This document shows, piece after piece, positions 1-64,000 of a DNA stretch of 64,000 nt. The stretch is from contig JAQTNC010000001.1 in the NCBI GenBank assembly GCA_028714475.1, positions 86,678 through 150,677 of the forward strand, given 5' to 3'. The position numbers and the translations under genes were made by a program. Below the pieces are notes generated by a model. That model was not told the DNA's origin and did not search any database. It was given only the letters and a program-made list of their open reading frames with translations. Positions within the stretch are counted from its first letter, which is position 1; every line of letters begins with the position of its first letter. This stretch comes from Patescibacteria group bacterium (GTDB taxonomy: Bacteria > Patescibacteriota > Patescibacteriia > SG8-24).

Positions 1-146
1 GGCACGTTTTTTTAAGTTGAAAAGTTGGAAACTATAAAGTGGAGAGAGGGTTGGAAAGTCACAAAGTAAAAAAGTATAAAATTGAAGAAAGACGGTCAAG
101 CTTTCCACTTTACACTTTACACTTTTTCACTTTCCACTCCCCAACC

Positions 147-596
147 TCAATGCCCATGCCCGCAACTGCCACCGGAGCAACCGCCGAAATGTTCCTGCAG
201 ACGTTCGCGGATTTTGTCCGAGTCAACCTGGCCGATCTTGGTGTCGTATCCTTTCACCGCTTCCTTGAGGAACCAGTCGGCGTAAGCAGCAAACGTCTCG
301 CGACGATTCGCCCAGATGTCCTCGACGTACAGGCGCGCGGCGAAACCAACGAGCATATCAAGAATCTTGCTTAGTCGCGCCGCGTCCGCGGGCTTGAGTC
401 CGCGCCGCTTGGCCAAAGCCGCTTCGACGGCCGGTTTCATCGCCGCCTTGGTCTTCACGAACGAGTCGGAGTCATTGAGCAGCAACAAGAGCCATTGGTC
501 CTTGGTCATCTTCGCGGATTTCTTCTTGGGTTTGATAGGCATAATTTTCCGGTTAACTTGCATGGTCAGGATGACGGAAAATAGCTGCGGCGTCAA
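147..596 (-). CDS. hypothetical protein with Cys/Gly/His-rich C-terminal tail (CSGGSCGHGH); internal Met at 542 is a more likely start
   Basis: ORF track; weak GGAAA before Met19; no recognisable family. Confidence 0.4.
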   Translation of the reverse strand: MTPQLFSVILTMQVNRKIMPIKPKKKSAKMTKDQWLLLLLNDSDSFVKTKAAMKPAVEAALAKRRGLKPADAARLSKILDMLVGFAARLYVEDIWANRRETFAAYADWFLKEAVKGYDTKIGQVDSDKIRERLQEHFGGCSGGSCGHGH

Positions 597-667
597 CCTC
601 TCGCCCCGCCGTCAAAAAACAAACCCGGCCGCAAGGGCGGTCGGGCGGGCAATGACGGACGAGGCCG

Positions 668-1015
668 TCAGTCGCGCAGACGGGGGTCGCTCATGACCTC
701 GTCGATGATCTGGGTGACGTCCTCACGGATGGGGCTGGGCACGTTCATCTCGAAGAGTGTGGGAATCGCGGAGCGTTCGGTGCCGGTGAGTGGCCTCGTG
801 CGCCGGATAATCCCGTCCGTCCACTCGAACGCGTCGTGCCAACGGTTAGTGAAGGAGACGAGGGCGTTGGTGACCACCTCCACGTAAACCCAGTCCGGCG
901 ATTCGGCGTACTTCCGCTGCACGCGCGTCTTGATTTCGTTCAGCTGGCGGATGGACACCCGATTGGCATCCTGGAGGATAAAGAGCACGAGGGCGTCGAC
1001 TTCGATTGTTATCAT
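668..1015 (-). CDS. hypothetical protein, possibly KaiB-like thioredoxin fold
   Basis: Start moved to Met23 (ATG at 1015) with AAGAAAGGGAAAG SD-like sequence upstream; AIPTLFEMNVPSPIRE resembles the KaiB ATPTLAKVLPxPVRR segment. Confidence 0.45.
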   Translation of the reverse strand: MITIEVDALVLFILQDANRVSIRQLNEIKTRVQRKYAESPDWVYVEVVTNALVSFTNRWHDAFEWTDGIIRRTRPLTGTERSAIPTLFEMNVPSPIREDVTQIIDEVMSDPRLRD

Positions 1016-1142
1016 GTCTTTCCCTTTCTTGGGGAAGAGGACTCCTGGCGGGACATTACCGCCGGCGGGTGGGGCTGTCAAACGGCATCGCCCTTTTAGG
1101 TGCGTGGTACAAAAGTGCCACTCCTGGCCCCGAAATCTTGGC

Positions 1143-1172
1143 TAAAAATCGAAAACCCGCCTCGCGGCGGGT
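1143..1172 (-). terminator. rho-independent terminator downstream of eno
   Basis: minus strand CCCGCC-GCGA-GGCGGG stem followed by TTTTCGATTTTT. Confidence 0.6.
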
Positions 1173-1208
1173 CTTCTTAATAGCTAACCAACTTTATAGC
1201 CCATCAGC

Positions 1209-2474
1209 TTATCCTTCCAGCTCAATCTCCATCAGCCGGTTGTACTTCTCCAACCGCTCGCTGCGGGCGAGAGACCCGGTCTTGATGAACTCCGCGCCGA
1301 CGGCGACGGCCAGATCCGCGATGAAGGTGTCGGCCGTCTCGCCGGAACGGTGCGAGATAGCAAGCTTGTAACCGTGCTCGCGCGCGAGGGCGATGGTGTC
1401 CATCGTTTCCGAAAGCGAGCCAATCTGATTGACCTTGATGAGGATGGCGTTACCGACGCCGCGCTTGATGCCCTGGTCGAGGATTTTCGCGTTCGTGACG
1501 AAGATGTCGTCGCCAACAAGCGCCAGCTTCTTGCCGAGCTTCTTGGTGAGCGCTTCCCAATTGTCCCAGTCAAGCTCCGATAGACCGTCCTCGATGGTCA
1601 TAATCGGATACTTGGCCAGCCATTTCTCGTAGAGCCGAATCATCTCCGTGGAGGACAGCTCGCGCTTCTCGCATTTCAGCTGATAGACGCCGCGCGCCTT
1701 GTCGTAGAACTCCGAAGCGGCCACGTCCATGCCGACCATCACGTCACGCCCCGGGGCGTAGCCCGACGATTCGATGGCATCGAGGATGAGCTTGAAAGCC
1801 TCCTCGTTCGACGGCAGGCGCGGCGCGTACCCGCCCTCGTCGCCGACGCCCGTCGAAAAGCCCTTGTTCTTGAGGATTTTCCCCAACGCGTGATAGACCT
1901 CACTGCCACAACGGACGCGCTCGCGGAAGAGCTTTTGCTTCGGGATGATGATGCATTCCTGAAAATCGATGGTCCAGTCCGCATGTGCCCCGCCGTTCAG
2001 GATGTTCATCATCGGGAGCGGCATCGGCGTGCCCTTGACCGTGAGGTCGTAAGCCTGGCGAATCCACTGGTAGAGCGGCACGTCCTTGCGCGCGGCCGCG
2101 GCGCGTGCCGCCGCGAGCGACACGCCGAGGATGGCGTTCGCGCCGAGCTTGGTCTTGTTCTCCGTGCCGTCGAGGTCGAGCATGACCTCGTCCAGACGGC
2201 GCTGTTTCGTCACGTCCATGCCGCGCAGCTTGGGGGCAATAATATTGTTGACGTTGGCCACCGCCTTCAGGACGCCCTTGCCGCCGTAGCGCTTCTTGTC
2301 GCCGTCACGCAACTCCAAGGCCTCCCGCGTGCCGGTCGAGGCGCCGGACGGAACCGAAGCGGAGGCGCGGATGTCGCCTTCCAGTTCCATGTCCACCGCC
2401 ACCGTCGGGTTGCCACGGGAGTCGAGAATTTCTCTCGCCTTGATGTTCTTGATTTTTGTTCCCATAGTTTTCAT
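1209..2474 (-). CDS. eno: enolase (phosphopyruvate hydratase)
   Basis: AREILDSRGNPTV N-terminus and full-length enolase; GAGG 6-9 nt before ATG. Confidence 0.95.
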   Translation of the reverse strand: MKTMGTKIKNIKAREILDSRGNPTVAVDMELEGDIRASASVPSGASTGTREALELRDGDKKRYGGKGVLKAVANVNNIIAPKLRGMDVTKQRRLDEVMLDLDGTENKTKLGANAILGVSLAAARAAAARKDVPLYQWIRQAYDLTVKGTPMPLPMMNILNGGAHADWTIDFQECIIIPKQKLFRERVRCGSEVYHALGKILKNKGFSTGVGDEGGYAPRLPSNEEAFKLILDAIESSGYAPGRDVMVGMDVAASEFYDKARGVYQLKCEKRELSSTEMIRLYEKWLAKYPIMTIEDGLSELDWDNWEALTKKLGKKLALVGDDIFVTNAKILDQGIKRGVGNAILIKVNQIGSLSETMDTIALAREHGYKLAISHRSGETADTFIADLAVAVGAEFIKTGSLARSERLEKYNRLMEIELEG

Positions 2475-3256
2475 TCAACCTCGTAGGTTACGTTGACATC
2501 AATGACGTATTCCGAACTGCCGGGCTGGATAGTCGGGGCGGGCGCCGCGCCGCCCATGCCCATGTCCAGTGATTTGGCAGCGTATGGCGCGTTGTAGTAA
2601 GGCTCGGAGATGTTCTCGTTGAAGCTGATGACGCGTCTCAGCTTGAGGCCAACCACGTCGGAGAGCGCCTTTGCCTTCTCCTTGGCATTCTCGAGCGCCT
2701 TGACGCGCGCCTGCTGTTTGATGGCTTCCGGTTCGTCCACCGTGAACTCAATGCCGCCGACCTGGTTGACACCGAGTTGTCCGGCGCCGCCGATAATGTC
2801 ACCGATCTTGTCCAGGTTGCGGATCTTCACGCGCAAATCCTGACTGACCTGGTAGCCGCGCAGGGTTTGCTTGCCGTTGTTCCAGTCATATTGAGGCGAG
2901 ATGGAATAATTGGCCGTTTGCACGTCGGCTTTTTTCACGTCAGCGGCAGCCAACAGATCATTGAGCGCGTTCATAATGCGCGTGTTTTCCTTCTGGGCGG
3001 CCGATACCGTCGACTTCTCGATGACCGTGCCGAGCTGGATGTTGGCGATGTCCGGCTGGGTCGTGACACGTCCCTCGCCCATCATGGTGATGGTGTTGCG
3101 CTCGATCGGCACGCCGATGAACTTGTATTCGCGCGCCGCGTTCCTGGCCTTGAGCCCGAGCCAAGCGGCAAGCGAAAGAAGAACGATGCCGACGATGACG
3201 GCCATGACGACGCATTTCTTTCCGCCGCAGCAACTGGGTTTGAGTGGGTTGTCCAT
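2471..3256 (-). CDS. SIMPL/DUF541 (YggE-like) periplasmic protein with N-terminal membrane anchor
   Basis: SIMPL-like core (ISPQYDWNNGKQTLRGYQVSQDLRVKIRNLDKIGD...); start set at Met17 just before the TM helix; 4-bp overlap with the eno start. Confidence 0.75.
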   Translation of the reverse strand: MDNPLKPSCCGGKKCVVMAVIVGIVLLSLAAWLGLKARNAAREYKFIGVPIERNTITMMGEGRVTTQPDIANIQLGTVIEKSTVSAAQKENTRIMNALNDLLAAADVKKADVQTANYSISPQYDWNNGKQTLRGYQVSQDLRVKIRNLDKIGDIIGGAGQLGVNQVGGIEFTVDEPEAIKQQARVKALENAKEKAKALSDVVGLKLRRVISFNENISEPYYNAPYAAKSLDMGMGGAAPAPTIQPGSSEYVIDVNVTYEVE

Positions 3257-3431
3257 ATTGTTTCCAAATTGAATCTGTAGCGGCGAGACCCTGTCTCGCC
3301 CCACCTATATTAATGAAGGTATTTTACCACTTTTCGCCCCCGAACGCACTTCTGCGGTAAAGTTAGCCTGATTATCATACTAAAGACAGCTCCGTGACGA
3401 GAGCCGTCTTTGGCGTTTATTGGTTCGGGAT

Positions 3432-4622
3432 TCACTTCCTCATCAGCGCCTTGATGCCCGGGAGCGGCTTGCCGGAGAGGTATTCAAGCATCGCTCCCCC
3501 GCCGGTCGAGATGTGGTCAACCCACTCGGCCATGCCGGTGCGCTCGACGGCCGCGATGGTCTCGCCGCCGCCGACCACGCCGAACGCACGCCCCTTGGAG
3601 CGCGCCGCTATGATGCGGCCGAGGGCGACCGTGCCGTGGGCGAACTTCGGCACCTCAAACAAACCGAGCGGCCCGTTCCAGACGATGGTCTGCGCCGACT
3701 TGATGAAGGCCGCGTAATCGCCAATCGACAGCGCGCCGATGTCGAGGATATACTCGTTCGGCTTGACCTCGGCGACCGGGCAATACCGCGCCTTGGCCTT
3801 CTCGTCCAAGCCCGTCGCGGCCAAAACGTCGGTCGGCAAGATGAGTTTCTTGTTTTTCAATAATTGCTTCGCCAGCTTCACGTCCTCCTTGTCAATCGGC
3901 GCCTTGCCGGCCGGCAGATCCATCGCCTTGAAGAAGGCGTTGGCCATCGCGCCGCCGATGAGCACCTTGTCCGCGACCGCGAGCATCTTCTTGAGCGTCG
4001 GCAGTTTCGAGGAAATCTTCGCGCCGCCCATGAGCACGATGAACGGCTTCTTCGGTTTCTTGAGCACGCGATCGAGCGAGGCAACTTCCTTTTCGACGAG
4101 CAAGCCGGCGTAAGCGGGCAGGAAATGTGCGACGCCTTCGGTCGAGGCGTGGGCGCGATGACAGGTCGCGAAGGCATCGTTCACGTAGATGTCCGCGAGC
4201 CCTGCCAACCGCTTGGCGAACTTCTTATCGTTCTTCTCCTCTTGCGGGTAATAACGGATGTTCTCGAGCAAGGCGAGTTCGCCGGCACCCAGCTTTGCCA
4301 ACCGCTTTTCAACCTTCTCGCCGTCCTCGAGGCAATCATCAACAAACAGCACCTTCTTGCCCAGAAGTTTGGTGAGATGCTTGGCTACCGGCGCGAGCGA
4401 ATACTTCTCCTCGCATTTCTTTGGCCGGCCAAGGTGCGAGACGGCGATGACTTTCGCGCCGGCTTTCAGAAGATGCTCGATGGTCGGGAGCGAGGCGCGG
4501 ATTTTCGCGTCCTCCTCCGGCCCAATCTTGCCGCCCTTGCCGAGCGGGATGTTGAAATCAACGCGCAGGAGCACGCGCTTGTTCTTGAGGCTTTTCAGCT
4601 TGGCGATGGTGTTGAGAACCAT
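3432..4622 (-). CDS. pgk: phosphoglycerate kinase
   Basis: RVDFNIPL, GRPKK and full-length PGK. Confidence 0.95.
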   Translation of the reverse strand: MVLNTIAKLKSLKNKRVLLRVDFNIPLGKGGKIGPEEDAKIRASLPTIEHLLKAGAKVIAVSHLGRPKKCEEKYSLAPVAKHLTKLLGKKVLFVDDCLEDGEKVEKRLAKLGAGELALLENIRYYPQEEKNDKKFAKRLAGLADIYVNDAFATCHRAHASTEGVAHFLPAYAGLLVEKEVASLDRVLKKPKKPFIVLMGGAKISSKLPTLKKMLAVADKVLIGGAMANAFFKAMDLPAGKAPIDKEDVKLAKQLLKNKKLILPTDVLAATGLDEKAKARYCPVAEVKPNEYILDIGALSIGDYAAFIKSAQTIVWNGPLGLFEVPKFAHGTVALGRIIAARSKGRAFGVVGGGETIAAVERTGMAEWVDHISTGGGAMLEYLSGKPLPGIKALMRK

Positions 4623-4689
4623 ATGATCATGATGAAGATTGATGCGGATATCTTAGCATTTTCTCAAATTGGATGCACTCGGCGTCAGC

Positions 4690-4757
4690 GCCCCTCGACT
4701 CCGCTTCGCTCCGCTCGGGTAAGAAATACGTTCTGGCCCGAGCCTGTCGAGGGGCAG
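4690..4757. repeat. palindromic intergenic repeat, family 1, copy A (full element)
   Basis: cccctcgactccgcttcgctccgctcggg - spacer - cccgagcctgtcgagggg; arms are inverted complements. Confidence 0.8.
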
Positions 4758-4826
4758 AACAACGCGGCTGTCCCGCAAGGATTGCGCAAAAACGCTTTCT
4801 TTGCTATATTGAAGCGGAAATCCCCT

Positions 4827-5348
4827 ATGAAATTCACCAAATCCGCGATTACAACCGCTTTTTTTGCCGCTATCGCCGCCGCGCCCCTTGCCGCGTCCGC
4901 CGTCTGCCCGGTCTGCACCGTGGCCGTGGGCGCCGGTCTCGGCCTCACGCGCTGGTTCGGCGTGGACGACACCGTCACCAGCCTCTGGATCGGCGCCCTC
5001 ATCGTCTCCATGACGGCCTGGACCGTGAACTGGTTGGCCGCGAAAAAACCGCGCTGGCGATTTCCGGCCGACTTCTGGGTCTGGCTCGCCGGTTACGTGG
5101 CCATGGTCTTCGTCCCGCTCTGGTACGAGGGCATCGTCGGGCATCCGCTCAACTCCCTCTGGGGCATGGACAAGGTCCTGCTCGGCTCGGCCATCGGCGG
5201 CGTGGTGTTCGGCGCCATGGCCAAGGCCTATGAAATTATGAAAGCCCGAAACGGCGGCCGCGCCCACTTCCCTTTCCAGAAGGTCGCCATGCCGGTCGCG
5301 CCGCTCTTGGCGTTGAGTTTGGTTTTTTACGTGATTACTAAACATTGA
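4827..5348 (+). CDS. hypothetical small membrane protein (signal/anchor plus 3-4 TM)
   Basis: C-terminal part of long ORF 3864..5348; ATG at 4827 follows the pgk start region; hydrophobic profile. Confidence 0.55.
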   Translation: MKFTKSAITTAFFAAIAAAPLAASAVCPVCTVAVGAGLGLTRWFGVDDTVTSLWIGALIVSMTAWTVNWLAAKKPRWRFPADFWVWLAGYVAMVFVPLWYEGIVGHPLNSLWGMDKVLLGSAIGGVVFGAMAKAYEIMKARNGGRAHFPFQKVAMPVAPLLALSLVFYVITKH

Positions 5349-5351
5349 AAT

Positions 5352-5414
5352 ACCCCTCGACTCGCTACGCTCGCTCGGGGAATATTTGTTCTTGCCCGAG
5401 CGAAGTCGAGGGCA
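5352..5414. repeat. family 1 palindromic repeat, copy B (full); its right arm supplies the GAGGG SD of the next gene
   Basis: acccctcgactcgctacgctcgctcgggg...cccgagcgaagtcgagggcaag. Confidence 0.8.
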
Positions 5415-5416
5415 AG

Positions 5417-5959
5417 ATGAAAAATATGAACGACGCCGAAAACAAGAAGCTCGACGATCTGCTCGCGCGGTTCGACAAGATGAAGGCCGACAACAAGGCC
5501 GACCTTTCCTCGGATGAGGACCTTTCCATCGCCGTCATGAACCTCGTCTCCATCGAGGAGCACCTGTTCTTCACCGGCGCGAAGATGGAACAGCCGCAGT
5601 ATTACGACCTGCTCGCCGAGGTGCGCGAGACGCGCAAGCAGCTGATGAAGAAGCTCGTGAAGAATCCCGAAGGCGAGGTCTGGTGCATCTCGAAGCACCT
5701 GCTCGCCGCGTCCATGCGCATCATGGAAGTCGGCACGAAAGCGCTCGGTGCCGGCCGCAAGGACCAGGCGCGGGAACTGTTCGAGAAGGCCTACGGCGTC
5801 TATGCCCTGTTCTGGGGGCTCAATCTCGGCGTCGTGAAGGCGGAAGGTGTGAAGGCCATCGACGACAACGCGGTCAACCGCCACGACACGGAAAAGAAGG
5901 GCCTCATGGGCAAGCTCGGCGACCTCGTGAAGAAGGCCATTGATTGCTGCATTGAATAA
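5417..5959 (+). CDS. hypothetical protein
   Basis: ATG at 5417 with GAGGG 6 nt upstream; no recognisable family. Confidence 0.5.
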   Translation: MKNMNDAENKKLDDLLARFDKMKADNKADLSSDEDLSIAVMNLVSIEEHLFFTGAKMEQPQYYDLLAEVRETRKQLMKKLVKNPEGEVWCISKHLLAASMRIMEVGTKALGAGRKDQARELFEKAYGVYALFWGLNLGVVKAEGVKAIDDNAVNRHDTEKKGLMGKLGDLVKKAIDCCIE

Positions 5960-5962
5960 GGT

Positions 5963-6025
5963 AACCCTTCGACCCTTCGACTCCGCTACGCTCCGCTCAG
6001 GGCAGGCTCCCACGCTCAGGGAATA
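5963..6025. repeat. family 1 palindromic repeat, copy C (left arm duplicated)
   Basis: cccttcgacccttcgactccgctacgctccgctcaggg...cgctcagggaata. Confidence 0.7.
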
Positions 6026-6034
6026 AAAATAATT

Positions 6035-6847
6035 ATGTTCCGCGAAGGCGCACCAAATCCCGAAATGAAGGAAACCAATCCCCTGCAGGCCAAGGTGGAC
6101 CGCGCGTTTGAGCTGGTCGCGTTGAGCGGCTTGTCCGACGAATTTCTCGACGAACGGCGCGATCAGGAGGTGTTTGAGGCGATGGAGTCGCTCTTGGCGG
6201 AACCGATAACAGCAAATTTTGGTGAAGGGTATGAATTGAGTTACGGCGAAAGCTACAGGCTGAAACACGCGGATAATGCGACCCTGGCGCGCCGCGAATC
6301 GCACAACACCAGGGGCGAGTTCGAGCCAACGGAATCCTTGATGGTGATCTGGGGCTACGAGCTGGACCTTCCCTCGGGCCGGCTCCAGATCAACTATTCG
6401 GTGTTCGGCAAAGACCGCGATTCGGACGGATGGGACAGGTGGTTGTATAAGGTGCCGGTGCTCGAAAATCAAGAAAGGGCTTTTGTCGCGTCGCCTGACG
6501 CCATCAGGAAAATCTACGAACGCCTGGAAGCGGAACACGCCGAGAGGGTCGAGAAATACGAAGCCGAGGCCGACGAATACGAAAAGGCGGCCGCCTGGGT
6601 CACGCAAAACGCCAAAAAGAAATTCCGCGCCGACGACCCCCTTCCGGACGCCCTTTCGAAGTGGCACTGGTATATCGAAGGGAAAACCTGGTCAGCTGAA
6701 TTTGACACCAGGCCAAGCCATGAGGGAGAGATTAACATCAATATCTGGAACGATCACGCGGAATCAGTTGACGACATCTGGGGTATTCCCGAACCCCTTC
6801 TGCCCGAACGCCGGTATCCGCCGAGACCGGAATCGCAGAAAAAATGA
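6035..6847 (+). CDS. hypothetical protein (acidic, Trp-rich C-terminus)
   Basis: 270-aa ORF, no recognisable family. Confidence 0.5.
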   Translation: MFREGAPNPEMKETNPLQAKVDRAFELVALSGLSDEFLDERRDQEVFEAMESLLAEPITANFGEGYELSYGESYRLKHADNATLARRESHNTRGEFEPTESLMVIWGYELDLPSGRLQINYSVFGKDRDSDGWDRWLYKVPVLENQERAFVASPDAIRKIYERLEAEHAERVEKYEAEADEYEKAAAWVTQNAKKKFRADDPLPDALSKWHWYIEGKTWSAEFDTRPSHEGEININIWNDHAESVDDIWGIPEPLLPERRYPPRPESQKK

Positions 6848-6978
6848 TTATTCACGAAAACGCCGACCGCGAGGCCGGCTTTTCATTACTAAAACGATCC
6901 GTCCCGACAGGCGGACGGATCGTTGTCCCAAGCCGAGGGCCGGCTTGGAAATGTCTGGCGAGGCCGAGCAGCGTTGGT

Positions 6979-7374
6979 TCACCACCACGGAACGATGATG
7001 ACGTCGTCGGGGCCGACCGTACTCGGCCATTGTCCCCAACTTTTTTGCCAACAGCTATAGTGGGCGCTCCAATATAGGCATTCCACTGTCTGACCCCTCA
7101 TGTAGTCAGGTTGCACGGTCTCGGCAAAGATGATGCGGTACTTCCTCCACCAGATCGGCAGGCGCCATGAACTGGTCAGCCACTGGTTGCGGCGATTTTC
7201 GGGAACCGCCCGCTTGGGTGACCGAGCCGCCAGCTCCTCCAGGCTGTGTGTGTAGTCCCTCTGCCCTTTGGGCAGCTGGATGACGCGGCCGTGGCGCATG
7301 AACGGGAACAGCACGATGCCAATGAACCAACCGATGATCCAGTCGTAGAAAGCCACTTCCCAATCTTTTTTCAT
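6979..7374 (-). CDS. hypothetical Trp-rich protein with N-terminal TM helix
   Basis: start moved to Met8 (GGAGG 8 nt upstream). Confidence 0.55.
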   Translation of the reverse strand: MKKDWEVAFYDWIIGWFIGIVLFPFMRHGRVIQLPKGQRDYTHSLEELAARSPKRAVPENRRNQWLTSSWRLPIWWRKYRIIFAETVQPDYMRGQTVECLYWSAHYSCWQKSWGQWPSTVGPDDVIIVPWW

Positions 7375-7543
7375 TTCATACCTCCGGAATTCCAACTGCG
7401 GTGTGCGGCTGGATGGACAACGGGAGACCTTGGCCCCGCCCCAGCCGTCGGCAGCCCATCAAAGATGTGCTGCCCACCGCCGAGGCGTAACCAAAGAGCC
7501 GTTGTCAAGGAACACGGCACTTTCGCATGTTTTCGGACGTTTG

Positions 7544-8464
7544 TCAATAGGTCACGTCCAGCACCGAAATCTCCGGTCGGCTGAAGAGGCGGGCGCGGGG
7601 GCCGGACTCGCCGACGCCGGGCGTGATGAAAAGTTGGGTGCGGCCGTAGCGGAACAGGCCTTGGTCGTATTCCTGACCGATGGAGATCGGCAATCGCGCA
7701 ATCGGACCGACGAGCGGCAGGCGGATCTGCCCACCGTGCGTGTGGCCGGCGATGAGCAATTGGACATTGTTGACCTCGGCCGTCCGAACCGCGTCCGGGC
7801 TGTGGGCGACGACGATGCGAAAAGCATTATCCGGCACGCCAGCGAGCGCCTTGTCCCAATCGTCGTGGCCGTATTCCATGTCGTCAATGCCGATGAGCCA
7901 GGTCTGCGGGTGATCCTCGACGACATCCGGCAGCTGAATGGCGCGATTCACGAGGGTCTTCACGCCGACCGAGCCGAGCCGCTCGCGCACCGTGACCGCG
8001 CCGACGCGATAGTCGTAATTGCCGAGCACGGCCCAAACGCCGAGCGGCGCGCGGAAGCCGCGGAATGCGGAAAAGGCCGCCGTGCCGGCTGCGGTTGTGA
8101 CCAGATCGCCGTCCAAGATGATCAAATCAGGTTGCGCGTCGTTAGTCGCGCGAACGACCTTTTCGGCCCAGGCGAGTCCCTTGTACGGGCCGAAATGCAT
8201 GTCGCTCACGATGGCAACGCGCAGATGTGCGCCGGTTTCGCCGAGCGCCACCGGATATTCCTTGACGGTCAGGAAACGCGGCGCGATGAAACTGCCATAC
8301 ACAACCGCGAGCCAGAAGACGACGGCGAGGACGGCGAAGAAAGGCCGCATGGAGCCAAGCGCCAACTTCTTCCTCTTCACCCACAACTCAACAACATAAA
8401 GTGGCACCGCCGCGATGATGACGGCGATGACCGCGTCGAATTGCCAACCAGGGAAGAGGGGCAT
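7544..8464 (-). CDS. metallophosphoesterase (calcineurin-like, YkuE-type) with N-terminal TM helices
   Basis: DMHFGP, GDLV, GNYD, GHTHGGQ motifs. Confidence 0.85.
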   Translation of the reverse strand: MPLFPGWQFDAVIAVIIAAVPLYVVELWVKRKKLALGSMRPFFAVLAVVFWLAVVYGSFIAPRFLTVKEYPVALGETGAHLRVAIVSDMHFGPYKGLAWAEKVVRATNDAQPDLIILDGDLVTTAAGTAAFSAFRGFRAPLGVWAVLGNYDYRVGAVTVRERLGSVGVKTLVNRAIQLPDVVEDHPQTWLIGIDDMEYGHDDWDKALAGVPDNAFRIVVAHSPDAVRTAEVNNVQLLIAGHTHGGQIRLPLVGPIARLPISIGQEYDQGLFRYGRTQLFITPGVGESGPRARLFSRPEISVLDVTY

Positions 8465-8471
8465 GGCTTGC

Positions 8472-8549
8472 GTAGCGGCAGGGTTTACCCCTGCACCACC
8501 ATAATTCAGACTCTTGTTACGGTGGTGGCGGGATAAACCCGCCCGCTAC
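8472..8549. repeat. family 2 REP-like hairpin (GTAGCGG...CCGCTAC), ~29-bp imperfect stem
   Basis: gtagcggcagggtttacccctgcaccacc / ggtggtggcgggataaacccgcccgctac. Confidence 0.75.
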
Positions 8550-8554
8550 AATAT

Positions 8555-9691
<1,137 letters not shown>

Positions 9692-9791
9692 CTATCATTT
9701 CGGCGGGATTTTGCCGAGGCAAACCCGAAAAACGTTATTTGCTTATGACGAGTTTATCCACAGAAACGGAAAAATGCGAGAGATTCGAAGG

Positions 9792-9819
9792 TTGACAATC
9801 GGGTCATTATCGGTAAGAT
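9792..9819 (+). promoter_or_regulatory. putative sigma70-type promoter (TTGACA-16-TAAGAT)
   Basis: seen in sequence upstream of the 9850 gene. Confidence 0.4.
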
Positions 9820-9849
9820 GAGGCCGAACAACATCAACTCAAGGAGGCA

Positions 9850-10341
9850 GTGTTGGCCAATAAAAAGAGCCGACCGAGCCCTCCTGGGGCGAAGTCGAAA
9901 AGCAAGAAATGCAAGCGGTCTGACCACACCAAAGAGAAGGCGGAGAAAAAGAAGCCCTCTCCCGGGCGTCGGAAGTATAAGTACGCGCCGGTCTGGGCGC
10001 AAAACGCTTCCAAGCGGCCGAAAAAATGCCGGGGTCATTTCCATGCGTACGGGTGCAGGCCCACAAGGCCGCGCTGTAGAATCATGCGTGAAATGGCTAA
10101 AAGGCTCGGCCTCTACGAAACCTGTTCTTGCGGCGCCTACCACTACGATCATCGCCGGGGTTCAGGCGATTGTGGCCATCCGGAGCGCATCTGGGCGCGC
10201 CGGCTGATTGAAGACATGGCTTTTGCCGAAAGACAGAACGTGATCCTCTCGGAGATGCTGGAGCGCGGTTGTCTCCGGGACGCGGACGAGTCAGGCTTTT
10301 TTCCTGACTTCACGGTGTTAGATCCCGACATCCCCTTCTGA
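9850..10341 (+). CDS. hypothetical Lys-rich basic protein with Cys/His-rich C-terminal half (possible zinc-binding)
   Basis: AAGGAGG just upstream (GTG 9850 or TTG 9853 start); promoter upstream; hairpin terminator right after the stop. Confidence 0.55.
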   Translation: MLANKKSRPSPPGAKSKSKKCKRSDHTKEKAEKKKPSPGRRKYKYAPVWAQNASKRPKKCRGHFHAYGCRPTRPRCRIMREMAKRLGLYETCSCGAYHYDHRRGSGDCGHPERIWARRLIEDMAFAERQNVILSEMLERGCLRDADESGFFPDFTVLDPDIPF

Positions 10342-10342
10342 C

Positions 10343-10381
10343 GAAGCCGTTCGCACACTGCGAACGGCTTCAGCTTTTGTT
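10343..10381 (+). terminator. rho-independent terminator
   Basis: gaagccgttcgc-acac-tgcgaacggcttc followed by agcttttgtt. Confidence 0.7.
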
Positions 10382-10479
10382 CATGGGGCACACACTAAAA
10401 CTCCCCGGCAGTTTTTGAAGAAATACGAAACATAAGAGGGGCGAGCGCCAGACGGCACTCACCCCTCATGTTCGAAGCG

Positions 10480-11904
10480 CTACAGACTAACCTCGATGGC
10501 CGGACGCTCGTGGGCCGGGAAGACGGTCATGCCGCCGCGCGACCGCAGTTCGGCGGTCACGCTGTCGAGAGCGGCTGGACTGCCGTGGGAGACCACGACG
10601 ACCTCGGCTCCCAAGCCATGAATCCCGTCGATCGTCCGCCGACGGCCGTTATGCCCGCCGAGGCGATAGTGTTCGACGTCGCAACGAAGCGACATCGTCC
10701 TGACTACCGTCTCGCGTTGGCTGTGCCGCTGGCTGAACGTGACGTCCGGATTCCGGCCCAACTCGTCTCGGAGTTTGGCCGCCTTGAGGATCTTGTCCCC
10801 GTCCGTCCCTTCAGCCACGTAGCCGGTGAAAGCCACGGTGGCTCCCGGAACCGGCAAGAAACGCTGACGCCACCAGGTGCCGCAGCCGCCTGGGCCACCC
10901 ATGCCGGGCGGCACGATGGCGATGAGGCTGCGGACGGACTCGGCCACGATTTGGCGCATCTGACGATCCTCGATGAGCTTGACGCCCTTCAGACTGACTT
11001 GCCGGTCCCGGTTGCACCAGGAATAGCTAGGGTCGGTCATCATCGGTGCCAAACGGGCAGCGGTGCCGTCGAGGAAAACCTGGCCGCTCTGGGTGATGCC
11101 GCGCCGTGCCAGTTCGCCGGCCACGGTGCCGCCGCGGTGCAGGGAGAAGACGTAGATCAACATCTTGCCTCCGCGCCGAAGCGTCTCGTCGCACTTGTCC
11201 GCCAGCCGGTCCATCTCGGCCCGCCAGTTCGGCGGCTCCGCTTCGGTCGCGCCGTAGGTGCAGTCGGTGCCGGGCACGACATCCGGACGCCATTCGTCCG
11301 GAGTGGGCACGGCGCCCAGGATGCTGGGCTGATCGTGATCACACACGTCACCCGTGTAGAGCACGTTGCACCCATCGATCCGGAACGTGAACGAACACGC
11401 TCCGCCAATGTGACCGGTTGGCTGAACCCAAGTGTCGAGACCGCCAATCTCGTGCTGGCCAGGCCGTTCGATGGCCTGCAGACGGCTCAAGACGTCGATG
11501 ACGTCTCTCCTTCCGTAGGGCTTGGCGAGACTGTCCGTGTCGCTGTCCCAGGTTTCGATCTCCCGGTCGAGCAGGTACTCGAGCACCTGAACCGTCGGGG
11601 TCGTGGCGTAGATGAGCGCGTCCGGCGCAAGGTGCGGCGCCAAACCCGGCAACCCGCCGACGTGATCGTTGTGCGCGTGCGTCAGGTAGACGGAGCCGAT
11701 CTTCCGACCGTCACCGAACGCCGAGAAATCCGGCGTCCTGAAGGTCTCTTCCGAACCGCGACGGTCGATGACCGAACCGCAGTCCACGACGATGCGCCTG
11801 GCAATGCTGCCACCGCGATTGACGACGTCCAGCAACCCACACGAAGGCTCGATCTCGTTGCGTCCCGTGTGCCGACCCAGCCGATGCAATCTTAATGTAG
11901 CCAC
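10480..11904 (-). CDS. MBL-fold metallo-hydrolase (possibly beta-CASP/RNase J-like)
   Basis: LTHAHNDHVGG (HxHxDH) motif, 474 aa; GC looks higher than neighbouring genes. Confidence 0.7.
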   Translation of the reverse strand: MATLRLHRLGRHTGRNEIEPSCGLLDVVNRGGSIARRIVVDCGSVIDRRGSEETFRTPDFSAFGDGRKIGSVYLTHAHNDHVGGLPGLAPHLAPDALIYATTPTVQVLEYLLDREIETWDSDTDSLAKPYGRRDVIDVLSRLQAIERPGQHEIGGLDTWVQPTGHIGGACSFTFRIDGCNVLYTGDVCDHDQPSILGAVPTPDEWRPDVVPGTDCTYGATEAEPPNWRAEMDRLADKCDETLRRGGKMLIYVFSLHRGGTVAGELARRGITQSGQVFLDGTAARLAPMMTDPSYSWCNRDRQVSLKGVKLIEDRQMRQIVAESVRSLIAIVPPGMGGPGGCGTWWRQRFLPVPGATVAFTGYVAEGTDGDKILKAAKLRDELGRNPDVTFSQRHSQRETVVRTMSLRCDVEHYRLGGHNGRRRTIDGIHGLGAEVVVVSHGSPAALDSVTAELRSRGGMTVFPAHERPAIEVSL

Positions 11905-12100
11905 TGTCTCACCGTTGCGGCCGCGCCCATGGCGTTGCCGTCCTTGTTGGTTGTCTGCTGTCTCTTTTAAAGAGTCTTTGCGTCCCCGCAGAACGCGGAA
12001 ACAACCAAGTATTTAAGCAAAAAATTCTGGGATTGTCAAGTTTAGCGACCAAAAACGCCCTGACACAAGGTCAGGACGTTTCTTCAGTCAACAATGGCCT

Positions 12101-12694
12101 TTATTCGGACAGCGCGAAGCGGACGAACCGCGTGATGCGCATGTTCTCGCCGGTCGTGGCGATCTTCTCCTTGAGCAGTTCCTCAATGGTCTTGTCCTCG
12201 TCCTTGATGAACGCCTGATTGAGGAGACAGACCTCGGAGTAGAACTTGGCGAGCTTGCCCTCGGCAATCTTCTCGATGACCTCACGCGGCTTGCTCGAGC
12301 CCTCGAACTCGGCCATGGCCAATTCCTTCTCCTTCTCGACGACCTCCGGCGGGATGGCGTCCGGGGACAGATAGAGAGGGTTGGTCGCGGCAATCTGCAT
12401 GGCCACGTCATGGACGAACTGCTGGAAGGCGTCGGTGCGGGCGACGAAATCCGTCTCGCACTGCACCTCAACAAGCACGCCCATCATGTTGTTCGGGTGG
12501 ATGTAGGCGTGAACCATGCCTTCCTTGGTCGTTCGCTCGCCGCGCGTGCCGGCCTTGGCGATGCCTTTCTTGCGGAGATGTTCGGCGGCTTTCCCGATGT
12601 CGCCGCCACACTCCTCAAGGGCCTTCTTGCAGTCCACGACGCCGGCACCGGTCTTGGCGCGGAGTTCGGAGACGGTTTGGGTGTCAATTGCCAT
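12101..12694 (-). CDS. tsf: elongation factor Ts (short form)
   Basis: LRAKTGAGVVDCKKAL N-terminus and EF-Ts core. Confidence 0.9.
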   Translation of the reverse strand: MAIDTQTVSELRAKTGAGVVDCKKALEECGGDIGKAAEHLRKKGIAKAGTRGERTTKEGMVHAYIHPNNMMGVLVEVQCETDFVARTDAFQQFVHDVAMQIAATNPLYLSPDAIPPEVVEKEKELAMAEFEGSSKPREVIEKIAEGKLAKFYSEVCLLNQAFIKDEDKTIEELLKEKIATTGENMRITRFVRFALSE

Positions 12695-12708
12695 GTTGGT
12701 TGGGATTA

Positions 12709-12737
12709 GGTGGCGCGCGACAGGGTCGCGCCGCTAC
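12709..12737. repeat. family 2 repeat, half copy (right arm)
   Basis: ggtggcgcgcgacagggtcgcgccgctac, near-identical to the right arm at 14996-15024. Confidence 0.6.
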
Positions 12738-12740
12738 GTG

Positions 12741-13481
12741 TTACGCCACGCGCACCGGCGGGGCGGCTTTCTCCGCCTCCGCAGTCTGGCGCGCGCGCAC
12801 GGCCTGGCCTTCCTTGACGGCCTCGGCCATGAGCTTCGTCATGAGCTCGATGGTCTTCACCGCGTCGTCATTCGACGGAATCGGATAAGCAATCTCGTCC
12901 GGGTTGGTGTTGGTGTCAGTCAACGCGATGACCGGGATGTGGCGTTCGCGGGCCTCGTCGAGAGCGGTCTTTTCCTTCTTGAGGTCGATGATGAACATCG
13001 CTTCCGGCGGCCGGGTGATTTTCTGGACGCCGCCGACCTTCTCCTCCATCTCGACGATTTCCTTGGCGAACTTAATCTGTTCCTTCTTGGTGTACTTGGC
13101 GAGACCGCCGGTGGCCTGCTGGGCCTTGAGGTCGTTGTAGCGGCGGATGACGGCCATGATTTCGGTGAAGTTGGTCAGCGTGCCGCCGAGCCAGCGTCCG
13201 ATGACGTACGGCATGCCGCATTCCTCGGCGTATTTCTTGACGATGTCGCGAGCCTGGCGCTTGGTGCCGAGGAACAGCACGACGCCCCCGCGGGCGACCG
13301 TGTCGCGGACGAAATCCATCGCCTGCTGAAGCTTGACCTGCGTCTTCTCGAGGTCAATCACGTGAATGCCGTTCCTGGCGCCGAAGATGAACGGTTGCAT
13401 CTTCGGATGCCAACGGGACGACTTGTGTCCGAAATGGACACCGGCCTGGAGCAACTCCAGGATAGAGGGAACTTGAGGCAT
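12741..13481 (-). CDS. rpsB: 30S ribosomal protein S2
   Basis: LLQAGVHFGH, WLGGTLTN; ORF start is GTG at 13508, internal ATG at 13481 fits S2 N-termini better. Confidence 0.9.
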   Translation of the reverse strand: MPQVPSILELLQAGVHFGHKSSRWHPKMQPFIFGARNGIHVIDLEKTQVKLQQAMDFVRDTVARGGVVLFLGTKRQARDIVKKYAEECGMPYVIGRWLGGTLTNFTEIMAVIRRYNDLKAQQATGGLAKYTKKEQIKFAKEIVEMEEKVGGVQKITRPPEAMFIIDLKKEKTALDEARERHIPVIALTDTNTNPDEIAYPIPSNDDAVKTIELMTKLMAEAVKEGQAVRARQTAEAEKAAPPVRVA

Positions 13482-13742
13482 AAATATGGCCTTTAACCTC
13501 TGCGGCACTGACCACGGGATCGCTCGGCTTCCCTAAAACCGATCGACAGGCCCCGTTGTCGCTTGAGCCGCATGAGTGATGAATAAATGGAAAACGCAAT
13601 GAGGGCGCTTTCCACAGGCCACATCATATGACAGAAGCGAAAATAGTTCAAGTGGGCGGCAAGGCGCCCAAAACGCTTGCCGCAGCAAAACACAATCGCC
13701 GCCCTGCTAGAGAGCGGCGACGCAAGACGTTCGATCTCGACT

Positions 13743-14297
13743 TCACGCCAAAACCGGGCTCAAGACGCCATCGACAATGTCCGCGACGTCCGTGAATTGG
13801 TTCAGGCGGAAGGCGTGAGCACGAGCCGCCAGCCTTTCGTCCAACAATCTCCTCCACGGCTCGACATCCCGCTCGCCGTAAGCGAAACAGAACACCGGCA
13901 CCCGATTCAGGACTTGAGCCATCATGGCGGCGACCTCTTCCCAATCGGTTGGCAGGTCGACCCCGTTCAAGGTGCGCTTCGGACCCTGTTCTTTCGTGCG
14001 ACGATCCGGCATGAGCGGGCGCGGCCAAACCGTGATGACTGCCGCGTAATCTGGTGTCGGAACTGCCTGGGCGACGTGAACTGCTCGCGGACGGGCATCC
14101 TTCTGCGGGCACACCCGCAAATACGACATCGCGGACACAACTGAAGCGCCATAATTTGCCGCCATCAATTCGTCAATCTTATCCGGTGGCAAAGACGCGA
14201 GCGTAATTGTGTATCCGGCCTCGGGCAACACTCTGATGGCCGTCGGGAACCACCGACCGTTAACCGCAACCAACAGAACTTGTCTGTTGCTGAACAT
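13743..14297 (-). CDS. hypothetical protein
   Basis: start at Met18 (GGAG upstream); no recognisable family. Confidence 0.5.
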   Translation of the reverse strand: MFSNRQVLLVAVNGRWFPTAIRVLPEAGYTITLASLPPDKIDELMAANYGASVVSAMSYLRVCPQKDARPRAVHVAQAVPTPDYAAVITVWPRPLMPDRRTKEQGPKRTLNGVDLPTDWEEVAAMMAQVLNRVPVFCFAYGERDVEPWRRLLDERLAARAHAFRLNQFTDVADIVDGVLSPVLA

Positions 14298-14456
14298 GTT
14301 TGCTCCAATCTCCAAGGAACACGCTATAAGGAGATTAGCGCGACTCACCCGGTTGTCAAGCTTAGCGAGCCGAAAAGCCTATCCTTTCTCTCGTCCACCG
14401 CCCCAACAGCCGGGATTTGACTGATTTCCCAACCGATGATAATCTCCTAAGCGTTA

Positions 14457-14620
14457 GAGCCTATCCCAATAGGTATTCGCGGCGCGAAAGCGGACGTTTC
14501 CCGCAGGGACCGGCGCGAGAAACCTCGTCGAAATATCTAGGGATATTCCTCCTCGGTTTTCGCGCGGCCCTGCGGGAAGCCTCCCGTTTTCGCCTCGCAA
14601 ACCCCTATTGGGATAGGCTC
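14457..14620 (+). ncRNA. candidate structured RNA or leader: 166-nt long imperfect hairpin with a perfect 18-bp terminal stem, directly upstream of rpmE
   Basis: agagcctatcccaatagg pairs with cctattgggataggctct; inner halves ~80% complementary; apex hairpin aatatc-tagg-gatatt. Confidence 0.3.
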
Positions 14621-14636
14621 TTAATCCGGCATCAAT

Positions 14637-14906
14637 ATGAAGAAAGAAATCCATCCGAAATACTATCCTGAAGCCAAAGTCGTCTGCGCCTGCGGCAACA
14701 CCTTCACGGTCGGCTCGACCGTCGAGAGGCTGGATGTCGAGTTGTGTTCGGCCTGTCACCCGTTCTACACGGGCAAGCAGAAGATCGTGGATACCGCCCG
14801 CCGCGTCGAGAAGTTCCAGGAGCGCGCCGCCAAGAAAGATACGGGCAAGCTCGCCGCCAAGAAAGCCAAGGTGGCGGAACGCAAGACCGCGAAAGCAAAG
14901 AAGTAG
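14637..14906 (+). CDS. rpmE: 50S ribosomal protein L31 (Zn-ribbon form, Lys-rich C-terminal extension)
   Basis: [10 protein letters not shown], CxC...CxxC. Confidence 0.9.
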
Positions 14907-15024
14907 CGGTGCAAAGACGGGGCGGGGTTGTAATACCCAGCTCCGTTTTGAATAGAATGAACGTAGCGGCCGGACCCTGTCCGGCACCACGAATAAGGTG
15001 GTGCGCGACAGGGTCGCACCGCTA
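14903..15024. repeat. family 2 REP-like composite hairpin between rpmE and prfA
   Basis: gtagcggtgc...gcaccgctac outer; inner gtagcggccggaccctgtccggcaccacg / ggtggtgcgcgacagggtcgcaccgctac. Confidence 0.7.
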
Positions 15025-15032
15025 CAAATCAT

Positions 15033-16100
15033 ATGGACATCTCCGCCGAACTCAATCAACGCCGCGCCCGTGCCGCGGAAATCGAGGCCGCCCTCCAGGA
15101 TTCGGCCATTTTCGGCGAACCGTCAAAAATGAAAAAGCTCAATCAGGAATATTCCGGGTTGAAGGAGGCGATTTCGCTCGGCGACAAGTACGAAGCGGCC
15201 GCTAAGGCGCTCGCGGACGCGGAAAAGGAAGCGGCCAGCGGCGACGCGGAAATGGCCGAGCTGGCGCGCGAGGAAGTCACGCGGTTGCACGACGAGATCG
15301 GGAAGCTCAAGCCGGAACTCGAACTGGCACTCGTGCCGCCCGATCCGCTCGACCAGAAGAACTGCTACGTGGAAATCCGCGCCGGCGCCGGCGGCGAGGA
15401 AGCGGCGCTGTTCGCCGCCGAACTCTTCCGCATGTATTCGCGCCTCGCCGAACGCCGCGGCTGGAAGACGGGGCTCTCGTCGTCGAGCCGCACCGAGCTC
15501 GGCGGCTTCAAGGAAATCATCTTTTACGTCGATGGCGTCAACGCCTATCGCGACCTCAAGTTCGAAAGTGGCGTCCATCGCGTCCAGCGCGTGCCGGAAA
15601 CCGAGAAGACCGGGCGCATTCACACCTCGACCGTCACCGTCGCGGTCATGCCGGAAGCCGAGGAAATCGACATCAAGATCGAGCCGAAGGACCTCCGCAT
15701 CGACACCTTCCTGTCCGGCGGCCACGGCGGCCAGAGCGTTCAGACGACCTATTCCGCCGTGCGCATCACCTACCTGCCGACCGGCATGATCGTCCAGTGT
15801 CAGGACGAGCGCTCGCAGACGCAGAACAAGGAACGCGCCATGAGCATCCTGCGCGCGCGGCTCTTCGCCATCGAGGAGGAGAAGCGGCGGGCCGCGGAGA
15901 CGGCCTTGCGCCGCGGTCAGGTCGGCTCCGGCGAACGCTCCGAAAAAATCCGCACCTACAATTACCCGCAGGACCGCATCACCGACCACCGCATCCACCG
16001 CAGTTGGCACAACATCCAGCAGGTTTTGGACGGCGATTTGGATCCGATATTCGCTGCTTTGCGCGCCGGAGCGATGGGTGACGAAGAGGATGAAGACTGA
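15033..16100 (+). CDS. prfA: peptide chain release factor 1
   Basis: GGQ motif ([12 protein letters not shown]), PET tripeptide at the RF1 PxT position. Confidence 0.92.
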
Positions 16101-16116
16101 TATGCCCGAATCCACG

Positions 16117-16157
16117 GCTCCAGCACTCCAGCGCTCCAGCACTCCAGCACTTCACCA
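16117..16157 (+). repeat. tandem 9-mer repeat (CCAGCACTC/CCAGCGCTC) x4, CAGCACT family
   Basis: ctccagcactccagcgctccagcactccagcacttcacc between prfA stop and the next start. Confidence 0.7.
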
Positions 16158-16167
16158 AGCCGTCATC

Positions 16168-16836
16168 ATGGCGGCTGGCCTCGGCACGCGCCTGCGTCCG
16201 CACACGCTCGAGACGCCGAAGCCGCTCTTGGCCGTCGCTGGTCGGCCGATCCTAGAATGGAACATCGATGCCTTGCCTAAGGAAATCGAGGAAATCATCC
16301 TCGTCGTCGGCTACCTACAAGAAAAAATACGCGAACATTTCGGCGCCGAGTGGGGTAGCCGACGTGTGCGCTACATCGAGCAGGCGGAACTCAAGGGCAC
16401 GGGCCACGCGCTCTTCGCCTGCCAGAACCAGCTGCACGACCGCTTCCTCGTGCTGAACGGCGACGATTTGTACGGCGTGGACGATTTGGCGGAACTCGCG
16501 CGCCACGACCTCGCCATTCTCGCCAAGGAGACGAACAAATCCTGCCGTTACGGCGCGTTCCACACCGACGAGCAGGGGCGGCTTCTTGCCATCATCGAAG
16601 GCGGCGAAACCCAGCCCGGCGCGCTCGTGAACGCCGGTGCTTACGTCCTCGACCGCGACATCTTCGACTGCCCGCTCGTGCCCATCCGCGACGGGAAGGA
16701 ATTTGGTCTGCCGCAGACCGTCGTCCTGCTCGCCCAAAAACGCCCGGTGGACATCGTCCGCGCCAACTTCTGGGTGCCCATCGGCTTTCCGGATGATTTG
16801 GAAATCGCGACCGCAGCGCTGCAGGAGCGGCTATGA
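16168..16836 (+). CDS. sugar-phosphate nucleotidyltransferase (RmlA/GlmU-like N-terminal domain)
   Basis: MAAGLGTRLRP (GxGTRLxP) motif; alternative ATG at 16102 would add a repeat-encoded N-extension. Confidence 0.7.
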   Translation: MAAGLGTRLRPHTLETPKPLLAVAGRPILEWNIDALPKEIEEIILVVGYLQEKIREHFGAEWGSRRVRYIEQAELKGTGHALFACQNQLHDRFLVLNGDDLYGVDDLAELARHDLAILAKETNKSCRYGAFHTDEQGRLLAIIEGGETQPGALVNAGAYVLDRDIFDCPLVPIRDGKEFGLPQTVVLLAQKRPVDIVRANFWVPIGFPDDLEIATAALQERL

Positions 16837-17747
16837 AATCGCCAAAAAAACGCTTGCCCCGACAAAACAAGGCCACGCCGGAAACGGTCGCGGCACTTTT
16901 GGCTTCTGGAAGACAACAACTCGGTAGTCACGTTTGTCCTGACGTCGACGCCGGACGAGAAGCCGAACTCCTGCTCGCCACGGCCATGAAACGCGACCGC
17001 GTTTTCCTTTTCGCGCATCCGGAAGCAACCGTCACGAAAACGGTTGCCAATAAATTCCGCGACCTCGTCCGCCGTCGGCTGAAACACGAACCCATCGCCT
17101 ATCTCGTCGGCTTCCAGCCGTTCGTGGGCCGCGATTTCAAGGTTAATCGCCGCACCCTCATTCCCCGTCCCGCGACCGAACACATCGTGACCGCCGCCAT
17201 CGAAGCAGCCAAGGCCGTGCCGGACACCGCCATCGCCGACATCGGCACCGGCTCCGGCTGCATTGCCCTCACGCTCGCGGCGGAAATGACCGGCATGAAT
17301 GTATTTGCCACCGATGCCTCTGCCTCCGCCCTGGTCATCGCCCGCGCGAACGCACGAAAACTCAATTTATCCAAGCAAGTAATCTTTCTGAAAGGGAACC
17401 TCGCCGCGCCGGTTCTCAAAAAAATCTCGTCCGTCCAGCCGCTCATCGTCGTCGCCAATCTACCGTATATATCAACCGCGCACTGGCGTAAACTGCGGCC
17501 GGGAATAAAAAAATACGAACCGAGATCCGCCCTCGTCGCCGGCCGCGACGGCCTCGATGACTACCGCGCCCTGCTCGCCCAGCTTGTCGCCGCCAAACGC
17601 CGCGCCCCGACGACCATCATCATGGAAATCCTGCCAAAACAATTTCGCCCCCTCGCCGCGGTCATCCGTCGCTCCTTCGGTGCCGAAGCAAAGCCCATCA
17701 AAAACCTCGCCGGCATCGCGGTCGGACTGACCGCCTTGTTAAAATAG
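16833..17747 (+). CDS. prmC: release factor glutamine methyltransferase
   Basis: DIGTGSGCIAL SAM motif and NLPY (NPPY-type) motif; ATGA overlap with the upstream gene. Confidence 0.88.
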   Translation: MKSPKKRLPRQNKATPETVAALLASGRQQLGSHVCPDVDAGREAELLLATAMKRDRVFLFAHPEATVTKTVANKFRDLVRRRLKHEPIAYLVGFQPFVGRDFKVNRRTLIPRPATEHIVTAAIEAAKAVPDTAIADIGTGSGCIALTLAAEMTGMNVFATDASASALVIARANARKLNLSKQVIFLKGNLAAPVLKKISSVQPLIVVANLPYISTAHWRKLRPGIKKYEPRSALVAGRDGLDDYRALLAQLVAAKRRAPTTIIMEILPKQFRPLAAVIRRSFGAEAKPIKNLAGIAVGLTALLK

Positions 17748-17845
17748 TTTTTCTGGCGCGCAAAACCAGTCAGAAGGCAGTGACGTATTCAAAAAATTAG
17801 CGACCCGGGGCACAAGGCACCGGGCCGCGTATTCTGACCAGTCGA

Positions 17846-18592
17846 TCAGAGATTAAGACGGCTTTTTCGGCGAAAGAAACGCTCGGCGCGCCGCAACAAT
17901 CGGAAATTGCCGGGGTAATGCGCGCCGGCATACGTGGTTCCGCCCCAATCAAGCGCCACGAGAAGGCATTGCATCGAGCCGAGATCGATGATTCTCCCGT
18001 CCTCGACGGTGTGCTGGTCGCTCGTGCAGAAATCGCTCGCGGTGCCCTTCGGCGCGACGAGCGCCGGCAGACCTTCGGTCAGGATACCGAACATTCCGCG
18101 ATGTCGAACGACCATCTGGAAGTACGGGATGGCCCCGATGTCACCTCGCTCCACATGCGTCCCACCCCAGAAATCGGCCAGTGAAAATGACCTCTCTACT
18201 CGATCGCCAAACCTGGACAGCTTGGCGGAGCATTGCTCATAGCCGGCCTCGGTGTGGAACGAGACGGTCGCGAGTCGGCCGGTTACGAAGTCGTAGTAGA
18301 CGTCGAAAGCGCCAAACTCGCCTAAATCGCTGCACGGCGAACGCCTTTGGGCAATCTCGTAGCCCATCTGGCCCTCGTCCTTCTTGAGCTTCAGGAGCAC
18401 GGTGATTTCCGTTTCCGGTGCCACCTCGCAACGACCGACTTCGTATGCCCACCGCGTGCCGCCTCGGCCGATTGGCTGGCATTGGCCATCACGCGCCACA
18501 TGACTCGCAAACACCGAACGGATTCTTTCCAGAAGATCAGGACGCCCAAGCAGGGCGGCCCTCACCTGTAAAGTCCTTTCAAGATACTGCAT
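17846..18592 (-). CDS. hypothetical protein
   Basis: ATG at 18592 preceded by GAAAGGAGGG; no recognisable family. Confidence 0.55.
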   Translation of the reverse strand: MQYLERTLQVRAALLGRPDLLERIRSVFASHVARDGQCQPIGRGGTRWAYEVGRCEVAPETEITVLLKLKKDEGQMGYEIAQRRSPCSDLGEFGAFDVYYDFVTGRLATVSFHTEAGYEQCSAKLSRFGDRVERSFSLADFWGGTHVERGDIGAIPYFQMVVRHRGMFGILTEGLPALVAPKGTASDFCTSDQHTVEDGRIIDLGSMQCLLVALDWGGTTYAGAHYPGNFRLLRRAERFFRRKSRLNL

Positions 18593-18739
18593 TGCCACCC
18601 TCCTTTCTGCGCTGCTGACTCCGGGTGTTAACGCGCCCAGACTTTAACATCGTCGCCAACCAGCGTCAATCCTGGTGCCTGGCACCAAAGGGACAGTCAA
18701 GCTTTAGTCGAGCGACGATCGCCTGATTTCTGTTCTTCA

Positions 18740-18766
18740 CGAAAAACCCCGGCCTGATGCCGGGGC
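18740..18766 (-). terminator. rho-independent terminator after the pilin/DUF3048 operon
   Basis: minus strand ccccggc-atcag-gccgggg followed by TTTTTCG. Confidence 0.7.
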
Positions 18767-18782
18767 TCTTGATAATCATTAC

Positions 18783-19208
18783 CTATGGCTTCGCGTAATG
18801 CTCCCCCTTCGGCTGGACCCGATCTGATTCGAGCGTGTAGCGGATGGAATAATCAGCGCCACCGCCCTTGTACAGCAAACACTTGGTCATGTCATCCGGC
18901 CATTTCGGGTCATGAAAAATCTTGGTGTCCTCAAGAAACTTCCCGTCCGTGAGCGCCTTGACGAGTGCGTCCTGCCCGGTGATGCAGCCGGTAAACTCCG
19001 GGTAAGCATCGCGCGCGGACTGGTAAAGGGCGAGCGCCTTCTGAATCTGCTGAACCGCGGCCGTGCGCGTCACGTCACGCCTGAAAGTTGCCTGTTGGGC
19101 CGCCACCAAGAGCACCAAAGTCAGGAAGGTCAGAAAAGCCATCAAGGCGAGCATGAGTTCCATGACCGTGAAACCGCGAACAGAATCTGGACGAAGTTGT
19201 TTTGACAT
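18783..19208 (-). CDS. type IV pilin-like / pseudopilin protein (prepilin N-terminal cleavage-methylation domain)
   Basis: RGFTVMELMLALMAFLTFLTLVLL matches the G/FTxxE prepilin signature; ATG at 19208 lies 8 nt after the upstream stop. Confidence 0.7.
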   Translation of the reverse strand: MSKQLRPDSVRGFTVMELMLALMAFLTFLTLVLLVAAQQATFRRDVTRTAAVQQIQKALALYQSARDAYPEFTGCITGQDALVKALTDGKFLEDTKIFHDPKWPDDMTKCLLYKGGGADYSIRYTLESDRVQPKGEHYAKP

Positions 19209-19216
19209 TATCGTAA

Positions 19217-20356
19217 TCAATAGGTGACGACCGCGCTCGTCGGCGCCATCTCCACCCAGGTTATGCCTGGGTTGAAGGCGATGGGCTGGCCATTCTCATC
19301 GAAATACGCGGTGCGCCCGCCGGCTGAACGGCGCCAGACGGCCGGCGTAACCACGCCGTCGTTGGCCACGAGAGCCTCTCCTTCGCCGGTGGTGGTGATG
19401 CGCCGCCGGCCGACCTCGTCTAGGATGACTACCTTAACGTATTGTACAACGACATTCTTCGCCCGTATAGCCGCGCCGTCGTCGCGCGCCGGCGTCTCGT
19501 TCTGATATCGCCGGTAGTCGTTGGTGGCGCGGTCATACCGCCAGACCGCGCGGTAAGCCTCGACCGAGAAATCCACCGAAATGTCCGGGGCGGTTTCCGG
19601 CCGCGCCTCGAGCGGTGCCTCGTCCTTGTACGGCCAAGCGGCCGCTGGCGTCAAGACGTGGTCAGGAAAAACGGCGTTCGCGGCGGAGTTGAGCAAGTCG
19701 GTGGAGGTATAAACGTTGTGCGGCGCGTCCCGACCCGTATCCCGCCAGAAATACTTGCCGCGGAAGAACTCGTTGAGATCGCGGAGCGACAAGGACTTCA
19801 GCTTTGTGAGCGCCTCCGGACTGCCGCCGCAATGGGCATACAGGGCGTCCAGCTCGCCGGCCCAATCCAGGTAATACGGCCGCGCCGACCGCACCGGCCC
19901 GATCTTCGCGACCTTCTCGTCGGCCGGATAAAACGCCAGGAAGCGGGTGATGCCGCCCTCGGCCGGCGCCTCGACGACGAGCCGCGCCGCCGCCACGCCG
20001 GACGAAGGGCGCGCCTCAACCATGTTGTCAATCATGACCGCGAAAACGTCCGGCTCGACATAATCCGCGGCGACCGCCTGCCCGTCGAGCGCGCGCCGCT
20101 TTTCCACCGGCTCCGGCTTCACCGCGTCCTCCGTCAGCTGGCCGCGCCTTTGGGCAAAACCACCAAACCACGGCATATAACCCTGCCAATAGGTCCAACC
20201 CAGCGCCGCCACGGCGACCACGACCACGAACGCCAGTGCACTCCACATGACGGCCGAGCGCCAAAAACCGTCAGGGTTAGCCGAAACCGTCCGAGAACCG
20301 GGTTTCAGCGCCTGGCGGGCGTTTTTTTCGCTTGATGGACGCGTCTGATTAATCAT
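19217..20356 (-). CDS. DUF3048 (YerB-like) family membrane-anchored protein
   Basis: EGGITRFLAFY and PVRSARPYYLDWAGELDALYAHCGGSPEA resemble DUF3048; AAAGGTGA SD; N-terminal TM helix. Confidence 0.65.
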   Translation of the reverse strand: MINQTRPSSEKNARQALKPGSRTVSANPDGFWRSAVMWSALAFVVVVAVAALGWTYWQGYMPWFGGFAQRRGQLTEDAVKPEPVEKRRALDGQAVAADYVEPDVFAVMIDNMVEARPSSGVAAARLVVEAPAEGGITRFLAFYPADEKVAKIGPVRSARPYYLDWAGELDALYAHCGGSPEALTKLKSLSLRDLNEFFRGKYFWRDTGRDAPHNVYTSTDLLNSAANAVFPDHVLTPAAAWPYKDEAPLEARPETAPDISVDFSVEAYRAVWRYDRATNDYRRYQNETPARDDGAAIRAKNVVVQYVKVVILDEVGRRRITTTGEGEALVANDGVVTPAVWRRSAGGRTAYFDENGQPIAFNPGITWVEMAPTSAVVTY

Positions 20357-20660
20357 ACTTGGTCACCTTTGCTGTTATGTTACCACAATTTTCGGAAATT
20401 CGACAGCTAATCTGGCGCATATCAGACAAACCTAAAAAGCGCCGCCATCGGGCCACCTGACTCTGCGAACGCCCCCTCCCTCGCCCGCGTCGCCCATGCG
20501 CCACGCGGCCAGCGGAGCCGCCCGCAGGGGCTGGCGCGGAGGGCTTTTCCGGGGCGCGGGTGGAACGCGCCCTGCCCGGAGCGCCTGCCCCTGCGGGCGG
20601 CGGAGCGAATCGCTAGCGACACCAATCTGCCCGGTTTCCGCACTGAACGACGAAGAACCA

Positions 20661-20697
20661 AATTACGAAAGGCTCCCCGCTTGAGCGGGGAGCCTTG
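20661..20697 (-). terminator. rho-independent terminator after rplY
   Basis: ggctccccgc-tcaa-gcggggagcc followed by TTTCGTAATTT. Confidence 0.65.
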
Positions 20698-20711
20698 ATG
20701 ATTCATTCAGA

Positions 20712-21398
20712 TTACTTTTTCTTCTCTTCCTTCTTCTCCCCCGCCTCGGCGGCCTTCTCGGCCTTCTTCTCCTCACCTTCAACCTTCACGGCCGCCACGT
20801 CCAGTTCCGGCTTGGCTTCCATCTCCTTCAGCTCGGCCTCGGAAATCGGCGCGTTGATGACCACGACGACGTCTTCCGGACGCGCCAGGTATTCCACGCC
20901 CTCGTGTTTCGGCAGGTCGGCCACGGTGACGAGGTCATCGATGTTCTTGAGCGACGTGAGATCAACGTCAATCTCATGAACGAGGTTTTGCGGCAGACAG
21001 CGAACCATGATCGATTCCATGCTCTTCACCAGGATGGCGCCCAGTTCCTTGACCGCCGGCGCCTCGCCGAGGTAGTTGAACTCAACGTGGGCCTCCAGCT
21101 TCTCGGTCATCTTCACCTGACGGAAATCCGCGTGGATGATGCGGCCGGTGAGGGCATCGCGCTGAACATCCTGAATGAGGACCTTGACCGGCGCGCCGCC
21201 GTCAACGGAGAGATCGATGAGAGTGGATTCGCCAGCCTGATCGAGCAGCTTGATGAACACGCCTTCGCTCACGGCGACGTCGCGGTTGGCTTCGCCGTGA
21301 CCGTAAATGACGGCCGGCACGAGACCCTGCTCGCGGAGCTGTTTGACCTGCTTACCGGTGACTTCCCTTTTCTGGGCTTCGAGTTTGAGTGCTTCCAT
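20712..21398 (-). CDS. rplY: 50S ribosomal protein L25 / general stress protein Ctc
   Basis: two-domain L25/Ctc with Lys/Glu-rich tail. Confidence 0.88.
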   Translation of the reverse strand: MEALKLEAQKREVTGKQVKQLREQGLVPAVIYGHGEANRDVAVSEGVFIKLLDQAGESTLIDLSVDGGAPVKVLIQDVQRDALTGRIIHADFRQVKMTEKLEAHVEFNYLGEAPAVKELGAILVKSMESIMVRCLPQNLVHEIDVDLTSLKNIDDLVTVADLPKHEGVEYLARPEDVVVVINAPISEAELKEMEAKPELDVAAVKVEGEEKKAEKAAEAGEKKEEKKK

Positions 21399-21469
21399 AT
21401 CTTATCGGGTGATAAAACTGATTGTTGGTTAAGTTAGGTGCCGTTCCGCCCGCGCCGTTGCGATCAGGC

Positions 21470-21496
21470 AAACAAAAAAAGGAATCAGCTTCCTTA
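21470..21496 (-). terminator. terminator-like hairpin (aggaa-gctga-ttcct plus T8)
   Basis: seen in sequence downstream of the 21550 gene. Confidence 0.5.
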
Positions 21497-21549
21497 TTAT
21501 TTACACTACGGGGCGGAATTTGGCAAGAGCGAGGTTTGTGAGTAGCTAT

Positions 21550-21900
21550 TTACGCCACGCCCAGACGGGAAAACAGCGTTTCCTCCTGCTCCAAAAGGCA
21601 GTGCATCTCGATGACGTCGTCCGTGCTGACGGACGGGGCGACCCGGAACCTTTCCACCTCCTCATGATCAAGATCCGTGACCAGGCCGACCGAGCTGACG
21701 CCGGCCGAAGACACCAGAACCAAGGCCAAAATCGCGTTCGAACAGCCGCCGCATCGGATATGCAGAAGATGGCTGTCATCGCGTTCCCCGAGGACATGCG
21801 TTTCGCGCGGGCTGCAACTCGACTGACACAACGGGCAGTACGAGATGAGCTTGATGCCCTCGTCAAAGAATTGTGACGGGTGGGCGGCCGGCAAGGCCAT
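21550..21900 (-). CDS. hypothetical zinc-ribbon protein (CPLC...CGGC)
   Basis: two CxxC pairs; terminator downstream; no SD. Confidence 0.5.
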   Translation of the reverse strand: MALPAAHPSQFFDEGIKLISYCPLCQSSCSPRETHVLGERDDSHLLHIRCGGCSNAILALVLVSSAGVSSVGLVTDLDHEEVERFRVAPSVSTDDVIEMHCLLEQEETLFSRLGVA

Positions 21901-22162
21901 ATTGGTTTTGGTTTTCGCTTTTTAGAGGAAGCTTGTTTCTGCCTTATTTTGAGGCAATTTTTGGCTTCCTTTACTTATATCTTACCGTTTTTTGGCCCTT
22001 CAGTCAATCGGGGTTTATGCACAGCGAGACCCTTGGCATTAATCCGTTTGGCAAAGAATTGACTGATGCCTGGTGGCCTGATAATACAAAAGGGCTTCCT
22101 CGACGGGGGCAACGGCAAGCACCGAGAGCGCGACACGCTCCTTCACATCAACGAGGCTAGTC

Positions 22163-22900
22163 ATGATTCAAGAAGTCCATCTCGAAGACGGTTCCGGGGT
22201 CGGCGCGCCGTACCCCCGCATCCCGGCCGAACTGCCGCCGCGCGGCAAGCTATACGAATTCCTGCTCGACAGCGGCGACCGTAAATTCGTCACGGAGCGA
22301 GTCCTGCCGATGCTCGACGCGCTGACCACGGCTGACGAAGCCGTGGGTAACGAGCTCGTCATCTTGGCCGAGGACGGCAGCAAAGCCGCCGAACAGCGCC
22401 TCATCGTGGCGGGCAACCCGCTCTTGGGCGCCAGCGGATTCTTCACCAAGGTCCGTTTCTTGAGCCTCGAAGCCCTCAAGGCCACCGTCCCGAACAACCC
22501 GCCGAACGAAGACCGACTCAGGCTGGCGTTGGACGACCTGGCCCAGAACTGCACGACCAACGCACTGCTCGATGCCCTCGAGTCTCAATTGAGGGAGTTT
22601 CGGGTGGGTCTTGCCATCCAGAACACGTCCAACCTCCGATCGCTTCTCGGTACGACCTTGAAACGGCCGGACGGCCTCGCCTGGCACTGGTCCCATCTCG
22701 GGACAAACGGCTCTTGGCCGACGAACTGTTGGGCCTCGCCGCTGTTGCCGCCCCTGTTGCTGGTCTGTCTGGTGCGCGCGCTCGGCCCCAGTCGCCGGAT
22801 CGAACGCTACCAGCCCATGATCGAAGCGTGGGCCGACGGCTACCGCCCGCTTGGTCCGGACCGCGAGGATCGGACCACACTCGTCGTCCTCGTGCGCTGA
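22163..22900 (+). CDS. hypothetical protein
   Basis: GAGG 7 nt upstream of ATG; terminator downstream. Confidence 0.5.
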   Translation: MIQEVHLEDGSGVGAPYPRIPAELPPRGKLYEFLLDSGDRKFVTERVLPMLDALTTADEAVGNELVILAEDGSKAAEQRLIVAGNPLLGASGFFTKVRFLSLEALKATVPNNPPNEDRLRLALDDLAQNCTTNALLDALESQLREFRVGLAIQNTSNLRSLLGTTLKRPDGLAWHWSHLGTNGSWPTNCWASPLLPPLLLVCLVRALGPSRRIERYQPMIEAWADGYRPLGPDREDRTTLVVLVR

Positions 22901-22924
22901 CACGCCTTCGCGTCACGCGCCAAA

Positions 22925-22965
22925 CCGCCGCCCCGGCTCGCTTGAGCTGGAGCGGCGATTTTTAG
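22925..22965 (+). terminator. rho-independent terminator
   Basis: cgccgc-cccggctcgcttgagctggag-cggcg followed by ATTTTTAG. Confidence 0.6.
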
Positions 22966-22995
22966 CTAGTAGCTAGTTGCTAGTAGCTAGTAGAA
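22964..22995. repeat. microsatellite (TAGCTAG)n
   Basis: tagctagtagctagttgctagtagctagtag. Confidence 0.7.
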
Positions 22996-23062
22996 AATGG
23001 TGGCCTCCCAAAGGCTTGGTCGAGTAATCTTTATCGTTCTTGCCCGACCCGCGTGGAGGGCC

Positions 23063-23150
23063 TGCCCCTCGACTCCCCCTTCGACTCGCTTCGCTCGCTC
23101 AGGGTCCGCTCGGGGAAGAACGGGGGGGCTCCGCTCAGGGAATATTGTTT
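23063..23150. repeat. family 1 palindromic repeat, copy D (expanded; ~60 nt near-identical to the copy inside rlmN, opposite orientation)
   Basis: ctgcccctcgactcccccttcgactcgcttcgctcgctcagggtccgctcgggg... Confidence 0.8.
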
Positions 23151-23236
23151 GAATATAAAAAAGTCCCGCCCAGTGAAGCGCGAGACTTCCCTGGACGGGC
23201 TAAGACCTAGCAAGACGAGTTGTTTCTCCGCCGCTG

Positions 23237-23728
23237 TTACGGTGTGGTCGCCTGTTCCGCCGGCACGAGAGCGCCGATCCAGTAGAGGTTTATCTTCCTT
23301 TTCGACTCCGGATGGTAGAATTCCTGTCCTCGACAAAAATCAGGCTGCTCTGGCCGGTTGTCCCAATCGAGCAAGGCGCAATACGTTCCCTCGTGCTGAA
23401 CGGTGCAGGATCGCACCCGGCCAGTCACCCGGAAAAAGGCGATGACTCGGAGGCGGCGTTGTGGCACAGCGGCGTTCGCCCTGCCTCCGACCTCCCATGC
23501 CCCAAGGGCATCGGAAAATTCGAACGGGCGCACCCGCTGCCAATCGACGGTCACGTCGTCGCCGACAGCGATGCCGCTTAACTCATCCTTGACCTTGTCG
23601 AGCAGGAGGGTGGCGTTCCCCTCGTCGAATTTCAGGCCATGACTGCGATGGCTGACGCGTACGCCATGCTCCGCGATGGCCGCCAGGAGTTCGCGCTGTA
23701 AATTCCAAAGACCCTTGTTGATGGACAT
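23237..23728 (-). CDS. hypothetical protein
   Basis: GAAGGAGAAGG SD ~7 nt upstream of ATG. Confidence 0.55.
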   Translation of the reverse strand: MSINKGLWNLQRELLAAIAEHGVRVSHRSHGLKFDEGNATLLLDKVKDELSGIAVGDDVTVDWQRVRPFEFSDALGAWEVGGRANAAVPQRRLRVIAFFRVTGRVRSCTVQHEGTYCALLDWDNRPEQPDFCRGQEFYHPESKRKINLYWIGALVPAEQATTP

Positions 23729-23879
23729 TTTCCTTCTCCTTCATACTGAAGAATTCCGGCTCACTGCCGGCATTCACGACTCAACCCTAGGTCGATACGG
23801 CGGGTTTGTCAAGATGGACGATAATAAAAAGTGCGCAGCACACTTTGCGGAAAAATGACTTCATTTCGCGAGGCCGGGC

Positions 23880-24170
23880 GGGGTCGCCCTTTAAGGCCGG
23901 TCGAGCGAGCGACGGCTCGGTCCCCCTCACCATTCCGACGCCGGAATGGTGAGGGGGCGTCGCGAGCGAAAGTTATTCAGCCGAGCGAAGCGAGCCCCGG
24001 AATCCGCCGCAGGCGGATATCCGGGGGAAGGCCGCCGCTGGAGCGGCCGAGCGTGCCGAAAGGGCGACCCCACCCGGCCGGACGTTTGTGGTTGACGTTG
24101 CCCCTCGACTTCGCTCGGGGCAGAATAATTGAATGGATCCTCCCCGCAGTACTGCGGGGAGGATAACATT
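23880..24170. repeat. repeat-rich noncoding cluster: 14-bp perfect hairpin (23925-23958), family 1 fragments (23958-23998, 24100-24125) and family 3 palindrome cccgcagtactgcggg (24141-24168)
   Basis: seen in sequence. Confidence 0.65.
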
Positions 24171-24210
24171 ATTTGTGCCCCGAGGATGACAAAAAATTTG
24201 ATCTGCGCAC

Positions 24211-25311
24211 TCAAACCCTCCTCACCGCCACCGATTCCAGCGCGCCAATCATCAGGCACTTGGCAAGCAGCGACGAGCCGCCGTAGCTCAAGAACGGCAG
24301 AGTGACGCCGGTGAGCGGCATGACGCGGAGGTTGCCGCCGATGTTCACGACCGCCTCGGCCGCGATGGCCGCGAGCACGCCCAAAACGAGGAAAAGAGAG
24401 AAATTATCATGGCAGGCCTTGGCCAAGAGATAGCCGCGGTAGAAAAGCAGGCCGAAAAGCCCCAAGATGACCAGCGTGCCGAGGAAACCGAGCTCCTCGG
24501 CCGTGGCCGCAAAGATGAAGTCCGTCTGGCGTTCCGGCAGGAAGCGCAGCTGGCTTTGCGAGCCGTATCCGAGCCCCTTGCCGAAAAAGCCGCCGGAACC
24601 GATGGCAATGACGGACTGGGCGACGTTGTAGCCGCGGCCAAGCGGGTCGCTGTTCGGATCCAGGAAGGCCGTGACGCGATCCTTCTGGTACGGCTGAAGA
24701 ACGGCAAACCAAGCGACGGCCGCGAGAGCCAAACCGACCAGCGTAAAAACCAAGAATTGCCGCAGGCGAAGTCCGGACATGACCAGAAGGGCGAACCAGA
24801 TGGCCGAGAGCAGGAGGGCCGAGCCGAAATCCGGTTGCGCCAGCACCAGCGCCACGATGAGCCCGGCGGCCAGACCGGAACGGATGACGTTGCGCCACGT
24901 GCCGCGATCGCGGACGTTGCGGCTGAAGAACCGCGCCAGAAAGACGATGAGCAGGAACTTCACCAGCTCGACCGGCTGGATGCCGAAGCCGAACAGGCCG
25001 AACCAGCCTCGCGTGCCACGCATGGTGGAGCCGAAAAGAAGCACGGCGACGAGCAAGACGATGGCGGCCAAATACAGGGCCCGGCTGGCCGCGACCAGGT
25101 AACGGTAATCAAACAGGGGGAAGACAAGCACCAGGACCAGCCCGGCGGCAGCGAACGCGGCCTGTTTCCAGAACAGCGACAGGTCAGCCGCTCCGCCAGC
25201 GGGGGCGGTGAGCGAGGTCGCATACAGCACGGCCAAACCGAACATGGTCAGCGAAGCGGTTGACCCGAACAGGAGCCAGTCAAATTTTCGGTAGCGTTGG
25301 AGGAGATTCAT
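24211..25311 (-). CDS. SEDS family peptidoglycan glycosyltransferase (FtsW/RodA/SpoVE)
   Basis: ~10 TM protein with PDFGSALLL and other conserved SEDS segments. Confidence 0.88.
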   Translation of the reverse strand: MNLLQRYRKFDWLLFGSTASLTMFGLAVLYATSLTAPAGGAADLSLFWKQAAFAAAGLVLVLVFPLFDYRYLVAASRALYLAAIVLLVAVLLFGSTMRGTRGWFGLFGFGIQPVELVKFLLIVFLARFFSRNVRDRGTWRNVIRSGLAAGLIVALVLAQPDFGSALLLSAIWFALLVMSGLRLRQFLVFTLVGLALAAVAWFAVLQPYQKDRVTAFLDPNSDPLGRGYNVAQSVIAIGSGGFFGKGLGYGSQSQLRFLPERQTDFIFAATAEELGFLGTLVILGLFGLLFYRGYLLAKACHDNFSLFLVLGVLAAIAAEAVVNIGGNLRVMPLTGVTLPFLSYGGSSLLAKCLMIGALESVAVRRV

Positions 25312-25383
25312 GGGGGGGTTGATTGGTTACACGGAAGACCGTGAGCCAACAAGAACCTTTTATCAGAAATGACGCTGGGTGGG

Positions 25384-25482
25384 AAGAGACAAAGAGACAG
25401 AGAGACAAAGTGACGAGTAGTCTGCACCACTCTGTCTCTATGTCTCTCTGCCTCTGTATCTCTATGTCTCTCTAGCTCTCTG
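25384..25482. repeat. GA-tract followed by complementary CT-tract (family 4, CTCTGTCTCT-type), potential long hairpin
   Basis: agagacaaagagacagagagacaaag ... ctctgtctctatgtctctctgcctctgtatctctatgtctctc. Confidence 0.6.
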
Positions 25483-25485
25483 CCC

Positions 25486-26331
25486 CTACCTCCCCGGCGG
25501 AATGAAAACGCCCGGGTCGAAAATATTCACGTCCGTCATCACCTGGACCTCGCGCACGGTCGGCAGGTCGTTGAACCAGCTGGCCTCGACCGTCCGACTT
25601 TGGCCGGCCCGCAATTCGCTGATGGTCACGTAGTTCACGCCGACATCCCGTGAAGAACCGATGAGGCGCACGAAGAAGCCCAGACGCCAGAAGCTGTACG
25701 CAGTATCATTTACTATCTTGAAGGTGGCGCGGCCGACCGGCACCGGATCCGTCAGTTCCGGCGCGCGGAAAGCGACGTCTTCCAACCGCAAGTTCAGACG
25801 CGCCCGCATCCAGCCGATGATGTCGGGTCCGGTAACATGCTTGTCCACCCGATGCCAAACGAGGGAGGAGAAGCGCATCTGCGCCCCTTGGTGCCCTTCG
25901 CCCTTCACCCCTAACTGATATAGGTTTTTGGTGGAGCTGGGCAGGATGAAGTCGTGTTTCGACTGGCCAAGCTGGTTTTCGCCGTCCGCAAAATAGTAAT
26001 CGAATTCCGCCCAAGCGTGCGGGTTGGGATTCGTCACCTCGACATACAGGTCGCTCGTCTGGCCGTTCACCTCGATGAGGTCGGCCGAACCGTAGGCGAG
26101 CGGCTGAAGGCGCGTCTTGCGGATGACTTCCGTCGGGATGTCCGGCTGGCCAAGGACGCGACCGACCTGCCGTTCCGCGACGCCGTGGCCGAAGAACCAG
26201 TCGTAGAATCCATATCCGCCGTAAGCGAGCATCAGGAACGCCACGACCGCCAAAGCGATGGTGCCAGAGCGCGCCAACTGGGCGCGATTGTTTACCCACC
26301 AATAACCCCACTTCAGGGATTTTTCCGTCAT
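25486..26331 (-). CDS. hypothetical membrane-anchored protein
   Basis: start set at Met26 (GAGGAACAA upstream of ATG); single N-terminal TM. Confidence 0.55.
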   Translation of the reverse strand: MTEKSLKWGYWWVNNRAQLARSGTIALAVVAFLMLAYGGYGFYDWFFGHGVAERQVGRVLGQPDIPTEVIRKTRLQPLAYGSADLIEVNGQTSDLYVEVTNPNPHAWAEFDYYFADGENQLGQSKHDFILPSSTKNLYQLGVKGEGHQGAQMRFSSLVWHRVDKHVTGPDIIGWMRARLNLRLEDVAFRAPELTDPVPVGRATFKIVNDTAYSFWRLGFFVRLIGSSRDVGVNYVTISELRAGQSRTVEASWFNDLPTVREVQVMTDVNIFDPGVFIPPGR

Positions 26332-26478
26332 TTGTTCCTCGCGGGCTGGCTTGAAGTCCATATGTTTATTCATTATAGCGGAAAAAGCCGAGCCCAGCCA
26401 CGCCAATCACGCATTGCCAAAACGCCGCCGTCGTGATTAGCTGGTGCCAGTCCAATCAAGGATGGAAGGAGGAGCCCC

Positions 26479-26877
26479 TTGGACGAGACAACTGATGCCG
26501 TGCGAACCGCACTCGTGACCTTGGTCGGATGCCGCGACGAGGAGGCTATGCTTCTCGGTCAGCGCCTGTTCAGCGCCGCGCAACCGCGAGCATCGAAAAC
26601 AATTCCTGGGCAGGAGTGCCTACTGGAACTGCGCGGACATGACCACGTCTTCCGAGGTCAGATCGGCCAAACCGACGTCTGGGTGGCCTATGCCATGACC
26701 CACGGCACCATCGCGATAACCAAAATCGTGATGTACGAAGGCCAAATCGTCTTCCAGGCCACGCGACCGAGCGGCGTCAACACGACGCCCGACATCGTCG
26801 TTTACGTGCCCGGTGCCGACACTTGGGAAAAGGACCTGCTCTCCCAGATGGTGACCGTTCAACACTACGAGGTTTGA
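26479..26877 (+). CDS. hypothetical protein
   Basis: TTG start with GGAAGGAGG 5 nt upstream. Confidence 0.45.
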   Translation: MDETTDAVRTALVTLVGCRDEEAMLLGQRLFSAAQPRASKTIPGQECLLELRGHDHVFRGQIGQTDVWVAYAMTHGTIAITKIVMYEGQIVFQATRPSGVNTTPDIVVYVPGADTWEKDLLSQMVTVQHYEV

Positions 26878-27090
26878 GACGGCTGAACCCAGGGAACCTC
26901 AACTTGGCCGTGGTCATCCGGCAGCAACGCCGCCGCCACGACCCCGAACCGGGACTGCACCTGCAGCCCGGTTTTATGTTTGACTCCAGGCTGACCGCGA
27001 CGCTTTCGAAGGCGCCAATTCTTGACACTTGGCGGTTATCCTGCAAACATCAACTCACGACCTTTTCCCATCGGGAAGGAGTGATGGGCA

Positions 27091-27570
27091 ATGAAGAAAA
27101 ACGCAACCGATACCTCGAAAGAACAGCAGCGAAAAGCGTCGTACGTGGCGACATCAGCCGCCTTCGCCGTGCTGCTCTCCGTCGCCGTCTATGTGGGGTT
27201 CCGTTCCTTTTTCAAGACCGAGCTTGGCCCAGTTCAGGCCATGGTCTGGGCGGCCGTCGTCAACCTGATGGTCATGGCCGCGCTGCCGTCGCCGAAGCAT
27301 CGGAAGTTGTCGCCCGTCAGACTGGCCAACAAGACCGGTGAGACAGTCGCCCTCGAAACGATGCTCATGCTGGCCGGCGGCATGACGCTCGTGCGGGCCG
27401 CACTCATGTACGGCCAGCCAGCCTGTCTCGTCGGCCTCGCCATCATCACGTTTGCGGTCTTCTGGGCGCTCTCAAGCAGGCTCGACGAATGGGTCGGCAC
27501 GCCCTGGCTCGCCTTCGTCGGCGCCATCGAACTTGTCGCCATCTACAACCTCTCCCTGCTGACGCGTTGA
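27091..27570 (+). CDS. hypothetical membrane protein (4 TM)
   Basis: GGAAGGAG ~10 nt upstream. Confidence 0.55.
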   Translation: MKKNATDTSKEQQRKASYVATSAAFAVLLSVAVYVGFRSFFKTELGPVQAMVWAAVVNLMVMAALPSPKHRKLSPVRLANKTGETVALETMLMLAGGMTLVRAALMYGQPACLVGLAIITFAVFWALSSRLDEWVGTPWLAFVGAIELVAIYNLSLLTR

Positions 27571-27696
27571 TACTGACTGACCAAGCGCCAGCCCCTGACT
27601 CCCTTGCCGCTCGGCTGGGGAGTTATTGTTTTTTCAGCGGCTTGACGCCGCTTGGCACCGTGTTATGGTCAGCCCATAGATCATTGGAGGTACGCA

Positions 27697-27951
27697 ATGA
27701 AAAAGCCGTCCAAATCGACTGTCTTCCTCGTTGCCGGAACATACGGCGCCATAGCCCTACTCGTGGCCTACGCCCTCGTCAGCACGGAAAAGTGCGCCCC
27801 GCGCGACTTCTGGCCACTCTTCCTGAACCTGACTGGCGGCCTCGCGTTCATCGCGGACAACACTTTCCGTCGCTCCTGGGCGACTGTCGGCCTGAACATT
27901 TGCTGGGTCGCCATCGCCCTGTACGGCATCGGTCGTGCCCTGTTCGGATGA
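27697..27951 (+). CDS. hypothetical small membrane protein (3 TM, 84 aa)
   Basis: internal ATG at 27697 with GGAGG 7 nt upstream (ORF track starts at 27652). Confidence 0.5.
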   Translation: MKKPSKSTVFLVAGTYGAIALLVAYALVSTEKCAPRDFWPLFLNLTGGLAFIADNTFRRSWATVGLNICWVAIALYGIGRALFG

Positions 27952-28137
27952 AGGGAAAGACGTTGCCACCAAGCCCACCGCTGATTTCAGCCGGTGGGTT
28001 TATTGTATTGAACTGTTTTTTGGCTTAAACAAGCGATTATTCATCCCCACCATAAATCAACAAAAAACCGCCTTTACCCCCTTGTTTTTTCCTTGTTTAT
28101 TCTCCATTTCCGTGCTACTATTTCGAAGCAATTTTAG

Positions 28138-30228
<2,091 letters not shown>

Positions 30229-30376
30229 TCATTGCACACTCGTAGCCCATCCGGGCGGCCTGAATGACACCGAAAGAACATCAACCGAAGCCGAAGGCGC
30301 TCCCAAGAAGGGGGCGCTTTTTGGAACCCGCAGCCGGATCGCCCGGCGGGCGAAGAGCGTGCAGAATATAGACGTT

Positions 30377-30458
30377 TAGAGTGCTGGAGGAATTGTTTGG
30401 GTCCCTATTTGTTTATCAAGTTTTTTCTTCAGTACTTCAGCACTTCCCCGCTCCAGCA
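30377..30458. repeat. CAGCACT-family repeats (agtgctggag ... cttcagtacttcagcacttcc ... ctccagcact)
   Basis: inverted copies flanking a ~60-nt spacer. Confidence 0.55.
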
Positions 30459-30484
30459 CTTCCTTTTTTGTGGTCTGAAAAAGC

Positions 30485-30492
30485 TGTATAAT
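30485..30492 (+). promoter_or_regulatory. extended -10 element TGtATAAT upstream of the 30523 gene, followed by a family 1-like cccctcgact motif
   Basis: seen in sequence. Confidence 0.35.
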
Positions 30493-30522
30493 CCCCTCGA
30501 CTAAGTCATTAACCATTGATTT

Positions 30523-31137
30523 ATGCTTAAAAAACTCATTACTCCAGCGCTTCTGGTGTCGTTCCTGGTCGTGCTGGCCATCCCGGCTCTGGCCGAGGAA
30601 AACGGCATGGGGGCCACGAACAACGCCGCCGTCACGAACACCACGACGGATACCAATACCGCCGCCAACGTTAACGCCCCTTTGACCAAGGAAGAGATCC
30701 GGGCCAAACAGAAGGCCGAACGCGAGGCATTACTCGCCAAGCAGAAAGCCGAACGGGAAGCCGCACTTCAGAAAAAGAAGGAGGCGGCCGCGGCCAAGGA
30801 TGCCGCGCAGGGCGCCTGCATGATCCCGGCGGTCGAGAAGCGCGATAACGCCCTTATGGCCGCGCTCGACGTCAAGAACGCCGCTCTCAAGACGGCTCTC
30901 ACCGCTCGCCGCGACGCGCTCAAGGCCGCTTGGGGCAAGACCGATATGAAGGAGCGCCGCACGGCCATCAAAGACGCTTGGACCAAATGGGGCAAGGACG
31001 CGATGGCGGCCGTCAAGGATTTCCGCACCGCCAAGAAGGCCGCCTGGAAGCAGTTCAACGCCGACCGCAAGGCCTGCGGTGGCGGCGGCTCCGGCGTCCA
31101 GGACTGGACCGGCGAAGGCGCGGACGCGCAACTCTAA
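30523..31137 (+). CDS. hypothetical secreted Ala/Lys-rich helical protein (signal peptide)
   Basis: signal peptide plus repeated KQKAEREA units; strong terminator downstream. Confidence 0.6.
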   Translation: MLKKLITPALLVSFLVVLAIPALAEENGMGATNNAAVTNTTTDTNTAANVNAPLTKEEIRAKQKAEREALLAKQKAEREAALQKKKEAAAAKDAAQGACMIPAVEKRDNALMAALDVKNAALKTALTARRDALKAAWGKTDMKERRTAIKDAWTKWGKDAMAAVKDFRTAKKAAWKQFNADRKACGGGGSGVQDWTGEGADAQL

Positions 31138-31151
31138 GACAACGATACCGA

Positions 31152-31190
31152 AGACCCCCGGGCCATAGCGGCCAGGGGGTCTTTGTTTTG
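31152..31190 (+). terminator. rho-independent terminator
   Basis: agacccccgggcc-atagc-ggccagggggtct followed by TTGTTTTG. Confidence 0.8.
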
Positions 31191-31262
31191 AGGCTCTTAC
31201 TCGGCCAACAAGTGAATAAACTTCTCTAAAATTAGAAAATTTCCCGAATCATGCCTACACCC

Positions 31263-31290
31263 TTGACAAAAATCGCTTAACATGATAATT
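31263..31290 (+). promoter_or_regulatory. putative promoter (TTGACA-15/16-GATAAT) upstream of rlmN
   Basis: seen in sequence within an AT-rich spacer. Confidence 0.35.
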
Positions 31291-31457
31291 TAGATAGTCG
31301 CGACGCGGATGTGCTAAATACCCGAGCCCCCTTCACCCTGCAGCCGTCCGCGTCGCCACTCTCTTGCCAACGCTCCCTGACCTACCCCGGGTCTGTGGAG
31401 CGTTGCACTTTAATTATGGAGCTTTTCGCGCACCAACAGAAATGATATTTTTCCCTC

Positions 31458-32594
31458 ATGGCTGACTATCCAAAAATCCGTCATGAAATTTTCCAAGCGC
31501 TTTTTCCGGAAGCGCCGGCTTATCGCTGGCGTCAGGCTGAGGAAGCGCTTTTTCGGCCGGGCGCGACAGGCTGGTCAGACGCCACTTCCCTGCCCCGCGA
31601 GATGCAGACGACGCTTGCGGAAAAGATGCCGTGGATTTCCGTAGCGCCTGACAAAATTCTGTCGAACGCGAACGGCGACACGCACAAGGCCGCCTTGCGC
31701 CTCGCGGACGGTGCCATCATCGAAACGGTGCTCATGCGCAACCGCCGCGGCCAATGGACAATCTGCACCTCGAACCAGGTCGGCTGCGCCATGCGCTGCG
31801 CCTTCTGCGCCACCGGCCGGCTGGGCTTCACCCGCAACCTGACGGCGGACGAAATCGTGGACCAATATCGATTTTGGAATACCTGGCTCTCCGCCTCCTC
31901 GTTCTCCCCCGAGCGGACCCTGAGCGAGCGAAGCGAGTCGAAGGGGGAGTCGAGGGGCAGCAGAGATACTAAGAATGAGGATGATGTGTCCGCATCGACT
32001 CGCATCAGCAACCTCGTCCTCATGGGCATGGGCGAACCGCTGGCGAACTACGACAACGTGAAGGCCGCGCTGAAAACGTTGCTCAAACAAACAGACCTCG
32101 GCGCGACGCGCGTCACCGTTTCCACCGTTGGCCTTCTGCCGGGTCTCGAAAAACTACTCGACGACCCTGACTGGCCGCCAGTGCGTCTCGCCATCTCGCT
32201 CCATAGCGCCGATCAGGCCGTGCGCGAAGGCATCATGCCGACCACCATCCCCGACTACCTGCCGAAGCTCGGCGACTGGGTGCGCCGCTATCTCAAGAAG
32301 CACGGCAACCGCCGCCACCATCTCACTTTCGAATATGTCATGCTGGCGAACGTTAACGACGAGCCCCGCCACGCGGCCCAACTCGCCGGTTTCGCGAATG
32401 CCGCCGGCCACGTGAAAATCAACCTCATTCCGTACAACTACACTGACTCGCAATTCTCCGGCTCGGCCGACGAGGTGATCGCCGACTTCCAGAATTTTCT
32501 CGAGCAGAAAGGGGTAACCGTAACCGTTCGCCGCTCGATGGGCCAAGACATCGCCGCCGCGTGTGGTCAGCTGGCCAATAAACTATTGAAATAA
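31458..32594 (+). CDS. rlmN: 23S rRNA/tRNA m2A methyltransferase RlmN (radical SAM), with a ~28-aa in-frame insertion encoded by a family 1 repeat
   Basis: CAMRCAFCATG radical-SAM cluster, MGMGEPL; extra ~28 aa between the EIV and ISNLV segments relative to E. coli RlmN. Confidence 0.9.
   Translation: MADYPKIRHEIFQALFPEAPAYRWRQAEEALFRPGATGWSDATSLPREMQTTLAEKMPWISVAPDKILSNANGDTHKAALRLADGAIIETVLMRNRRGQWTICTSNQVGCAMRCAFCATGRLGFTRNLTADEIVDQYRFWNTWLSASSFSPERTLSERSESKGESRGSRDTKNEDDVSASTRISNLVLMGMGEPLANYDNVKAALKTLLKQTDLGATRVTVSTVGLLPGLEKLLDDPDWPPVRLAISLHSADQAVREGIMPTTIPDYLPKLGDWVRRYLKKHGNRRHHLTFEYVMLANVNDEPRHAAQLAGFANAAGHVKINLIPYNYTDSQFSGSADEVIADFQNFLEQKGVTVTVRRSMGQDIAAACGQLANKLLK
31904..31958. repeat. 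family 1 palindromic repeat, copy F, inserted in-frame in rlmN
   Basis: cccccgagcggaccctgagcgagcgaagcgagtcgaagggggagtcgaggggcag, reverse complement of copy D. Confidence 0.85.
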
Positions 32595-32613
32595 GTCGCG
32601 AATGAATGGTTTT

Positions 32614-32649
32614 ACAAAAAGCGCGGGGCATCAGCCCCGCGCCTTGCTT
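32614..32649. terminator. bidirectional terminator between convergent rlmN and the 32658 gene
   Basis: gcgcgggg-catcag-ccccgcgc with A-tract upstream and T-rich downstream. Confidence 0.7.
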
Positions 32650-32657
32650 ATTCATCA

Positions 32658-33416
32658 CTAGCGGCTCATCTCGTCCTCGCACAACTTGGATTGCCGCTCC
32701 TCAAGCGCCGACTTATACGCTGGCACCGCGTACGGCACCCAGCCCTTCGATGCGTCAGCCAAATCAATGGCGCGCGCCTGACCGGAATTCCACAAGCTGG
32801 CGCACGGCCCGGGCGAGTTATCCACGCCGGTAACCCAGAAGATCAGCTTCGATCCCTGCCGACCCAAGATGGACCAGACCGCCGATTCGCCCGGCTGGTC
32901 CGCGGTCTTTCCTGTTTCCACATACATCTCCCGCAACTCGCCGGTGCTCAACCGATAAGCGTAGAGGCGGTTCGTAACCACTGTCGGCTTGGAAAGGTCC
33001 TTGGTGGTAGTCACCAGATAAACGACGTCGGCATCCGTCGGATGCACCCAAGCCGCGTTATAAATGCGCTCGCCGTTACCCTTGATGGTCGCGAGCGCGG
33101 CTGCGGCCGGTTCGACCTTGCGCCCGTCAGGCAGGACAATCGTCACCCGACCCTCGGCATCATAATCGGCTCGCCCGTAAGCATCCTCAACGAACACCTC
33201 GTCGGTCGCCGGAAGCGCACCCAAACCTTCCGGTGCGGTCGGCTCGGCCAGCGGCTCCACGGACGCCGAAGTCTGAACCTTGAGCGCACTGACTTCAGCG
33301 CGCAGACCGCTCACGGTGGCGTCACTTGCCGACTTGCTGGCCAGGTACCCGCCGCTTACGCCCGCGAGGAGCGCCACGACCGCCACGGCCACGAGAACTG
33401 CTTTGGATTGATTCAT
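32658..33416 (-). CDS. hypothetical secreted/membrane-anchored protein
   Basis: start set at Met16 preceding a signal/anchor helix. Confidence 0.5.
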   Translation of the reverse strand: MNQSKAVLVAVAVVALLAGVSGGYLASKSASDATVSGLRAEVSALKVQTSASVEPLAEPTAPEGLGALPATDEVFVEDAYGRADYDAEGRVTIVLPDGRKVEPAAAALATIKGNGERIYNAAWVHPTDADVVYLVTTTKDLSKPTVVTNRLYAYRLSTGELREMYVETGKTADQPGESAVWSILGRQGSKLIFWVTGVDNSPGPCASLWNSGQARAIDLADASKGWVPYAVPAYKSALEERQSKLCEDEMSR

Positions 33417-33636
33417 ATCAATGCAAAAGAAATAATGGCTAAGATAACAAAAAGATAGCACAAAAATCTCTTTTTGTCAACCGTTGTTTTGCATAAAGAA
33501 AACGGGGAGGCCGAAGGCGCCTCCCCGCCGGCGAACGCAAGTGCCCGCCACGGCTTGAACCCATTGACCGCTGACCCCAATCGACGCCAGCGGGTTCGGG
33601 ATTGAGCAGGGGCGCGACAATGTCAAAATAATTATT

Positions 33637-33674
33637 CACAAAACAAAAACGGCGGGCGTCAGGGACACCCGCCG
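33637..33674 (-). terminator. rho-independent terminator
   Basis: minus strand cggcggg-tgtccctgacg-cccgccg followed by TTTTTGTTTTGTG. Confidence 0.6.
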
Positions 33675-33690
33675 CCAGCCAAGGACGCCG

Positions 33691-34197
33691 TCAACGATCG
33701 GCGTCATCGCGATCCAGAGCGCGATGACAGAACCCGAGGCCCCGATCGACCATCTGCAACACGCGCCAAAGGGCATCGACGCGATCGGTCCGGGCAATCT
33801 TCCGTGGTGTGACCTCGGCCATGGCCTTTCGGCAATCCCGAAACACCGTTGGCCATATCACGCGCGACACGGGCATTTTCTGCCGCTCCCAGAGACGGAT
33901 ATCGGTCCGGGCGTGAAGCGACTCGATCCTAGAAAAGAGCACGCCGAACTGCTCCGGTACGCCTTCGAACTCATCGTGGTAGGCGTTCAGGCAGGCCTGC
34001 CAGGACTCATGCCACCGCTCGAACTGGGACCAGAAGGTGGACACTTCGCGCAGCAATCGCCGACCGTCCGCCCGCCACCATGACCGGAACGAAAAAGCCA
34101 CCACCACCAGCACGACAACAACAAACAAATAAACCACGGCAATTATCTCCCAGCGCCCGAAGGCAAAAAGCCCCGGAAAATGACCTTCTGTCATCAT
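33691..34197 (-). CDS. hypothetical membrane-anchored protein
   Basis: ATGATG at 34197 preceding a TM helix (ORF starts at TTG 34242). Confidence 0.45.
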   Translation of the reverse strand: MMTEGHFPGLFAFGRWEIIAVVYLFVVVVLVVVAFSFRSWWRADGRRLLREVSTFWSQFERWHESWQACLNAYHDEFEGVPEQFGVLFSRIESLHARTDIRLWERQKMPVSRVIWPTVFRDCRKAMAEVTPRKIARTDRVDALWRVLQMVDRGLGFCHRALDRDDADR

Positions 34198-34286
34198 GGC
34201 CGCGCTGGGCGTATTCGTCAAATCTGGCCGAACGAAACGCAAAAAAATACCATATTTTAAATAAAAAACTGCTGTTTAGTCGCCTC

Positions 34287-34315
34287 TTGCCAACCTTCCG
34301 TTTATAATGTATATT
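34287..34315 (+). promoter_or_regulatory. putative promoter (TTGCCA-17-TATATT) upstream of secE
   Basis: seen in sequence in an AT-rich spacer. Confidence 0.3.
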
Positions 34316-34425
34316 ATGAACGAACAATAGATTCGCCGCCCGCGAGGGGCGGTTTTAAGACCCAAGAAAATCTTCATCTAGCCAAGACCCGGCCGCCATG
34401 GCGCCGCTTCAATACCCAGAACCAT

Positions 34426-34614
34426 ATGGCTAACAAAATAGTCACTTACGTCCAGGAGTGCCGCGAGGAACTCAAGAAGGTCACTTGGCCTTCACGCGAA
34501 CAGGTCATCCGCGACACGCTGATCGTGCTCGGTCTCTCCATCGCCACGGCCGCCTTTTTTGGCCTGATTGATTTCGGCATGATGTCGGCGTTCCGACAGT
34601 ACCTGCAGGTCTAG
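34426..34614 (+). CDS. secE: preprotein translocase subunit SecE
   Basis: 62-aa single-TM protein immediately upstream of nusG. Confidence 0.85.
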   Translation: MANKIVTYVQECREELKKVTWPSREQVIRDTLIVLGLSIATAAFFGLIDFGMMSAFRQYLQV

Positions 34615-34661
34615 ACCGGCACCCTACTCACCAAAGTCCCTTCATCGCCCTGTACCGAACG

Positions 34662-35222
34662 GTGCAAGGCAAGCCTATGCCAAAGCAAACAACGAACGTC
34701 GGTCGCCGCTGGTACGCCATCCACACCTACTCCGGCTACGAGGAGAACGTGGCGCACAACCTCAAACAGCGCATCGAGTCCATGGACATGCAGGACAAGA
34801 TCTTCAACATTCTCATCCCGAAGGAGAAGAAGATCAAGATCAAGAACGGCAAGCGTAAGGTGGTCGAGGAGAAGATCTTCCCCGGCTACGTGATGGTCGA
34901 GATGGTCGTCACCGACGATTCGTGGTACGTCGTGCGCAACACGCCGAACGTCACCGGCTTCATCGGCACCGGCAACACGCCGACGCCGGTCGCCGAGGAC
35001 GAAATCAAGGCCCTGCAGAAGCGCATGGGCGTCGAGGAGCCGGAATACAAGATCAACGTCGAGGTCAATGCGCCGGTCAAAATCACCGACGGTCCGTTCA
35101 AGAATTTCGAGGGCAAGGTCGCGGAAATCGACGAGTCGCGCGGCAAGATCAAGGTGCTCGTTTCCATGTTCGGCCGCGAAACGCCGGTGGAACTCGACTT
35201 CCTGCAGGTGAAGAAAATATAG
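34662..35222 (+). CDS. nusG: transcription termination/antitermination factor NusG
   Basis: NGN and KOW domains (FPGYVMVEM, VRVLDGPF-type KOW). Confidence 0.92.
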   Translation: MQGKPMPKQTTNVGRRWYAIHTYSGYEENVAHNLKQRIESMDMQDKIFNILIPKEKKIKIKNGKRKVVEEKIFPGYVMVEMVVTDDSWYVVRNTPNVTGFIGTGNTPTPVAEDEIKALQKRMGVEEPEYKINVEVNAPVKITDGPFKNFEGKVAEIDESRGKIKVLVSMFGRETPVELDFLQVKKI

Positions 35223-35238
35223 CCGTCAACCAATCATC

Positions 35239-35270
35239 AAAAGGCCCGCCACCCGGCGGGCTTTTGGTTT
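35239..35270 (+). terminator. rho-independent terminator after nusG
   Basis: gcccgcc-accc-ggcgggc followed by TTTTGGTTT; near-identical to the terminator after rplA. Confidence 0.8.
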
Positions 35271-35297
35271 GACGAAGCAAGGCGAGTGATTCATATT

Positions 35298-35362
35298 TAT
35301 AGTGCTGAAGATGGGGGCGCTGAAGTACTGAAGAAAAAACCTTCAGCACTTCAGCACTCCAG
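35298..35362. repeat. CAGCACT-family palindromic hairpin
   Basis: agtgctgaag...gctgaagtactgaag-aaaaaacc-ttcagcacttcagcactccagc. Confidence 0.65.
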
Positions 35363-35378
35363 CAATTCCCCACTCTCT

Positions 35379-35873
35379 ATGCTCCGCTTCCTCTGGCTCA
35401 AAGACGCCGCCGACTGCCCCACGCCCGCCGATGGCTTTTTGCCGCCTGCGGAAATCTCCGCCGCTGACCGTGAGCGCGTGCTCGCCCTGCTCGGCCAACT
35501 CACCGAACGCCCGCCGACGGAAATCGACTTGGCCGACGTGGCAGCCGCGCCGGACACGTTTATCGTCGCGGCAGTTGCCAATGACGAGCCCGGCCTGCCG
35601 GAAGGCATCGTCGGCATGGCGACGCTCATCCGCCTCCGCAAGCTCACCGGCTTGAGCGGCCACGTCGAGGACGTGGTCGTGGACGAGGCCTGCCGCGGCC
35701 GCGGCTTGGCCAAGACGCTCATGGGGCATCTGCACGACGCCGGCCGCGCACTCAAACTGAAGCACATCAACCTCACGAGCCAACCGCAACGCGAAACGGC
35801 CAACCGCCTCTACCAACAGCTCGGCTACGAGCGGCGCGACACCAACGCTTACCGGCTAACGCTGATACCATGA
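35379..35873 (+). CDS. GNAT family N-acetyltransferase
   Basis: acetyl-CoA binding motif region (VDEACRGRGLAKTLM); ATG at 35379 (ORF track starts at GTG 35286, inside the repeat). Confidence 0.75.
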   Translation: MLRFLWLKDAADCPTPADGFLPPAEISAADRERVLALLGQLTERPPTEIDLADVAAAPDTFIVAAVANDEPGLPEGIVGMATLIRLRKLTGLSGHVEDVVVDEACRGRGLAKTLMGHLHDAGRALKLKHINLTSQPQRETANRLYQQLGYERRDTNAYRLTLIP

Positions 35874-36196
35874 CCATCAACCCCGCGCTCCCGCTCATCG
35901 TCTTTGGCGGACTGATCCTCACCGCCGGCGACATCATCATGAAAACCTGGGTCGCCAAAAACAATTGGTCGTTTTTTGTCATCGGTTTCCTGGCTTACGC
36001 GGTCGGCTTGATTTGCCTCGCCTTCAGTTTCCGCCACCAGAACATCGCCACTGCCTCGCTGGCGATGGTGCTCTTCAACATCATCACGCTGGCGGCCGTG
36101 AGTCGCTTCTGGTTTCATGAGCCGCTTACCGCCTGGCGTTCGGTCGGCCTGCTCATCGGCTTGGTCGCGGTCGTGGTGCTGGAGCTGGCCGGATGA
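35870..36196 (+). CDS. small 4-TM transporter of the SMR/DMT (EamA-like) superfamily
   Basis: 108 aa, four TM helices, ATGA overlap with the GNAT gene. Confidence 0.6.
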   Translation: MTINPALPLIVFGGLILTAGDIIMKTWVAKNNWSFFVIGFLAYAVGLICLAFSFRHQNIATASLAMVLFNIITLAAVSRFWFHEPLTAWRSVGLLIGLVAVVVLELAG

Positions 36197-36286
36197 CGGG
36201 TCAACAGCAGGCTCACGGCCCGTCTTGACCCGGGATTTTTTTTATTCTAGACTTTGCCCAGACCTTTACCTGAAGGGAGTCATAAC

Positions 36287-36832
36287 ATGACTGACCCCAA
36301 AGATATTCCTGGCTGGAGAACGGCTTGCGGCGCCCGCGCCAGATTGGTGCGTGCGGTCAGGACGTTCTGCGTCTGTCAGGCGAGAACATGGCAAACCCTG
36401 CCGCTCAAGGCTCTCCTGGCGACCGACCTGACCCTGCCTCAGCCGGATCCGGCTTGCATCGAATTGGGGCAGGAGTTGAGCCTCCGGCGCCTGACCTATC
36501 ACTTCGGCTTCTGGCCCATTCGCGCGACGCTGGACCAAGAGCGCCACTACCACGCCTACGTGGACTGTCTGACCGGCGAACTGGTCGACCCGAGCCTGCT
36601 TCACGCCCGACAGGAGATCGTTCCTGCCCACGACGACACCGTCGGCCTGCTCGCCTGGCACATGGATGAGCTCGATGCCGCCGCCATTGCCGCCGCGCTG
36701 GACGCGGAAGGCGAACGGCTGTTCCGAGTTCGTAGCAGGGCGAGGTGCCTTCAGCGAGCCACGCAGGGTAAGTTGAATCTCGGCGCGCATATCCGACGCC
36801 GCTGCGCCTGGCCTCCGCTCATTGCGACCTGA
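36287..36832 (+). CDS. hypothetical protein
   Basis: GAAGGGAG SD 7 nt before ATG 36287; terminator downstream. Confidence 0.5.
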   Translation: MTDPKDIPGWRTACGARARLVRAVRTFCVCQARTWQTLPLKALLATDLTLPQPDPACIELGQELSLRRLTYHFGFWPIRATLDQERHYHAYVDCLTGELVDPSLLHARQEIVPAHDDTVGLLAWHMDELDAAAIAAALDAEGERLFRVRSRARCLQRATQGKLNLGAHIRRRCAWPPLIAT

Positions 36833-36856
36833 AAGCCGTCGTCCCCCTTGGACGAC

Positions 36857-36892
36857 CGCCGCGTGGACACCCTGTGTCCGCGCGGTTTTTGT
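36857..36892 (+). terminator. rho-independent terminator
   Basis: ccgcgtggacac-cctg-tgtccgcgcgg followed by TTTTTGTT. Confidence 0.7.
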
Positions 36893-37193
36893 TCACCTCC
36901 GCCAAATACCCCGGGCGCCAGCCCGGGATTCCTGACGCGTGAATCCCCCGAAGCCCGGATGGCGTAGGGGGCAGAGGGCTGCGGTGAATGAAATATGAAG
37001 GGGCCTTAGATACCCCGGCCGTGAGGCCGGGGAGTCTTCATTTTGCGATAATCAATTGACATTAACCGTTCGTGGATGCAAACACTAACTGACGAACGCA
37101 ACCTTGACTTATCGACCGCCCCTCGGCGTTCGTTTATATTTCCAACAAAAAACCGCCCCCGGAGAAACCCGGCGACGGTGATTGACACGCGGT

Positions 37194-37889
37194 TCAGCGG
37201 CCGCGACAAGAACCCAAGAGACTCCAGGCGGCAATCGGCGTGAGATAGGCGGCGGCGTAGACCAAGCCGACCAGGACGGCCGCCGGAAACGCGACGACGA
37301 ATCCCCAATGGAGAGCCAGGCCGCACACCATGAGCAGGCCGAATAACAGCCCGCGCGACAGAGCGTGTAGCGGCAGTAACCGCCACAGGCCACGGTTGTC
37401 ATGGCCACGCAGGTGAAGCAGGATGTCCTTGACCGCCAGCAACAACGCGAATACGGCTACGATAGCCGCCAAGCCGACCAAACCGCCCACTTCCGCGCCT
37501 ATCGCCGAGCTGATGGACAGGATCATCGCCGAAAAGGCCATAACCGGCATCAGTTCGCCCGGCCCAATATTCTCGAGGGCGTACTCCCAAGTCCATGACC
37601 GCCGCAGCGACCGGATGTAGCCGATGGCGAGCCAGAGGCAGAGGGCCGACGCCCAGATGTCGTGCCGACCGAGGATACCGCCGTAGGGCAAGACGTACTT
37701 GGCACCCGGCCACAGCGGAGCTGACTCGACCAGGCGTTCGTGGCCGCCGACAAGCAGGGTCACCCGCAGCGTGAGCCACATGAGCAGGGCCGTGAGCCCC
37801 GCCCAAAAGCCGGCCGATTCGACCACCCGCTTCGCCACGACCAAAGACGCAATCAAACGACTGTTCGAACGGTTACGCCGAGAAATCAT
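37194..37889 (-). CDS. hypothetical polytopic membrane protein
   Basis: start at Met19 with GAAAGGGGAA SD. Confidence 0.55.
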   Translation of the reverse strand: MISRRNRSNSRLIASLVVAKRVVESAGFWAGLTALLMWLTLRVTLLVGGHERLVESAPLWPGAKYVLPYGGILGRHDIWASALCLWLAIGYIRSLRRSWTWEYALENIGPGELMPVMAFSAMILSISSAIGAEVGGLVGLAAIVAVFALLLAVKDILLHLRGHDNRGLWRLLPLHALSRGLLFGLLMVCGLALHWGFVVAFPAAVLVGLVYAAAYLTPIAAWSLLGSCRGR

Positions 37890-38086
37890 CGGGTTCCCCT
37901 TTCGCTTTTTTCCGCGCCAATCGGCGTCGGACTTTGATGACAATGATCCAGACCGAAATAATTTTCGGGCATCAGCTCGGCAAAGTCAAACGCGGCGCGT
38001 CGCAGAAGCGAAAAACCCCTACAAAAAAACCGACGCGACACCCCGGAGGCAGGTGCCGCGTCTTGAACGAAGTCGATCTTCTTGTC

Positions 38087-38653
38087 TTAGCCCGCTCGGC
38101 GGATGCCCGAACTGGTCAGCTCGAGTTGCATTTCCGCCATGAGCCTCTGAACCTCGTCGAGCCTTGAAACAGGGCACCGCTCGGAACCAGGGCCAGGGAC
38201 CGTGAGCGCGGCTACCAGCAGGGCTTGCCGGCGCACGATTTCCAGTTCCTGCTCCAACGCCTGCCTTTGACGCAACTCGTTCACCCAGGCGCTGCTCAAA
38301 TGAGTGATCTCGGTCGTGGCATCATCCAGCTCTCGTGTCAGCCTTTCGGTCTCCAAGGAACGCTGGCCAACCTCCCTGACCACGTCCATCAGGATGGATG
38401 ACGTCGGTTCAGCCGGCGGCGGCCTTCTTGAAATGCGCCGCACGCCCGAACGCTCGACGCGGTTCGACAGCCCCTCGGCCTCGAGCCGGATCTGCCGCCA
38501 GCACCAGAGCGCGGCCAGGACGTTGTATGCGACCGTCAGCGAGCCAACCGCCCTGACCTGATCCTGATTGCCGAACACGAACGTGGTGAGCAGCGCTACG
38601 ACCGTCAGGCCGGTGACGGCCAAAATGCAGGGAGCAACTCTCTTATCGACCAT
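38087..38653 (-). CDS. hypothetical membrane-anchored coiled-coil protein
   Basis: start set at internal ATG 38653 with GGAGG 5-6 nt upstream. Confidence 0.5.
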   Translation of the reverse strand: MVDKRVAPCILAVTGLTVVALLTTFVFGNQDQVRAVGSLTVAYNVLAALWCWRQIRLEAEGLSNRVERSGVRRISRRPPPAEPTSSILMDVVREVGQRSLETERLTRELDDATTEITHLSSAWVNELRQRQALEQELEIVRRQALLVAALTVPGPGSERCPVSRLDEVQRLMAEMQLELTSSGIRRAG

Positions 38654-38739
38654 AAAACCTCCATTGCTGACCAAAATCATAGCATATTTTACCCCTTTTG
38701 TCAAGCCTGACTGCTCATGAAAGACAACCCAAAGCAAGC

Positions 38740-38766
38740 CCCGCCCGCCCTTGCATTTACCTAAAG
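38740..38766 (+). promoter_or_regulatory. putative promoter (TTGCAT-15-TATAAT) for rplK-rplA
   Basis: seen in sequence; ~85-nt leader follows. Confidence 0.4.
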
Positions 38767-38850
38767 CTTCGTATAATATTCCTCCACGTGTCAGGTGCGG
38801 CCATGACGGCCGGCTTCTCACCGAGGCACCCAACAACCAACCAACTGACT

Positions 38851-39273
38851 ATGGCTAAGAAAATCAAGACATTTATCAAGCTGCAGATTCCCGCTGGCAA
38901 GGCGAACCCCGCCCCGCCGGTCGGCCCGGCGCTCGGCCAACACGGCCTGAACATCGCCGAGTTCTGCCAGAAGTTCAACGCCGCGACCGCCGCCCTCGGC
39001 GGTGACATCACGCCGGTCGTCATCACCGTCTACGATGATCGCACCTATACCTTCGTCCTCAAGACCCCGCCGGCCGCGGAACTCATCAAGAAGGCCGCCG
39101 GCATCACGAGCGGCTCGAAAAAGCCGCTGACCGAGAAGGTCGGCACCATCACCAAAGCCCAGCTCAAGGAGATCGCCGAGAAGAAAATGCCTGACTTGAA
39201 CGCCAACGACATCGAAGCCGCGATGAAAATCATCGCCGGCACCGCGCGTCAGATGGGCGTGGAGGTGAAATAA
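38851..39273 (+). CDS. rplK: 50S ribosomal protein L11
   Basis: [19 protein letters not shown] signature. Confidence 0.93.
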
Positions 39274-39274
39274 T

Positions 39275-39299
39275 GTAGCGGGGTAAACCCGCCCGCTAC
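39275..39299. repeat. family 2 minimal hairpin (gtagcgggg-taaaccc-gcccgctac) between rplK and rplA
   Basis: seen in sequence. Confidence 0.6.
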
Positions 39300-39348
39300 G
39301 ATAAATTGTGGGAGGCCCGAATACGGCCGTCCGCACCACGAAAAGCAT

Positions 39349-40029
39349 ATGGCTCACAGCAAGCGCTACAAAGAACTCCTGGCGTCCTACGACGCGAGGA
39401 AATCCTACTCCCCCGCCGAGGCGGTCGAGTTGGTGAAGAAACTCTCGACCACGAAATTCGACAGCTCCGTCGAGGTTCACATCCGCTTGGGCATTGACCC
39501 GAAGAAAAGCGACCAGATGGTGCGCTCCACCGTCGCCCTCCCGCACGGCACCGGCAAGACCAAGAAGGTGGCCGCTTTCGTGAGCGGAGACAAGGAGAAG
39601 GAAGCCAAGGAAGCCGGCGCGGATCTCATCGGCGGCGAGGAGCTCATCGCCAAAATCGCCTCGACCGGCAAGATTGAATTTGACATCGCGGTCGCCACGC
39701 CGGACATGATGCCGAAACTCGCCAAGGTCGCCAAGATCCTCGGCCCGCGCGGCCTCATGCCGAGCCCGAAGAACGATACCGTCACGCCAAACATCAAGAA
39801 AGCGATCGAGGAGATGAAGAAAGGCAAGGTCGCCTTCAAGAGCGACGACACCGGCAACATCCACCAGGCCATCGGCAAGGCGTCGTTCACCGCCGAACAG
39901 CTCGCCGACAACTTCACCGCCTTCATGGAGGCTGTCCGCAAGGCCAAACCGTCGTCCTCGAAGGGCGTATATCTCGTGTCCGTCACCGTCGCCCCGACCA
40001 TGGGCCCGGGCGTGAAGGTCTCTGTTTAG
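39349..40029 (+). CDS. rplA: 50S ribosomal protein L1
   Basis: full-length L1. Confidence 0.93.
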   Translation: MAHSKRYKELLASYDARKSYSPAEAVELVKKLSTTKFDSSVEVHIRLGIDPKKSDQMVRSTVALPHGTGKTKKVAAFVSGDKEKEAKEAGADLIGGEELIAKIASTGKIEFDIAVATPDMMPKLAKVAKILGPRGLMPSPKNDTVTPNIKKAIEEMKKGKVAFKSDDTGNIHQAIGKASFTAEQLADNFTAFMEAVRKAKPSSSKGVYLVSVTVAPTMGPGVKVSV

Positions 40030-40046
40030 CCCACCAACGATAAGAA

Positions 40047-40077
40047 CCGACCCCGCCACCCGGCGGGGTTTTGGTTT
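40047..40077 (+). terminator. rho-independent terminator after rplA
   Basis: ccccgcc-accc-ggcgggg followed by TTTTGGTTT. Confidence 0.8.
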
Positions 40078-40155
40078 CCTGCGGTTATCCACTTGACCGC
40101 TAGGTGTGTCTTTGGCAAATTAACAATCGTTCGTCTTCATCCCCAACCGACACAA

Positions 40156-40548
40156 ATGTCGTCTATGAACAACCTCCGTCCAACCATACTTGCCCTGCTC
40201 GCGCCGATGACCGCCTTGTCCGCGCTGGTCTTGCCGCGCGGAGCAGGCGCCACCGTCATCAACACCGGCCTCGGCTTCGCCCTGAACATCACCACGCCGA
40301 CGCATGACACTATGTACATCATCGTCGGGCTGGGTCGCTTGTTGCTTGGACTCGTGTGTGTCTTCATGGTCATCAACATCGTCCACCAAGCAGTTGAGAT
40401 AAATAATGACGGCGAGCGGACGGAGTCGCTCTCTGCGTCCATTCACTCAATCGTGAACAGCGTCATCTGCATGATTGGCGCCATGATCCTGGCCGGCGTC
40501 CTGCCGTCCGTGGCGGGTGTTGCCGCGCGCTTCGTTGGCCAAGCCTAA
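40156..40548 (+). CDS. hypothetical secreted/membrane protein (signal peptide plus two hydrophobic segments; VirB2/TrbC-pilin-like architecture, speculative)
   Basis: hydrophobicity pattern only. Confidence 0.4.
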   Translation: MSSMNNLRPTILALLAPMTALSALVLPRGAGATVINTGLGFALNITTPTHDTMYIIVGLGRLLLGLVCVFMVINIVHQAVEINNDGERTESLSASIHSIVNSVICMIGAMILAGVLPSVAGVAARFVGQA

Positions 40549-40554
40549 CGGCGT

Positions 40555-40983
40555 ATGCAACTTGCCGTCACCAGAATCGACAAGGACCTGCCGCTCCCGC
40601 GCTACGAGACCGCGGGGGCATGCGCTTTTGACGTACTGGCGCGCATCGAGACGGTCATCCCCCCGAAAACGCTCGGCTTCGTGCCCGGCAACGTCATCGT
40701 CTGCGTGCCCGAAGGCCACGTGCTCATGCTCGCTTCCCGCTCCTCGACGCCGCGCAAAAAGGGTCTGCTCACGCCGCACGGCTTCGGCACGATAGATCAG
40801 GATTACTGCGGGCCGGATGACGAGCTGATCGTCCAGGTCTACAACTTCACCGACGAGCCGGTGACGGTCGCCCGCGGCGAACGCATCGCCCAAGCGCTCA
40901 TCGTCCCGGTCGCCAAATTCGAAATCATCGAGACGCCGCCGAATGCGAGCCGTAGCCGCGGCGGCTTCGGAACGACGGGATAA
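40555..40983 (+). CDS. dut: dUTP diphosphatase
   Basis: AGACAFD and RSSTPRKKG dUTPase motifs. Confidence 0.9.
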   Translation: MQLAVTRIDKDLPLPRYETAGACAFDVLARIETVIPPKTLGFVPGNVIVCVPEGHVLMLASRSSTPRKKGLLTPHGFGTIDQDYCGPDDELIVQVYNFTDEPVTVARGERIAQALIVPVAKFEIIETPPNASRSRGGFGTTG

Positions 40984-41036
40984 CGAATCCTCATATACAA
41001 AAGCGCCTGTCCCCCCATGGTCAGACGCTGTTTTGG

Positions 41037-41495
41037 TCACCGTTCGGTGATGAGCCCGCGGAGTTTCAGTTCCGCGGTTGAAGGAGCGACGGCGAAAACG
41101 GATGCGCGCCTGAAAAAATCCATCAAGATGTCGACGGTTGGAATCAGGTGGCTCTGACTGGCGACACAAAGGCAAGTACAGCAGTCGCCTAGACGCATGC
41201 TCTCCTGGACGGCTTTCAATCCTGACAATTTCCGGCGGAGAACCCCCATGTTCTCTTGAGACAATCGCTGCGACAGGCGAATGCTCCAGCTGTCGAGATC
41301 GCGGCAAAAGACCGCGCACAAACCGTCACCGAGCAGAAGGATGCCATAGAAGCGCGGCAAGGGGCCCAGTTCCGGCGCGCCGACGTGCCGACGGTTGCGT
41401 AGCGAAAGATGAACGACATCGACACCCACTTCGGCCAACTCTGCCGCCGCAATCTTGGCGGCTTGGGAAGAATATAGGTCGTTCAATTTTTCCAT
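41037..41495 (-). CDS. hypothetical protein
   Basis: AAGAGAGG SD ~8 nt upstream of ATG 41495. Confidence 0.45.
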   Translation of the reverse strand: MEKLNDLYSSQAAKIAAAELAEVGVDVVHLSLRNRRHVGAPELGPLPRFYGILLLGDGLCAVFCRDLDSWSIRLSQRLSQENMGVLRRKLSGLKAVQESMRLGDCCTCLCVASQSHLIPTVDILMDFFRRASVFAVAPSTAELKLRGLITER

Positions 41496-41560
41496 CGAGT
41501 TGCCTCTCTTTCTTTTGTAGTATACTACAATAATTCCTGTCTTTTGTCAAGACTAAAAGG

Positions 41561-41600
41561 CAAACAAAAAGGTGCCCCCTCTTGGGGCGCCCGTTTTATT
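41561..41600. terminator. bidirectional terminator-like hairpin
   Basis: gtgcccc-ctctt-ggggcgc flanked by A-tract and TTTTATT. Confidence 0.5.
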
Positions 41601-41607
41601 AATCTCT

Positions 41608-42198
41608 TCATTTCTTCATCTTCAGTGGCCTCTTCATCAGCGGCACGTCCCCCTTGAGCAGCCAAACCTTGGGCAGGCATTTCAGGATGGCCTCAACGGC
41701 CAACTTGATGTTGAGGTGGTCGGTGTCGATGGTGGCGTCATAAACGCTCATGTCGTCAAAATCGATGCCGTAGGTCTTGCGGTAACGGATGACGTTCTCT
41801 CGGTCGCGGCGGCACAAGTCGGCGTAAGCCTTCTTGAAGGGAATCTTCTCCCGCCTGGCGATGCGCTCCGCGCGGACTTTGGCGCTCGCCGTCAGCCAGA
41901 TTTTCTTGGCCGCAATGTCAAAACCGAGGCAGGTCCAGGCGGCGAGACGGCCTTGCATCACGGCACCAGACGATTTCTTGACCATCGCCGCGACGCGGGC
42001 GTCAAATTCCCGCTCCAGGGCCTTATGCTTCCCGGCGTATACCCCGAAGGTGATGACGTCCATCCCGTGCTCGAGGCCCATCTTGCGGAAAATCTGGCCG
42101 CTGTCAACGGACTTAAGCCCCAGCCGCTTCGCGACAAGGTTGGCAACCGTGGACTTTCCGGAGCCGGACGGGCCGGCAATGACGATGACGCGTTTCAT
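41608..42198 (-). CDS. cmk: cytidylate kinase
   Basis: IAGPSGSGKST P-loop and CMP kinase core. Confidence 0.85.
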   Translation of the reverse strand: MKRVIVIAGPSGSGKSTVANLVAKRLGLKSVDSGQIFRKMGLEHGMDVITFGVYAGKHKALEREFDARVAAMVKKSSGAVMQGRLAAWTCLGFDIAAKKIWLTASAKVRAERIARREKIPFKKAYADLCRRDRENVIRYRKTYGIDFDDMSVYDATIDTDHLNIKLAVEAILKCLPKVWLLKGDVPLMKRPLKMKK

Positions 42199-42244
42199 AG
42201 GAGATTAGTATTATCTCCGGATTAGGAGACTGGCGCAAGGGGTG

Positions 42245-43711
42245 TCAACCCGTGAGCCCCCGAAAGAAATCCACAATGACCACCATGGCCTCGGTGTCGC
42301 GGGCGCAGTAGGCCAACATGTCCTTACGCAATTGGGCTTTCTCGCGCTTCGGCAGGTCCGGCGAGCACAGCTTCGGCCACATGGCCATGGCCGTGCCGCC
42401 CTCGTGGATTTCCAAGTCATCATAGGCCTTTTCCGGCGCGATGACCGGCAGGACGGCCTTGAGCGAGGCGCTGTTGCCGAACCGCGCGTCGTAGTAGTCA
42501 CCGCTTCGGACGATGGTGATGGGGTCGTAAAGGCGCGCGTTCACCCGCTCGAAGAAGCGGGCGTGTTTCGGCACGCGCTTGGCGACCAACTCGTTACAGC
42601 CGCGCTCGAACGAGGCGTTCCAGGCGACGACACTGCCTTTCGGCCCGATCTCCTTGGACAGCTGGGCCGCGAGCGCCGTCGCCGGATCGCCCCACTCGTC
42701 CGCCAAGAATTCGTAATGCTTCAGCTTGCCGCCGGGCTTGGCCTGGACATGCAGGGAATACTGGAACGGCAGGTATTGATACGGCCGATAACCATCAAAC
42801 GGCGGCAGTGCCGAGGCGTACGCCTCGTAGTCGAGATAATGGACAGGATATTCCAAGGGCTTCAGTTGCTCGGCAATCCCCTCGCGGATGACGCGCGGCT
42901 GGCCGCTCCGCACGGCCTCCCAATGCCAGTGGTCGCGCTTGTCGACGAGCATCTCGTCCGGCACGTCGGCGAGGCGAACGATGTCGCGATCGAGCAAATC
43001 GTTGAGCTGATCGGCCTTGAGCCTCGTCTCGTAAATGGATCGGTTCGGCACGTCGCGCCAGCAATACGGGATAAGCGGGCAATCGTACGGGTCGGAGCAT
43101 TGCTTGAGGATGCGCACGGCCGGCTCTTCCTTCGAAGCCAGCGTCTGGCGAGCGGCCGCGACGCCACGCCGCACCTGGCTCTCCAAAGCCACGACCTCGA
43201 TGGTCACGTCCTCGGCCACGAGCAGCTTGCCCGGTTCGATCTCGCCCTGCCGAACGTATTCGTTATTGATGTGCGTGACGTAACAGCGGCCGATTTTGAA
43301 GCCAGCCGATTCAATGACGTGTTTCTGGAACGCCAAATCCAGGGTATGAATTTCCTTCACCTGCGTTGAGCTCTTGATTTCGCAGATGTCCCAACGTCCG
43401 CCGGCGGCGCGGACCAGCACGTCCGAGCGCGCGTACAGGTCATCAACCAGGAACGCCGGCTGATAGAGAACGCGAGCGGACGTCGCCATGAGCGCAGCCG
43501 TGCGTTTCGGCCCATCAAAGAATTTTTCCCCCGAGCAGTCAACGTGTTCGGGAAACAGCTTGAGCGCCTCGCTTTCGACCAACGCACCGTCGGCAAACCG
43601 CCGCTCGGCATCCGCATCCAGCTCGGTTGGCAGCAAATCCTTGCGGTTCTTTTCGAGCCACAGATACTTGGCGCACTGGTCAAAATGAAGGTAATTGGAC
43701 TTGGTTATCAT
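42245..43711 (-). CDS. DUF2779 family protein (N-terminal RecB/Cas4-like PD-(D/E)xK nuclease, C-terminal RNase H-like exonuclease)
   Basis: N-terminus ITKSNYLHFDQCAKYLWLEKN matches the DUF2779 SKSxYxxGxQCxKxLWL signature; Cys cluster DPYDCPLIPYCW; ~490 aa. Confidence 0.65.
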   Translation of the reverse strand: MITKSNYLHFDQCAKYLWLEKNRKDLLPTELDADAERRFADGALVESEALKLFPEHVDCSGEKFFDGPKRTAALMATSARVLYQPAFLVDDLYARSDVLVRAAGGRWDICEIKSSTQVKEIHTLDLAFQKHVIESAGFKIGRCYVTHINNEYVRQGEIEPGKLLVAEDVTIEVVALESQVRRGVAAARQTLASKEEPAVRILKQCSDPYDCPLIPYCWRDVPNRSIYETRLKADQLNDLLDRDIVRLADVPDEMLVDKRDHWHWEAVRSGQPRVIREGIAEQLKPLEYPVHYLDYEAYASALPPFDGYRPYQYLPFQYSLHVQAKPGGKLKHYEFLADEWGDPATALAAQLSKEIGPKGSVVAWNASFERGCNELVAKRVPKHARFFERVNARLYDPITIVRSGDYYDARFGNSASLKAVLPVIAPEKAYDDLEIHEGGTAMAMWPKLCSPDLPKREKAQLRKDMLAYCARDTEAMVVIVDFFRGLTG

Positions 43712-43799
43712 GGGGTGATTCTATCAGCCGCCCCACAAGAACGCCATCTTCGTTGGGACGACGCCGAACTGGACGCGGCTTGCCAGGCGAGACGGTCTT

Positions 43800-44585
43800 T
43801 CAGCTCGATATCGCGCGTCGCCACATCACGTCATAGACGCTTCTCATCATCGCCGTGATGTAATTATCCTCTATCTGGATGGCCATCGGCGCGTTCGGCT
43901 GCCAGAGGATGGTCTTGTTGGCGTACACCATGATGAGGGTGCTGAACGGCTCCATGTCGCGCAGAATCCGCGTCTCACGCAGTTCCTTGGCGTCCGCCGT
44001 TGCCAGCGTGTTTGTGTCGCCGCTCGGAAAAAGCAAGGCGCGCAAGTGCACGTTCAGGCGAACGCGGGCGTCGATCCAACGGCGTTCCTCCGCCCATGAG
44101 ACGAAGGCGATGAAATCCTGCGCCGAACCCATCACTAGAATCTCCTTGTTCGCCGCCTCCTCCACGCATTGGAAGAAGACCTTCAGGAACTGCTCCTTGC
44201 CCTGCAAGATGCGGACGGACGCGGGCAGCGAACCCTGCTGGTAGGCCGCGAGCAGGTCGGGCATGGCCCAAGCCAAGTGCTTGTCGGCTTCGGCCACGGC
44301 TTCCTGGTGCTTGCGCAAGAGTTCCTGCAATTTTGACGGCGGCTCCACGATAAACGTCCGCGCAAAACGCTTGCGGCTGGAGAAGTTCGCCAAGCCGCGC
44401 TTCTCCAGTTCAGAGATTATCTTATAGGCCTGCGGCCGCGAAATCCCGATTTGGGAAGCCAACACGGCAATCGAGGTCGGACCGAGTTTCAGCGACAGGC
44501 AATAAAGCAGGGTTTCCTGCCTCGATGCGCCGAGCTTGCGCAGGGAATCTGTCACGACTTCGTTCAATTCGTCTTGGCTAATCAT
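43800..44585 (-). CDS. TrmB-like winged-helix transcriptional regulator
   Basis: N-terminal HTH (LLYCLSLKLGPTSIAVLASQIGISRPQAYKIISELEKRGL) plus C-terminal domain; TATAAT ~8 nt before ATG suggests a leaderless mRNA. Confidence 0.65.
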   Translation of the reverse strand: MISQDELNEVVTDSLRKLGASRQETLLYCLSLKLGPTSIAVLASQIGISRPQAYKIISELEKRGLANFSSRKRFARTFIVEPPSKLQELLRKHQEAVAEADKHLAWAMPDLLAAYQQGSLPASVRILQGKEQFLKVFFQCVEEAANKEILVMGSAQDFIAFVSWAEERRWIDARVRLNVHLRALLFPSGDTNTLATADAKELRETRILRDMEPFSTLIMVYANKTILWQPNAPMAIQIEDNYITAMMRSVYDVMWRRAISS

Positions 44586-44627
44586 AGGTGAGATTATAAA
44601 AATAGTGTAGCAAATTTTTTACAATGT

Positions 44628-44688
44628 GTCAAAACTTGACTAGTTTAAGCCTAAAATGATTGACAATAATGTTATTTTATGCTATCAT
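44628..44688 (+). promoter_or_regulatory. AT-rich divergent control region: palindrome GTCAAAACTTGAC (candidate operator) plus promoter TTGACA-17-TATCAT
   Basis: seen in sequence; local AT content far above the genome background. Confidence 0.45.
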
Positions 44689-44717
44689 CTTCAGTTAATG
44701 ATTCACGTCTTCAATTT

Positions 44718-46172
44718 ATGGAACCCAAGAAATTCAAGAAACTCGTCATCCTCGATTCCGTCATCTTCTACCCCGAGCACCGCGAGGTTCTCAACCGCCT
44801 CGCCGAAGAGATCGTGGAGTACCCCTCAAGCCTGCCGGAACAGCTGGAGCGGCAGATGACGGAATCACCGGAACTGTTCAAGGAAAAACGATGCTATACG
44901 CAATTGGGTGCCGACAATACCCCGCTCCACCTCCTCATGAACCGAATCGAAGGCGCGGACGTCGTCGTCAGCTGCTGGACGAACATCCCGGATGAGATCC
45001 TGCGGCTGAACCCGCAACTGAAGCTGGTTGTCTTTTGGACCCACGAAAAGGAACACCGCATCAACATGGGTCTGGCGGAAGAACTGGGCATCACGGTGAC
45101 GAACATCCCGGATTACGGAACGGACGCCGTGGCCGAAGTCGTCTTCGCCGGCCTGCTGGAACTCCATTACCGGAACAGGCCGTTCGCCGCCGGGGAGCCT
45201 GACGGCGAAGCGATGGCTTACGCCGTCCTGCACCGGCTGTTTCGCGATTACCGGAAGCTGCCGGCGAACGAGAAGGACACACGCGCGGGCAAATTCACCC
45301 ACCATTTCCATAAGTTGGGGATGATTGACTTCAACGACCTCGACGAGAAGAGGCTGTCGAGTCTCATCCCAGAACGGCTCATCGAAGGCCGACGGGTTGG
45401 AATACTCGGCCTCCAGCAGGCCGAAGTGGTGATGCGGGTCTTGAGTGCCTTCGGCGTCGCCTGCGAGACCTGGACGCCAGGCGATTCCAGTTCAGCGGAA
45501 TTCTACAAGTTCATGAGCGGAAACGAGGTGGTATTCTGCGACAGCACCCGCCTCACGGAAACGGAGAGGCTCAAGGCTCAACACCTGAAAGGCCGTCTCC
45601 TTGTTGACGTCAATTCGCTGCGGGCAGTCCCCATACCCGTCAGCGGAAGTACGTTCGGCGTGGTCGGTCTCGGACGAATCGGCACCCGCGTCGCATTGAT
45701 TGCCAAGAAGCTCGGGTATCGCGTCATTTACCACTCTCGGACCAGGAAACCGGAAATCGAAACGCGTTTCGGGCTGGAGTACGCGTCCCTGCGCGAGCTC
45801 GCGGAAAACGCGGACATCGTTTCCGTGCATGTCCCTGCTCACAAGGCGGACGGCTTCATCGATGCGGAGCTGATCGGCCGGCTGAAAACGGGCGGCATCT
45901 TCATCAACACGGCGGACGGCAACGCGGTTGACCAACCGGCGCTGACGCAAAGGATGCGAACCGGATCAACGCTGGCGTTCCTAGACGTTTATCCGGGGCT
46001 TCCGCGCAAGGACATCCTCGGCCTTGAGATGGAAGACAAATCGGCCTGGAAAATCAAGAGCGATCTGCCTAACCACGTGTTTGGCTACCGATCAGGATGG
46101 AAAACGCGAGAATCCATCCGCGTGAAGACCTATAAATTGCTCGGCACATTAACGGAAAAACTGTATGCATGA
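44718..46172 (+). CDS. D-isomer-specific 2-hydroxyacid dehydrogenase family protein with ~150-aa insertion and a second degenerate NAD-binding-like segment
   Basis: GVVGLGRIGTRVA NAD motif; catalytic-domain N-terminus; 484 aa. Confidence 0.65.
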   Translation: MEPKKFKKLVILDSVIFYPEHREVLNRLAEEIVEYPSSLPEQLERQMTESPELFKEKRCYTQLGADNTPLHLLMNRIEGADVVVSCWTNIPDEILRLNPQLKLVVFWTHEKEHRINMGLAEELGITVTNIPDYGTDAVAEVVFAGLLELHYRNRPFAAGEPDGEAMAYAVLHRLFRDYRKLPANEKDTRAGKFTHHFHKLGMIDFNDLDEKRLSSLIPERLIEGRRVGILGLQQAEVVMRVLSAFGVACETWTPGDSSSAEFYKFMSGNEVVFCDSTRLTETERLKAQHLKGRLLVDVNSLRAVPIPVSGSTFGVVGLGRIGTRVALIAKKLGYRVIYHSRTRKPEIETRFGLEYASLRELAENADIVSVHVPAHKADGFIDAELIGRLKTGGIFINTADGNAVDQPALTQRMRTGSTLAFLDVYPGLPRKDILGLEMEDKSAWKIKSDLPNHVFGYRSGWKTRESIRVKTYKLLGTLTEKLYA

Positions 46173-46185
46173 GAAGGAGAAGTCA

Positions 46186-47682
46186 GTGAAGACGACGTTC
46201 AACCGGCTGAAAGGCTATTACGACCGGACGTGGGATCCGGCTGAGCACACGCTCCATGTCGGGCTGTTCAGCCGGACGACCCGCACCTTGGAAAAGGCCT
46301 ATGCGGCCGCGACGGATGACCTGATTCGGCGGGTCAATGCCCTGCGGCCGCTTGATGCCGAGTCGTCCGTATTGGACGTTGGCTGTGGAGCCGGCCGAAC
46401 GCTGATTTCGATCTGCGAACGTTTCGGCGCGAGAGGCGTCGGCATCGACATCAGCGAGGAGCAGGTGAAGGATGCCCGGCATCATCTTGCCCAGGTGAAC
46501 AAGGCGCGGGCAAAGGCCGACCACGCTCCTTTACGCGTGACCTTCGTATGCGGCACGGCGAGCGATTTAGGGTCGGCGGGGTTGGAAGGGCAACGTTTCT
46601 CACACGTCATCAGCCAGGACGCAATCTTGCTGGTACTGGACAAACAGGCGTTGTTCAATTCGTTATTCCAACTGATGGAACCGGGCGGTGTCCTCGGCAT
46701 CGCTGATTTCCTGGAGCAAGGCGGCGCAGGGTCTGTTAAAGAAAGGAAGCTCGTCTATGACCTCGTCCATTGGGAAAAAGGTCTGTCGTTCGGGATGTAT
46801 CGGCGCTTGCTGAAGCAGACCGGATTCGCCGTCGTGACCGCAAGACGCCGGGATGCGCACATGATCAGGACCTACGAGGCGTTGGCCAAGCAGATGGACG
46901 AGCGGCTGATGTCAAAAGACGGCACTTACCGGGAATTGCGAAATCGCTACCTGCAGATCGTGTCCTCGGTCAGGGCCGGAAAGATGGGCTGGGGGCTATT
47001 CCTGTCCCGGAAAAACCCGACGAAGACCGTCCTGATTGCCGGAACCAAACGAAAATCCATCGGAAGATACGTCGGCAAGGAACTGCAGCGCCGAGGTTGG
47101 GATGTCTGGCTTTACAGCCGTCATGCGAAATACGTGGAGCGGCCCGATTGGCACGAGAGGCCGTGCGACATAACATCTGATGCGCAAATCACCCGGCTCC
47201 TCAAGGAAATGCCGCCGGTTAACCTCTCCCTATTCATGGCGGACACGGGCGGCCACTTCCTACTGGAAGAAATGAATGAAGACAACACGAGAGCCTTGTT
47301 GGACGCCAAGCTGGTCGGTTCGGTTTTACTGACCAAGGCGCTCCTGAAAAAGCGTCCGCGCGGCTCCAAGACAAAACTTGTTTGGTGCGCTGGCAAGACA
47401 TCCGGGAAGAATAAACGGCTGATGCTTTACAGCGTCGTCAATTCCGGCCTCGCGTCATTCGTTGAAGCGCTGAACGAACATCGTGGGGATGAGGTCGAGG
47501 CCTATTACCTGATGACGCCGCTCATCTCGCCTTCAACGCTCGGCGACGCCTATATCGCGGAGGTTGGTTCGGCGGCGCGTCGGCAGGCCTACCATCCAAG
47601 TACGATTATGAAAAAAATCGACACCATCATCGGAGGTCGGGTGACGACCGGAATCGTTGGGTCAAAAGAAAAAATTATTTGA
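46186..47682 (+). CDS. fusion protein: class I SAM-dependent methyltransferase (N) plus SDR-like Rossmann domain (C)
   Basis: VLDVGCGAGR SAM motif; TVLIAGTKRKSIGRYVG Rossmann motif; GTG 46186 preceded by GAGAAGGAGAAG (alternative ATG 46165 overlaps the upstream stop). Confidence 0.65.
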   Translation: MKTTFNRLKGYYDRTWDPAEHTLHVGLFSRTTRTLEKAYAAATDDLIRRVNALRPLDAESSVLDVGCGAGRTLISICERFGARGVGIDISEEQVKDARHHLAQVNKARAKADHAPLRVTFVCGTASDLGSAGLEGQRFSHVISQDAILLVLDKQALFNSLFQLMEPGGVLGIADFLEQGGAGSVKERKLVYDLVHWEKGLSFGMYRRLLKQTGFAVVTARRRDAHMIRTYEALAKQMDERLMSKDGTYRELRNRYLQIVSSVRAGKMGWGLFLSRKNPTKTVLIAGTKRKSIGRYVGKELQRRGWDVWLYSRHAKYVERPDWHERPCDITSDAQITRLLKEMPPVNLSLFMADTGGHFLLEEMNEDNTRALLDAKLVGSVLLTKALLKKRPRGSKTKLVWCAGKTSGKNKRLMLYSVVNSGLASFVEALNEHRGDEVEAYYLMTPLISPSTLGDAYIAEVGSAARRQAYHPSTIMKKIDTIIGGRVTTGIVGSKEKII

Positions 47683-47875
47683 GGGGCACTTTCAAAAAAG
47701 CCTGGGGTGGCTTGGTTAAGCCAACTGGTGATTCTGGTTCTAACGTCCTCAATCTTGCCGCCGGGCATTGACGAAACCCTTCCTCTGGGCGTCTTCAGTG
47801 ATACAATGGGGCAAAGATATTTGGCGACTAGCCCAGCCAATCGGCCCTACAAACTACAAACCACAAACTGACCCT

Positions 47876-49558
47876 ATGCCCTTCTCCCCCGAGGAACGCG
47901 CCCTCCTGGAACCCTACGTCACCGACTGCGAACGCGATGTTTTCGCCGTGCGCAACCTGAACGGCATCGTCGGCGCGGTCTACGCGCGCTACAGCCGCGC
48001 GGCCACCGGCTTCCGCGAGACCCTGCTCAAGGAATTCGTCGAGGCCGGCGAGCTCGACATGAGCAAGGCGCAGGATCTCATCGAGCGCGTGCTCATCGCC
48101 TTCGGCGACGATTCGATCGGCGAACTCGAAGGGGCGCACGTCTCCTTCGAGAACATCTCCATCCTCGCGACCAAGGAAATCGAGGACCGGCGCATCGGCG
48201 GCTCACCCATCGAGAAATCCACGCGCTACGTCATTTATGACCAGCCGGGGCCGGACGGGTACTTCCGCTATTACCGCGACCCGGCCGTGGCCGCCTCGCC
48301 GCTCGGCGCTAAGTATGACGAGACGATGGGCTTCATCTTCCGCACCTACGCCGAACTCGTGGAGCCGATGCAGGACTATTACCGCGGGCTCAAGCCGATG
48401 GAGGAAGCAGAGTACGACATCAACGGCGACGGCGTCAAGGAACGCCTGACTGACTGTGAAAAGGAAGCCGACCAGAAGGCCTTCCGCCGCACCTACCAGA
48501 ACGACATCCGCACCAAGGCCTGCGACGCCTTGCGCTATCTCCTGCCCGTCGCCACGCTGACCAACGTCGGTGTCTTCGGCAACGGCCGCTTCTTCCAGAA
48601 CGTGCTCACCCACTGCTATACGAGCGCCCTGCCGGAAGCCCAGCGCCTCGCCGAGGCGACGCACGAGGAGCTGAACAAAATCATCCCGCGCTACGTGAAG
48701 CGCGCGGCCAAGCAGGAATACAATGCCGCCAACCATGAACGCATGCGCCGTTTCACCGCCGCCCTGCTCGCGGGAACCAAACCGGAGACATCCGATGAGG
48801 TTGAACTAATCGACCGCGGCGAGGCCGCCATCGCGGAACGGCTGTCCCAAGGACCGGTGGACGTTGCCGCCGTGCGCGCCGCGCTCCAAGGCGAGGACGA
48901 CGCACTGCTCATCGCGGCCATGCTCTTCCCGTATGCCGAACATCCGCTGGGACAGCTGCACCGTTTCGTGAGCGGCCTCGCGCCGGAACAGCGCCAGGTC
49001 ATCGTGGACAACTTCATCGGCGAACGCCGCAACCGCCGTGACCGCCCGGGGCGGCCGATGGAAACCGGCTACCCGTGGACGTTCGACATGCTCACCGACT
49101 TCGGCACTTACAAGGATTTGATGCGGCACCGCGTCACCACCCAGCTCCGCCAGAAATTCACGCCCAAGCTCGGCTTCGCCGTGCCGCCTGATCTTGAGGC
49201 AGCCGGTTTCGCCCACCGCGCGCTCGAATGCCGCGACCGCGCCGCCGAGCTCTACGACGCGCTCCTGCCGGAATTCCCCGAACAGGCCAGTTACGCCACG
49301 CTCCACGGTTCGCTCGTCCGCTGGGTCATCGGCTTCAACGACCGCGAGGCCGTCCACCTCATCGAGTTGCGCACCACGCCCCAGGGCCACCCGTCCTACC
49401 GGAAAGTCGCCCAACTGCTCCACCGAGCCATGGCCGCCCGGTCGCCGTGGCGCGCCGCCATCCTCAAGTTCGTCGACCACAACGATTACTTCTGGAGCCG
49501 CGCCGATTCCGAAGCCCGCCAGCGGGCCCAGGAACGCGCGCTTGACGAGAAAAAATGA
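47876..49558 (+). CDS. thyX: FAD-dependent thymidylate synthase ThyX, long tandem-domain form
   Basis: RHR...S ThyX signature region (LMRHRVTTQLRQ), ThyX-like segments in both halves, 560 aa. Confidence 0.7.
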   Translation: MPFSPEERALLEPYVTDCERDVFAVRNLNGIVGAVYARYSRAATGFRETLLKEFVEAGELDMSKAQDLIERVLIAFGDDSIGELEGAHVSFENISILATKEIEDRRIGGSPIEKSTRYVIYDQPGPDGYFRYYRDPAVAASPLGAKYDETMGFIFRTYAELVEPMQDYYRGLKPMEEAEYDINGDGVKERLTDCEKEADQKAFRRTYQNDIRTKACDALRYLLPVATLTNVGVFGNGRFFQNVLTHCYTSALPEAQRLAEATHEELNKIIPRYVKRAAKQEYNAANHERMRRFTAALLAGTKPETSDEVELIDRGEAAIAERLSQGPVDVAAVRAALQGEDDALLIAAMLFPYAEHPLGQLHRFVSGLAPEQRQVIVDNFIGERRNRRDRPGRPMETGYPWTFDMLTDFGTYKDLMRHRVTTQLRQKFTPKLGFAVPPDLEAAGFAHRALECRDRAAELYDALLPEFPEQASYATLHGSLVRWVIGFNDREAVHLIELRTTPQGHPSYRKVAQLLHRAMAARSPWRAAILKFVDHNDYFWSRADSEARQRAQERALDEKK

Positions 49559-49559
49559 T

Positions 49560-50237
49560 ATGCCGACCAAGGGAAAATTTTTCGTCATCGACGGCACCGA
49601 CGGATCGGGCAAGAAGACGCAGACCGAATTGATGGTGGAAAAACTGCGCGCCTCCGGCCGCCGCGTCGAGACCGTCAGCTTTCCGCGATACGGCAAGCAG
49701 AGTTGTTCCGCGGTCAGCGACTACTTGAGCGGCCGTTTCGGCGCGGCGCACGAAGTCGATCCCAAAGTCGCCTCGATGTTCTACGCCATGGACCGCTACG
49801 ACGCCAGTCCGCAGATCCGCGCCTGGCTCGATGAAGGCGCCATCGTCATTGCCGACCGTTACGTCAGCTCCAACATGGGCCACCAGTGCGGCAAGATCGG
49901 CGACCCCGAAGGACGCGAGGCCTGCATCCGCTGGAACAAGGAGTTGGAATATGGCCTGTTAAACCTCCCCCGCCCCGACCTCACCGTCATCCTGCACGTG
50001 CCGGCGGAAATCTACCTGCGTCTGCTCAAGGAACGCGACGGCGAGCATCAGGACATCCACCAGGCCGACCCCGAACACCTGAAGAATGCCGAAGAAACCT
50101 ACCTGGAAATCGCCAAGAGCGATGCCCAGTACCGCCTCGTCGAGTGCGCGCCGGAAGGCGTTCTCCTTAGCCGCGAGGCCATCCACGAGCTTGTCTGGCA
50201 GGAGGTCGAAAAAACGTTGACACAGGCTGACGGGTAA
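49560..50237 (+). CDS. tmk: thymidylate kinase (copy 1)
   Basis: FFVIDGTDGSGKKTQ P-loop, DRY motif; start 1 nt after the thyX stop. Confidence 0.9.
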   Translation: MPTKGKFFVIDGTDGSGKKTQTELMVEKLRASGRRVETVSFPRYGKQSCSAVSDYLSGRFGAAHEVDPKVASMFYAMDRYDASPQIRAWLDEGAIVIADRYVSSNMGHQCGKIGDPEGREACIRWNKELEYGLLNLPRPDLTVILHVPAEIYLRLLKERDGEHQDIHQADPEHLKNAEETYLEIAKSDAQYRLVECAPEGVLLSREAIHELVWQEVEKTLTQADG

Positions 50238-50270
50238 GCCGAAGCCAGGCCGGAAAGCACAATAAAATAT

Positions 50271-50333
50271 GCCCTGAGCCTGTCGAAGGGCGTATTTTTT
50301 GCATTCCCTTCGACTTCGCTCAGGGAATATAAG
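50271..50333. repeat. family 1 palindromic repeat, copy G (arms in swapped order)
   Basis: gccctgagcctgtcgaaggg...cccttcgacttcgctcaggg. Confidence 0.7.
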
Positions 50334-50422
50334 ACATCAATACTTATCCACAGTTTTTCCTTTGTCTTTACCTCGCCCGGCCAGTAAAATTTTGGCACAA
50401 ACAAACAGCCGGGAGACAAAAG

Positions 50423-51109
50423 ATGTCCGACAAAAGAAATGGCTTGTTCGTTGTCATCGATGGTCCGGACGGAACGGGCAAACACACCCAGGTCGTCAAA
50501 CTCGAAGTGCGCATGCATGCCGAAAATCTAGAGCCCATTGAACAGGCGAGCTTCCCGCGCTACGGCGAACGCAGCTGCGAGCTCGTAAAGATGTACCTGG
50601 GCAACGAATTCGGCCCAGCTGCGAGTCTGGATCCGCGCATCGCTTCCGTTTTTTTTGCGGTCGATCGTTTTGCCGCCAGGCAAAAAATGGTCGAAGTCCT
50701 GTCGGCCGGAGGAATCATACTCTCTGACCGGTTTGTCTCGGCCAACGCCGGCCACCAGTGTTGCAAGATCGACGACCCTGACGCGCGCCGCGCCTTCCTG
50801 CGGTGGCTCGACGAATTCGAATTCGGGCTCATGCAATTGCCACGCCCGGACATCACGCTCATTCTCACCCTGCCGCTCGATATCATCCAGCGCCGGCTCC
50901 AGGCGCGCGACGGCGATAAGCAGGACGGCCACCAGGCCGACCCGAACCACCTCGCCAGGGCACTCATTGCCTACGAGGAGATCGCCCAGCAGTCTGGCTA
51001 TCGCCGCATCGATTGCGCGCCGGGCGGCCGCGAGCTGTCCGAGCAGGAGGTCCATGAACTCATCTGGCGCGAGGTCGAGCCTTTGTACCGCGCCCATCGC
51101 CCAACCTGA
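50423..51109 (+). CDS. tmk: thymidylate kinase (copy 2, paralogue)
   Basis: FVVIDGPDGTGKHTQ P-loop, DRF motif; co-linear with copy 1. Confidence 0.88.
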   Translation: MSDKRNGLFVVIDGPDGTGKHTQVVKLEVRMHAENLEPIEQASFPRYGERSCELVKMYLGNEFGPAASLDPRIASVFFAVDRFAARQKMVEVLSAGGIILSDRFVSANAGHQCCKIDDPDARRAFLRWLDEFEFGLMQLPRPDITLILTLPLDIIQRRLQARDGDKQDGHQADPNHLARALIAYEEIAQQSGYRRIDCAPGGRELSEQEVHELIWREVEPLYRAHRPT

Positions 51110-51210
51110 CCGTCAAGGTCACCAATCCGTCCGTTTGTGCCGAACCGCGGCGCGAACGGACGGCTTTTGTTGACGGACCACCCGGTCTGCTATACTTGAA
51201 CCAGAATCCT

Positions 51211-52074
51211 ATGCTCCCAAACCAACTCATCGGCCCGACGCAAATCATCCTCGGCGCCTGGAAAAACCTCTTGCGTCACAGCCGCCTCTATGCTGAATTT
51301 GTGGCCTGGATCACCGCCATCACCCTCATGCTGTGGGGTGTCGGCGCGCTGTCCCGTTCCCTTATCGCTGACCAGACGGCCGCCAGCGCCGTCTTCCTGA
51401 TTGCGCAGCTGCCGGCTTCCTTGGTCATCATGGCCCTCACGGCCGCCATCATTGACGCGACCGCCAAGACCCTGCAAAAACGCCGCCCGGCCTTCCTGGA
51501 GTCGCTGAACGTCGGCATTCATCGCCTCATCTCCCTCGTCTGGGTCTCCTTCCTGACGTCAGCCGTCGTCGTCATCGGACCGCTCATGGCCGTCGCGGTG
51601 TTCCTCGCCGTCCTGCGCTGGTCGCCAAGCGGCTGGGCCGCCTTCATCGGCTACGGCCTCCTCCTGCCGCTCGCCGCCGCCCTTCTCGCCGCGCCGCCGC
51701 TCGCCTATCTCATCCGCTTCGCCTTCGCTCCGGAATTCCTCGTCATGGACGGCGTCCGCGGCCGACAGGCCCTCGCCCAAAGCCGCCAGCTCGTGGCTGG
51801 CCGCTGGTGGCGCGTTTTCCTGCGCCTGGCCGTCCCGGCGCTTTTCTTCCTGCTCGCCAGCCGCCTCGCGGTGGCCGTCACCTACCTCGTCATCGGCTCC
51901 GTCCTCGGCGACCCCGGCCTTTTCTTCGGCCCGGCCGACCTGACCGCCCTCCCCGCCTTCCATGTGCTCATCATCACCGTCGTGCCCAGCGTCATCTATG
52001 GCTTCTCCGCGCCGCTTTACGTGGCCGCCAACCTCCTGCTCTGGTTCGACCTGAAAAGCACGCCCGCATCCTGA
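51211..52074 (+). CDS. hypothetical polytopic membrane protein
   Basis: ATG 51211 (ORF starts at TTG 51196); ~7 TM. Confidence 0.5.
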   Translation: MLPNQLIGPTQIILGAWKNLLRHSRLYAEFVAWITAITLMLWGVGALSRSLIADQTAASAVFLIAQLPASLVIMALTAAIIDATAKTLQKRRPAFLESLNVGIHRLISLVWVSFLTSAVVVIGPLMAVAVFLAVLRWSPSGWAAFIGYGLLLPLAAALLAAPPLAYLIRFAFAPEFLVMDGVRGRQALAQSRQLVAGRWWRVFLRLAVPALFFLLASRLAVAVTYLVIGSVLGDPGLFFGPADLTALPAFHVLIITVVPSVIYGFSAPLYVAANLLLWFDLKSTPAS

Positions 52075-52088
52075 CCGGAAAAGCGCCC

Positions 52089-52116
52089 GCTGGGGCGCTT
52101 TTTGAGATTTGCCGGA
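52089..52116 (+). terminator. rho-independent terminator
   Basis: agcgccc-gctg-gggcgct followed by TTTTGAG. Confidence 0.7.
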
Positions 52117-52190
52117 GTTCGCATATCCGATTAGAATAAACACGCGAACCGCCGGCCTCCGGCTGGCCTAAACCTAGCTGACCACGGCTT

Positions 52191-53708
52191 ATGAAACTCG
52201 AACCGGTCATCGGCCTCGAAATCCACGTCCAACTCAAGACCAAGTCCAAGATGTTCTGCGGCTGTTCGAACCGCGGCGAATACGAGCCGCCGAACACCAC
52301 CGTCTGCCCCATCTGTCTCGGCCAACCCGGCGCCCTGCCGGCGGTCAACAAGCAGGCCGTGGAATTCGGCTTGCTCGTCGGCCACGCCCTCGCCTGCCGC
52401 CCGGCCTCCATCTCGCGCTTCGACCGCAAGAACTACTTCTACCCCGACTTGCCCAAGGGCTACCAGATTTCCCAGAAGGACTTGCCGGTGGCCGAAAACG
52501 GCACGCTCTCCTTCGAGGTGCCGGAAGAAGGCGGCCGACGGTCAGTGACCATCCGCATCAACCGCGCACATCTCGAGGAGGATGCCGCCAAGCTCCTGCA
52601 CTCGCCGGACGGGATGAGCTCTTTCGTGGACTTCAACCGCGGCGGCACGCCGCTCATCGAGATCGTCACCGAGCCGGATCTCCGCACGCCTGCCGAAGCC
52701 AAGGCCTTCCTGCAGGAACTGCGGCTCATCATGCGCTACCTCGGCGTGTCTGACGCGGACATGGAGAAGGGTCATCTCCGTTGCGACGCCAACATCTCCA
52801 TGCGCGAGGTGGACGAGGACGGGACCCTTGGCCCGCTCAACCCCAAGACCGAGGTCAAGAACATCAATTCCTTCCGTGCGGTGGAGCACGCCCTCGAGTA
52901 CGAGATCAAGCGCCAGACCAAGCTCTGGATCGACGGCAAGCCGATCAAGGAGCAGTCCACGCGCGGCTGGGACGACGCAAAAAAAATCTCCGTCGCCCAG
53001 CGCACCAAGGAGGAGGCGCATGACTATCGGTATTTCCCGGAGCCGGACCTGCCGCCGCTCGATCTCACCCTGCTGGGCCAGGAAGTGCGCGGTCGCGTGC
53101 CGGAACTGCCCGCCAACCGACGCCGCCGTTTCGCCGAGGAATACGGTTTTACCGAGGCCGAAGCGCGCGTCTTCTGCGATGACCAGGAGCTCGCCGATTA
53201 TGCCGAACGGGTCATGTCGGAACTTCAGGAATGGGCCGCGTCGCTCGAAACGAAGATTGATTGGGAAGCGAACCGCCGCGACTTTGCGCGCCTGGTCGCC
53301 GGCTGGCTGCTCACCAAGCTCACTGGCCTCATGACGGAAAAGAAGATCGCGCTCGCCGAGCTGAAAATCACCCCGGAGAATTTCGCGGAGCTGCTCGCCA
53401 TGCTGCACGGGAAGAAGGTCACCGGCACCAACGCGCTGGTCATCCTGGGAGAAATGATTGACACCGGGGCTGACCCGTCCATCATCGCTGACGAGAAGAG
53501 CCTGCTCCTGTCCGATGACACCGAAGAGCTGGCGTCCATCGCCGGCAATATCGTCGTTGCTAATCCGGCGGCCGTTGAGGACTACCGCAAGGGCAAGACC
53601 AATTCCGTGCAATTCCTCGTCGGCCAAATGATGAAAGCCACCCGTGGCAAAGCTGACCCGCAGACGGCCCGAGAACTGATCGAGACGGAGCTGAAGAAGT
53701 TGGGGTAA
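52191..53708 (+). CDS. gatB: aspartyl/glutamyl-tRNA amidotransferase subunit B
   Basis: N-terminus MKLEPVIGLEIHVQL and full-length GatB. Confidence 0.93.
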   Translation: MKLEPVIGLEIHVQLKTKSKMFCGCSNRGEYEPPNTTVCPICLGQPGALPAVNKQAVEFGLLVGHALACRPASISRFDRKNYFYPDLPKGYQISQKDLPVAENGTLSFEVPEEGGRRSVTIRINRAHLEEDAAKLLHSPDGMSSFVDFNRGGTPLIEIVTEPDLRTPAEAKAFLQELRLIMRYLGVSDADMEKGHLRCDANISMREVDEDGTLGPLNPKTEVKNINSFRAVEHALEYEIKRQTKLWIDGKPIKEQSTRGWDDAKKISVAQRTKEEAHDYRYFPEPDLPPLDLTLLGQEVRGRVPELPANRRRRFAEEYGFTEAEARVFCDDQELADYAERVMSELQEWAASLETKIDWEANRRDFARLVAGWLLTKLTGLMTEKKIALAELKITPENFAELLAMLHGKKVTGTNALVILGEMIDTGADPSIIADEKSLLLSDDTEELASIAGNIVVANPAAVEDYRKGKTNSVQFLVGQMMKATRGKADPQTARELIETELKKLG

Positions 53709-53738
53709 GCTATCAGACCAACCCTGCCAAATGCCATC

Positions 53739-53766
53739 CCCCGCAGTACTGCGGGGGATGGTCATC
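53739..53766. repeat. family 3 perfect palindrome (ccatcccccgcagtactgcgggggatgg)
   Basis: core cccgcagtactgcggg shared with 24141-24168 and 59307-59334. Confidence 0.75.
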
Positions 53767-53830
53767 AATAGTATGTGGAATATATTTGAAAAGCCTCCCG
53801 CCAAAGCGGGAAGCTTTCGTGTCCGCGGGT

Positions 53831-53998
53831 TATTGCTTCGGCAAAATCTTGAACATGCCGGTGCCGCAAGTGGTGCAGGTGCCCTTCATCGCCGGGCGGG
53901 TGCCACCTCCCTTGGCAGGCATCTCAATCTGATGGGCGTCCTTCATCTCGCGCTTGTCCTTGCATTTGACGCAATATCCGATAACCTGGTCGGCCATA
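53831..53998 (-). CDS. 55-aa zinc-ribbon mini-protein (DUF5679-like), not in the ORF track
   Basis: own translation of the minus strand: MADQVIGYCVKCKDKREMKDAHQIEMPAKGGGTRPAMKGTCTTCGTGMFKILPKQ; CxxC...CxxC; terminator-like hairpin downstream. Confidence 0.5.
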
Positions 53999-54127
53999 TA
54001 TTAAAAGTTAGTCTATGCTAACTCTGTTAAGACTTACTAAGGCTATTGTAACAATTTTGCCCAATTATCGCCACTTTTAGGTCAAAGGCAGCCAAAAATA
54101 CTATATTTTAGCAAAAAATTCTGATAT

Positions 54128-55108
54128 TCACCGGCTACTTTTGCCCCTGTTTTCGCGTCTGTTCTTGAGCCAAGCACCAGCGAGCCGAAAGGCCGTTTTC
54201 GGCGATGCAACCCAACGAATCGCGGCGTCTCTTTTGAACCAGGCCTGCTGTCGCTTGGCAAAACGGCGCGTGTCGCGCTTGATTCTGCGCACCGCTTCCT
54301 CAAGGGTCGTCTCGCCACGCAGGTATCCGCCCAACTGACGATGACCGAGGCTCGTGAGCACCGGCGCGTCCCAGCCGTAACGGCGACCGAGACGCTGCGC
54401 CTCCTTGAGGAGCCCGTCTTTCATCATGCGGTCAACGCGCTGGTCTATCCGCCGATACATTTCCTCGCGTGGCCGACTGACGCCGATCTTCAGTACGTCG
54501 AAAAGGGGTTCTCCTTTTTGTTGAAGGTCGGTCATGGTGCGTCCGGTCGCCCGCATGACCTCTAGCGCACGAATGATGTAACGAGGATTCCGCCCGGCTC
54601 GCGCCGCATAGGCAGAGTCTTTCGCAACTAATTCTGCCCCGAGCTTGTCGAGGGGCAGTTTGGCACATGCTGCTCGGAACTTCATGTCCGGTGGAGCTTC
54701 CGGCATCTGAAAATTATCCGCTACGGCGCTCACATACAATCCGGTGCCGCCGCAAAGAATTGGCAGACGGCCGCGCTTGATGATTTCCCGCGCTTTCCTG
54801 ACCGCCAACGTCTTGAACTCCGCGAGCGTGATTGGCTTGGCTGGCGACCGGAAAGCAATGAGATGGTGTGGCACGCCTTGCGCGATATACACGCGCCGTG
54901 CGCCGCGCTTTACCCACTTACCAGGAATGATGTCCGCGCCGATATCCAAACCACGATAAAACTGCCGCGAGTCCGCGGAAATGATTTCGCCGTTGAATTT
55001 CCTGGCGAGCGCAATCGCCAAGTCCGTCTTCCCCGCCGCCGTCGGACCGAGAATAACAAGTAGCGGCGGGGTGCGGCACGAAGACTTGGAGTGCCGCACG
55101 GGCGGCAT
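54128..55108 (-). CDS. miaA: tRNA dimethylallyltransferase
   Basis: GPTAAGKT P-loop and MiaA core; start at internal ATG 55108. Confidence 0.88.
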   Translation of the reverse strand: MPPVRHSKSSCRTPPLLVILGPTAAGKTDLAIALARKFNGEIISADSRQFYRGLDIGADIIPGKWVKRGARRVYIAQGVPHHLIAFRSPAKPITLAEFKTLAVRKAREIIKRGRLPILCGGTGLYVSAVADNFQMPEAPPDMKFRAACAKLPLDKLGAELVAKDSAYAARAGRNPRYIIRALEVMRATGRTMTDLQQKGEPLFDVLKIGVSRPREEMYRRIDQRVDRMMKDGLLKEAQRLGRRYGWDAPVLTSLGHRQLGGYLRGETTLEEAVRRIKRDTRRFAKRQQAWFKRDAAIRWVASPKTAFRLAGAWLKNRRENRGKSSR

Positions 55109-55378
55109 GGGCCGCCCCGGGTTTGGCGAGCAATTTCCGATTATATGCGAGCTGAACTGTCCCCGCACCACCTTGGACGAAAGTCGATATTTCAGCCGTA
55201 AGCTACAAGCCATAAGCCTCAAGGGAGCGTCGCAGGGAATGGTTTCCTGCGACTTAATGATAGCCCTTCAGGGAAAGCCTAACCGACCGGAGCCTCAAAT
55301 ACAAATCGAGGCCCGCGCGAAGCGCAGGCCTCTCAATCTCAAGGGCTAAAGTCAGAGTTCAAAGGGCAAGGTCGAGTG

Positions 55379-55987
55379 TCACGGGACACTCGCGGGAACC
55401 GCAGCGGGCATCGCCGCACCCCACCTGTTGTCGAGCTCATCGTAGCCCCAGCACCAACTCTCGCTGTCCCAGAACAGGTAGCGGACGCGCAGGTCGCCGA
55501 GGCTACTGCGGTAAATGGTACCCCAGAAGAAGTAGAAAACGTACCTCCTCTTCCAAGATGCCGGGATTTCTTCCGGGTGTGCCAACAGCCAGTCGAGCAG
55601 GTTGGCGTTGTAGGGCTTCTTGCAGGCCACGATAACATGTAGATCGTGACCGACGATGGTGCCGCTGCCCTGGGCATCCGAGAGGAAGATCTCCGCCCTC
55701 TCTGGTTTCCAATCGAGTTGGCCGTTCCCGTGATGTCCGATGACCGTCCAGCCCTTTGGGCAGAACGGCGCGGCGTCGAGGTCGACGGTGTGCGACTTGG
55801 AGGCCGGCGGCTTGAGCGGCCGCAATCCAAGCTCTCGCCGGATGCGGCCACGGTTCGCTTGCGCGATATTGCCATCGCGCAGGTCAGCGAGCAGGCCGGA
55901 GGCCAATATCGCTTGGACTTGCTCGAGTGGCGTTTCCAAGAAGAGGGTGAGGATGGCGGTCGCTTGGGGTAGGGTTGCCTTGTTCAT
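55379..55987 (-). CDS. hypothetical protein
   Basis: GAAAGGAA SD 6 nt upstream of ATG; no recognisable family. Confidence 0.5.
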   Translation of the reverse strand: MNKATLPQATAILTLFLETPLEQVQAILASGLLADLRDGNIAQANRGRIRRELGLRPLKPPASKSHTVDLDAAPFCPKGWTVIGHHGNGQLDWKPERAEIFLSDAQGSGTIVGHDLHVIVACKKPYNANLLDWLLAHPEEIPASWKRRYVFYFFWGTIYRSSLGDLRVRYLFWDSESWCWGYDELDNRWGAAMPAAVPASVP

Positions 55988-56339
55988 GGCAATTCCTTTC
56001 GTCGTCGTTCCGGCTTCGCCTTGGGCCGCACCGTGCGGCTTTTTGGTTGGCCAATTGAAAAGAACGACCTAAACGCTGCTGGAGCGTTGCGGATACCCTA
56101 GCACACTCCGAAAAAATGTCAACCGGTACAAACCGTACCATCGGCGGCGGAACCCCTTCGCCCCGGCTCCCGGGCCGGGGCGGCGGTTTGGTAATACATT
56201 ACGGTGAGCCGACTGCATTCCGCTCAGGGGATATAATAATTCCTTGCGGAAGACTCGCCGTCATTTCGCGAGGCCAGCCCTGCACCGTAATGGTACAGGG
56301 CTCCCGCAGGCCCAGCGCGTGCTTTTATTAGGTTAGTGG

Positions 56340-56480
56340 AAGGTGCTTCCGAGGCGACCGCCGGGCGGAGCCGGTTCCGGAGACAATCGCTCGCGCAATT
56401 ACGCATCCAGCGCGAGCGCTGTCGACGGAAGCGGCTCCGCCCGGCGGGAGCGGCTTTCTCTGGATTTCGTTTTTTCTCGT
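56340..56480 (+). ncRNA. candidate structured RNA within a 600-bp noncoding region: ~110-nt extended hairpin followed by a T-rich tract
   Basis: ccgccgggcggagccggttccgg pairs with ccggaagcggctccgcccggcgg; inner tcgctcgcgc/gcgcgagcg; followed by atttcgttttttctcg. Confidence 0.25.
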
Positions 56481-56585
56481 GAGTCGTTCGCCGACTCGCG
56501 GCACACCCTGCGGCAGGCAGAGGCCTGGATCCCCGCTTTCGCGGGGATGGTAAGAATATAGGTGGTGTCAGGACAAGCCTGACCG

Positions 56586-57926
56586 CTACACCTTCTCCCC
56601 CTCCAGCATCCATGTCATCGACTTCGTCACTTTCATGAGCACGATCTGACCGGTTAGGTCCGCGTCCGAGCGGAACCGCGCCAGTTTCATCTCCCGTGTG
56701 TTGCCGACCCAGAAGCCCTGCCTGCCGGCAGGCACGGCGCGGTCCCGCCGCTCCACCAGCACCTCCACCACCCGGCCAAAATATGTCTGATTCTTGCGGA
56801 AAACCGTCTCTTCCATCAGGTCCTGCAAGGCGTTCCACCGCCGCTTCTTCTCCTCGCGCGGCACATCATCTTTATAGAACTGCGCGGCCTGCGTGCCGGA
56901 ACGCACGCTGTACATGGCGTTGTAGGAGATGTCGAAGTCAGCGGCGCGATACAGGCGCAGGGTGTCCTCGAACTGTTCCGCCGTCTCGCCACAGAACCCG
57001 ACGATGATGTCCGTGCCAAGCGCGATGCCTGGCCGACGCTCGTTCACGCGCCGGATGATGTCGAGATATTGTGCGGAGGTGTATCGCCGATTCATGCGCT
57101 TCAGCACCTCGTCGTTGCCCCCCTGCACCGGCAAATGCAGGTAATTCACCTGGTGCGGCAAAGCGAGCGCGTCAATCACCTCTTCCGTCATGTGCGTCGG
57201 GTAGGAAGCAGTGTAGTGAATGCGGCGCAGGCCGGACAAACGATCAATCTCCCAAAGCAACGCGGCAAAATGATCCTTGTACGGATTGGCGGCGGAGAAC
57301 GACGACGGGTCAGGCGCGCAATACGCATTCACGGCCTGACCGAGCAGAGTAATTTCAACTACGCCGCGGCCAACCAATTCCGCTGCCTCGGAAAGAATAT
57401 CCGCCGCCGGCCGGTTCTTCTCCAAACCGCGCGCGTGCGGCACGACGCAATAGGTGCAGAACTTGTTGCAGCCGGTCTGGATCGGCACGAACGCCTGGAA
57501 CGCGCTCGTGTGCCGCGGACGGATCTTCAGGTAATCGTCGGTCATCTCGCCGCACGTCGCGAAGTCCGGCCGCAGTTCCGCGAGCCAACGCGGCAGCTGG
57601 GTCATGTCGTGAATCGGGAAATACAAATCCGCGCCCGGCATCTTAGCGCGAATCTTCCCGTCCTTGTCGCGTCCCGGCAGACAGCCGGTGACGCCGACGA
57701 TCAAATCGGGCTTGCTCTCCCTCAACCGACCGAACTCCTTCAGCTTGCCGAAAATCCGGTCCTCGGCCGCCTGCCGCACGGAGCAGGTGTTGAGCAGAAT
57801 CAAATCCGCCGCGGTTTCGTCCGCCGTCTCGACCAATCCCAATGAATCCAGAAGCGCGGCCAGGCGCTCGGAGTCGGATTTATTCATCTGGCAGCCGAAG
57901 GTGATGAGGTGATACTTCAAACCCAT
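56586..57926 (-). CDS. miaB: tRNA (i6A37) methylthiotransferase MiaB
   Basis: MTTase N-domain, radical SAM CxxxCxxC (GCNKFCTYC), C-terminal TRAM domain. Confidence 0.88.
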   Translation of the reverse strand: MGLKYHLITFGCQMNKSDSERLAALLDSLGLVETADETAADLILLNTCSVRQAAEDRIFGKLKEFGRLRESKPDLIVGVTGCLPGRDKDGKIRAKMPGADLYFPIHDMTQLPRWLAELRPDFATCGEMTDDYLKIRPRHTSAFQAFVPIQTGCNKFCTYCVVPHARGLEKNRPAADILSEAAELVGRGVVEITLLGQAVNAYCAPDPSSFSAANPYKDHFAALLWEIDRLSGLRRIHYTASYPTHMTEEVIDALALPHQVNYLHLPVQGGNDEVLKRMNRRYTSAQYLDIIRRVNERRPGIALGTDIIVGFCGETAEQFEDTLRLYRAADFDISYNAMYSVRSGTQAAQFYKDDVPREEKKRRWNALQDLMEETVFRKNQTYFGRVVEVLVERRDRAVPAGRQGFWVGNTREMKLARFRSDADLTGQIVLMKVTKSMTWMLEGEKV

Positions 57927-58018
57927 AACAGCGGAAGGTTAACCGTAAAAAGCCGATATGTCAACGCGAAAATCGTCGGTTAAGTTACGCAAAATCCTTC
58001 ACCTATTAGACAAAATCA

Positions 58019-58047
58019 TTGACAAATAAGCAAAAATATGCTAAGGT
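58019..58047 (+). promoter_or_regulatory. putative promoter (TTGACA-17-TAAGGT)
   Basis: seen in sequence in an AT-rich spacer upstream of the 58084 gene. Confidence 0.35.
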
Positions 58048-58083
58048 TTAATTATCCTAAACCATCAAATATTTTGAAACTAT

Positions 58084-59289
58084 ATGAGACACGAAGGCGC
58101 ACCAAGACTGCCGGATGAGGTCGTCGACCAGCCGGAAGACAAAGCCGTCGAAGACCGTCGTTCTGGCGAGTACGAAAAATTCGATACGGCTGGTATTTTT
58201 GATGCCCTTCCTAGCGAGGATGAGGCAAAAAAATTCGAGCAAACAGCGCCCGAAGCCGATCCGGAAATCACAATCGGCCGCGACGAACTGACAGAAGAAG
58301 AAATGGATGCCGTTCGGCAAGAAGCAAATGCCTCGCTGAAACCCGTGGAGTTGAAGGCGCCGGTGGGCAAAAGGGAGCCCGATGACGAAAATTTTCCCAT
58401 CCCCAAAGGTGCGGTAGGCAGGGTTGAGGGTTCAATGAAGCTGCCCGAAAATTTACCTATATCGATGTCAAAGAAGAGCGAGGCCCAGATGAGGAAAGAA
58501 ACGGCTGAGACCAGGGAGTATTTCCCCATCCCCAAAGGCGCCGAGGGCAAGGTTGAACTGAAGAGTCCGGTGGCTTCGCCGGAATCGCAGGCGGCTCATA
58601 GGGCGCGTCGGGCGGCAGAACTGGAAAGAGCACAGGCTCAAGTCGAAGCGGCCTTTTACGCGCAAGGCGACAAGATGACGGCGGGGACGGAACGCTCAAA
58701 GCGAGCGATGGCCGAAGCGAGTCAGCGCCTCGCCGAAGCCCGAAAGAACGCCGCTCCGGAAATCACCATCAAAGAAGCAACGGCCGCAGAAACGGGTGAA
58801 GCAAACCGAGCGGTGGACGAGGCGAATCAAGCGGCTGCCAACGAACAGCTTAGTGCCGAATCCAGCGCGGAAGAACAGGCTTTCTTCGAAACGGGCTCCA
58901 GAGGATATACGGAACGCGGCGAGGGCGGCATGACAGCCGGCCAAGTCGGCGAGTACGTTGACAAGGGGGCATCGCTGAAAAAAACCGGGGGTGTCGGGGA
59001 AAATGCCGCCTCGCGCGTCGCGTTCCTGACCAAACGGATTGAGGAGCTCAAAAAGGTGGAGGCCGAAACGGAGCCCGCTGCTCAAGCCCAAAAGATGAGA
59101 GGGTTTTTTGGCAGGCTCCTAAACCGCAAGGATGCCGGGGCCGCGCTCTCGCACAAGAAAGCGGTCGAGGCACTGGGCAACGCCCAAGCCGAACTCAATG
59201 AAATCAGGAACCGCCAGGCAAATCCAGAGGGGACGGCATATGCCGGCGCCATCCGCAGTGTAACCGCCGCGGCGAAGCGCGGTCGCTAA
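58084..59289 (+). CDS. hypothetical acidic Ala/Glu-rich low-complexity protein with internal FPIPKGA(V/E)G(R/K)VE repeat
   Basis: ORF followed by a strong terminator; no SD. Confidence 0.5.
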   Translation: MRHEGAPRLPDEVVDQPEDKAVEDRRSGEYEKFDTAGIFDALPSEDEAKKFEQTAPEADPEITIGRDELTEEEMDAVRQEANASLKPVELKAPVGKREPDDENFPIPKGAVGRVEGSMKLPENLPISMSKKSEAQMRKETAETREYFPIPKGAEGKVELKSPVASPESQAAHRARRAAELERAQAQVEAAFYAQGDKMTAGTERSKRAMAEASQRLAEARKNAAPEITIKEATAAETGEANRAVDEANQAAANEQLSAESSAEEQAFFETGSRGYTERGEGGMTAGQVGEYVDKGASLKKTGGVGENAASRVAFLTKRIEELKKVEAETEPAAQAQKMRGFFGRLLNRKDAGAALSHKKAVEALGNAQAELNEIRNRQANPEGTAYAGAIRSVTAAAKRGR

Positions 59290-59300
59290 ACAAGATTGAA

Positions 59301-59340
59301 AACCGCCCCCCGCAGTACTGCGGGGGGCGGTTTTGATTTG
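59301..59340 (+). terminator. rho-independent terminator built on the family 3 palindrome
   Basis: ccgccccccgcagtactgcggggggcgg followed by TTTTGATTTG. Confidence 0.8.
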
Positions 59341-59363
59341 AGCAGCACGCATACGCATGTTCT

Positions 59364-59393
59364 TCCCCGAGCGGAGCGCAGCGGAGTCGAGGG
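59364..59393. repeat. family 1 repeat, copy H (left arm, reverse orientation)
   Basis: cttccccgagcggagcgcagcggagtcgaggggc. Confidence 0.7.
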
Positions 59394-59472
59394 GCGGGCG
59401 GCAGGCCCTCCACAAGGTCGGGCCAGAACAAAAGCCGCCGATTTCGCCGGCGGCTTTCTCATTGTGCCGAGA

Positions 59473-61290
59473 CTACCCTTTCCTCTTCGCGATCTCCTCC
59501 GTCACCTTCGTGACGAACGCCTTCACGGTCATGCGCGTTTCCTTCTGCTGGCCGCGCTTGCGGACGTTCACGGTCTTGAGGGTCTTTTCCTTATCGCCGA
59601 CCACCAGCATATACGGCACCTTGGCCTTCTCAGACTTGCGAATCTTGTACCCGACCGTCTCGCGCGAATCGTCGGAAACGGCGCGGATGCCGGCGGCCAC
59701 GAGCTGGTCGGCGAGCTTCTTCGCGACTTTCCAGTGGTCCTTGCCGACCGGGATGACTTGCACCTGCACGGGAGCGAGCCAGGTCGGAAAAGCGCCGGCG
59801 TAATGCTCGATGAGCACGGCCATGAAGCGCTCGATGGAACCGAGGATGGCGCGGTGAATCATCACCGGCCGCTTCTTCTGGCCGTCAGTATCGGTGTATT
59901 CGAGCTGGAATCTCTCCGGCAGGTTGAAATCGAGCTGGACCGTGGCGAGCTGCCATTCGCGGCCGATGGCGTCCTTAGCCATGAAGTCGATCTTCGGCCC
60001 GTAGAACGCCGCTTCACCCACGCCGACGGTGTAATCCATCTTGAACTCCTTGAGGATTTTGGCGAGCGTCCCTTCGGCTTTGGCCCAGACTTCGGGCGAG
60101 CCGAGCACTTTCTCCGGATGCTCTGGGTCGTGCGTGGAAAGCCGCGCGCGAAGGCTCATCTTGAAGACCGCGTAGAACTTGCTGATGATCTTGTAGACGT
60201 TCTTCACTTCCTGTTCCACCTGATCAATCCGGCAGAAAAGATGGCCGTCGTCCTGGGTGAGCGAACGCACGCGCGAAAGGCCCTGCAGCTGGCCGGTGTT
60301 CTCGTCGCGGTAGCAGGTCGTGACTTCGCTGTAGCGGATGGGCAGGTCGCGGTAACTGCGCGGCTGGGAGGCGAAGATTTGCGTGTGATGTGGGCAGTTC
60401 ATCGGCTTGATGACGAACGCGTCATCGGTCTTCTTCGAAGTGACGTGGAAGAGGTCGTCCTGAAACTTGTCCCAGTGACCGGAGGTCTTGTAGAGGTCGG
60501 TCTTGGCGAGATGCGGAATCCAGACGCGCTGGTAGCCGAACGGCTGCTGGAGGCCCCAAACGAAGGTCTCGAGCTCGCGGCGGACGAGCGTGCCGCGCGG
60601 GGTGAACATCGGCAGGCCCGGACCGACGAGGTTCGAGAAGGTGTAGAGGTCGAGTTCTTGACCGAGCTTGCGGTGGTCGCGCTTCTCGGCTTCCTCCATC
60701 AGCTTGAGGTGCGCGTCGAGTTCTTCCTGCGTCGCGAAGCACAACCCGTACACGCGCTGGAGCATCGGGTTGTTCTCGTCACCGCGCCAGTAAGCGCCGG
60801 CGACTGACTTCAGCTTGAACGCGCCGATTTCCTTGGCGTTCGCCACGTGAGGGCCGCGACACAAATCCGTGAACTTGCCGGTGCGGTAGATGCTGACAAC
60901 GTTGGGTTTGGCGACGTCGATGTCCCCCGCCTCCTCCTCGCGCACGGCAGTCGTACCCTTCTCCTGGATGGCGCGCAGCAACTGGACCTTGTATGGCTGG
61001 TTCAACCCGTCGAAAAGCTCAATGGCCTTTTCGATGGGCATCTCCTCGCGCACGAACTCAACCTTGCGCGCCTGCAGGTCGCGCATCCGCTTCTCGAGCT
61101 TCTGGAGATCGAGCGGGGTGAGCGGTTTCGGCAGATCAAGGTCGTAATAGAAGCCGTGCTCCACGACCGGCCCGACGCCAAATTTGGCTTCGGGGTAAAG
61201 CTCCTGCACGGCGGCCGCGAGCAAATGCGCGCAGGAATGGCGCTGGATCTCGATGGCCGGTAAATCGACGGCTTTTTCCTTGTTAGACAT
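59473..61290 (-). CDS. thrS: threonine--tRNA ligase lacking the N-terminal TGS domain
   Basis: HSCAHLL, class II aaRS core and anticodon-binding domain; start set at Met48 (MSNKEK) ~20 aa before HSCAH. Confidence 0.88.
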   Translation of the reverse strand: MSNKEKAVDLPAIEIQRHSCAHLLAAAVQELYPEAKFGVGPVVEHGFYYDLDLPKPLTPLDLQKLEKRMRDLQARKVEFVREEMPIEKAIELFDGLNQPYKVQLLRAIQEKGTTAVREEEAGDIDVAKPNVVSIYRTGKFTDLCRGPHVANAKEIGAFKLKSVAGAYWRGDENNPMLQRVYGLCFATQEELDAHLKLMEEAEKRDHRKLGQELDLYTFSNLVGPGLPMFTPRGTLVRRELETFVWGLQQPFGYQRVWIPHLAKTDLYKTSGHWDKFQDDLFHVTSKKTDDAFVIKPMNCPHHTQIFASQPRSYRDLPIRYSEVTTCYRDENTGQLQGLSRVRSLTQDDGHLFCRIDQVEQEVKNVYKIISKFYAVFKMSLRARLSTHDPEHPEKVLGSPEVWAKAEGTLAKILKEFKMDYTVGVGEAAFYGPKIDFMAKDAIGREWQLATVQLDFNLPERFQLEYTDTDGQKKRPVMIHRAILGSIERFMAVLIEHYAGAFPTWLAPVQVQVIPVGKDHWKVAKKLADQLVAAGIRAVSDDSRETVGYKIRKSEKAKVPYMLVVGDKEKTLKTVNVRKRGQQKETRMTVKAFVTKVTEEIAKRKG

Positions 61291-61425
61291 ATCGGGAAAG
61301 ATGTATTTATAGCCGAAATTATGATACGCCCCGAGGATAGATTTGGCAACCAAAAGAAGTGTCCTTGACGTAGGCCGTATTTTCCGTAAGATTAGCCCAA
61401 ACGCAAGAAGACGGAGGAATCGAAG

Positions 61426-61791
61426 ATGCAATCATTGCCCGTTATCGACGCGCTGGCTCTGGGCGTAGTTCTGGAGGCCGCCAAACGCAGGGGCCAAACC
61501 GCAGAAGTCACTAAAAGAGACGAATGGGCGGGCGGCATCGCAGGCCGAACCCAATATCTTCTCCAGGTAGAACTGCCGGAAGCGATTCGCCAAGGTTATC
61601 AGCTTCACCAGGAGGAGGTCACGTTCTCCGTTGAAGGGCCCATGTCCAGCAACGCCGAAAAGGTCATGGAAGCCGCCGTGGCGGAGCTGCGCCGAGCCGG
61701 CAAGCAGGTTACTGACCCAAGAAAGGGGTTCGGCTGGATCAGCAAGACCGTATCGGTTCCGATTGTTTGCGCCACCCTCACCCTCTGGTGA
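61426..61791 (+). CDS. hypothetical protein
   Basis: GGAGGAA SD 8 nt before ATG 61426. Confidence 0.5.
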   Translation: MQSLPVIDALALGVVLEAAKRRGQTAEVTKRDEWAGGIAGRTQYLLQVELPEAIRQGYQLHQEEVTFSVEGPMSSNAEKVMEAAVAELRRAGKQVTDPRKGFGWISKTVSVPIVCATLTLW

Positions 61792-61801
61792 ACGCCTGTT
61801 C

Positions 61802-61834
61802 ACCAAAAACCGCCCCGATGGCTATCGGGGCGGT
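61802..61834 (-). terminator. rho-independent terminator after the LysE-family gene
   Basis: accgccccgat-agc-catcggggcggt followed by TTTTGGTG on the minus strand. Confidence 0.7.
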
Positions 61835-61845
61835 CGTGTATATAT

Positions 61846-62538
61846 TCACTTGCGTGGCCACCAACGGTGATGCCACCAGCCGCCGGCGCGCCAGAAAGTT
61901 AGTGGTCTCCTCTCGTGCAGCCGGTGCTCACGGGCCACAAGAACATAACCGAAACAGATGAGGGCGATGCCGACTGTCATGTTGAGGAGGCGCAGGGCCG
62001 CCGGCGACAGAAAATCGTTGACGACCGAACCGAGAACCGCGATGAACGTCAGGAAGATAAGATTGGCCGAAAGGCAGCCGACCGAAAACACGATCAGTTC
62101 GTGGTGCTTGAACTGTTTCTCCGCGACCTTGGCGCTGAAAACCCCGGCCCAGAACAGGATAGAGAGCGGATTCGAAAGCGTCAGGAAAAAACCGGCCAGG
62201 AAGCTGTTGGGCTGTGCCTTGATGGCGCCCAAACCGAGGGACGGCAGAAGGCTCACGCCGAACTGACCGACGATAAGTTCCAAACCGAAGAAGAACAGGA
62301 CCAACGCGCCGAAGGTCTTGAGCGCGTGCATGACGTTCTTCCGGTTGATGAACCGCTCGATGCCGGCGATGGCGAGGGCGATGAACAGGCCGTCAGCGAT
62401 GACGACGGCGAGGACCGCCCAGAAGGCCTGGAAAAAACCGTCGCTGGTCGCGGTGTTGAACACGAAAAGACAGACTGGCCCGATGGCAATCTGCAGGATC
62501 ATGCCGAAAAGAAATCCATTGAACAGCAGGGCGAACAT
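61846..62538 (-). CDS. LysE/RhtB family amino-acid exporter
   Basis: 6-TM LysE-type translocator profile. Confidence 0.75.
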   Translation of the reverse strand: MFALLFNGFLFGMILQIAIGPVCLFVFNTATSDGFFQAFWAVLAVVIADGLFIALAIAGIERFINRKNVMHALKTFGALVLFFFGLELIVGQFGVSLLPSLGLGAIKAQPNSFLAGFFLTLSNPLSILFWAGVFSAKVAEKQFKHHELIVFSVGCLSANLIFLTFIAVLGSVVNDFLSPAALRLLNMTVGIALICFGYVLVAREHRLHERRPLTFWRAGGWWHHRWWPRK

Positions 62539-62668
62539 AACATTAGGCGCAAACGCGCCTTATTCGACCATAACACCGTTGCCAAAAAGGGGCAACGGTG
62601 AGGTAATGCTCGCCGCCAAGTGTCAAAAAAATGCTAAAAAAAGCGAAAATGGTCCTGCGCCCACTTTG

Positions 62669-62706
62669 GCTCTCTGTCTCTTTGCCTCTCCGTCTCTCTA
62701 TCTCAC
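62669..62706. repeat. family 4 CT-tract (ctctgtctctttgcctctccgtctctcta), ~80% identical to part of 25430-25482
   Basis: seen in sequence; overlaps the stop of the 62698 gene. Confidence 0.55.
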
Positions 62707-63948
62707 TTCAACTTTTATATGCTCCGCCACGTCGGGCATGCGGCCGGACCAGAACGGACGGACGCGGATGGAGACGGACGAGATGCCCGGGGTTTTCTTG
62801 AGATAGTCCTCGGCCGCGGTCTTGGAGATGCCGGCGAGGCGCGACGGATCAAGGGCCGGGGCGTCCGGCGAGAGCACCGAGGCGCCGGAAACGGAAACCT
62901 TGAGCGAAGCGCGTCCGGCATTGAGATCAGTCTCCCCCACCGTGATGTCCAGGCTGCTGCCCACGAGCGGCAGCATCATCCGATCGAACGGCGCGGCTTC
63001 CTTCAGTTTCGCCGATGCCAGCTTGGCGAGACGCTCGCGGTCAAAGAAGACGCCGACGCCCTTGACCTTCACGGTGACGATGAATTTTTCCGCCGCTTCG
63101 CCCACCGCCGGCGCGACCTCCTGCGAAGCGACCTCGATGCTGACGCTTTCGCCGGCATTGCCCGCGCTCGCGGCCTTGGCCTGCTCACGCAGTTCCTCGG
63201 TCAGTTGGGTGGTTGCCTCACTCTTCAACGTTTCCACCGCCGCCGCCACGTCCTCGGAAGTCACAAAACGCCCCTCACGCTGTCCGCCCGTGAAGGGCCT
63301 CACGACCGTGACCTTGAAGAGACTGCGCGTTTCCGGATTCAGGCCGGGGATGGTGAATTCGCCCTCGGTGATTTCGCTCGCCGTGCCCGGCGCGTCGGCG
63401 TAGGCGTCAACCTCGACGGAACCGTTCGCCGGCACGACGACGTTTTCCTTGATGCGGTATAGCCGGTTGTCCGGCAGGAGCAGGCGCGTGGTGGCGACGA
63501 GCGTTTGCGACCGCGAGAGCGTGCTCGCGATGCGCACTCGCCCCTCGGCCGGTGCGTCGGCCTTGGCGCCCACAGCCGTCGGGAATTCGCGGCTGATTTC
63601 CTTCTCCGCCGTGAGCACCGCGCCCGGCAACTCGCCGTCGGTCGGCGTGCGGGAAACGGTCGCGCTGAATTCCGTGCGGGCTTCCTCCTGGGCGGACATC
63701 ACCGTGACCGTCGCTTTAGAGAAGATGACGTAAACCACGAACAGCGCCACCAGCCCGGTCAAAACCAAGAAAGCCGTCGCGATGCGGCGATAAAGCGCCA
63801 CGTGGGTCGGCGGCGACGGTGGCTGGCGGCGAATGGATGGTATCGGAATGCCGGTGGGCGGCGCGCCGGGGCGCTTGACAGGCTGTGATGGCGTGACTGG
63901 CGGCAAAACCAGCTTGGGCCGCTCGACCGGGATGGGCTGCGGTTGCAT
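62698..63948 (-). CDS. hypothetical membrane-anchored protein with Pro-rich N-terminus
   Basis: 416-aa ORF with a single TM after the Pro-rich segment. Confidence 0.5.
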   Translation of the reverse strand: MQPQPIPVERPKLVLPPVTPSQPVKRPGAPPTGIPIPSIRRQPPSPPTHVALYRRIATAFLVLTGLVALFVVYVIFSKATVTVMSAQEEARTEFSATVSRTPTDGELPGAVLTAEKEISREFPTAVGAKADAPAEGRVRIASTLSRSQTLVATTRLLLPDNRLYRIKENVVVPANGSVEVDAYADAPGTASEITEGEFTIPGLNPETRSLFKVTVVRPFTGGQREGRFVTSEDVAAAVETLKSEATTQLTEELREQAKAASAGNAGESVSIEVASQEVAPAVGEAAEKFIVTVKVKGVGVFFDRERLAKLASAKLKEAAPFDRMMLPLVGSSLDITVGETDLNAGRASLKVSVSGASVLSPDAPALDPSRLAGISKTAAEDYLKKTPGISSVSIRVRPFWSGRMPDVAEHIKVEVR

Positions 63949-64000
63949 GAGGTAAATATAGCACGTTTTTAAAAACTACCCGGCAGTTTTGGGGTCAAAT

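Follow-up and report, generated by a model that had tools for sequence, protein, structure and literature searches.

A TrmB-like regulator divergent to a 2-hydroxyacid dehydrogenase-like protein and a methyltransferase-SDR fusion: a probable native, repressor-controlled enzyme operon of Patescibacteria

An Arg-Glu-His catalytic triad is found in almost all 2-hydroxyacid dehydrogenases (2-HADHs), its arginine being the most conserved active-site residue, and the plant protein AN, a 2-HADH relative with catalytic residues absent, is non-enzymatic (PMC6303947). D-lactate dehydrogenase is a common report in CPR metabolic surveys (PMC8672522). The closest described counterparts of the locus presented here are the glyoxylate/hydroxypyruvate reductases (P. 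horikoshii GR, PDB 2dbq; GhrB/GRHPR type), the SAM methyltransferases SDMT, phosphoethanolamine N-methyltransferase, MitM and RebM/AtmM, the classical SDRs of the FabG type, and the regulator TrmBL2 of Thermococcales (PDB 5bpd/5box). The locus lies in a Patescibacteria MAG, within the 64-kb stretch of DNA that was analysed as a whole (the window; 60% GC overall), and comprises three open reading frames, confirmed at the coordinates originally given: a regulator on the minus strand and, on the plus strand, a 2-HADH-like protein followed by a methyltransferase-SDR (MT-SDR) fusion. We propose that it is probably a native two-gene enzyme operon under repressor control, accessory and vertically maintained, that has been kept across many ultra-small bacteria of the CPR/Patescibacteria.

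The regulator and the enzyme genes diverge from a 132-bp spacer (44586..44717) with 26% GC, less than any other 130-nt window of the 64 kb, in keeping with the AT-richness that had been noted. The next-lowest windows, at 57956 and 53996, reach 29-30%, so a high AT content of spacers is characteristic of this genome; in related loci the equivalent spacers have 17-35% GC versus 33-51% for the whole loci. On the plus strand, the predicted TTGACA-17-TATCAT promoter of the enzyme operon was recovered at 44660..44688 (11/12 in the promoter scan), with a TG before the -10; the 5' UTR is predicted to measure about 23 nt. Twelve related spacers contain TTGAC(A/T)-17-TAxxxT, and the spacer word (G/T)GTATA(A/T)TT is conserved. 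For the regulator, the scan returned a candidate minus-strand promoter (44604..44632; 10/12) made up of a -35 TTGACA at 44632-44627, a 17-nt spacer and a -10 TACACT at 44609-44604, again preceded by TG. Relatives share this layout, in which a minus-strand -35 is followed after 17-18 nt by a -10 within a conserved inverted repeat. The TATAAT that had suggested a leaderless regulator mRNA is present 7 nt ahead of the ATG (minus strand, 44598-44593), but no -35 partner for it was found; because of this, and because the TTGACA-17-TACACT layout is conserved in relatives, a leaderless mRNA is possible but is not the reading that we favor.

What the regulator might bind within this spacer is less straightforward. 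The original prediction singled out the palindrome GTCAAAACTTGAC (44628..44640) as a candidate operator, and its presence is confirmed: it is an exact 13-bp palindrome, occurs in the window in this one exact copy and is placed centrally between the divergent genes; GTCAA...TTGAC inverted repeats are also found again in 9 related spacers. However, the left half of GTCAAAACTTGAC coincides with the TTGACA -35 of the minus strand, in related spacers the right half serves as the enzyme-promoter -35, and either half of this type of repeat has a -10-like hexamer 17-18 nt away, as a -35 box would. The distance between the halves is not fixed among relatives (2 to about 20 nt), and exact GTCAA is absent from the left half in five related loci, which further argues against an operator. 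Binding of a TrmB-like dimer at GTCAAAACTTGAC thus appears unlikely, and we favor a reading of the palindrome as a back-to-back pair of -35 hexamers that belong to the divergent promoters.

A different inverted repeat, better conserved and with fixed spacing, overlaps the -10 elements. Of 14 related CPR (Parcubacteria-type) spacers, 12 carry the motif GTGTATA-N7-TATACAC with a match of at least 12/14, whereas a shuffled spacer yields on average 0.19 matches of at least 10/14, and the motif overlaps the regulator -10 in all 12 matching spacers; in 9 related loci a weaker copy begins 9 nt past the plus-strand -35. We regard this motif, which was derived in this analysis, as the conserved operator candidate (O1) of the relatives; to our knowledge, it has not been published before. 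At the N7 spacing, the window spacer holds no match to it of 10/14 or better, and the operator in this genome can therefore be assigned by position only. Its positional equivalent is the palindrome TGTAGCAAATTTTTTACA (inverted repeat I2, TGTA-N10-TACA, 44606..44623), which is unique in the window, overlaps the regulator -10 and reaches 10/14 against the consensus only with a 6-nt spacer. We take TGTAGCAAATTTTTTACA as the putative operator. The recognition helix of the regulator carries Q52/A53 where 15 of 15 CPR orthologues have Asn followed by an aliphatic residue, a change that fits a divergent operator in this genome.

The regulator itself (43800..44585, minus strand, 261 aa) has a TrmBL2-like architecture. 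Its N-terminal TrmB winged HTH scores above the Pfam threshold (29.9 bits, cutoff 25.6), and its top PDB sequence match is TrmBL2, a protein of similar length (264 aa) to which residues 24-214 align colinearly on 20-210; the separate sugar-binding domain that TrmB proper carries is not matched. The similarity to TrmBL2 is very weak (E 0.003), and, in contrast to TrmBL2, the window regulator is bacterial (CPR), local and divergent to the genes beside it, and associated with sigma70-type promoters. At least 14 CPR loci have an orthologue, with 41-51% identity, standing divergent beside the enzyme genes, and the C-terminal domain is well conserved. We propose that the regulator and the enzyme operon would be transcribed from back-to-back sigma70-type promoters inside the AT-rich spacer and that, by analogy with TrmB-family and bacterial repressors, a regulator dimer would bind inverted repeats over the -10 elements of both promoters, repressing its own gene together with the operon. 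A small-molecule inducer bound by the C-terminal domain could then release repression. The divergent TrmB-type regulator, the near-consensus sigma70-type promoter region and the overlap of the enzyme genes all agree with the regulated enzyme module that had been envisaged.

The first enzyme gene (44718..46172, plus strand) encodes a 484-aa NAD(P)-binding protein with a 2-HADH fold, the length, start and family assignment of which were correctly predicted; homologue alignment and an independent gene call concur on the ATG at 44718, and Pfam identifies 2-Hacid_dh_C (E 9e-33) and 2-Hacid_dh. The AF2 model (pLDDT 85.6, pTM 0.85) finds only 2-HADHs among its best Foldseek matches, and the two-domain fold is shared with 2dbq-type reductases (E 3e-15, TM on target 0.70). 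Their NAD(P) domain can be aligned over about 125 residues (E 7e-39), including the GxGxxG, which is present here as an invariant GLGRIG dinucleotide-binding motif (residues 317-322, 45666..45683, plus strand). The beta-B strand that follows ends in YHSRTRK and aligns with YYSRTRK of the NADP-complexed 2dbq, suggesting a preference for NADP(H). Whereas the fold is conventional, the active site is not: the triad Arg is replaced by Asp (NTADG), the Glu by Gly/Leu (LDVYPGLP) and the His by Arg (YRAGW). The Val-Gly substrate loop is likewise replaced; at the position of the beta4-alpha4 loop AVGYDNID of 2dbq stands WTHEKEHR (residues 107-114, 45036..45059, plus strand), a remodelled loop that is invariant in its family form WTHExEHR and whose H113-R114 pair is invariant in all subfamilies. 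Further invariant cleft residues are D132-Y133-G134-T135, K199 and R458. The term "atypical" used in the original prediction is thus apt, and because the family catalytic residues are missing, naming the protein a lactate or glyoxylate dehydrogenase would be misleading; it belongs to a small distinct clade derived from the D-2-hydroxyacid dehydrogenases.

Between its domains, this protein also carries a family-specific insertion of about 160 aa (residues 154-310, 45177..45647, plus strand) that is missing from canonical 2-HADHs, the two HMM stretches ending at residue 149 and restarting at 307. The insertion comprises helices with NEKxTRxGKFxHHFHK (45267-45314, plus strand) and a small alpha/beta subdomain (residues 220-300, 45375-45617, plus strand), modelled by AF2 as beta-alpha-beta-alpha-beta at 226-297 and lacking in short family members. 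An internal duplication had been suspected from two NAD-binding-like glycine motifs. One of these motifs, GLGRIG, is invariant, but the other, GILGLQ (~227-232), is not conserved in the family. The duplication itself gains support from hhalign, in which residues 218-300 match the first half of the NAD domain with 86-90% probability (E 2e-6), as compared with 0.3% for the catalytic-domain control, suggesting that half of the Rossmann domain recurs within the insertion as a degenerate duplicate.

The second enzyme gene starts at 46165, overlapping the upstream stop codon by 8 nt, and encodes a class I SAM methyltransferase joined to an SDR-like domain; the fusion was correctly recognized, but its length is 505 rather than 499 aa, and homologues share the Met start of the longer form. 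The methyltransferase domain (residues 1-285, 46165..47019, plus strand) is matched by Pfam Methyltransf_31, _25, _23, _11 and the CMAS N-terminus, and over its full length by NCBIfam SDMT (NF041675, E 7e-15; residues 18-283 on profile 24-277 of 278). It shares motif I, LDVGCGxG, and an N-terminal YYDxxWD...HxG(L)F cap with its closest solved relatives, the phosphoethanolamine N-methyltransferases, MitM and a putative SDMT (E ~1e-15), and Foldseek matches it to 2o57, AtmM and RebM (TM on target 0.8-0.87). It differs from these enzymes in scoring far below the equivalog cutoffs (55.7 versus 550 bits) and in being fused to an SDR-like domain. This latter domain (residues 286-505, 47020..47682, plus strand) is a predicted Rossmann fold of about 220 aa, as in FabG-type SDRs, with a Gly-rich N-terminal turn and a PxxxT-like segment; its adh_short match is weak (E 6e-5; 23.1 bits, below the gathering score of 26.6). 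The catalytic Tyr is kept, but YxxxK has become YxxxN (YSVVN), Ser is replaced by Ala/Gly and Asn by Lys, and the TGxxxGxG motif is one residue longer (AGTKxKSIG).

Together, the operon would supply an NAD(P)-binding enzyme with new invariant residues in place of the canonical Arg/Glu/His and a small-molecule SAM methyltransferase fused to an atypical SDR-like domain. Most likely, the two proteins would jointly convert one small polar metabolite by redox chemistry plus methylation, inducibly and in dependence on NAD(P) and SAM; our best guess for this metabolite is an amino- or hydroxy-acid-like or sugar-like compound. The only clues to the substrate come from the neighborhoods of distant subfamilies, which contain LIV-type ABC transporters and ThrRS paralogues; no result points specifically to lipids, the modification of which had also been suggested. 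The loss of canonical catalytic residues from both NAD(P) domains means that one or both could be non-catalytic, and relatives such as AN set a precedent for redox sensors or scaffolds (CtBP-/NmrA-like) that modulate the methyltransferase or the regulator. We consider this quite improbable, as about 55 invariant positions, among them the His-Arg pair and DYGT, cluster in the 2-HADH substrate-cleft loops and are kept across three distant subfamilies, a pattern typical of an active site rather than of a cofactor sensor, and neighborhoods in other phyla are enzymatic or transport-related. Less probable still is that the gene encodes an ordinary fermentative dehydrogenase for D-lactate, glyoxylate or hydroxypyruvate and happens to adjoin an unrelated methyltransferase. 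The source annotations ("lactate dehydrogenase-like 2-hydroxyacid dehydrogenase" or "glyoxylate reductase"), the NAD-domain similarity and the frequent CPR reports of D-lactate dehydrogenase would favor it, but the replaced triad and substrate loop, the insertion, NCBIfam scores far under every equivalog cutoff (121 versus 455 bits) and the tight, conserved coupling to the overlapping MT-SDR gene all argue against it.

Both enzymes are 100% identical to proteins encoded on a 154-kb contig of a Patescibacteria MAG. Full-length enzyme homologues with 44-60% identity occur in Uhr-, Falkow-, Giovannoni-, Vogel-, Azam-, Magasanik- and Andersenbacteria, with more distant ones (~37-40%) in Peregrinibacteria. 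Regulator, 2-HADH-like and MT-SDR genes stand together in at least 14 CPR loci of several classes, in permuted order in Magasanikbacteria. Some CPR lineages encode the methyltransferase as a separate protein of about 285 aa, and a single locus has a separate SDR-like ORF. In Pseudomonadota and Lentisphaera MAGs, an orthologous methyltransferase (34% identity, E 5e-50) and SDR adjoin short 2-HADH-like genes, which we count as suggestive of functional linkage. The two enzymes are not necessarily tied into one obligatory pathway, since the 2-HADH-like gene and regulator occur without MT-SDR in several genomes, namely at four loci and at two from DPANN archaea, which carry the locus without the methyltransferase.

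Horizontal acquisition had been proposed from an apparently lower GC and codon usage of the block, a difference that proved not significant. A recently acquired genomic island, a foreign regulated module among housekeeping genes, is the least probable reading: both enzyme genes fall a little short of the window mean in GC (z -1.0 and -1.4), flanking genes vary from genome to genome and the family is patchy (only 28 clusters at 50% identity with E<=1e-10), but GC3 is ordinary in all three genes (z +0.46, -0.38 and -1.03 versus window genes), each of them is less distant in codon usage than the average window gene, the module has neither an integrase nor repeats nor a tRNA beside it in the window, and orthologues of all three genes keep the same arrangement in the CPR relatives. 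Ancient exchange among CPR lineages may nevertheless have taken place.

What is new at this locus is modest but real: an operon conserved across the Patescibacteria (CPR), with a TrmB-type regulator as its predicted control. The core enzyme represents a small, uncharacterised clade derived from the D-2-hydroxyacid dehydrogenase (2-HADH) family, in which the canonical triad is replaced and the Rossmann domain is partially duplicated, and its partner is a class I SAM methyltransferase (MT) fused to an equally atypical SDR-like domain. The original prediction of a regulated small-molecule modification module was right in outline, and its reading of the sequence largely stands. The TrmB-like regulator (261 aa) is encoded on the minus strand at 43800-44585, divergent to the gene for the 484-aa 2-HADH-like protein (44718-46172). 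The ATG at 44718 is backed by homologues and by an independent gene call; the mechanical ORF start, 44679, falls inside the AT-rich spacer. The two enzyme reading frames share 8 nt where the 2-HADH-like gene stops and the MT-SDR fusion of 505 aa (46165-47682) starts. The module locus was also recovered from run SRR22315509.

The 2-HADH-like protein keeps the two-domain 2-HADH fold, a flavodoxin-like substrate domain and a Rossmann NAD(P) domain, according to an AF2 model (pLDDT 85.6, pTM 0.85), to Foldseek, in which the best 50 matches to this model are all 2-HADHs (E down to 6e-17), and to Pfam, with 2-Hacid_dh and 2-Hacid_dh_C both above cutoff. Glyoxylate reductases match the NAD domain with an E of 7e-39, and the GxGxxG motif is kept as an invariant GLGRIG (residues 317-322). 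Together with the end of beta-B, YHSRTRK, which carries no acidic residue, this motif suggests that NADP(H) can bind.

The active site is another matter. Relative to the glyoxylate reductase of Pyrococcus horikoshii (2dbq), the catalytic Arg of INIARG is replaced by Asp (INTADG); the Asp is a feature of the CPR/DPANN clade, and other subfamilies have Val or Ala instead. The catalytic Glu (or Asn/Gln) is lost, LDVFEEEP aligning with LDVYPGLP, and the segment of the catalytic His (TPH) reads (A/T)YR(A/S/L)GW, with an invariant Arg; correspondence in this last region is one of position in the family alignment, the HMMER alignment stopping short of it. In 2-HADHs, the main-chain amides of Val/Ala-Gly in the beta4-alpha4 loop position the substrate carboxylate. 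Here that substrate loop, AVGYDNID in 2dbq, has become an invariant WTHExEHR (WTHEKEHR in the window). In the published 2HADH survey, the catalytic Arg is the most conserved active-site residue, the triad is found in almost all members, and none of the 22 subfamilies is described with this replacement pattern (PMC6303947).

Across three divergent subfamilies, W107-T108, H113-R114, D132-Y133-G134-T135-D136, K199, R458 and W461 are invariant. Because the alignment predicts that these residues lie in loops lining the canonical substrate cleft, our reading is of an active site that was rebuilt, not of a dead enzyme. We rejected HExxH as a metal site, since the short subfamily described below has Asn in place of the first His of the motif and there is thus no family-wide zincin-like motif. 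Existing annotation labels these genes 'lactate dehydrogenase-like' or 'glyoxylate reductase', and yet they lack the residues needed for the chemistry so named; if they feed 'D-lactate fermentation' calls in CPR surveys, such calls would be wrong. For enzymology, the protein offers a compact natural case of active-site remodelling and partial domain duplication in a well-studied fold.

The duplication lies within an insertion (residues 154-310) built of helices with a highly conserved NEKxTRxGKFxHHFHK motif and of a beta-alpha-beta-alpha-beta subdomain (residues 220-300). In profile-profile comparison this subdomain is colinear with the first half of the NAD domain (probability 86-90%, E 2e-6), against 0.3% for a control comparison with the catalytic domain; the internal duplication proposed in the original prediction is therefore supported. 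The duplicate is unlikely to bind a dinucleotide, because its glycine motif is not conserved in the family. The NEKxTRxGKF and SCW motifs resemble those of S-adenosylhomocysteine hydrolase (SAHH), an identity that would fit a methyltransferase partner. We rejected this identity after comparing a profile of residues 1-215 with the PDB (E<=10): among the best 60 of 76 matches there were only 2-HADHs and no SAHH. Matches to the Pfam model AdoHcyase_NAD, seen in 6 of 25 family members, are of a generic NAD-domain kind only.

Residues 1-285 of the fusion protein (model pLDDT 86.4) form a class I SAM methyltransferase with an N-terminal cap typical of several small-molecule methyltransferase types. 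The domain has the class I Rossmann-like fold; its motif I (GxGxG in the class, LDVGCGxG here) and the acidic residue with which beta2 ends, D95, are both invariant, five Pfam methyltransferase models score above cutoff, and the Foldseek TM on target reaches 0.87. This evidence fixes the enzyme class, not the substrate. The SDMT model (NF041675) is covered over its full length at E 7e-15 but scores 55.7 bits against a cutoff of 550, phosphoethanolamine N-methyltransferases and MitM match at ~1e-15 in the PDB, and RebM, AtmM and CMAS-type enzymes are similar by fold; the resemblance to sarcosine/dimethylglycine and phosphoethanolamine N-methyltransferases is confined to fold and cap.

The remainder of the fusion (residues 286-505) is predicted to fold as an SDR-like Rossmann domain, with an adh_short score of 23.1 bits, under the 26.6 cutoff. 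Alignment to the FabG-type 2nm0 did not recover the classical Asn-Ser-Tyr-Lys tetrad (YxxxK): Tyr is kept and Lys becomes Asn (YAASK versus YSVVN), the catalytic Ser becomes Ala/Gly (ISS versus CAG), and Asn becomes Lys (NLTG versus KLVG). Y422 and N426 are invariant in the MT-SDR family. In place of the classical TGxxxGxG the domain has AGTKxKSIG, one residue longer.

With each species represented by one genome, a homologue scan showed that many CPR lineages have full-length relatives of the 2-HADH-like protein, among them Uhr-, Vogel-, Azam-, Falkow-, Magasanik-, Andersen-, Peregrini- and Peribacteria and MAGs labelled Saccharibacteria; DPANN archaea also have relatives, and more distant ones occur in other phyla. 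With the N-terminal 310 residues as query, only 28 clusters (50% identity) among 1.84 billion representatives were found at E<=1e-10. When window proteins were compared with related loci by tblastn, at least 14 CPR loci had a TrmB-like gene (41-51% identity) upstream of the enzyme genes and divergent to them, and in most of these the 2-HADH-like gene is followed immediately by MT-SDR; the order in three loci of Magasanikbacteria or Parcubacteria is regulator, MT-SDR, 2-HADH-like. The MT is a separate protein of ~285 aa in some CPR lineages, and among the related loci only L018 showed an SDR-like ORF of its own. A short 2-HADH-like gene of Pseudomonadota and Lentisphaera MAGs is flanked by an SDR and by an orthologous MT (34% identity, E 5e-50). 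The functional link between MT, an SDR and the 2-HADH-like protein thus extends well outside this genome. That the classical SDRs beside distant homologues are orthologous to the fused SDR-like domain was not demonstrable (hhalign probability 2.9%).

The suggestion that the block was acquired horizontally, made together with a claim of lower GC and codon usage, does not survive comparison with 48 credible window genes. The three module genes have GC3 z-scores of +0.46, -0.38 and -1.03 and total GC z-scores of -0.8, -1.0 and -1.4, and each is closer than the average gene to the rest of the window in codon usage, so there is no compositional trace of recent acquisition. Uniform composition, with native GC3 and codon usage, and orthologues of all three genes in conserved synteny, the very observations that the original prediction had set against acquisition, were both checked and found. 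The variable genomic context and patchy distribution would allow for an old exchange among CPR lineages. The spacer between regulator and enzyme genes (44586-44717, 132 bp) has 26% GC versus 60% for the window and is the lowest 130-nt stretch there. Two more strongly AT-rich intergenic regions, 57956-58085 and 53996-54125, have 29-30% GC and are likely to be additional promoter regions of this 60% GC genome, in which AT-rich promoter regions are therefore habitual.

More distant relatives were considered for hints of a substrate. A subfamily at 31-35% identity occurs in Acidobacteria, Verrucomicrobia, Microgenomates, Actinophytocola (Actinobacteria) and Alphaproteobacteria (loci L026, L027, L028, L029, L031, L032, L035 and L038, ~4000-12700 of each) and has Val at the canonical Arg position. 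It is always accompanied by a diverged ThrRS paralogue (230-295 bits versus a cutoff of 484), a classical SDR and TauD-like dioxygenase, rSAM/SPASM or B12-rSAM genes, which together look like an uncharacterised biosynthetic cluster. The short subfamily (340-415 aa), which has no alpha/beta insert, comes from Desulfobacterota, Pseudomonadota and Lentisphaera MAGs (loci L037 and L039-L044, ~1000-11000) and neighbours an SDR, a LIV-type ABC transporter (Peripla_BP_6, permeases, ATPases) and a sigma54 activator; its operons also carry unannotated proteins of ~600 aa and sometimes an orthologous methyltransferase. In Woesearchaeota the partner is a TrmB-like regulator of greater length, joined in one locus by a radical SAM gene. 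These distant contexts give a weak, indirect hint of an amino- or hydroxy-acid-like substrate for the window subfamily. We regard ThrRS adjacency in the window subfamily itself as coincidence: the window ThrRS (59473-61431) is 12 kb away, and ThrRS is adjacent in only one typical CPR locus, L008.

Read jointly, the data could describe an unrecognised clade of the 2-HADH fold whose rebuilt active site handles a non-canonical substrate or stereochemistry in an inducible methylated-metabolite pathway with MT and SDR, although we consider this complete picture improbable. In such a mechanism, an acid/base His and a substrate-binding Arg would be supplied by the beta4-alpha4 loop of the substrate domain, as the invariant H113-R114, with a further Arg where the catalytic His used to be. 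One candidate substrate would be a beta-hydroxy or amino acid, for example a threonine derivative, because the sister subfamilies are linked to ThrRS paralogues and LIV-type amino-acid transporters. The SDMT/PEAMT-like methyltransferase and the atypical SDR would then complete the pathway, and the resulting metabolite may serve the host-dependent CPR lifestyle.

Regulators of the TrmB family bind an inverted repeat in target promoters and respond to an effector. The window protein has a TrmB winged HTH (PF01978, 29.9 bits versus a cutoff of 25.6, residues 15-72), and its best solved relative is TrmBL2 (264 aa), similar in length and alignment and colinear over residues 24-214, with an E of only 0.003. 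The C-terminal sugar-binding effector domain is present in TrmB and TrmBL1 and absent in TrmBL2, and Pfam gave no match to the TrmB C-terminal domain in the 261-aa regulator. Its C-terminal two-thirds are strongly conserved among CPR orthologues, which suggests an effector or oligomerisation domain there.

A consensus scan places the enzyme-operon promoter on the plus strand at 44660-44688 (TTGACA-17-TATCAT) and the regulator promoter on the minus strand at 44632-44604 (TTGACA-17-TACACT), each with TG before the -10. The palindrome at 44628-44640 had been put forward as the operator, and its left half is the minus-strand -35. When 16 related spacers were aligned on the plus-strand -35, TTGAC(A/T)-17-TAxxxT was present in 12 and an inverted GTCAA lay upstream in 9, with a gap between the halves of 2 to ~20 nt; five spacers lacked an exact GTCAA on the upstream side. 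In related spacers the minus-strand hexamer is 17-18 nt from a -10-like hexamer. These distances and the variable spacing of the halves fit back-to-back -35 boxes, not a dimer-binding palindrome.

Much better conserved than the GTCAA/TTGAC repeat is GTGTATA-N7-TATACAC, which at fixed spacing matches at 12 or more of 14 positions in 12 of 14 related CPR (Parcubacteria-type) spacers; shuffled spacers gave 0.19 hits each at >=10/14. This element always includes the regulator -10, and 9 loci have a second, weaker match (10-11/14) that begins 9 nt past the plus-strand -35 and runs into the operon -10. An unbiased word count found related 7-mers in 10-13 of 16 spacers, versus a shuffle maximum of 10. 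By analogy, repressor sites over both -10 elements would provide operon repression and autoregulation. The window's own spacer contains no match at >=10/14 with N7 spacing; at the equivalent position it has TGTA-N10-TACA (44606-44623), which reaches 10/14 only with a 6-nt spacer. The recognition helix of the window regulator has Gln-Ala where 15 of 15 CPR orthologues have Asn and then an aliphatic residue, a change that would be consistent with a shifted operator specificity. No regulon is visible within 64 kb: neither GTCAANNCTTGAC nor the local palindrome at 44606-44623 has another site there, and GTGTATA-N7-TATACAC has none at up to 3 mismatches.

The TATAAT from which a leaderless regulator mRNA had been deduced is present 7 nt upstream of the ATG and has no -35 partner; the leaderless claim is not supported. 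From the conserved promoter the regulator 5' UTR would be ~12 nt, and the mRNA would therefore be short-leadered or leaderless. A Shine-Dalgarno-like 4-mer precedes only 13 of 48 window genes, so its absence at the module is uninformative on leaderless translation. A structured RNA or riboswitch in the leader was rejected, no Rfam family being found in the window or in the spacers of the related loci L007, L018, L022 and L030; elsewhere, Rfam matched tRNAs and a group I intron only.

CPR genomes are tiny and have few regulators. In such genomes, an enzyme pair that has a dedicated, putatively autoregulated repressor and is conserved across many classes therefore probably has a condition-specific function that present metabolic reconstructions miss. 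For an uncultured phylum, the promoter/operator layout supplies a model of how transcription is controlled that can be put to the test.

Nucleotide-metabolism genes flank the module (41608-43711 and 47876-51109). The flanks encode cytidylate kinase, a DUF2779/Cas4-like nuclease, an unusually long ThyX (560 aa, two Thy1 stretches) and two tandem thymidylate kinase paralogues that are 49% identical. A link of the module to ThyX, Tmk, Cmk or DUF2779 was rejected, as they are syntenic with it in no related locus, and so was an anti-phage defence system, PADLOC matching only generic HTH and methyltransferase domains. In L007, a CPR-like locus in a MAG labelled Gammaproteobacteria, a tRNA gene lies between the module promoter and the 2-HADH-like gene, and the tRNA gene cluster immediately downstream holds a group I intron (Rfam RF00028, 71.5 bits; 7891-7962 and 9477-10000). 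Unrelated small ORFs (~66-122 aa), each followed by a GC-rich hairpin-like sequence, separate the first enzyme gene from the conserved promoter in L018 (7607-7846), L022 (~7060-7430) and L030 (~5510-5710), and no Rfam family matches these regions. In L010 (10570-11775; Uhrbacteria UBA11707), an insertion of ~1.2 kb carrying a 272-aa ORF on the opposite strand interrupts MT-SDR in its SDR-like part. L010, L011, L018, L019, L024 and L030 each carry several TrmB-like paralogues within 10 kb of one another, suggesting that this regulator family has expanded in CPR and DPANN genomes.
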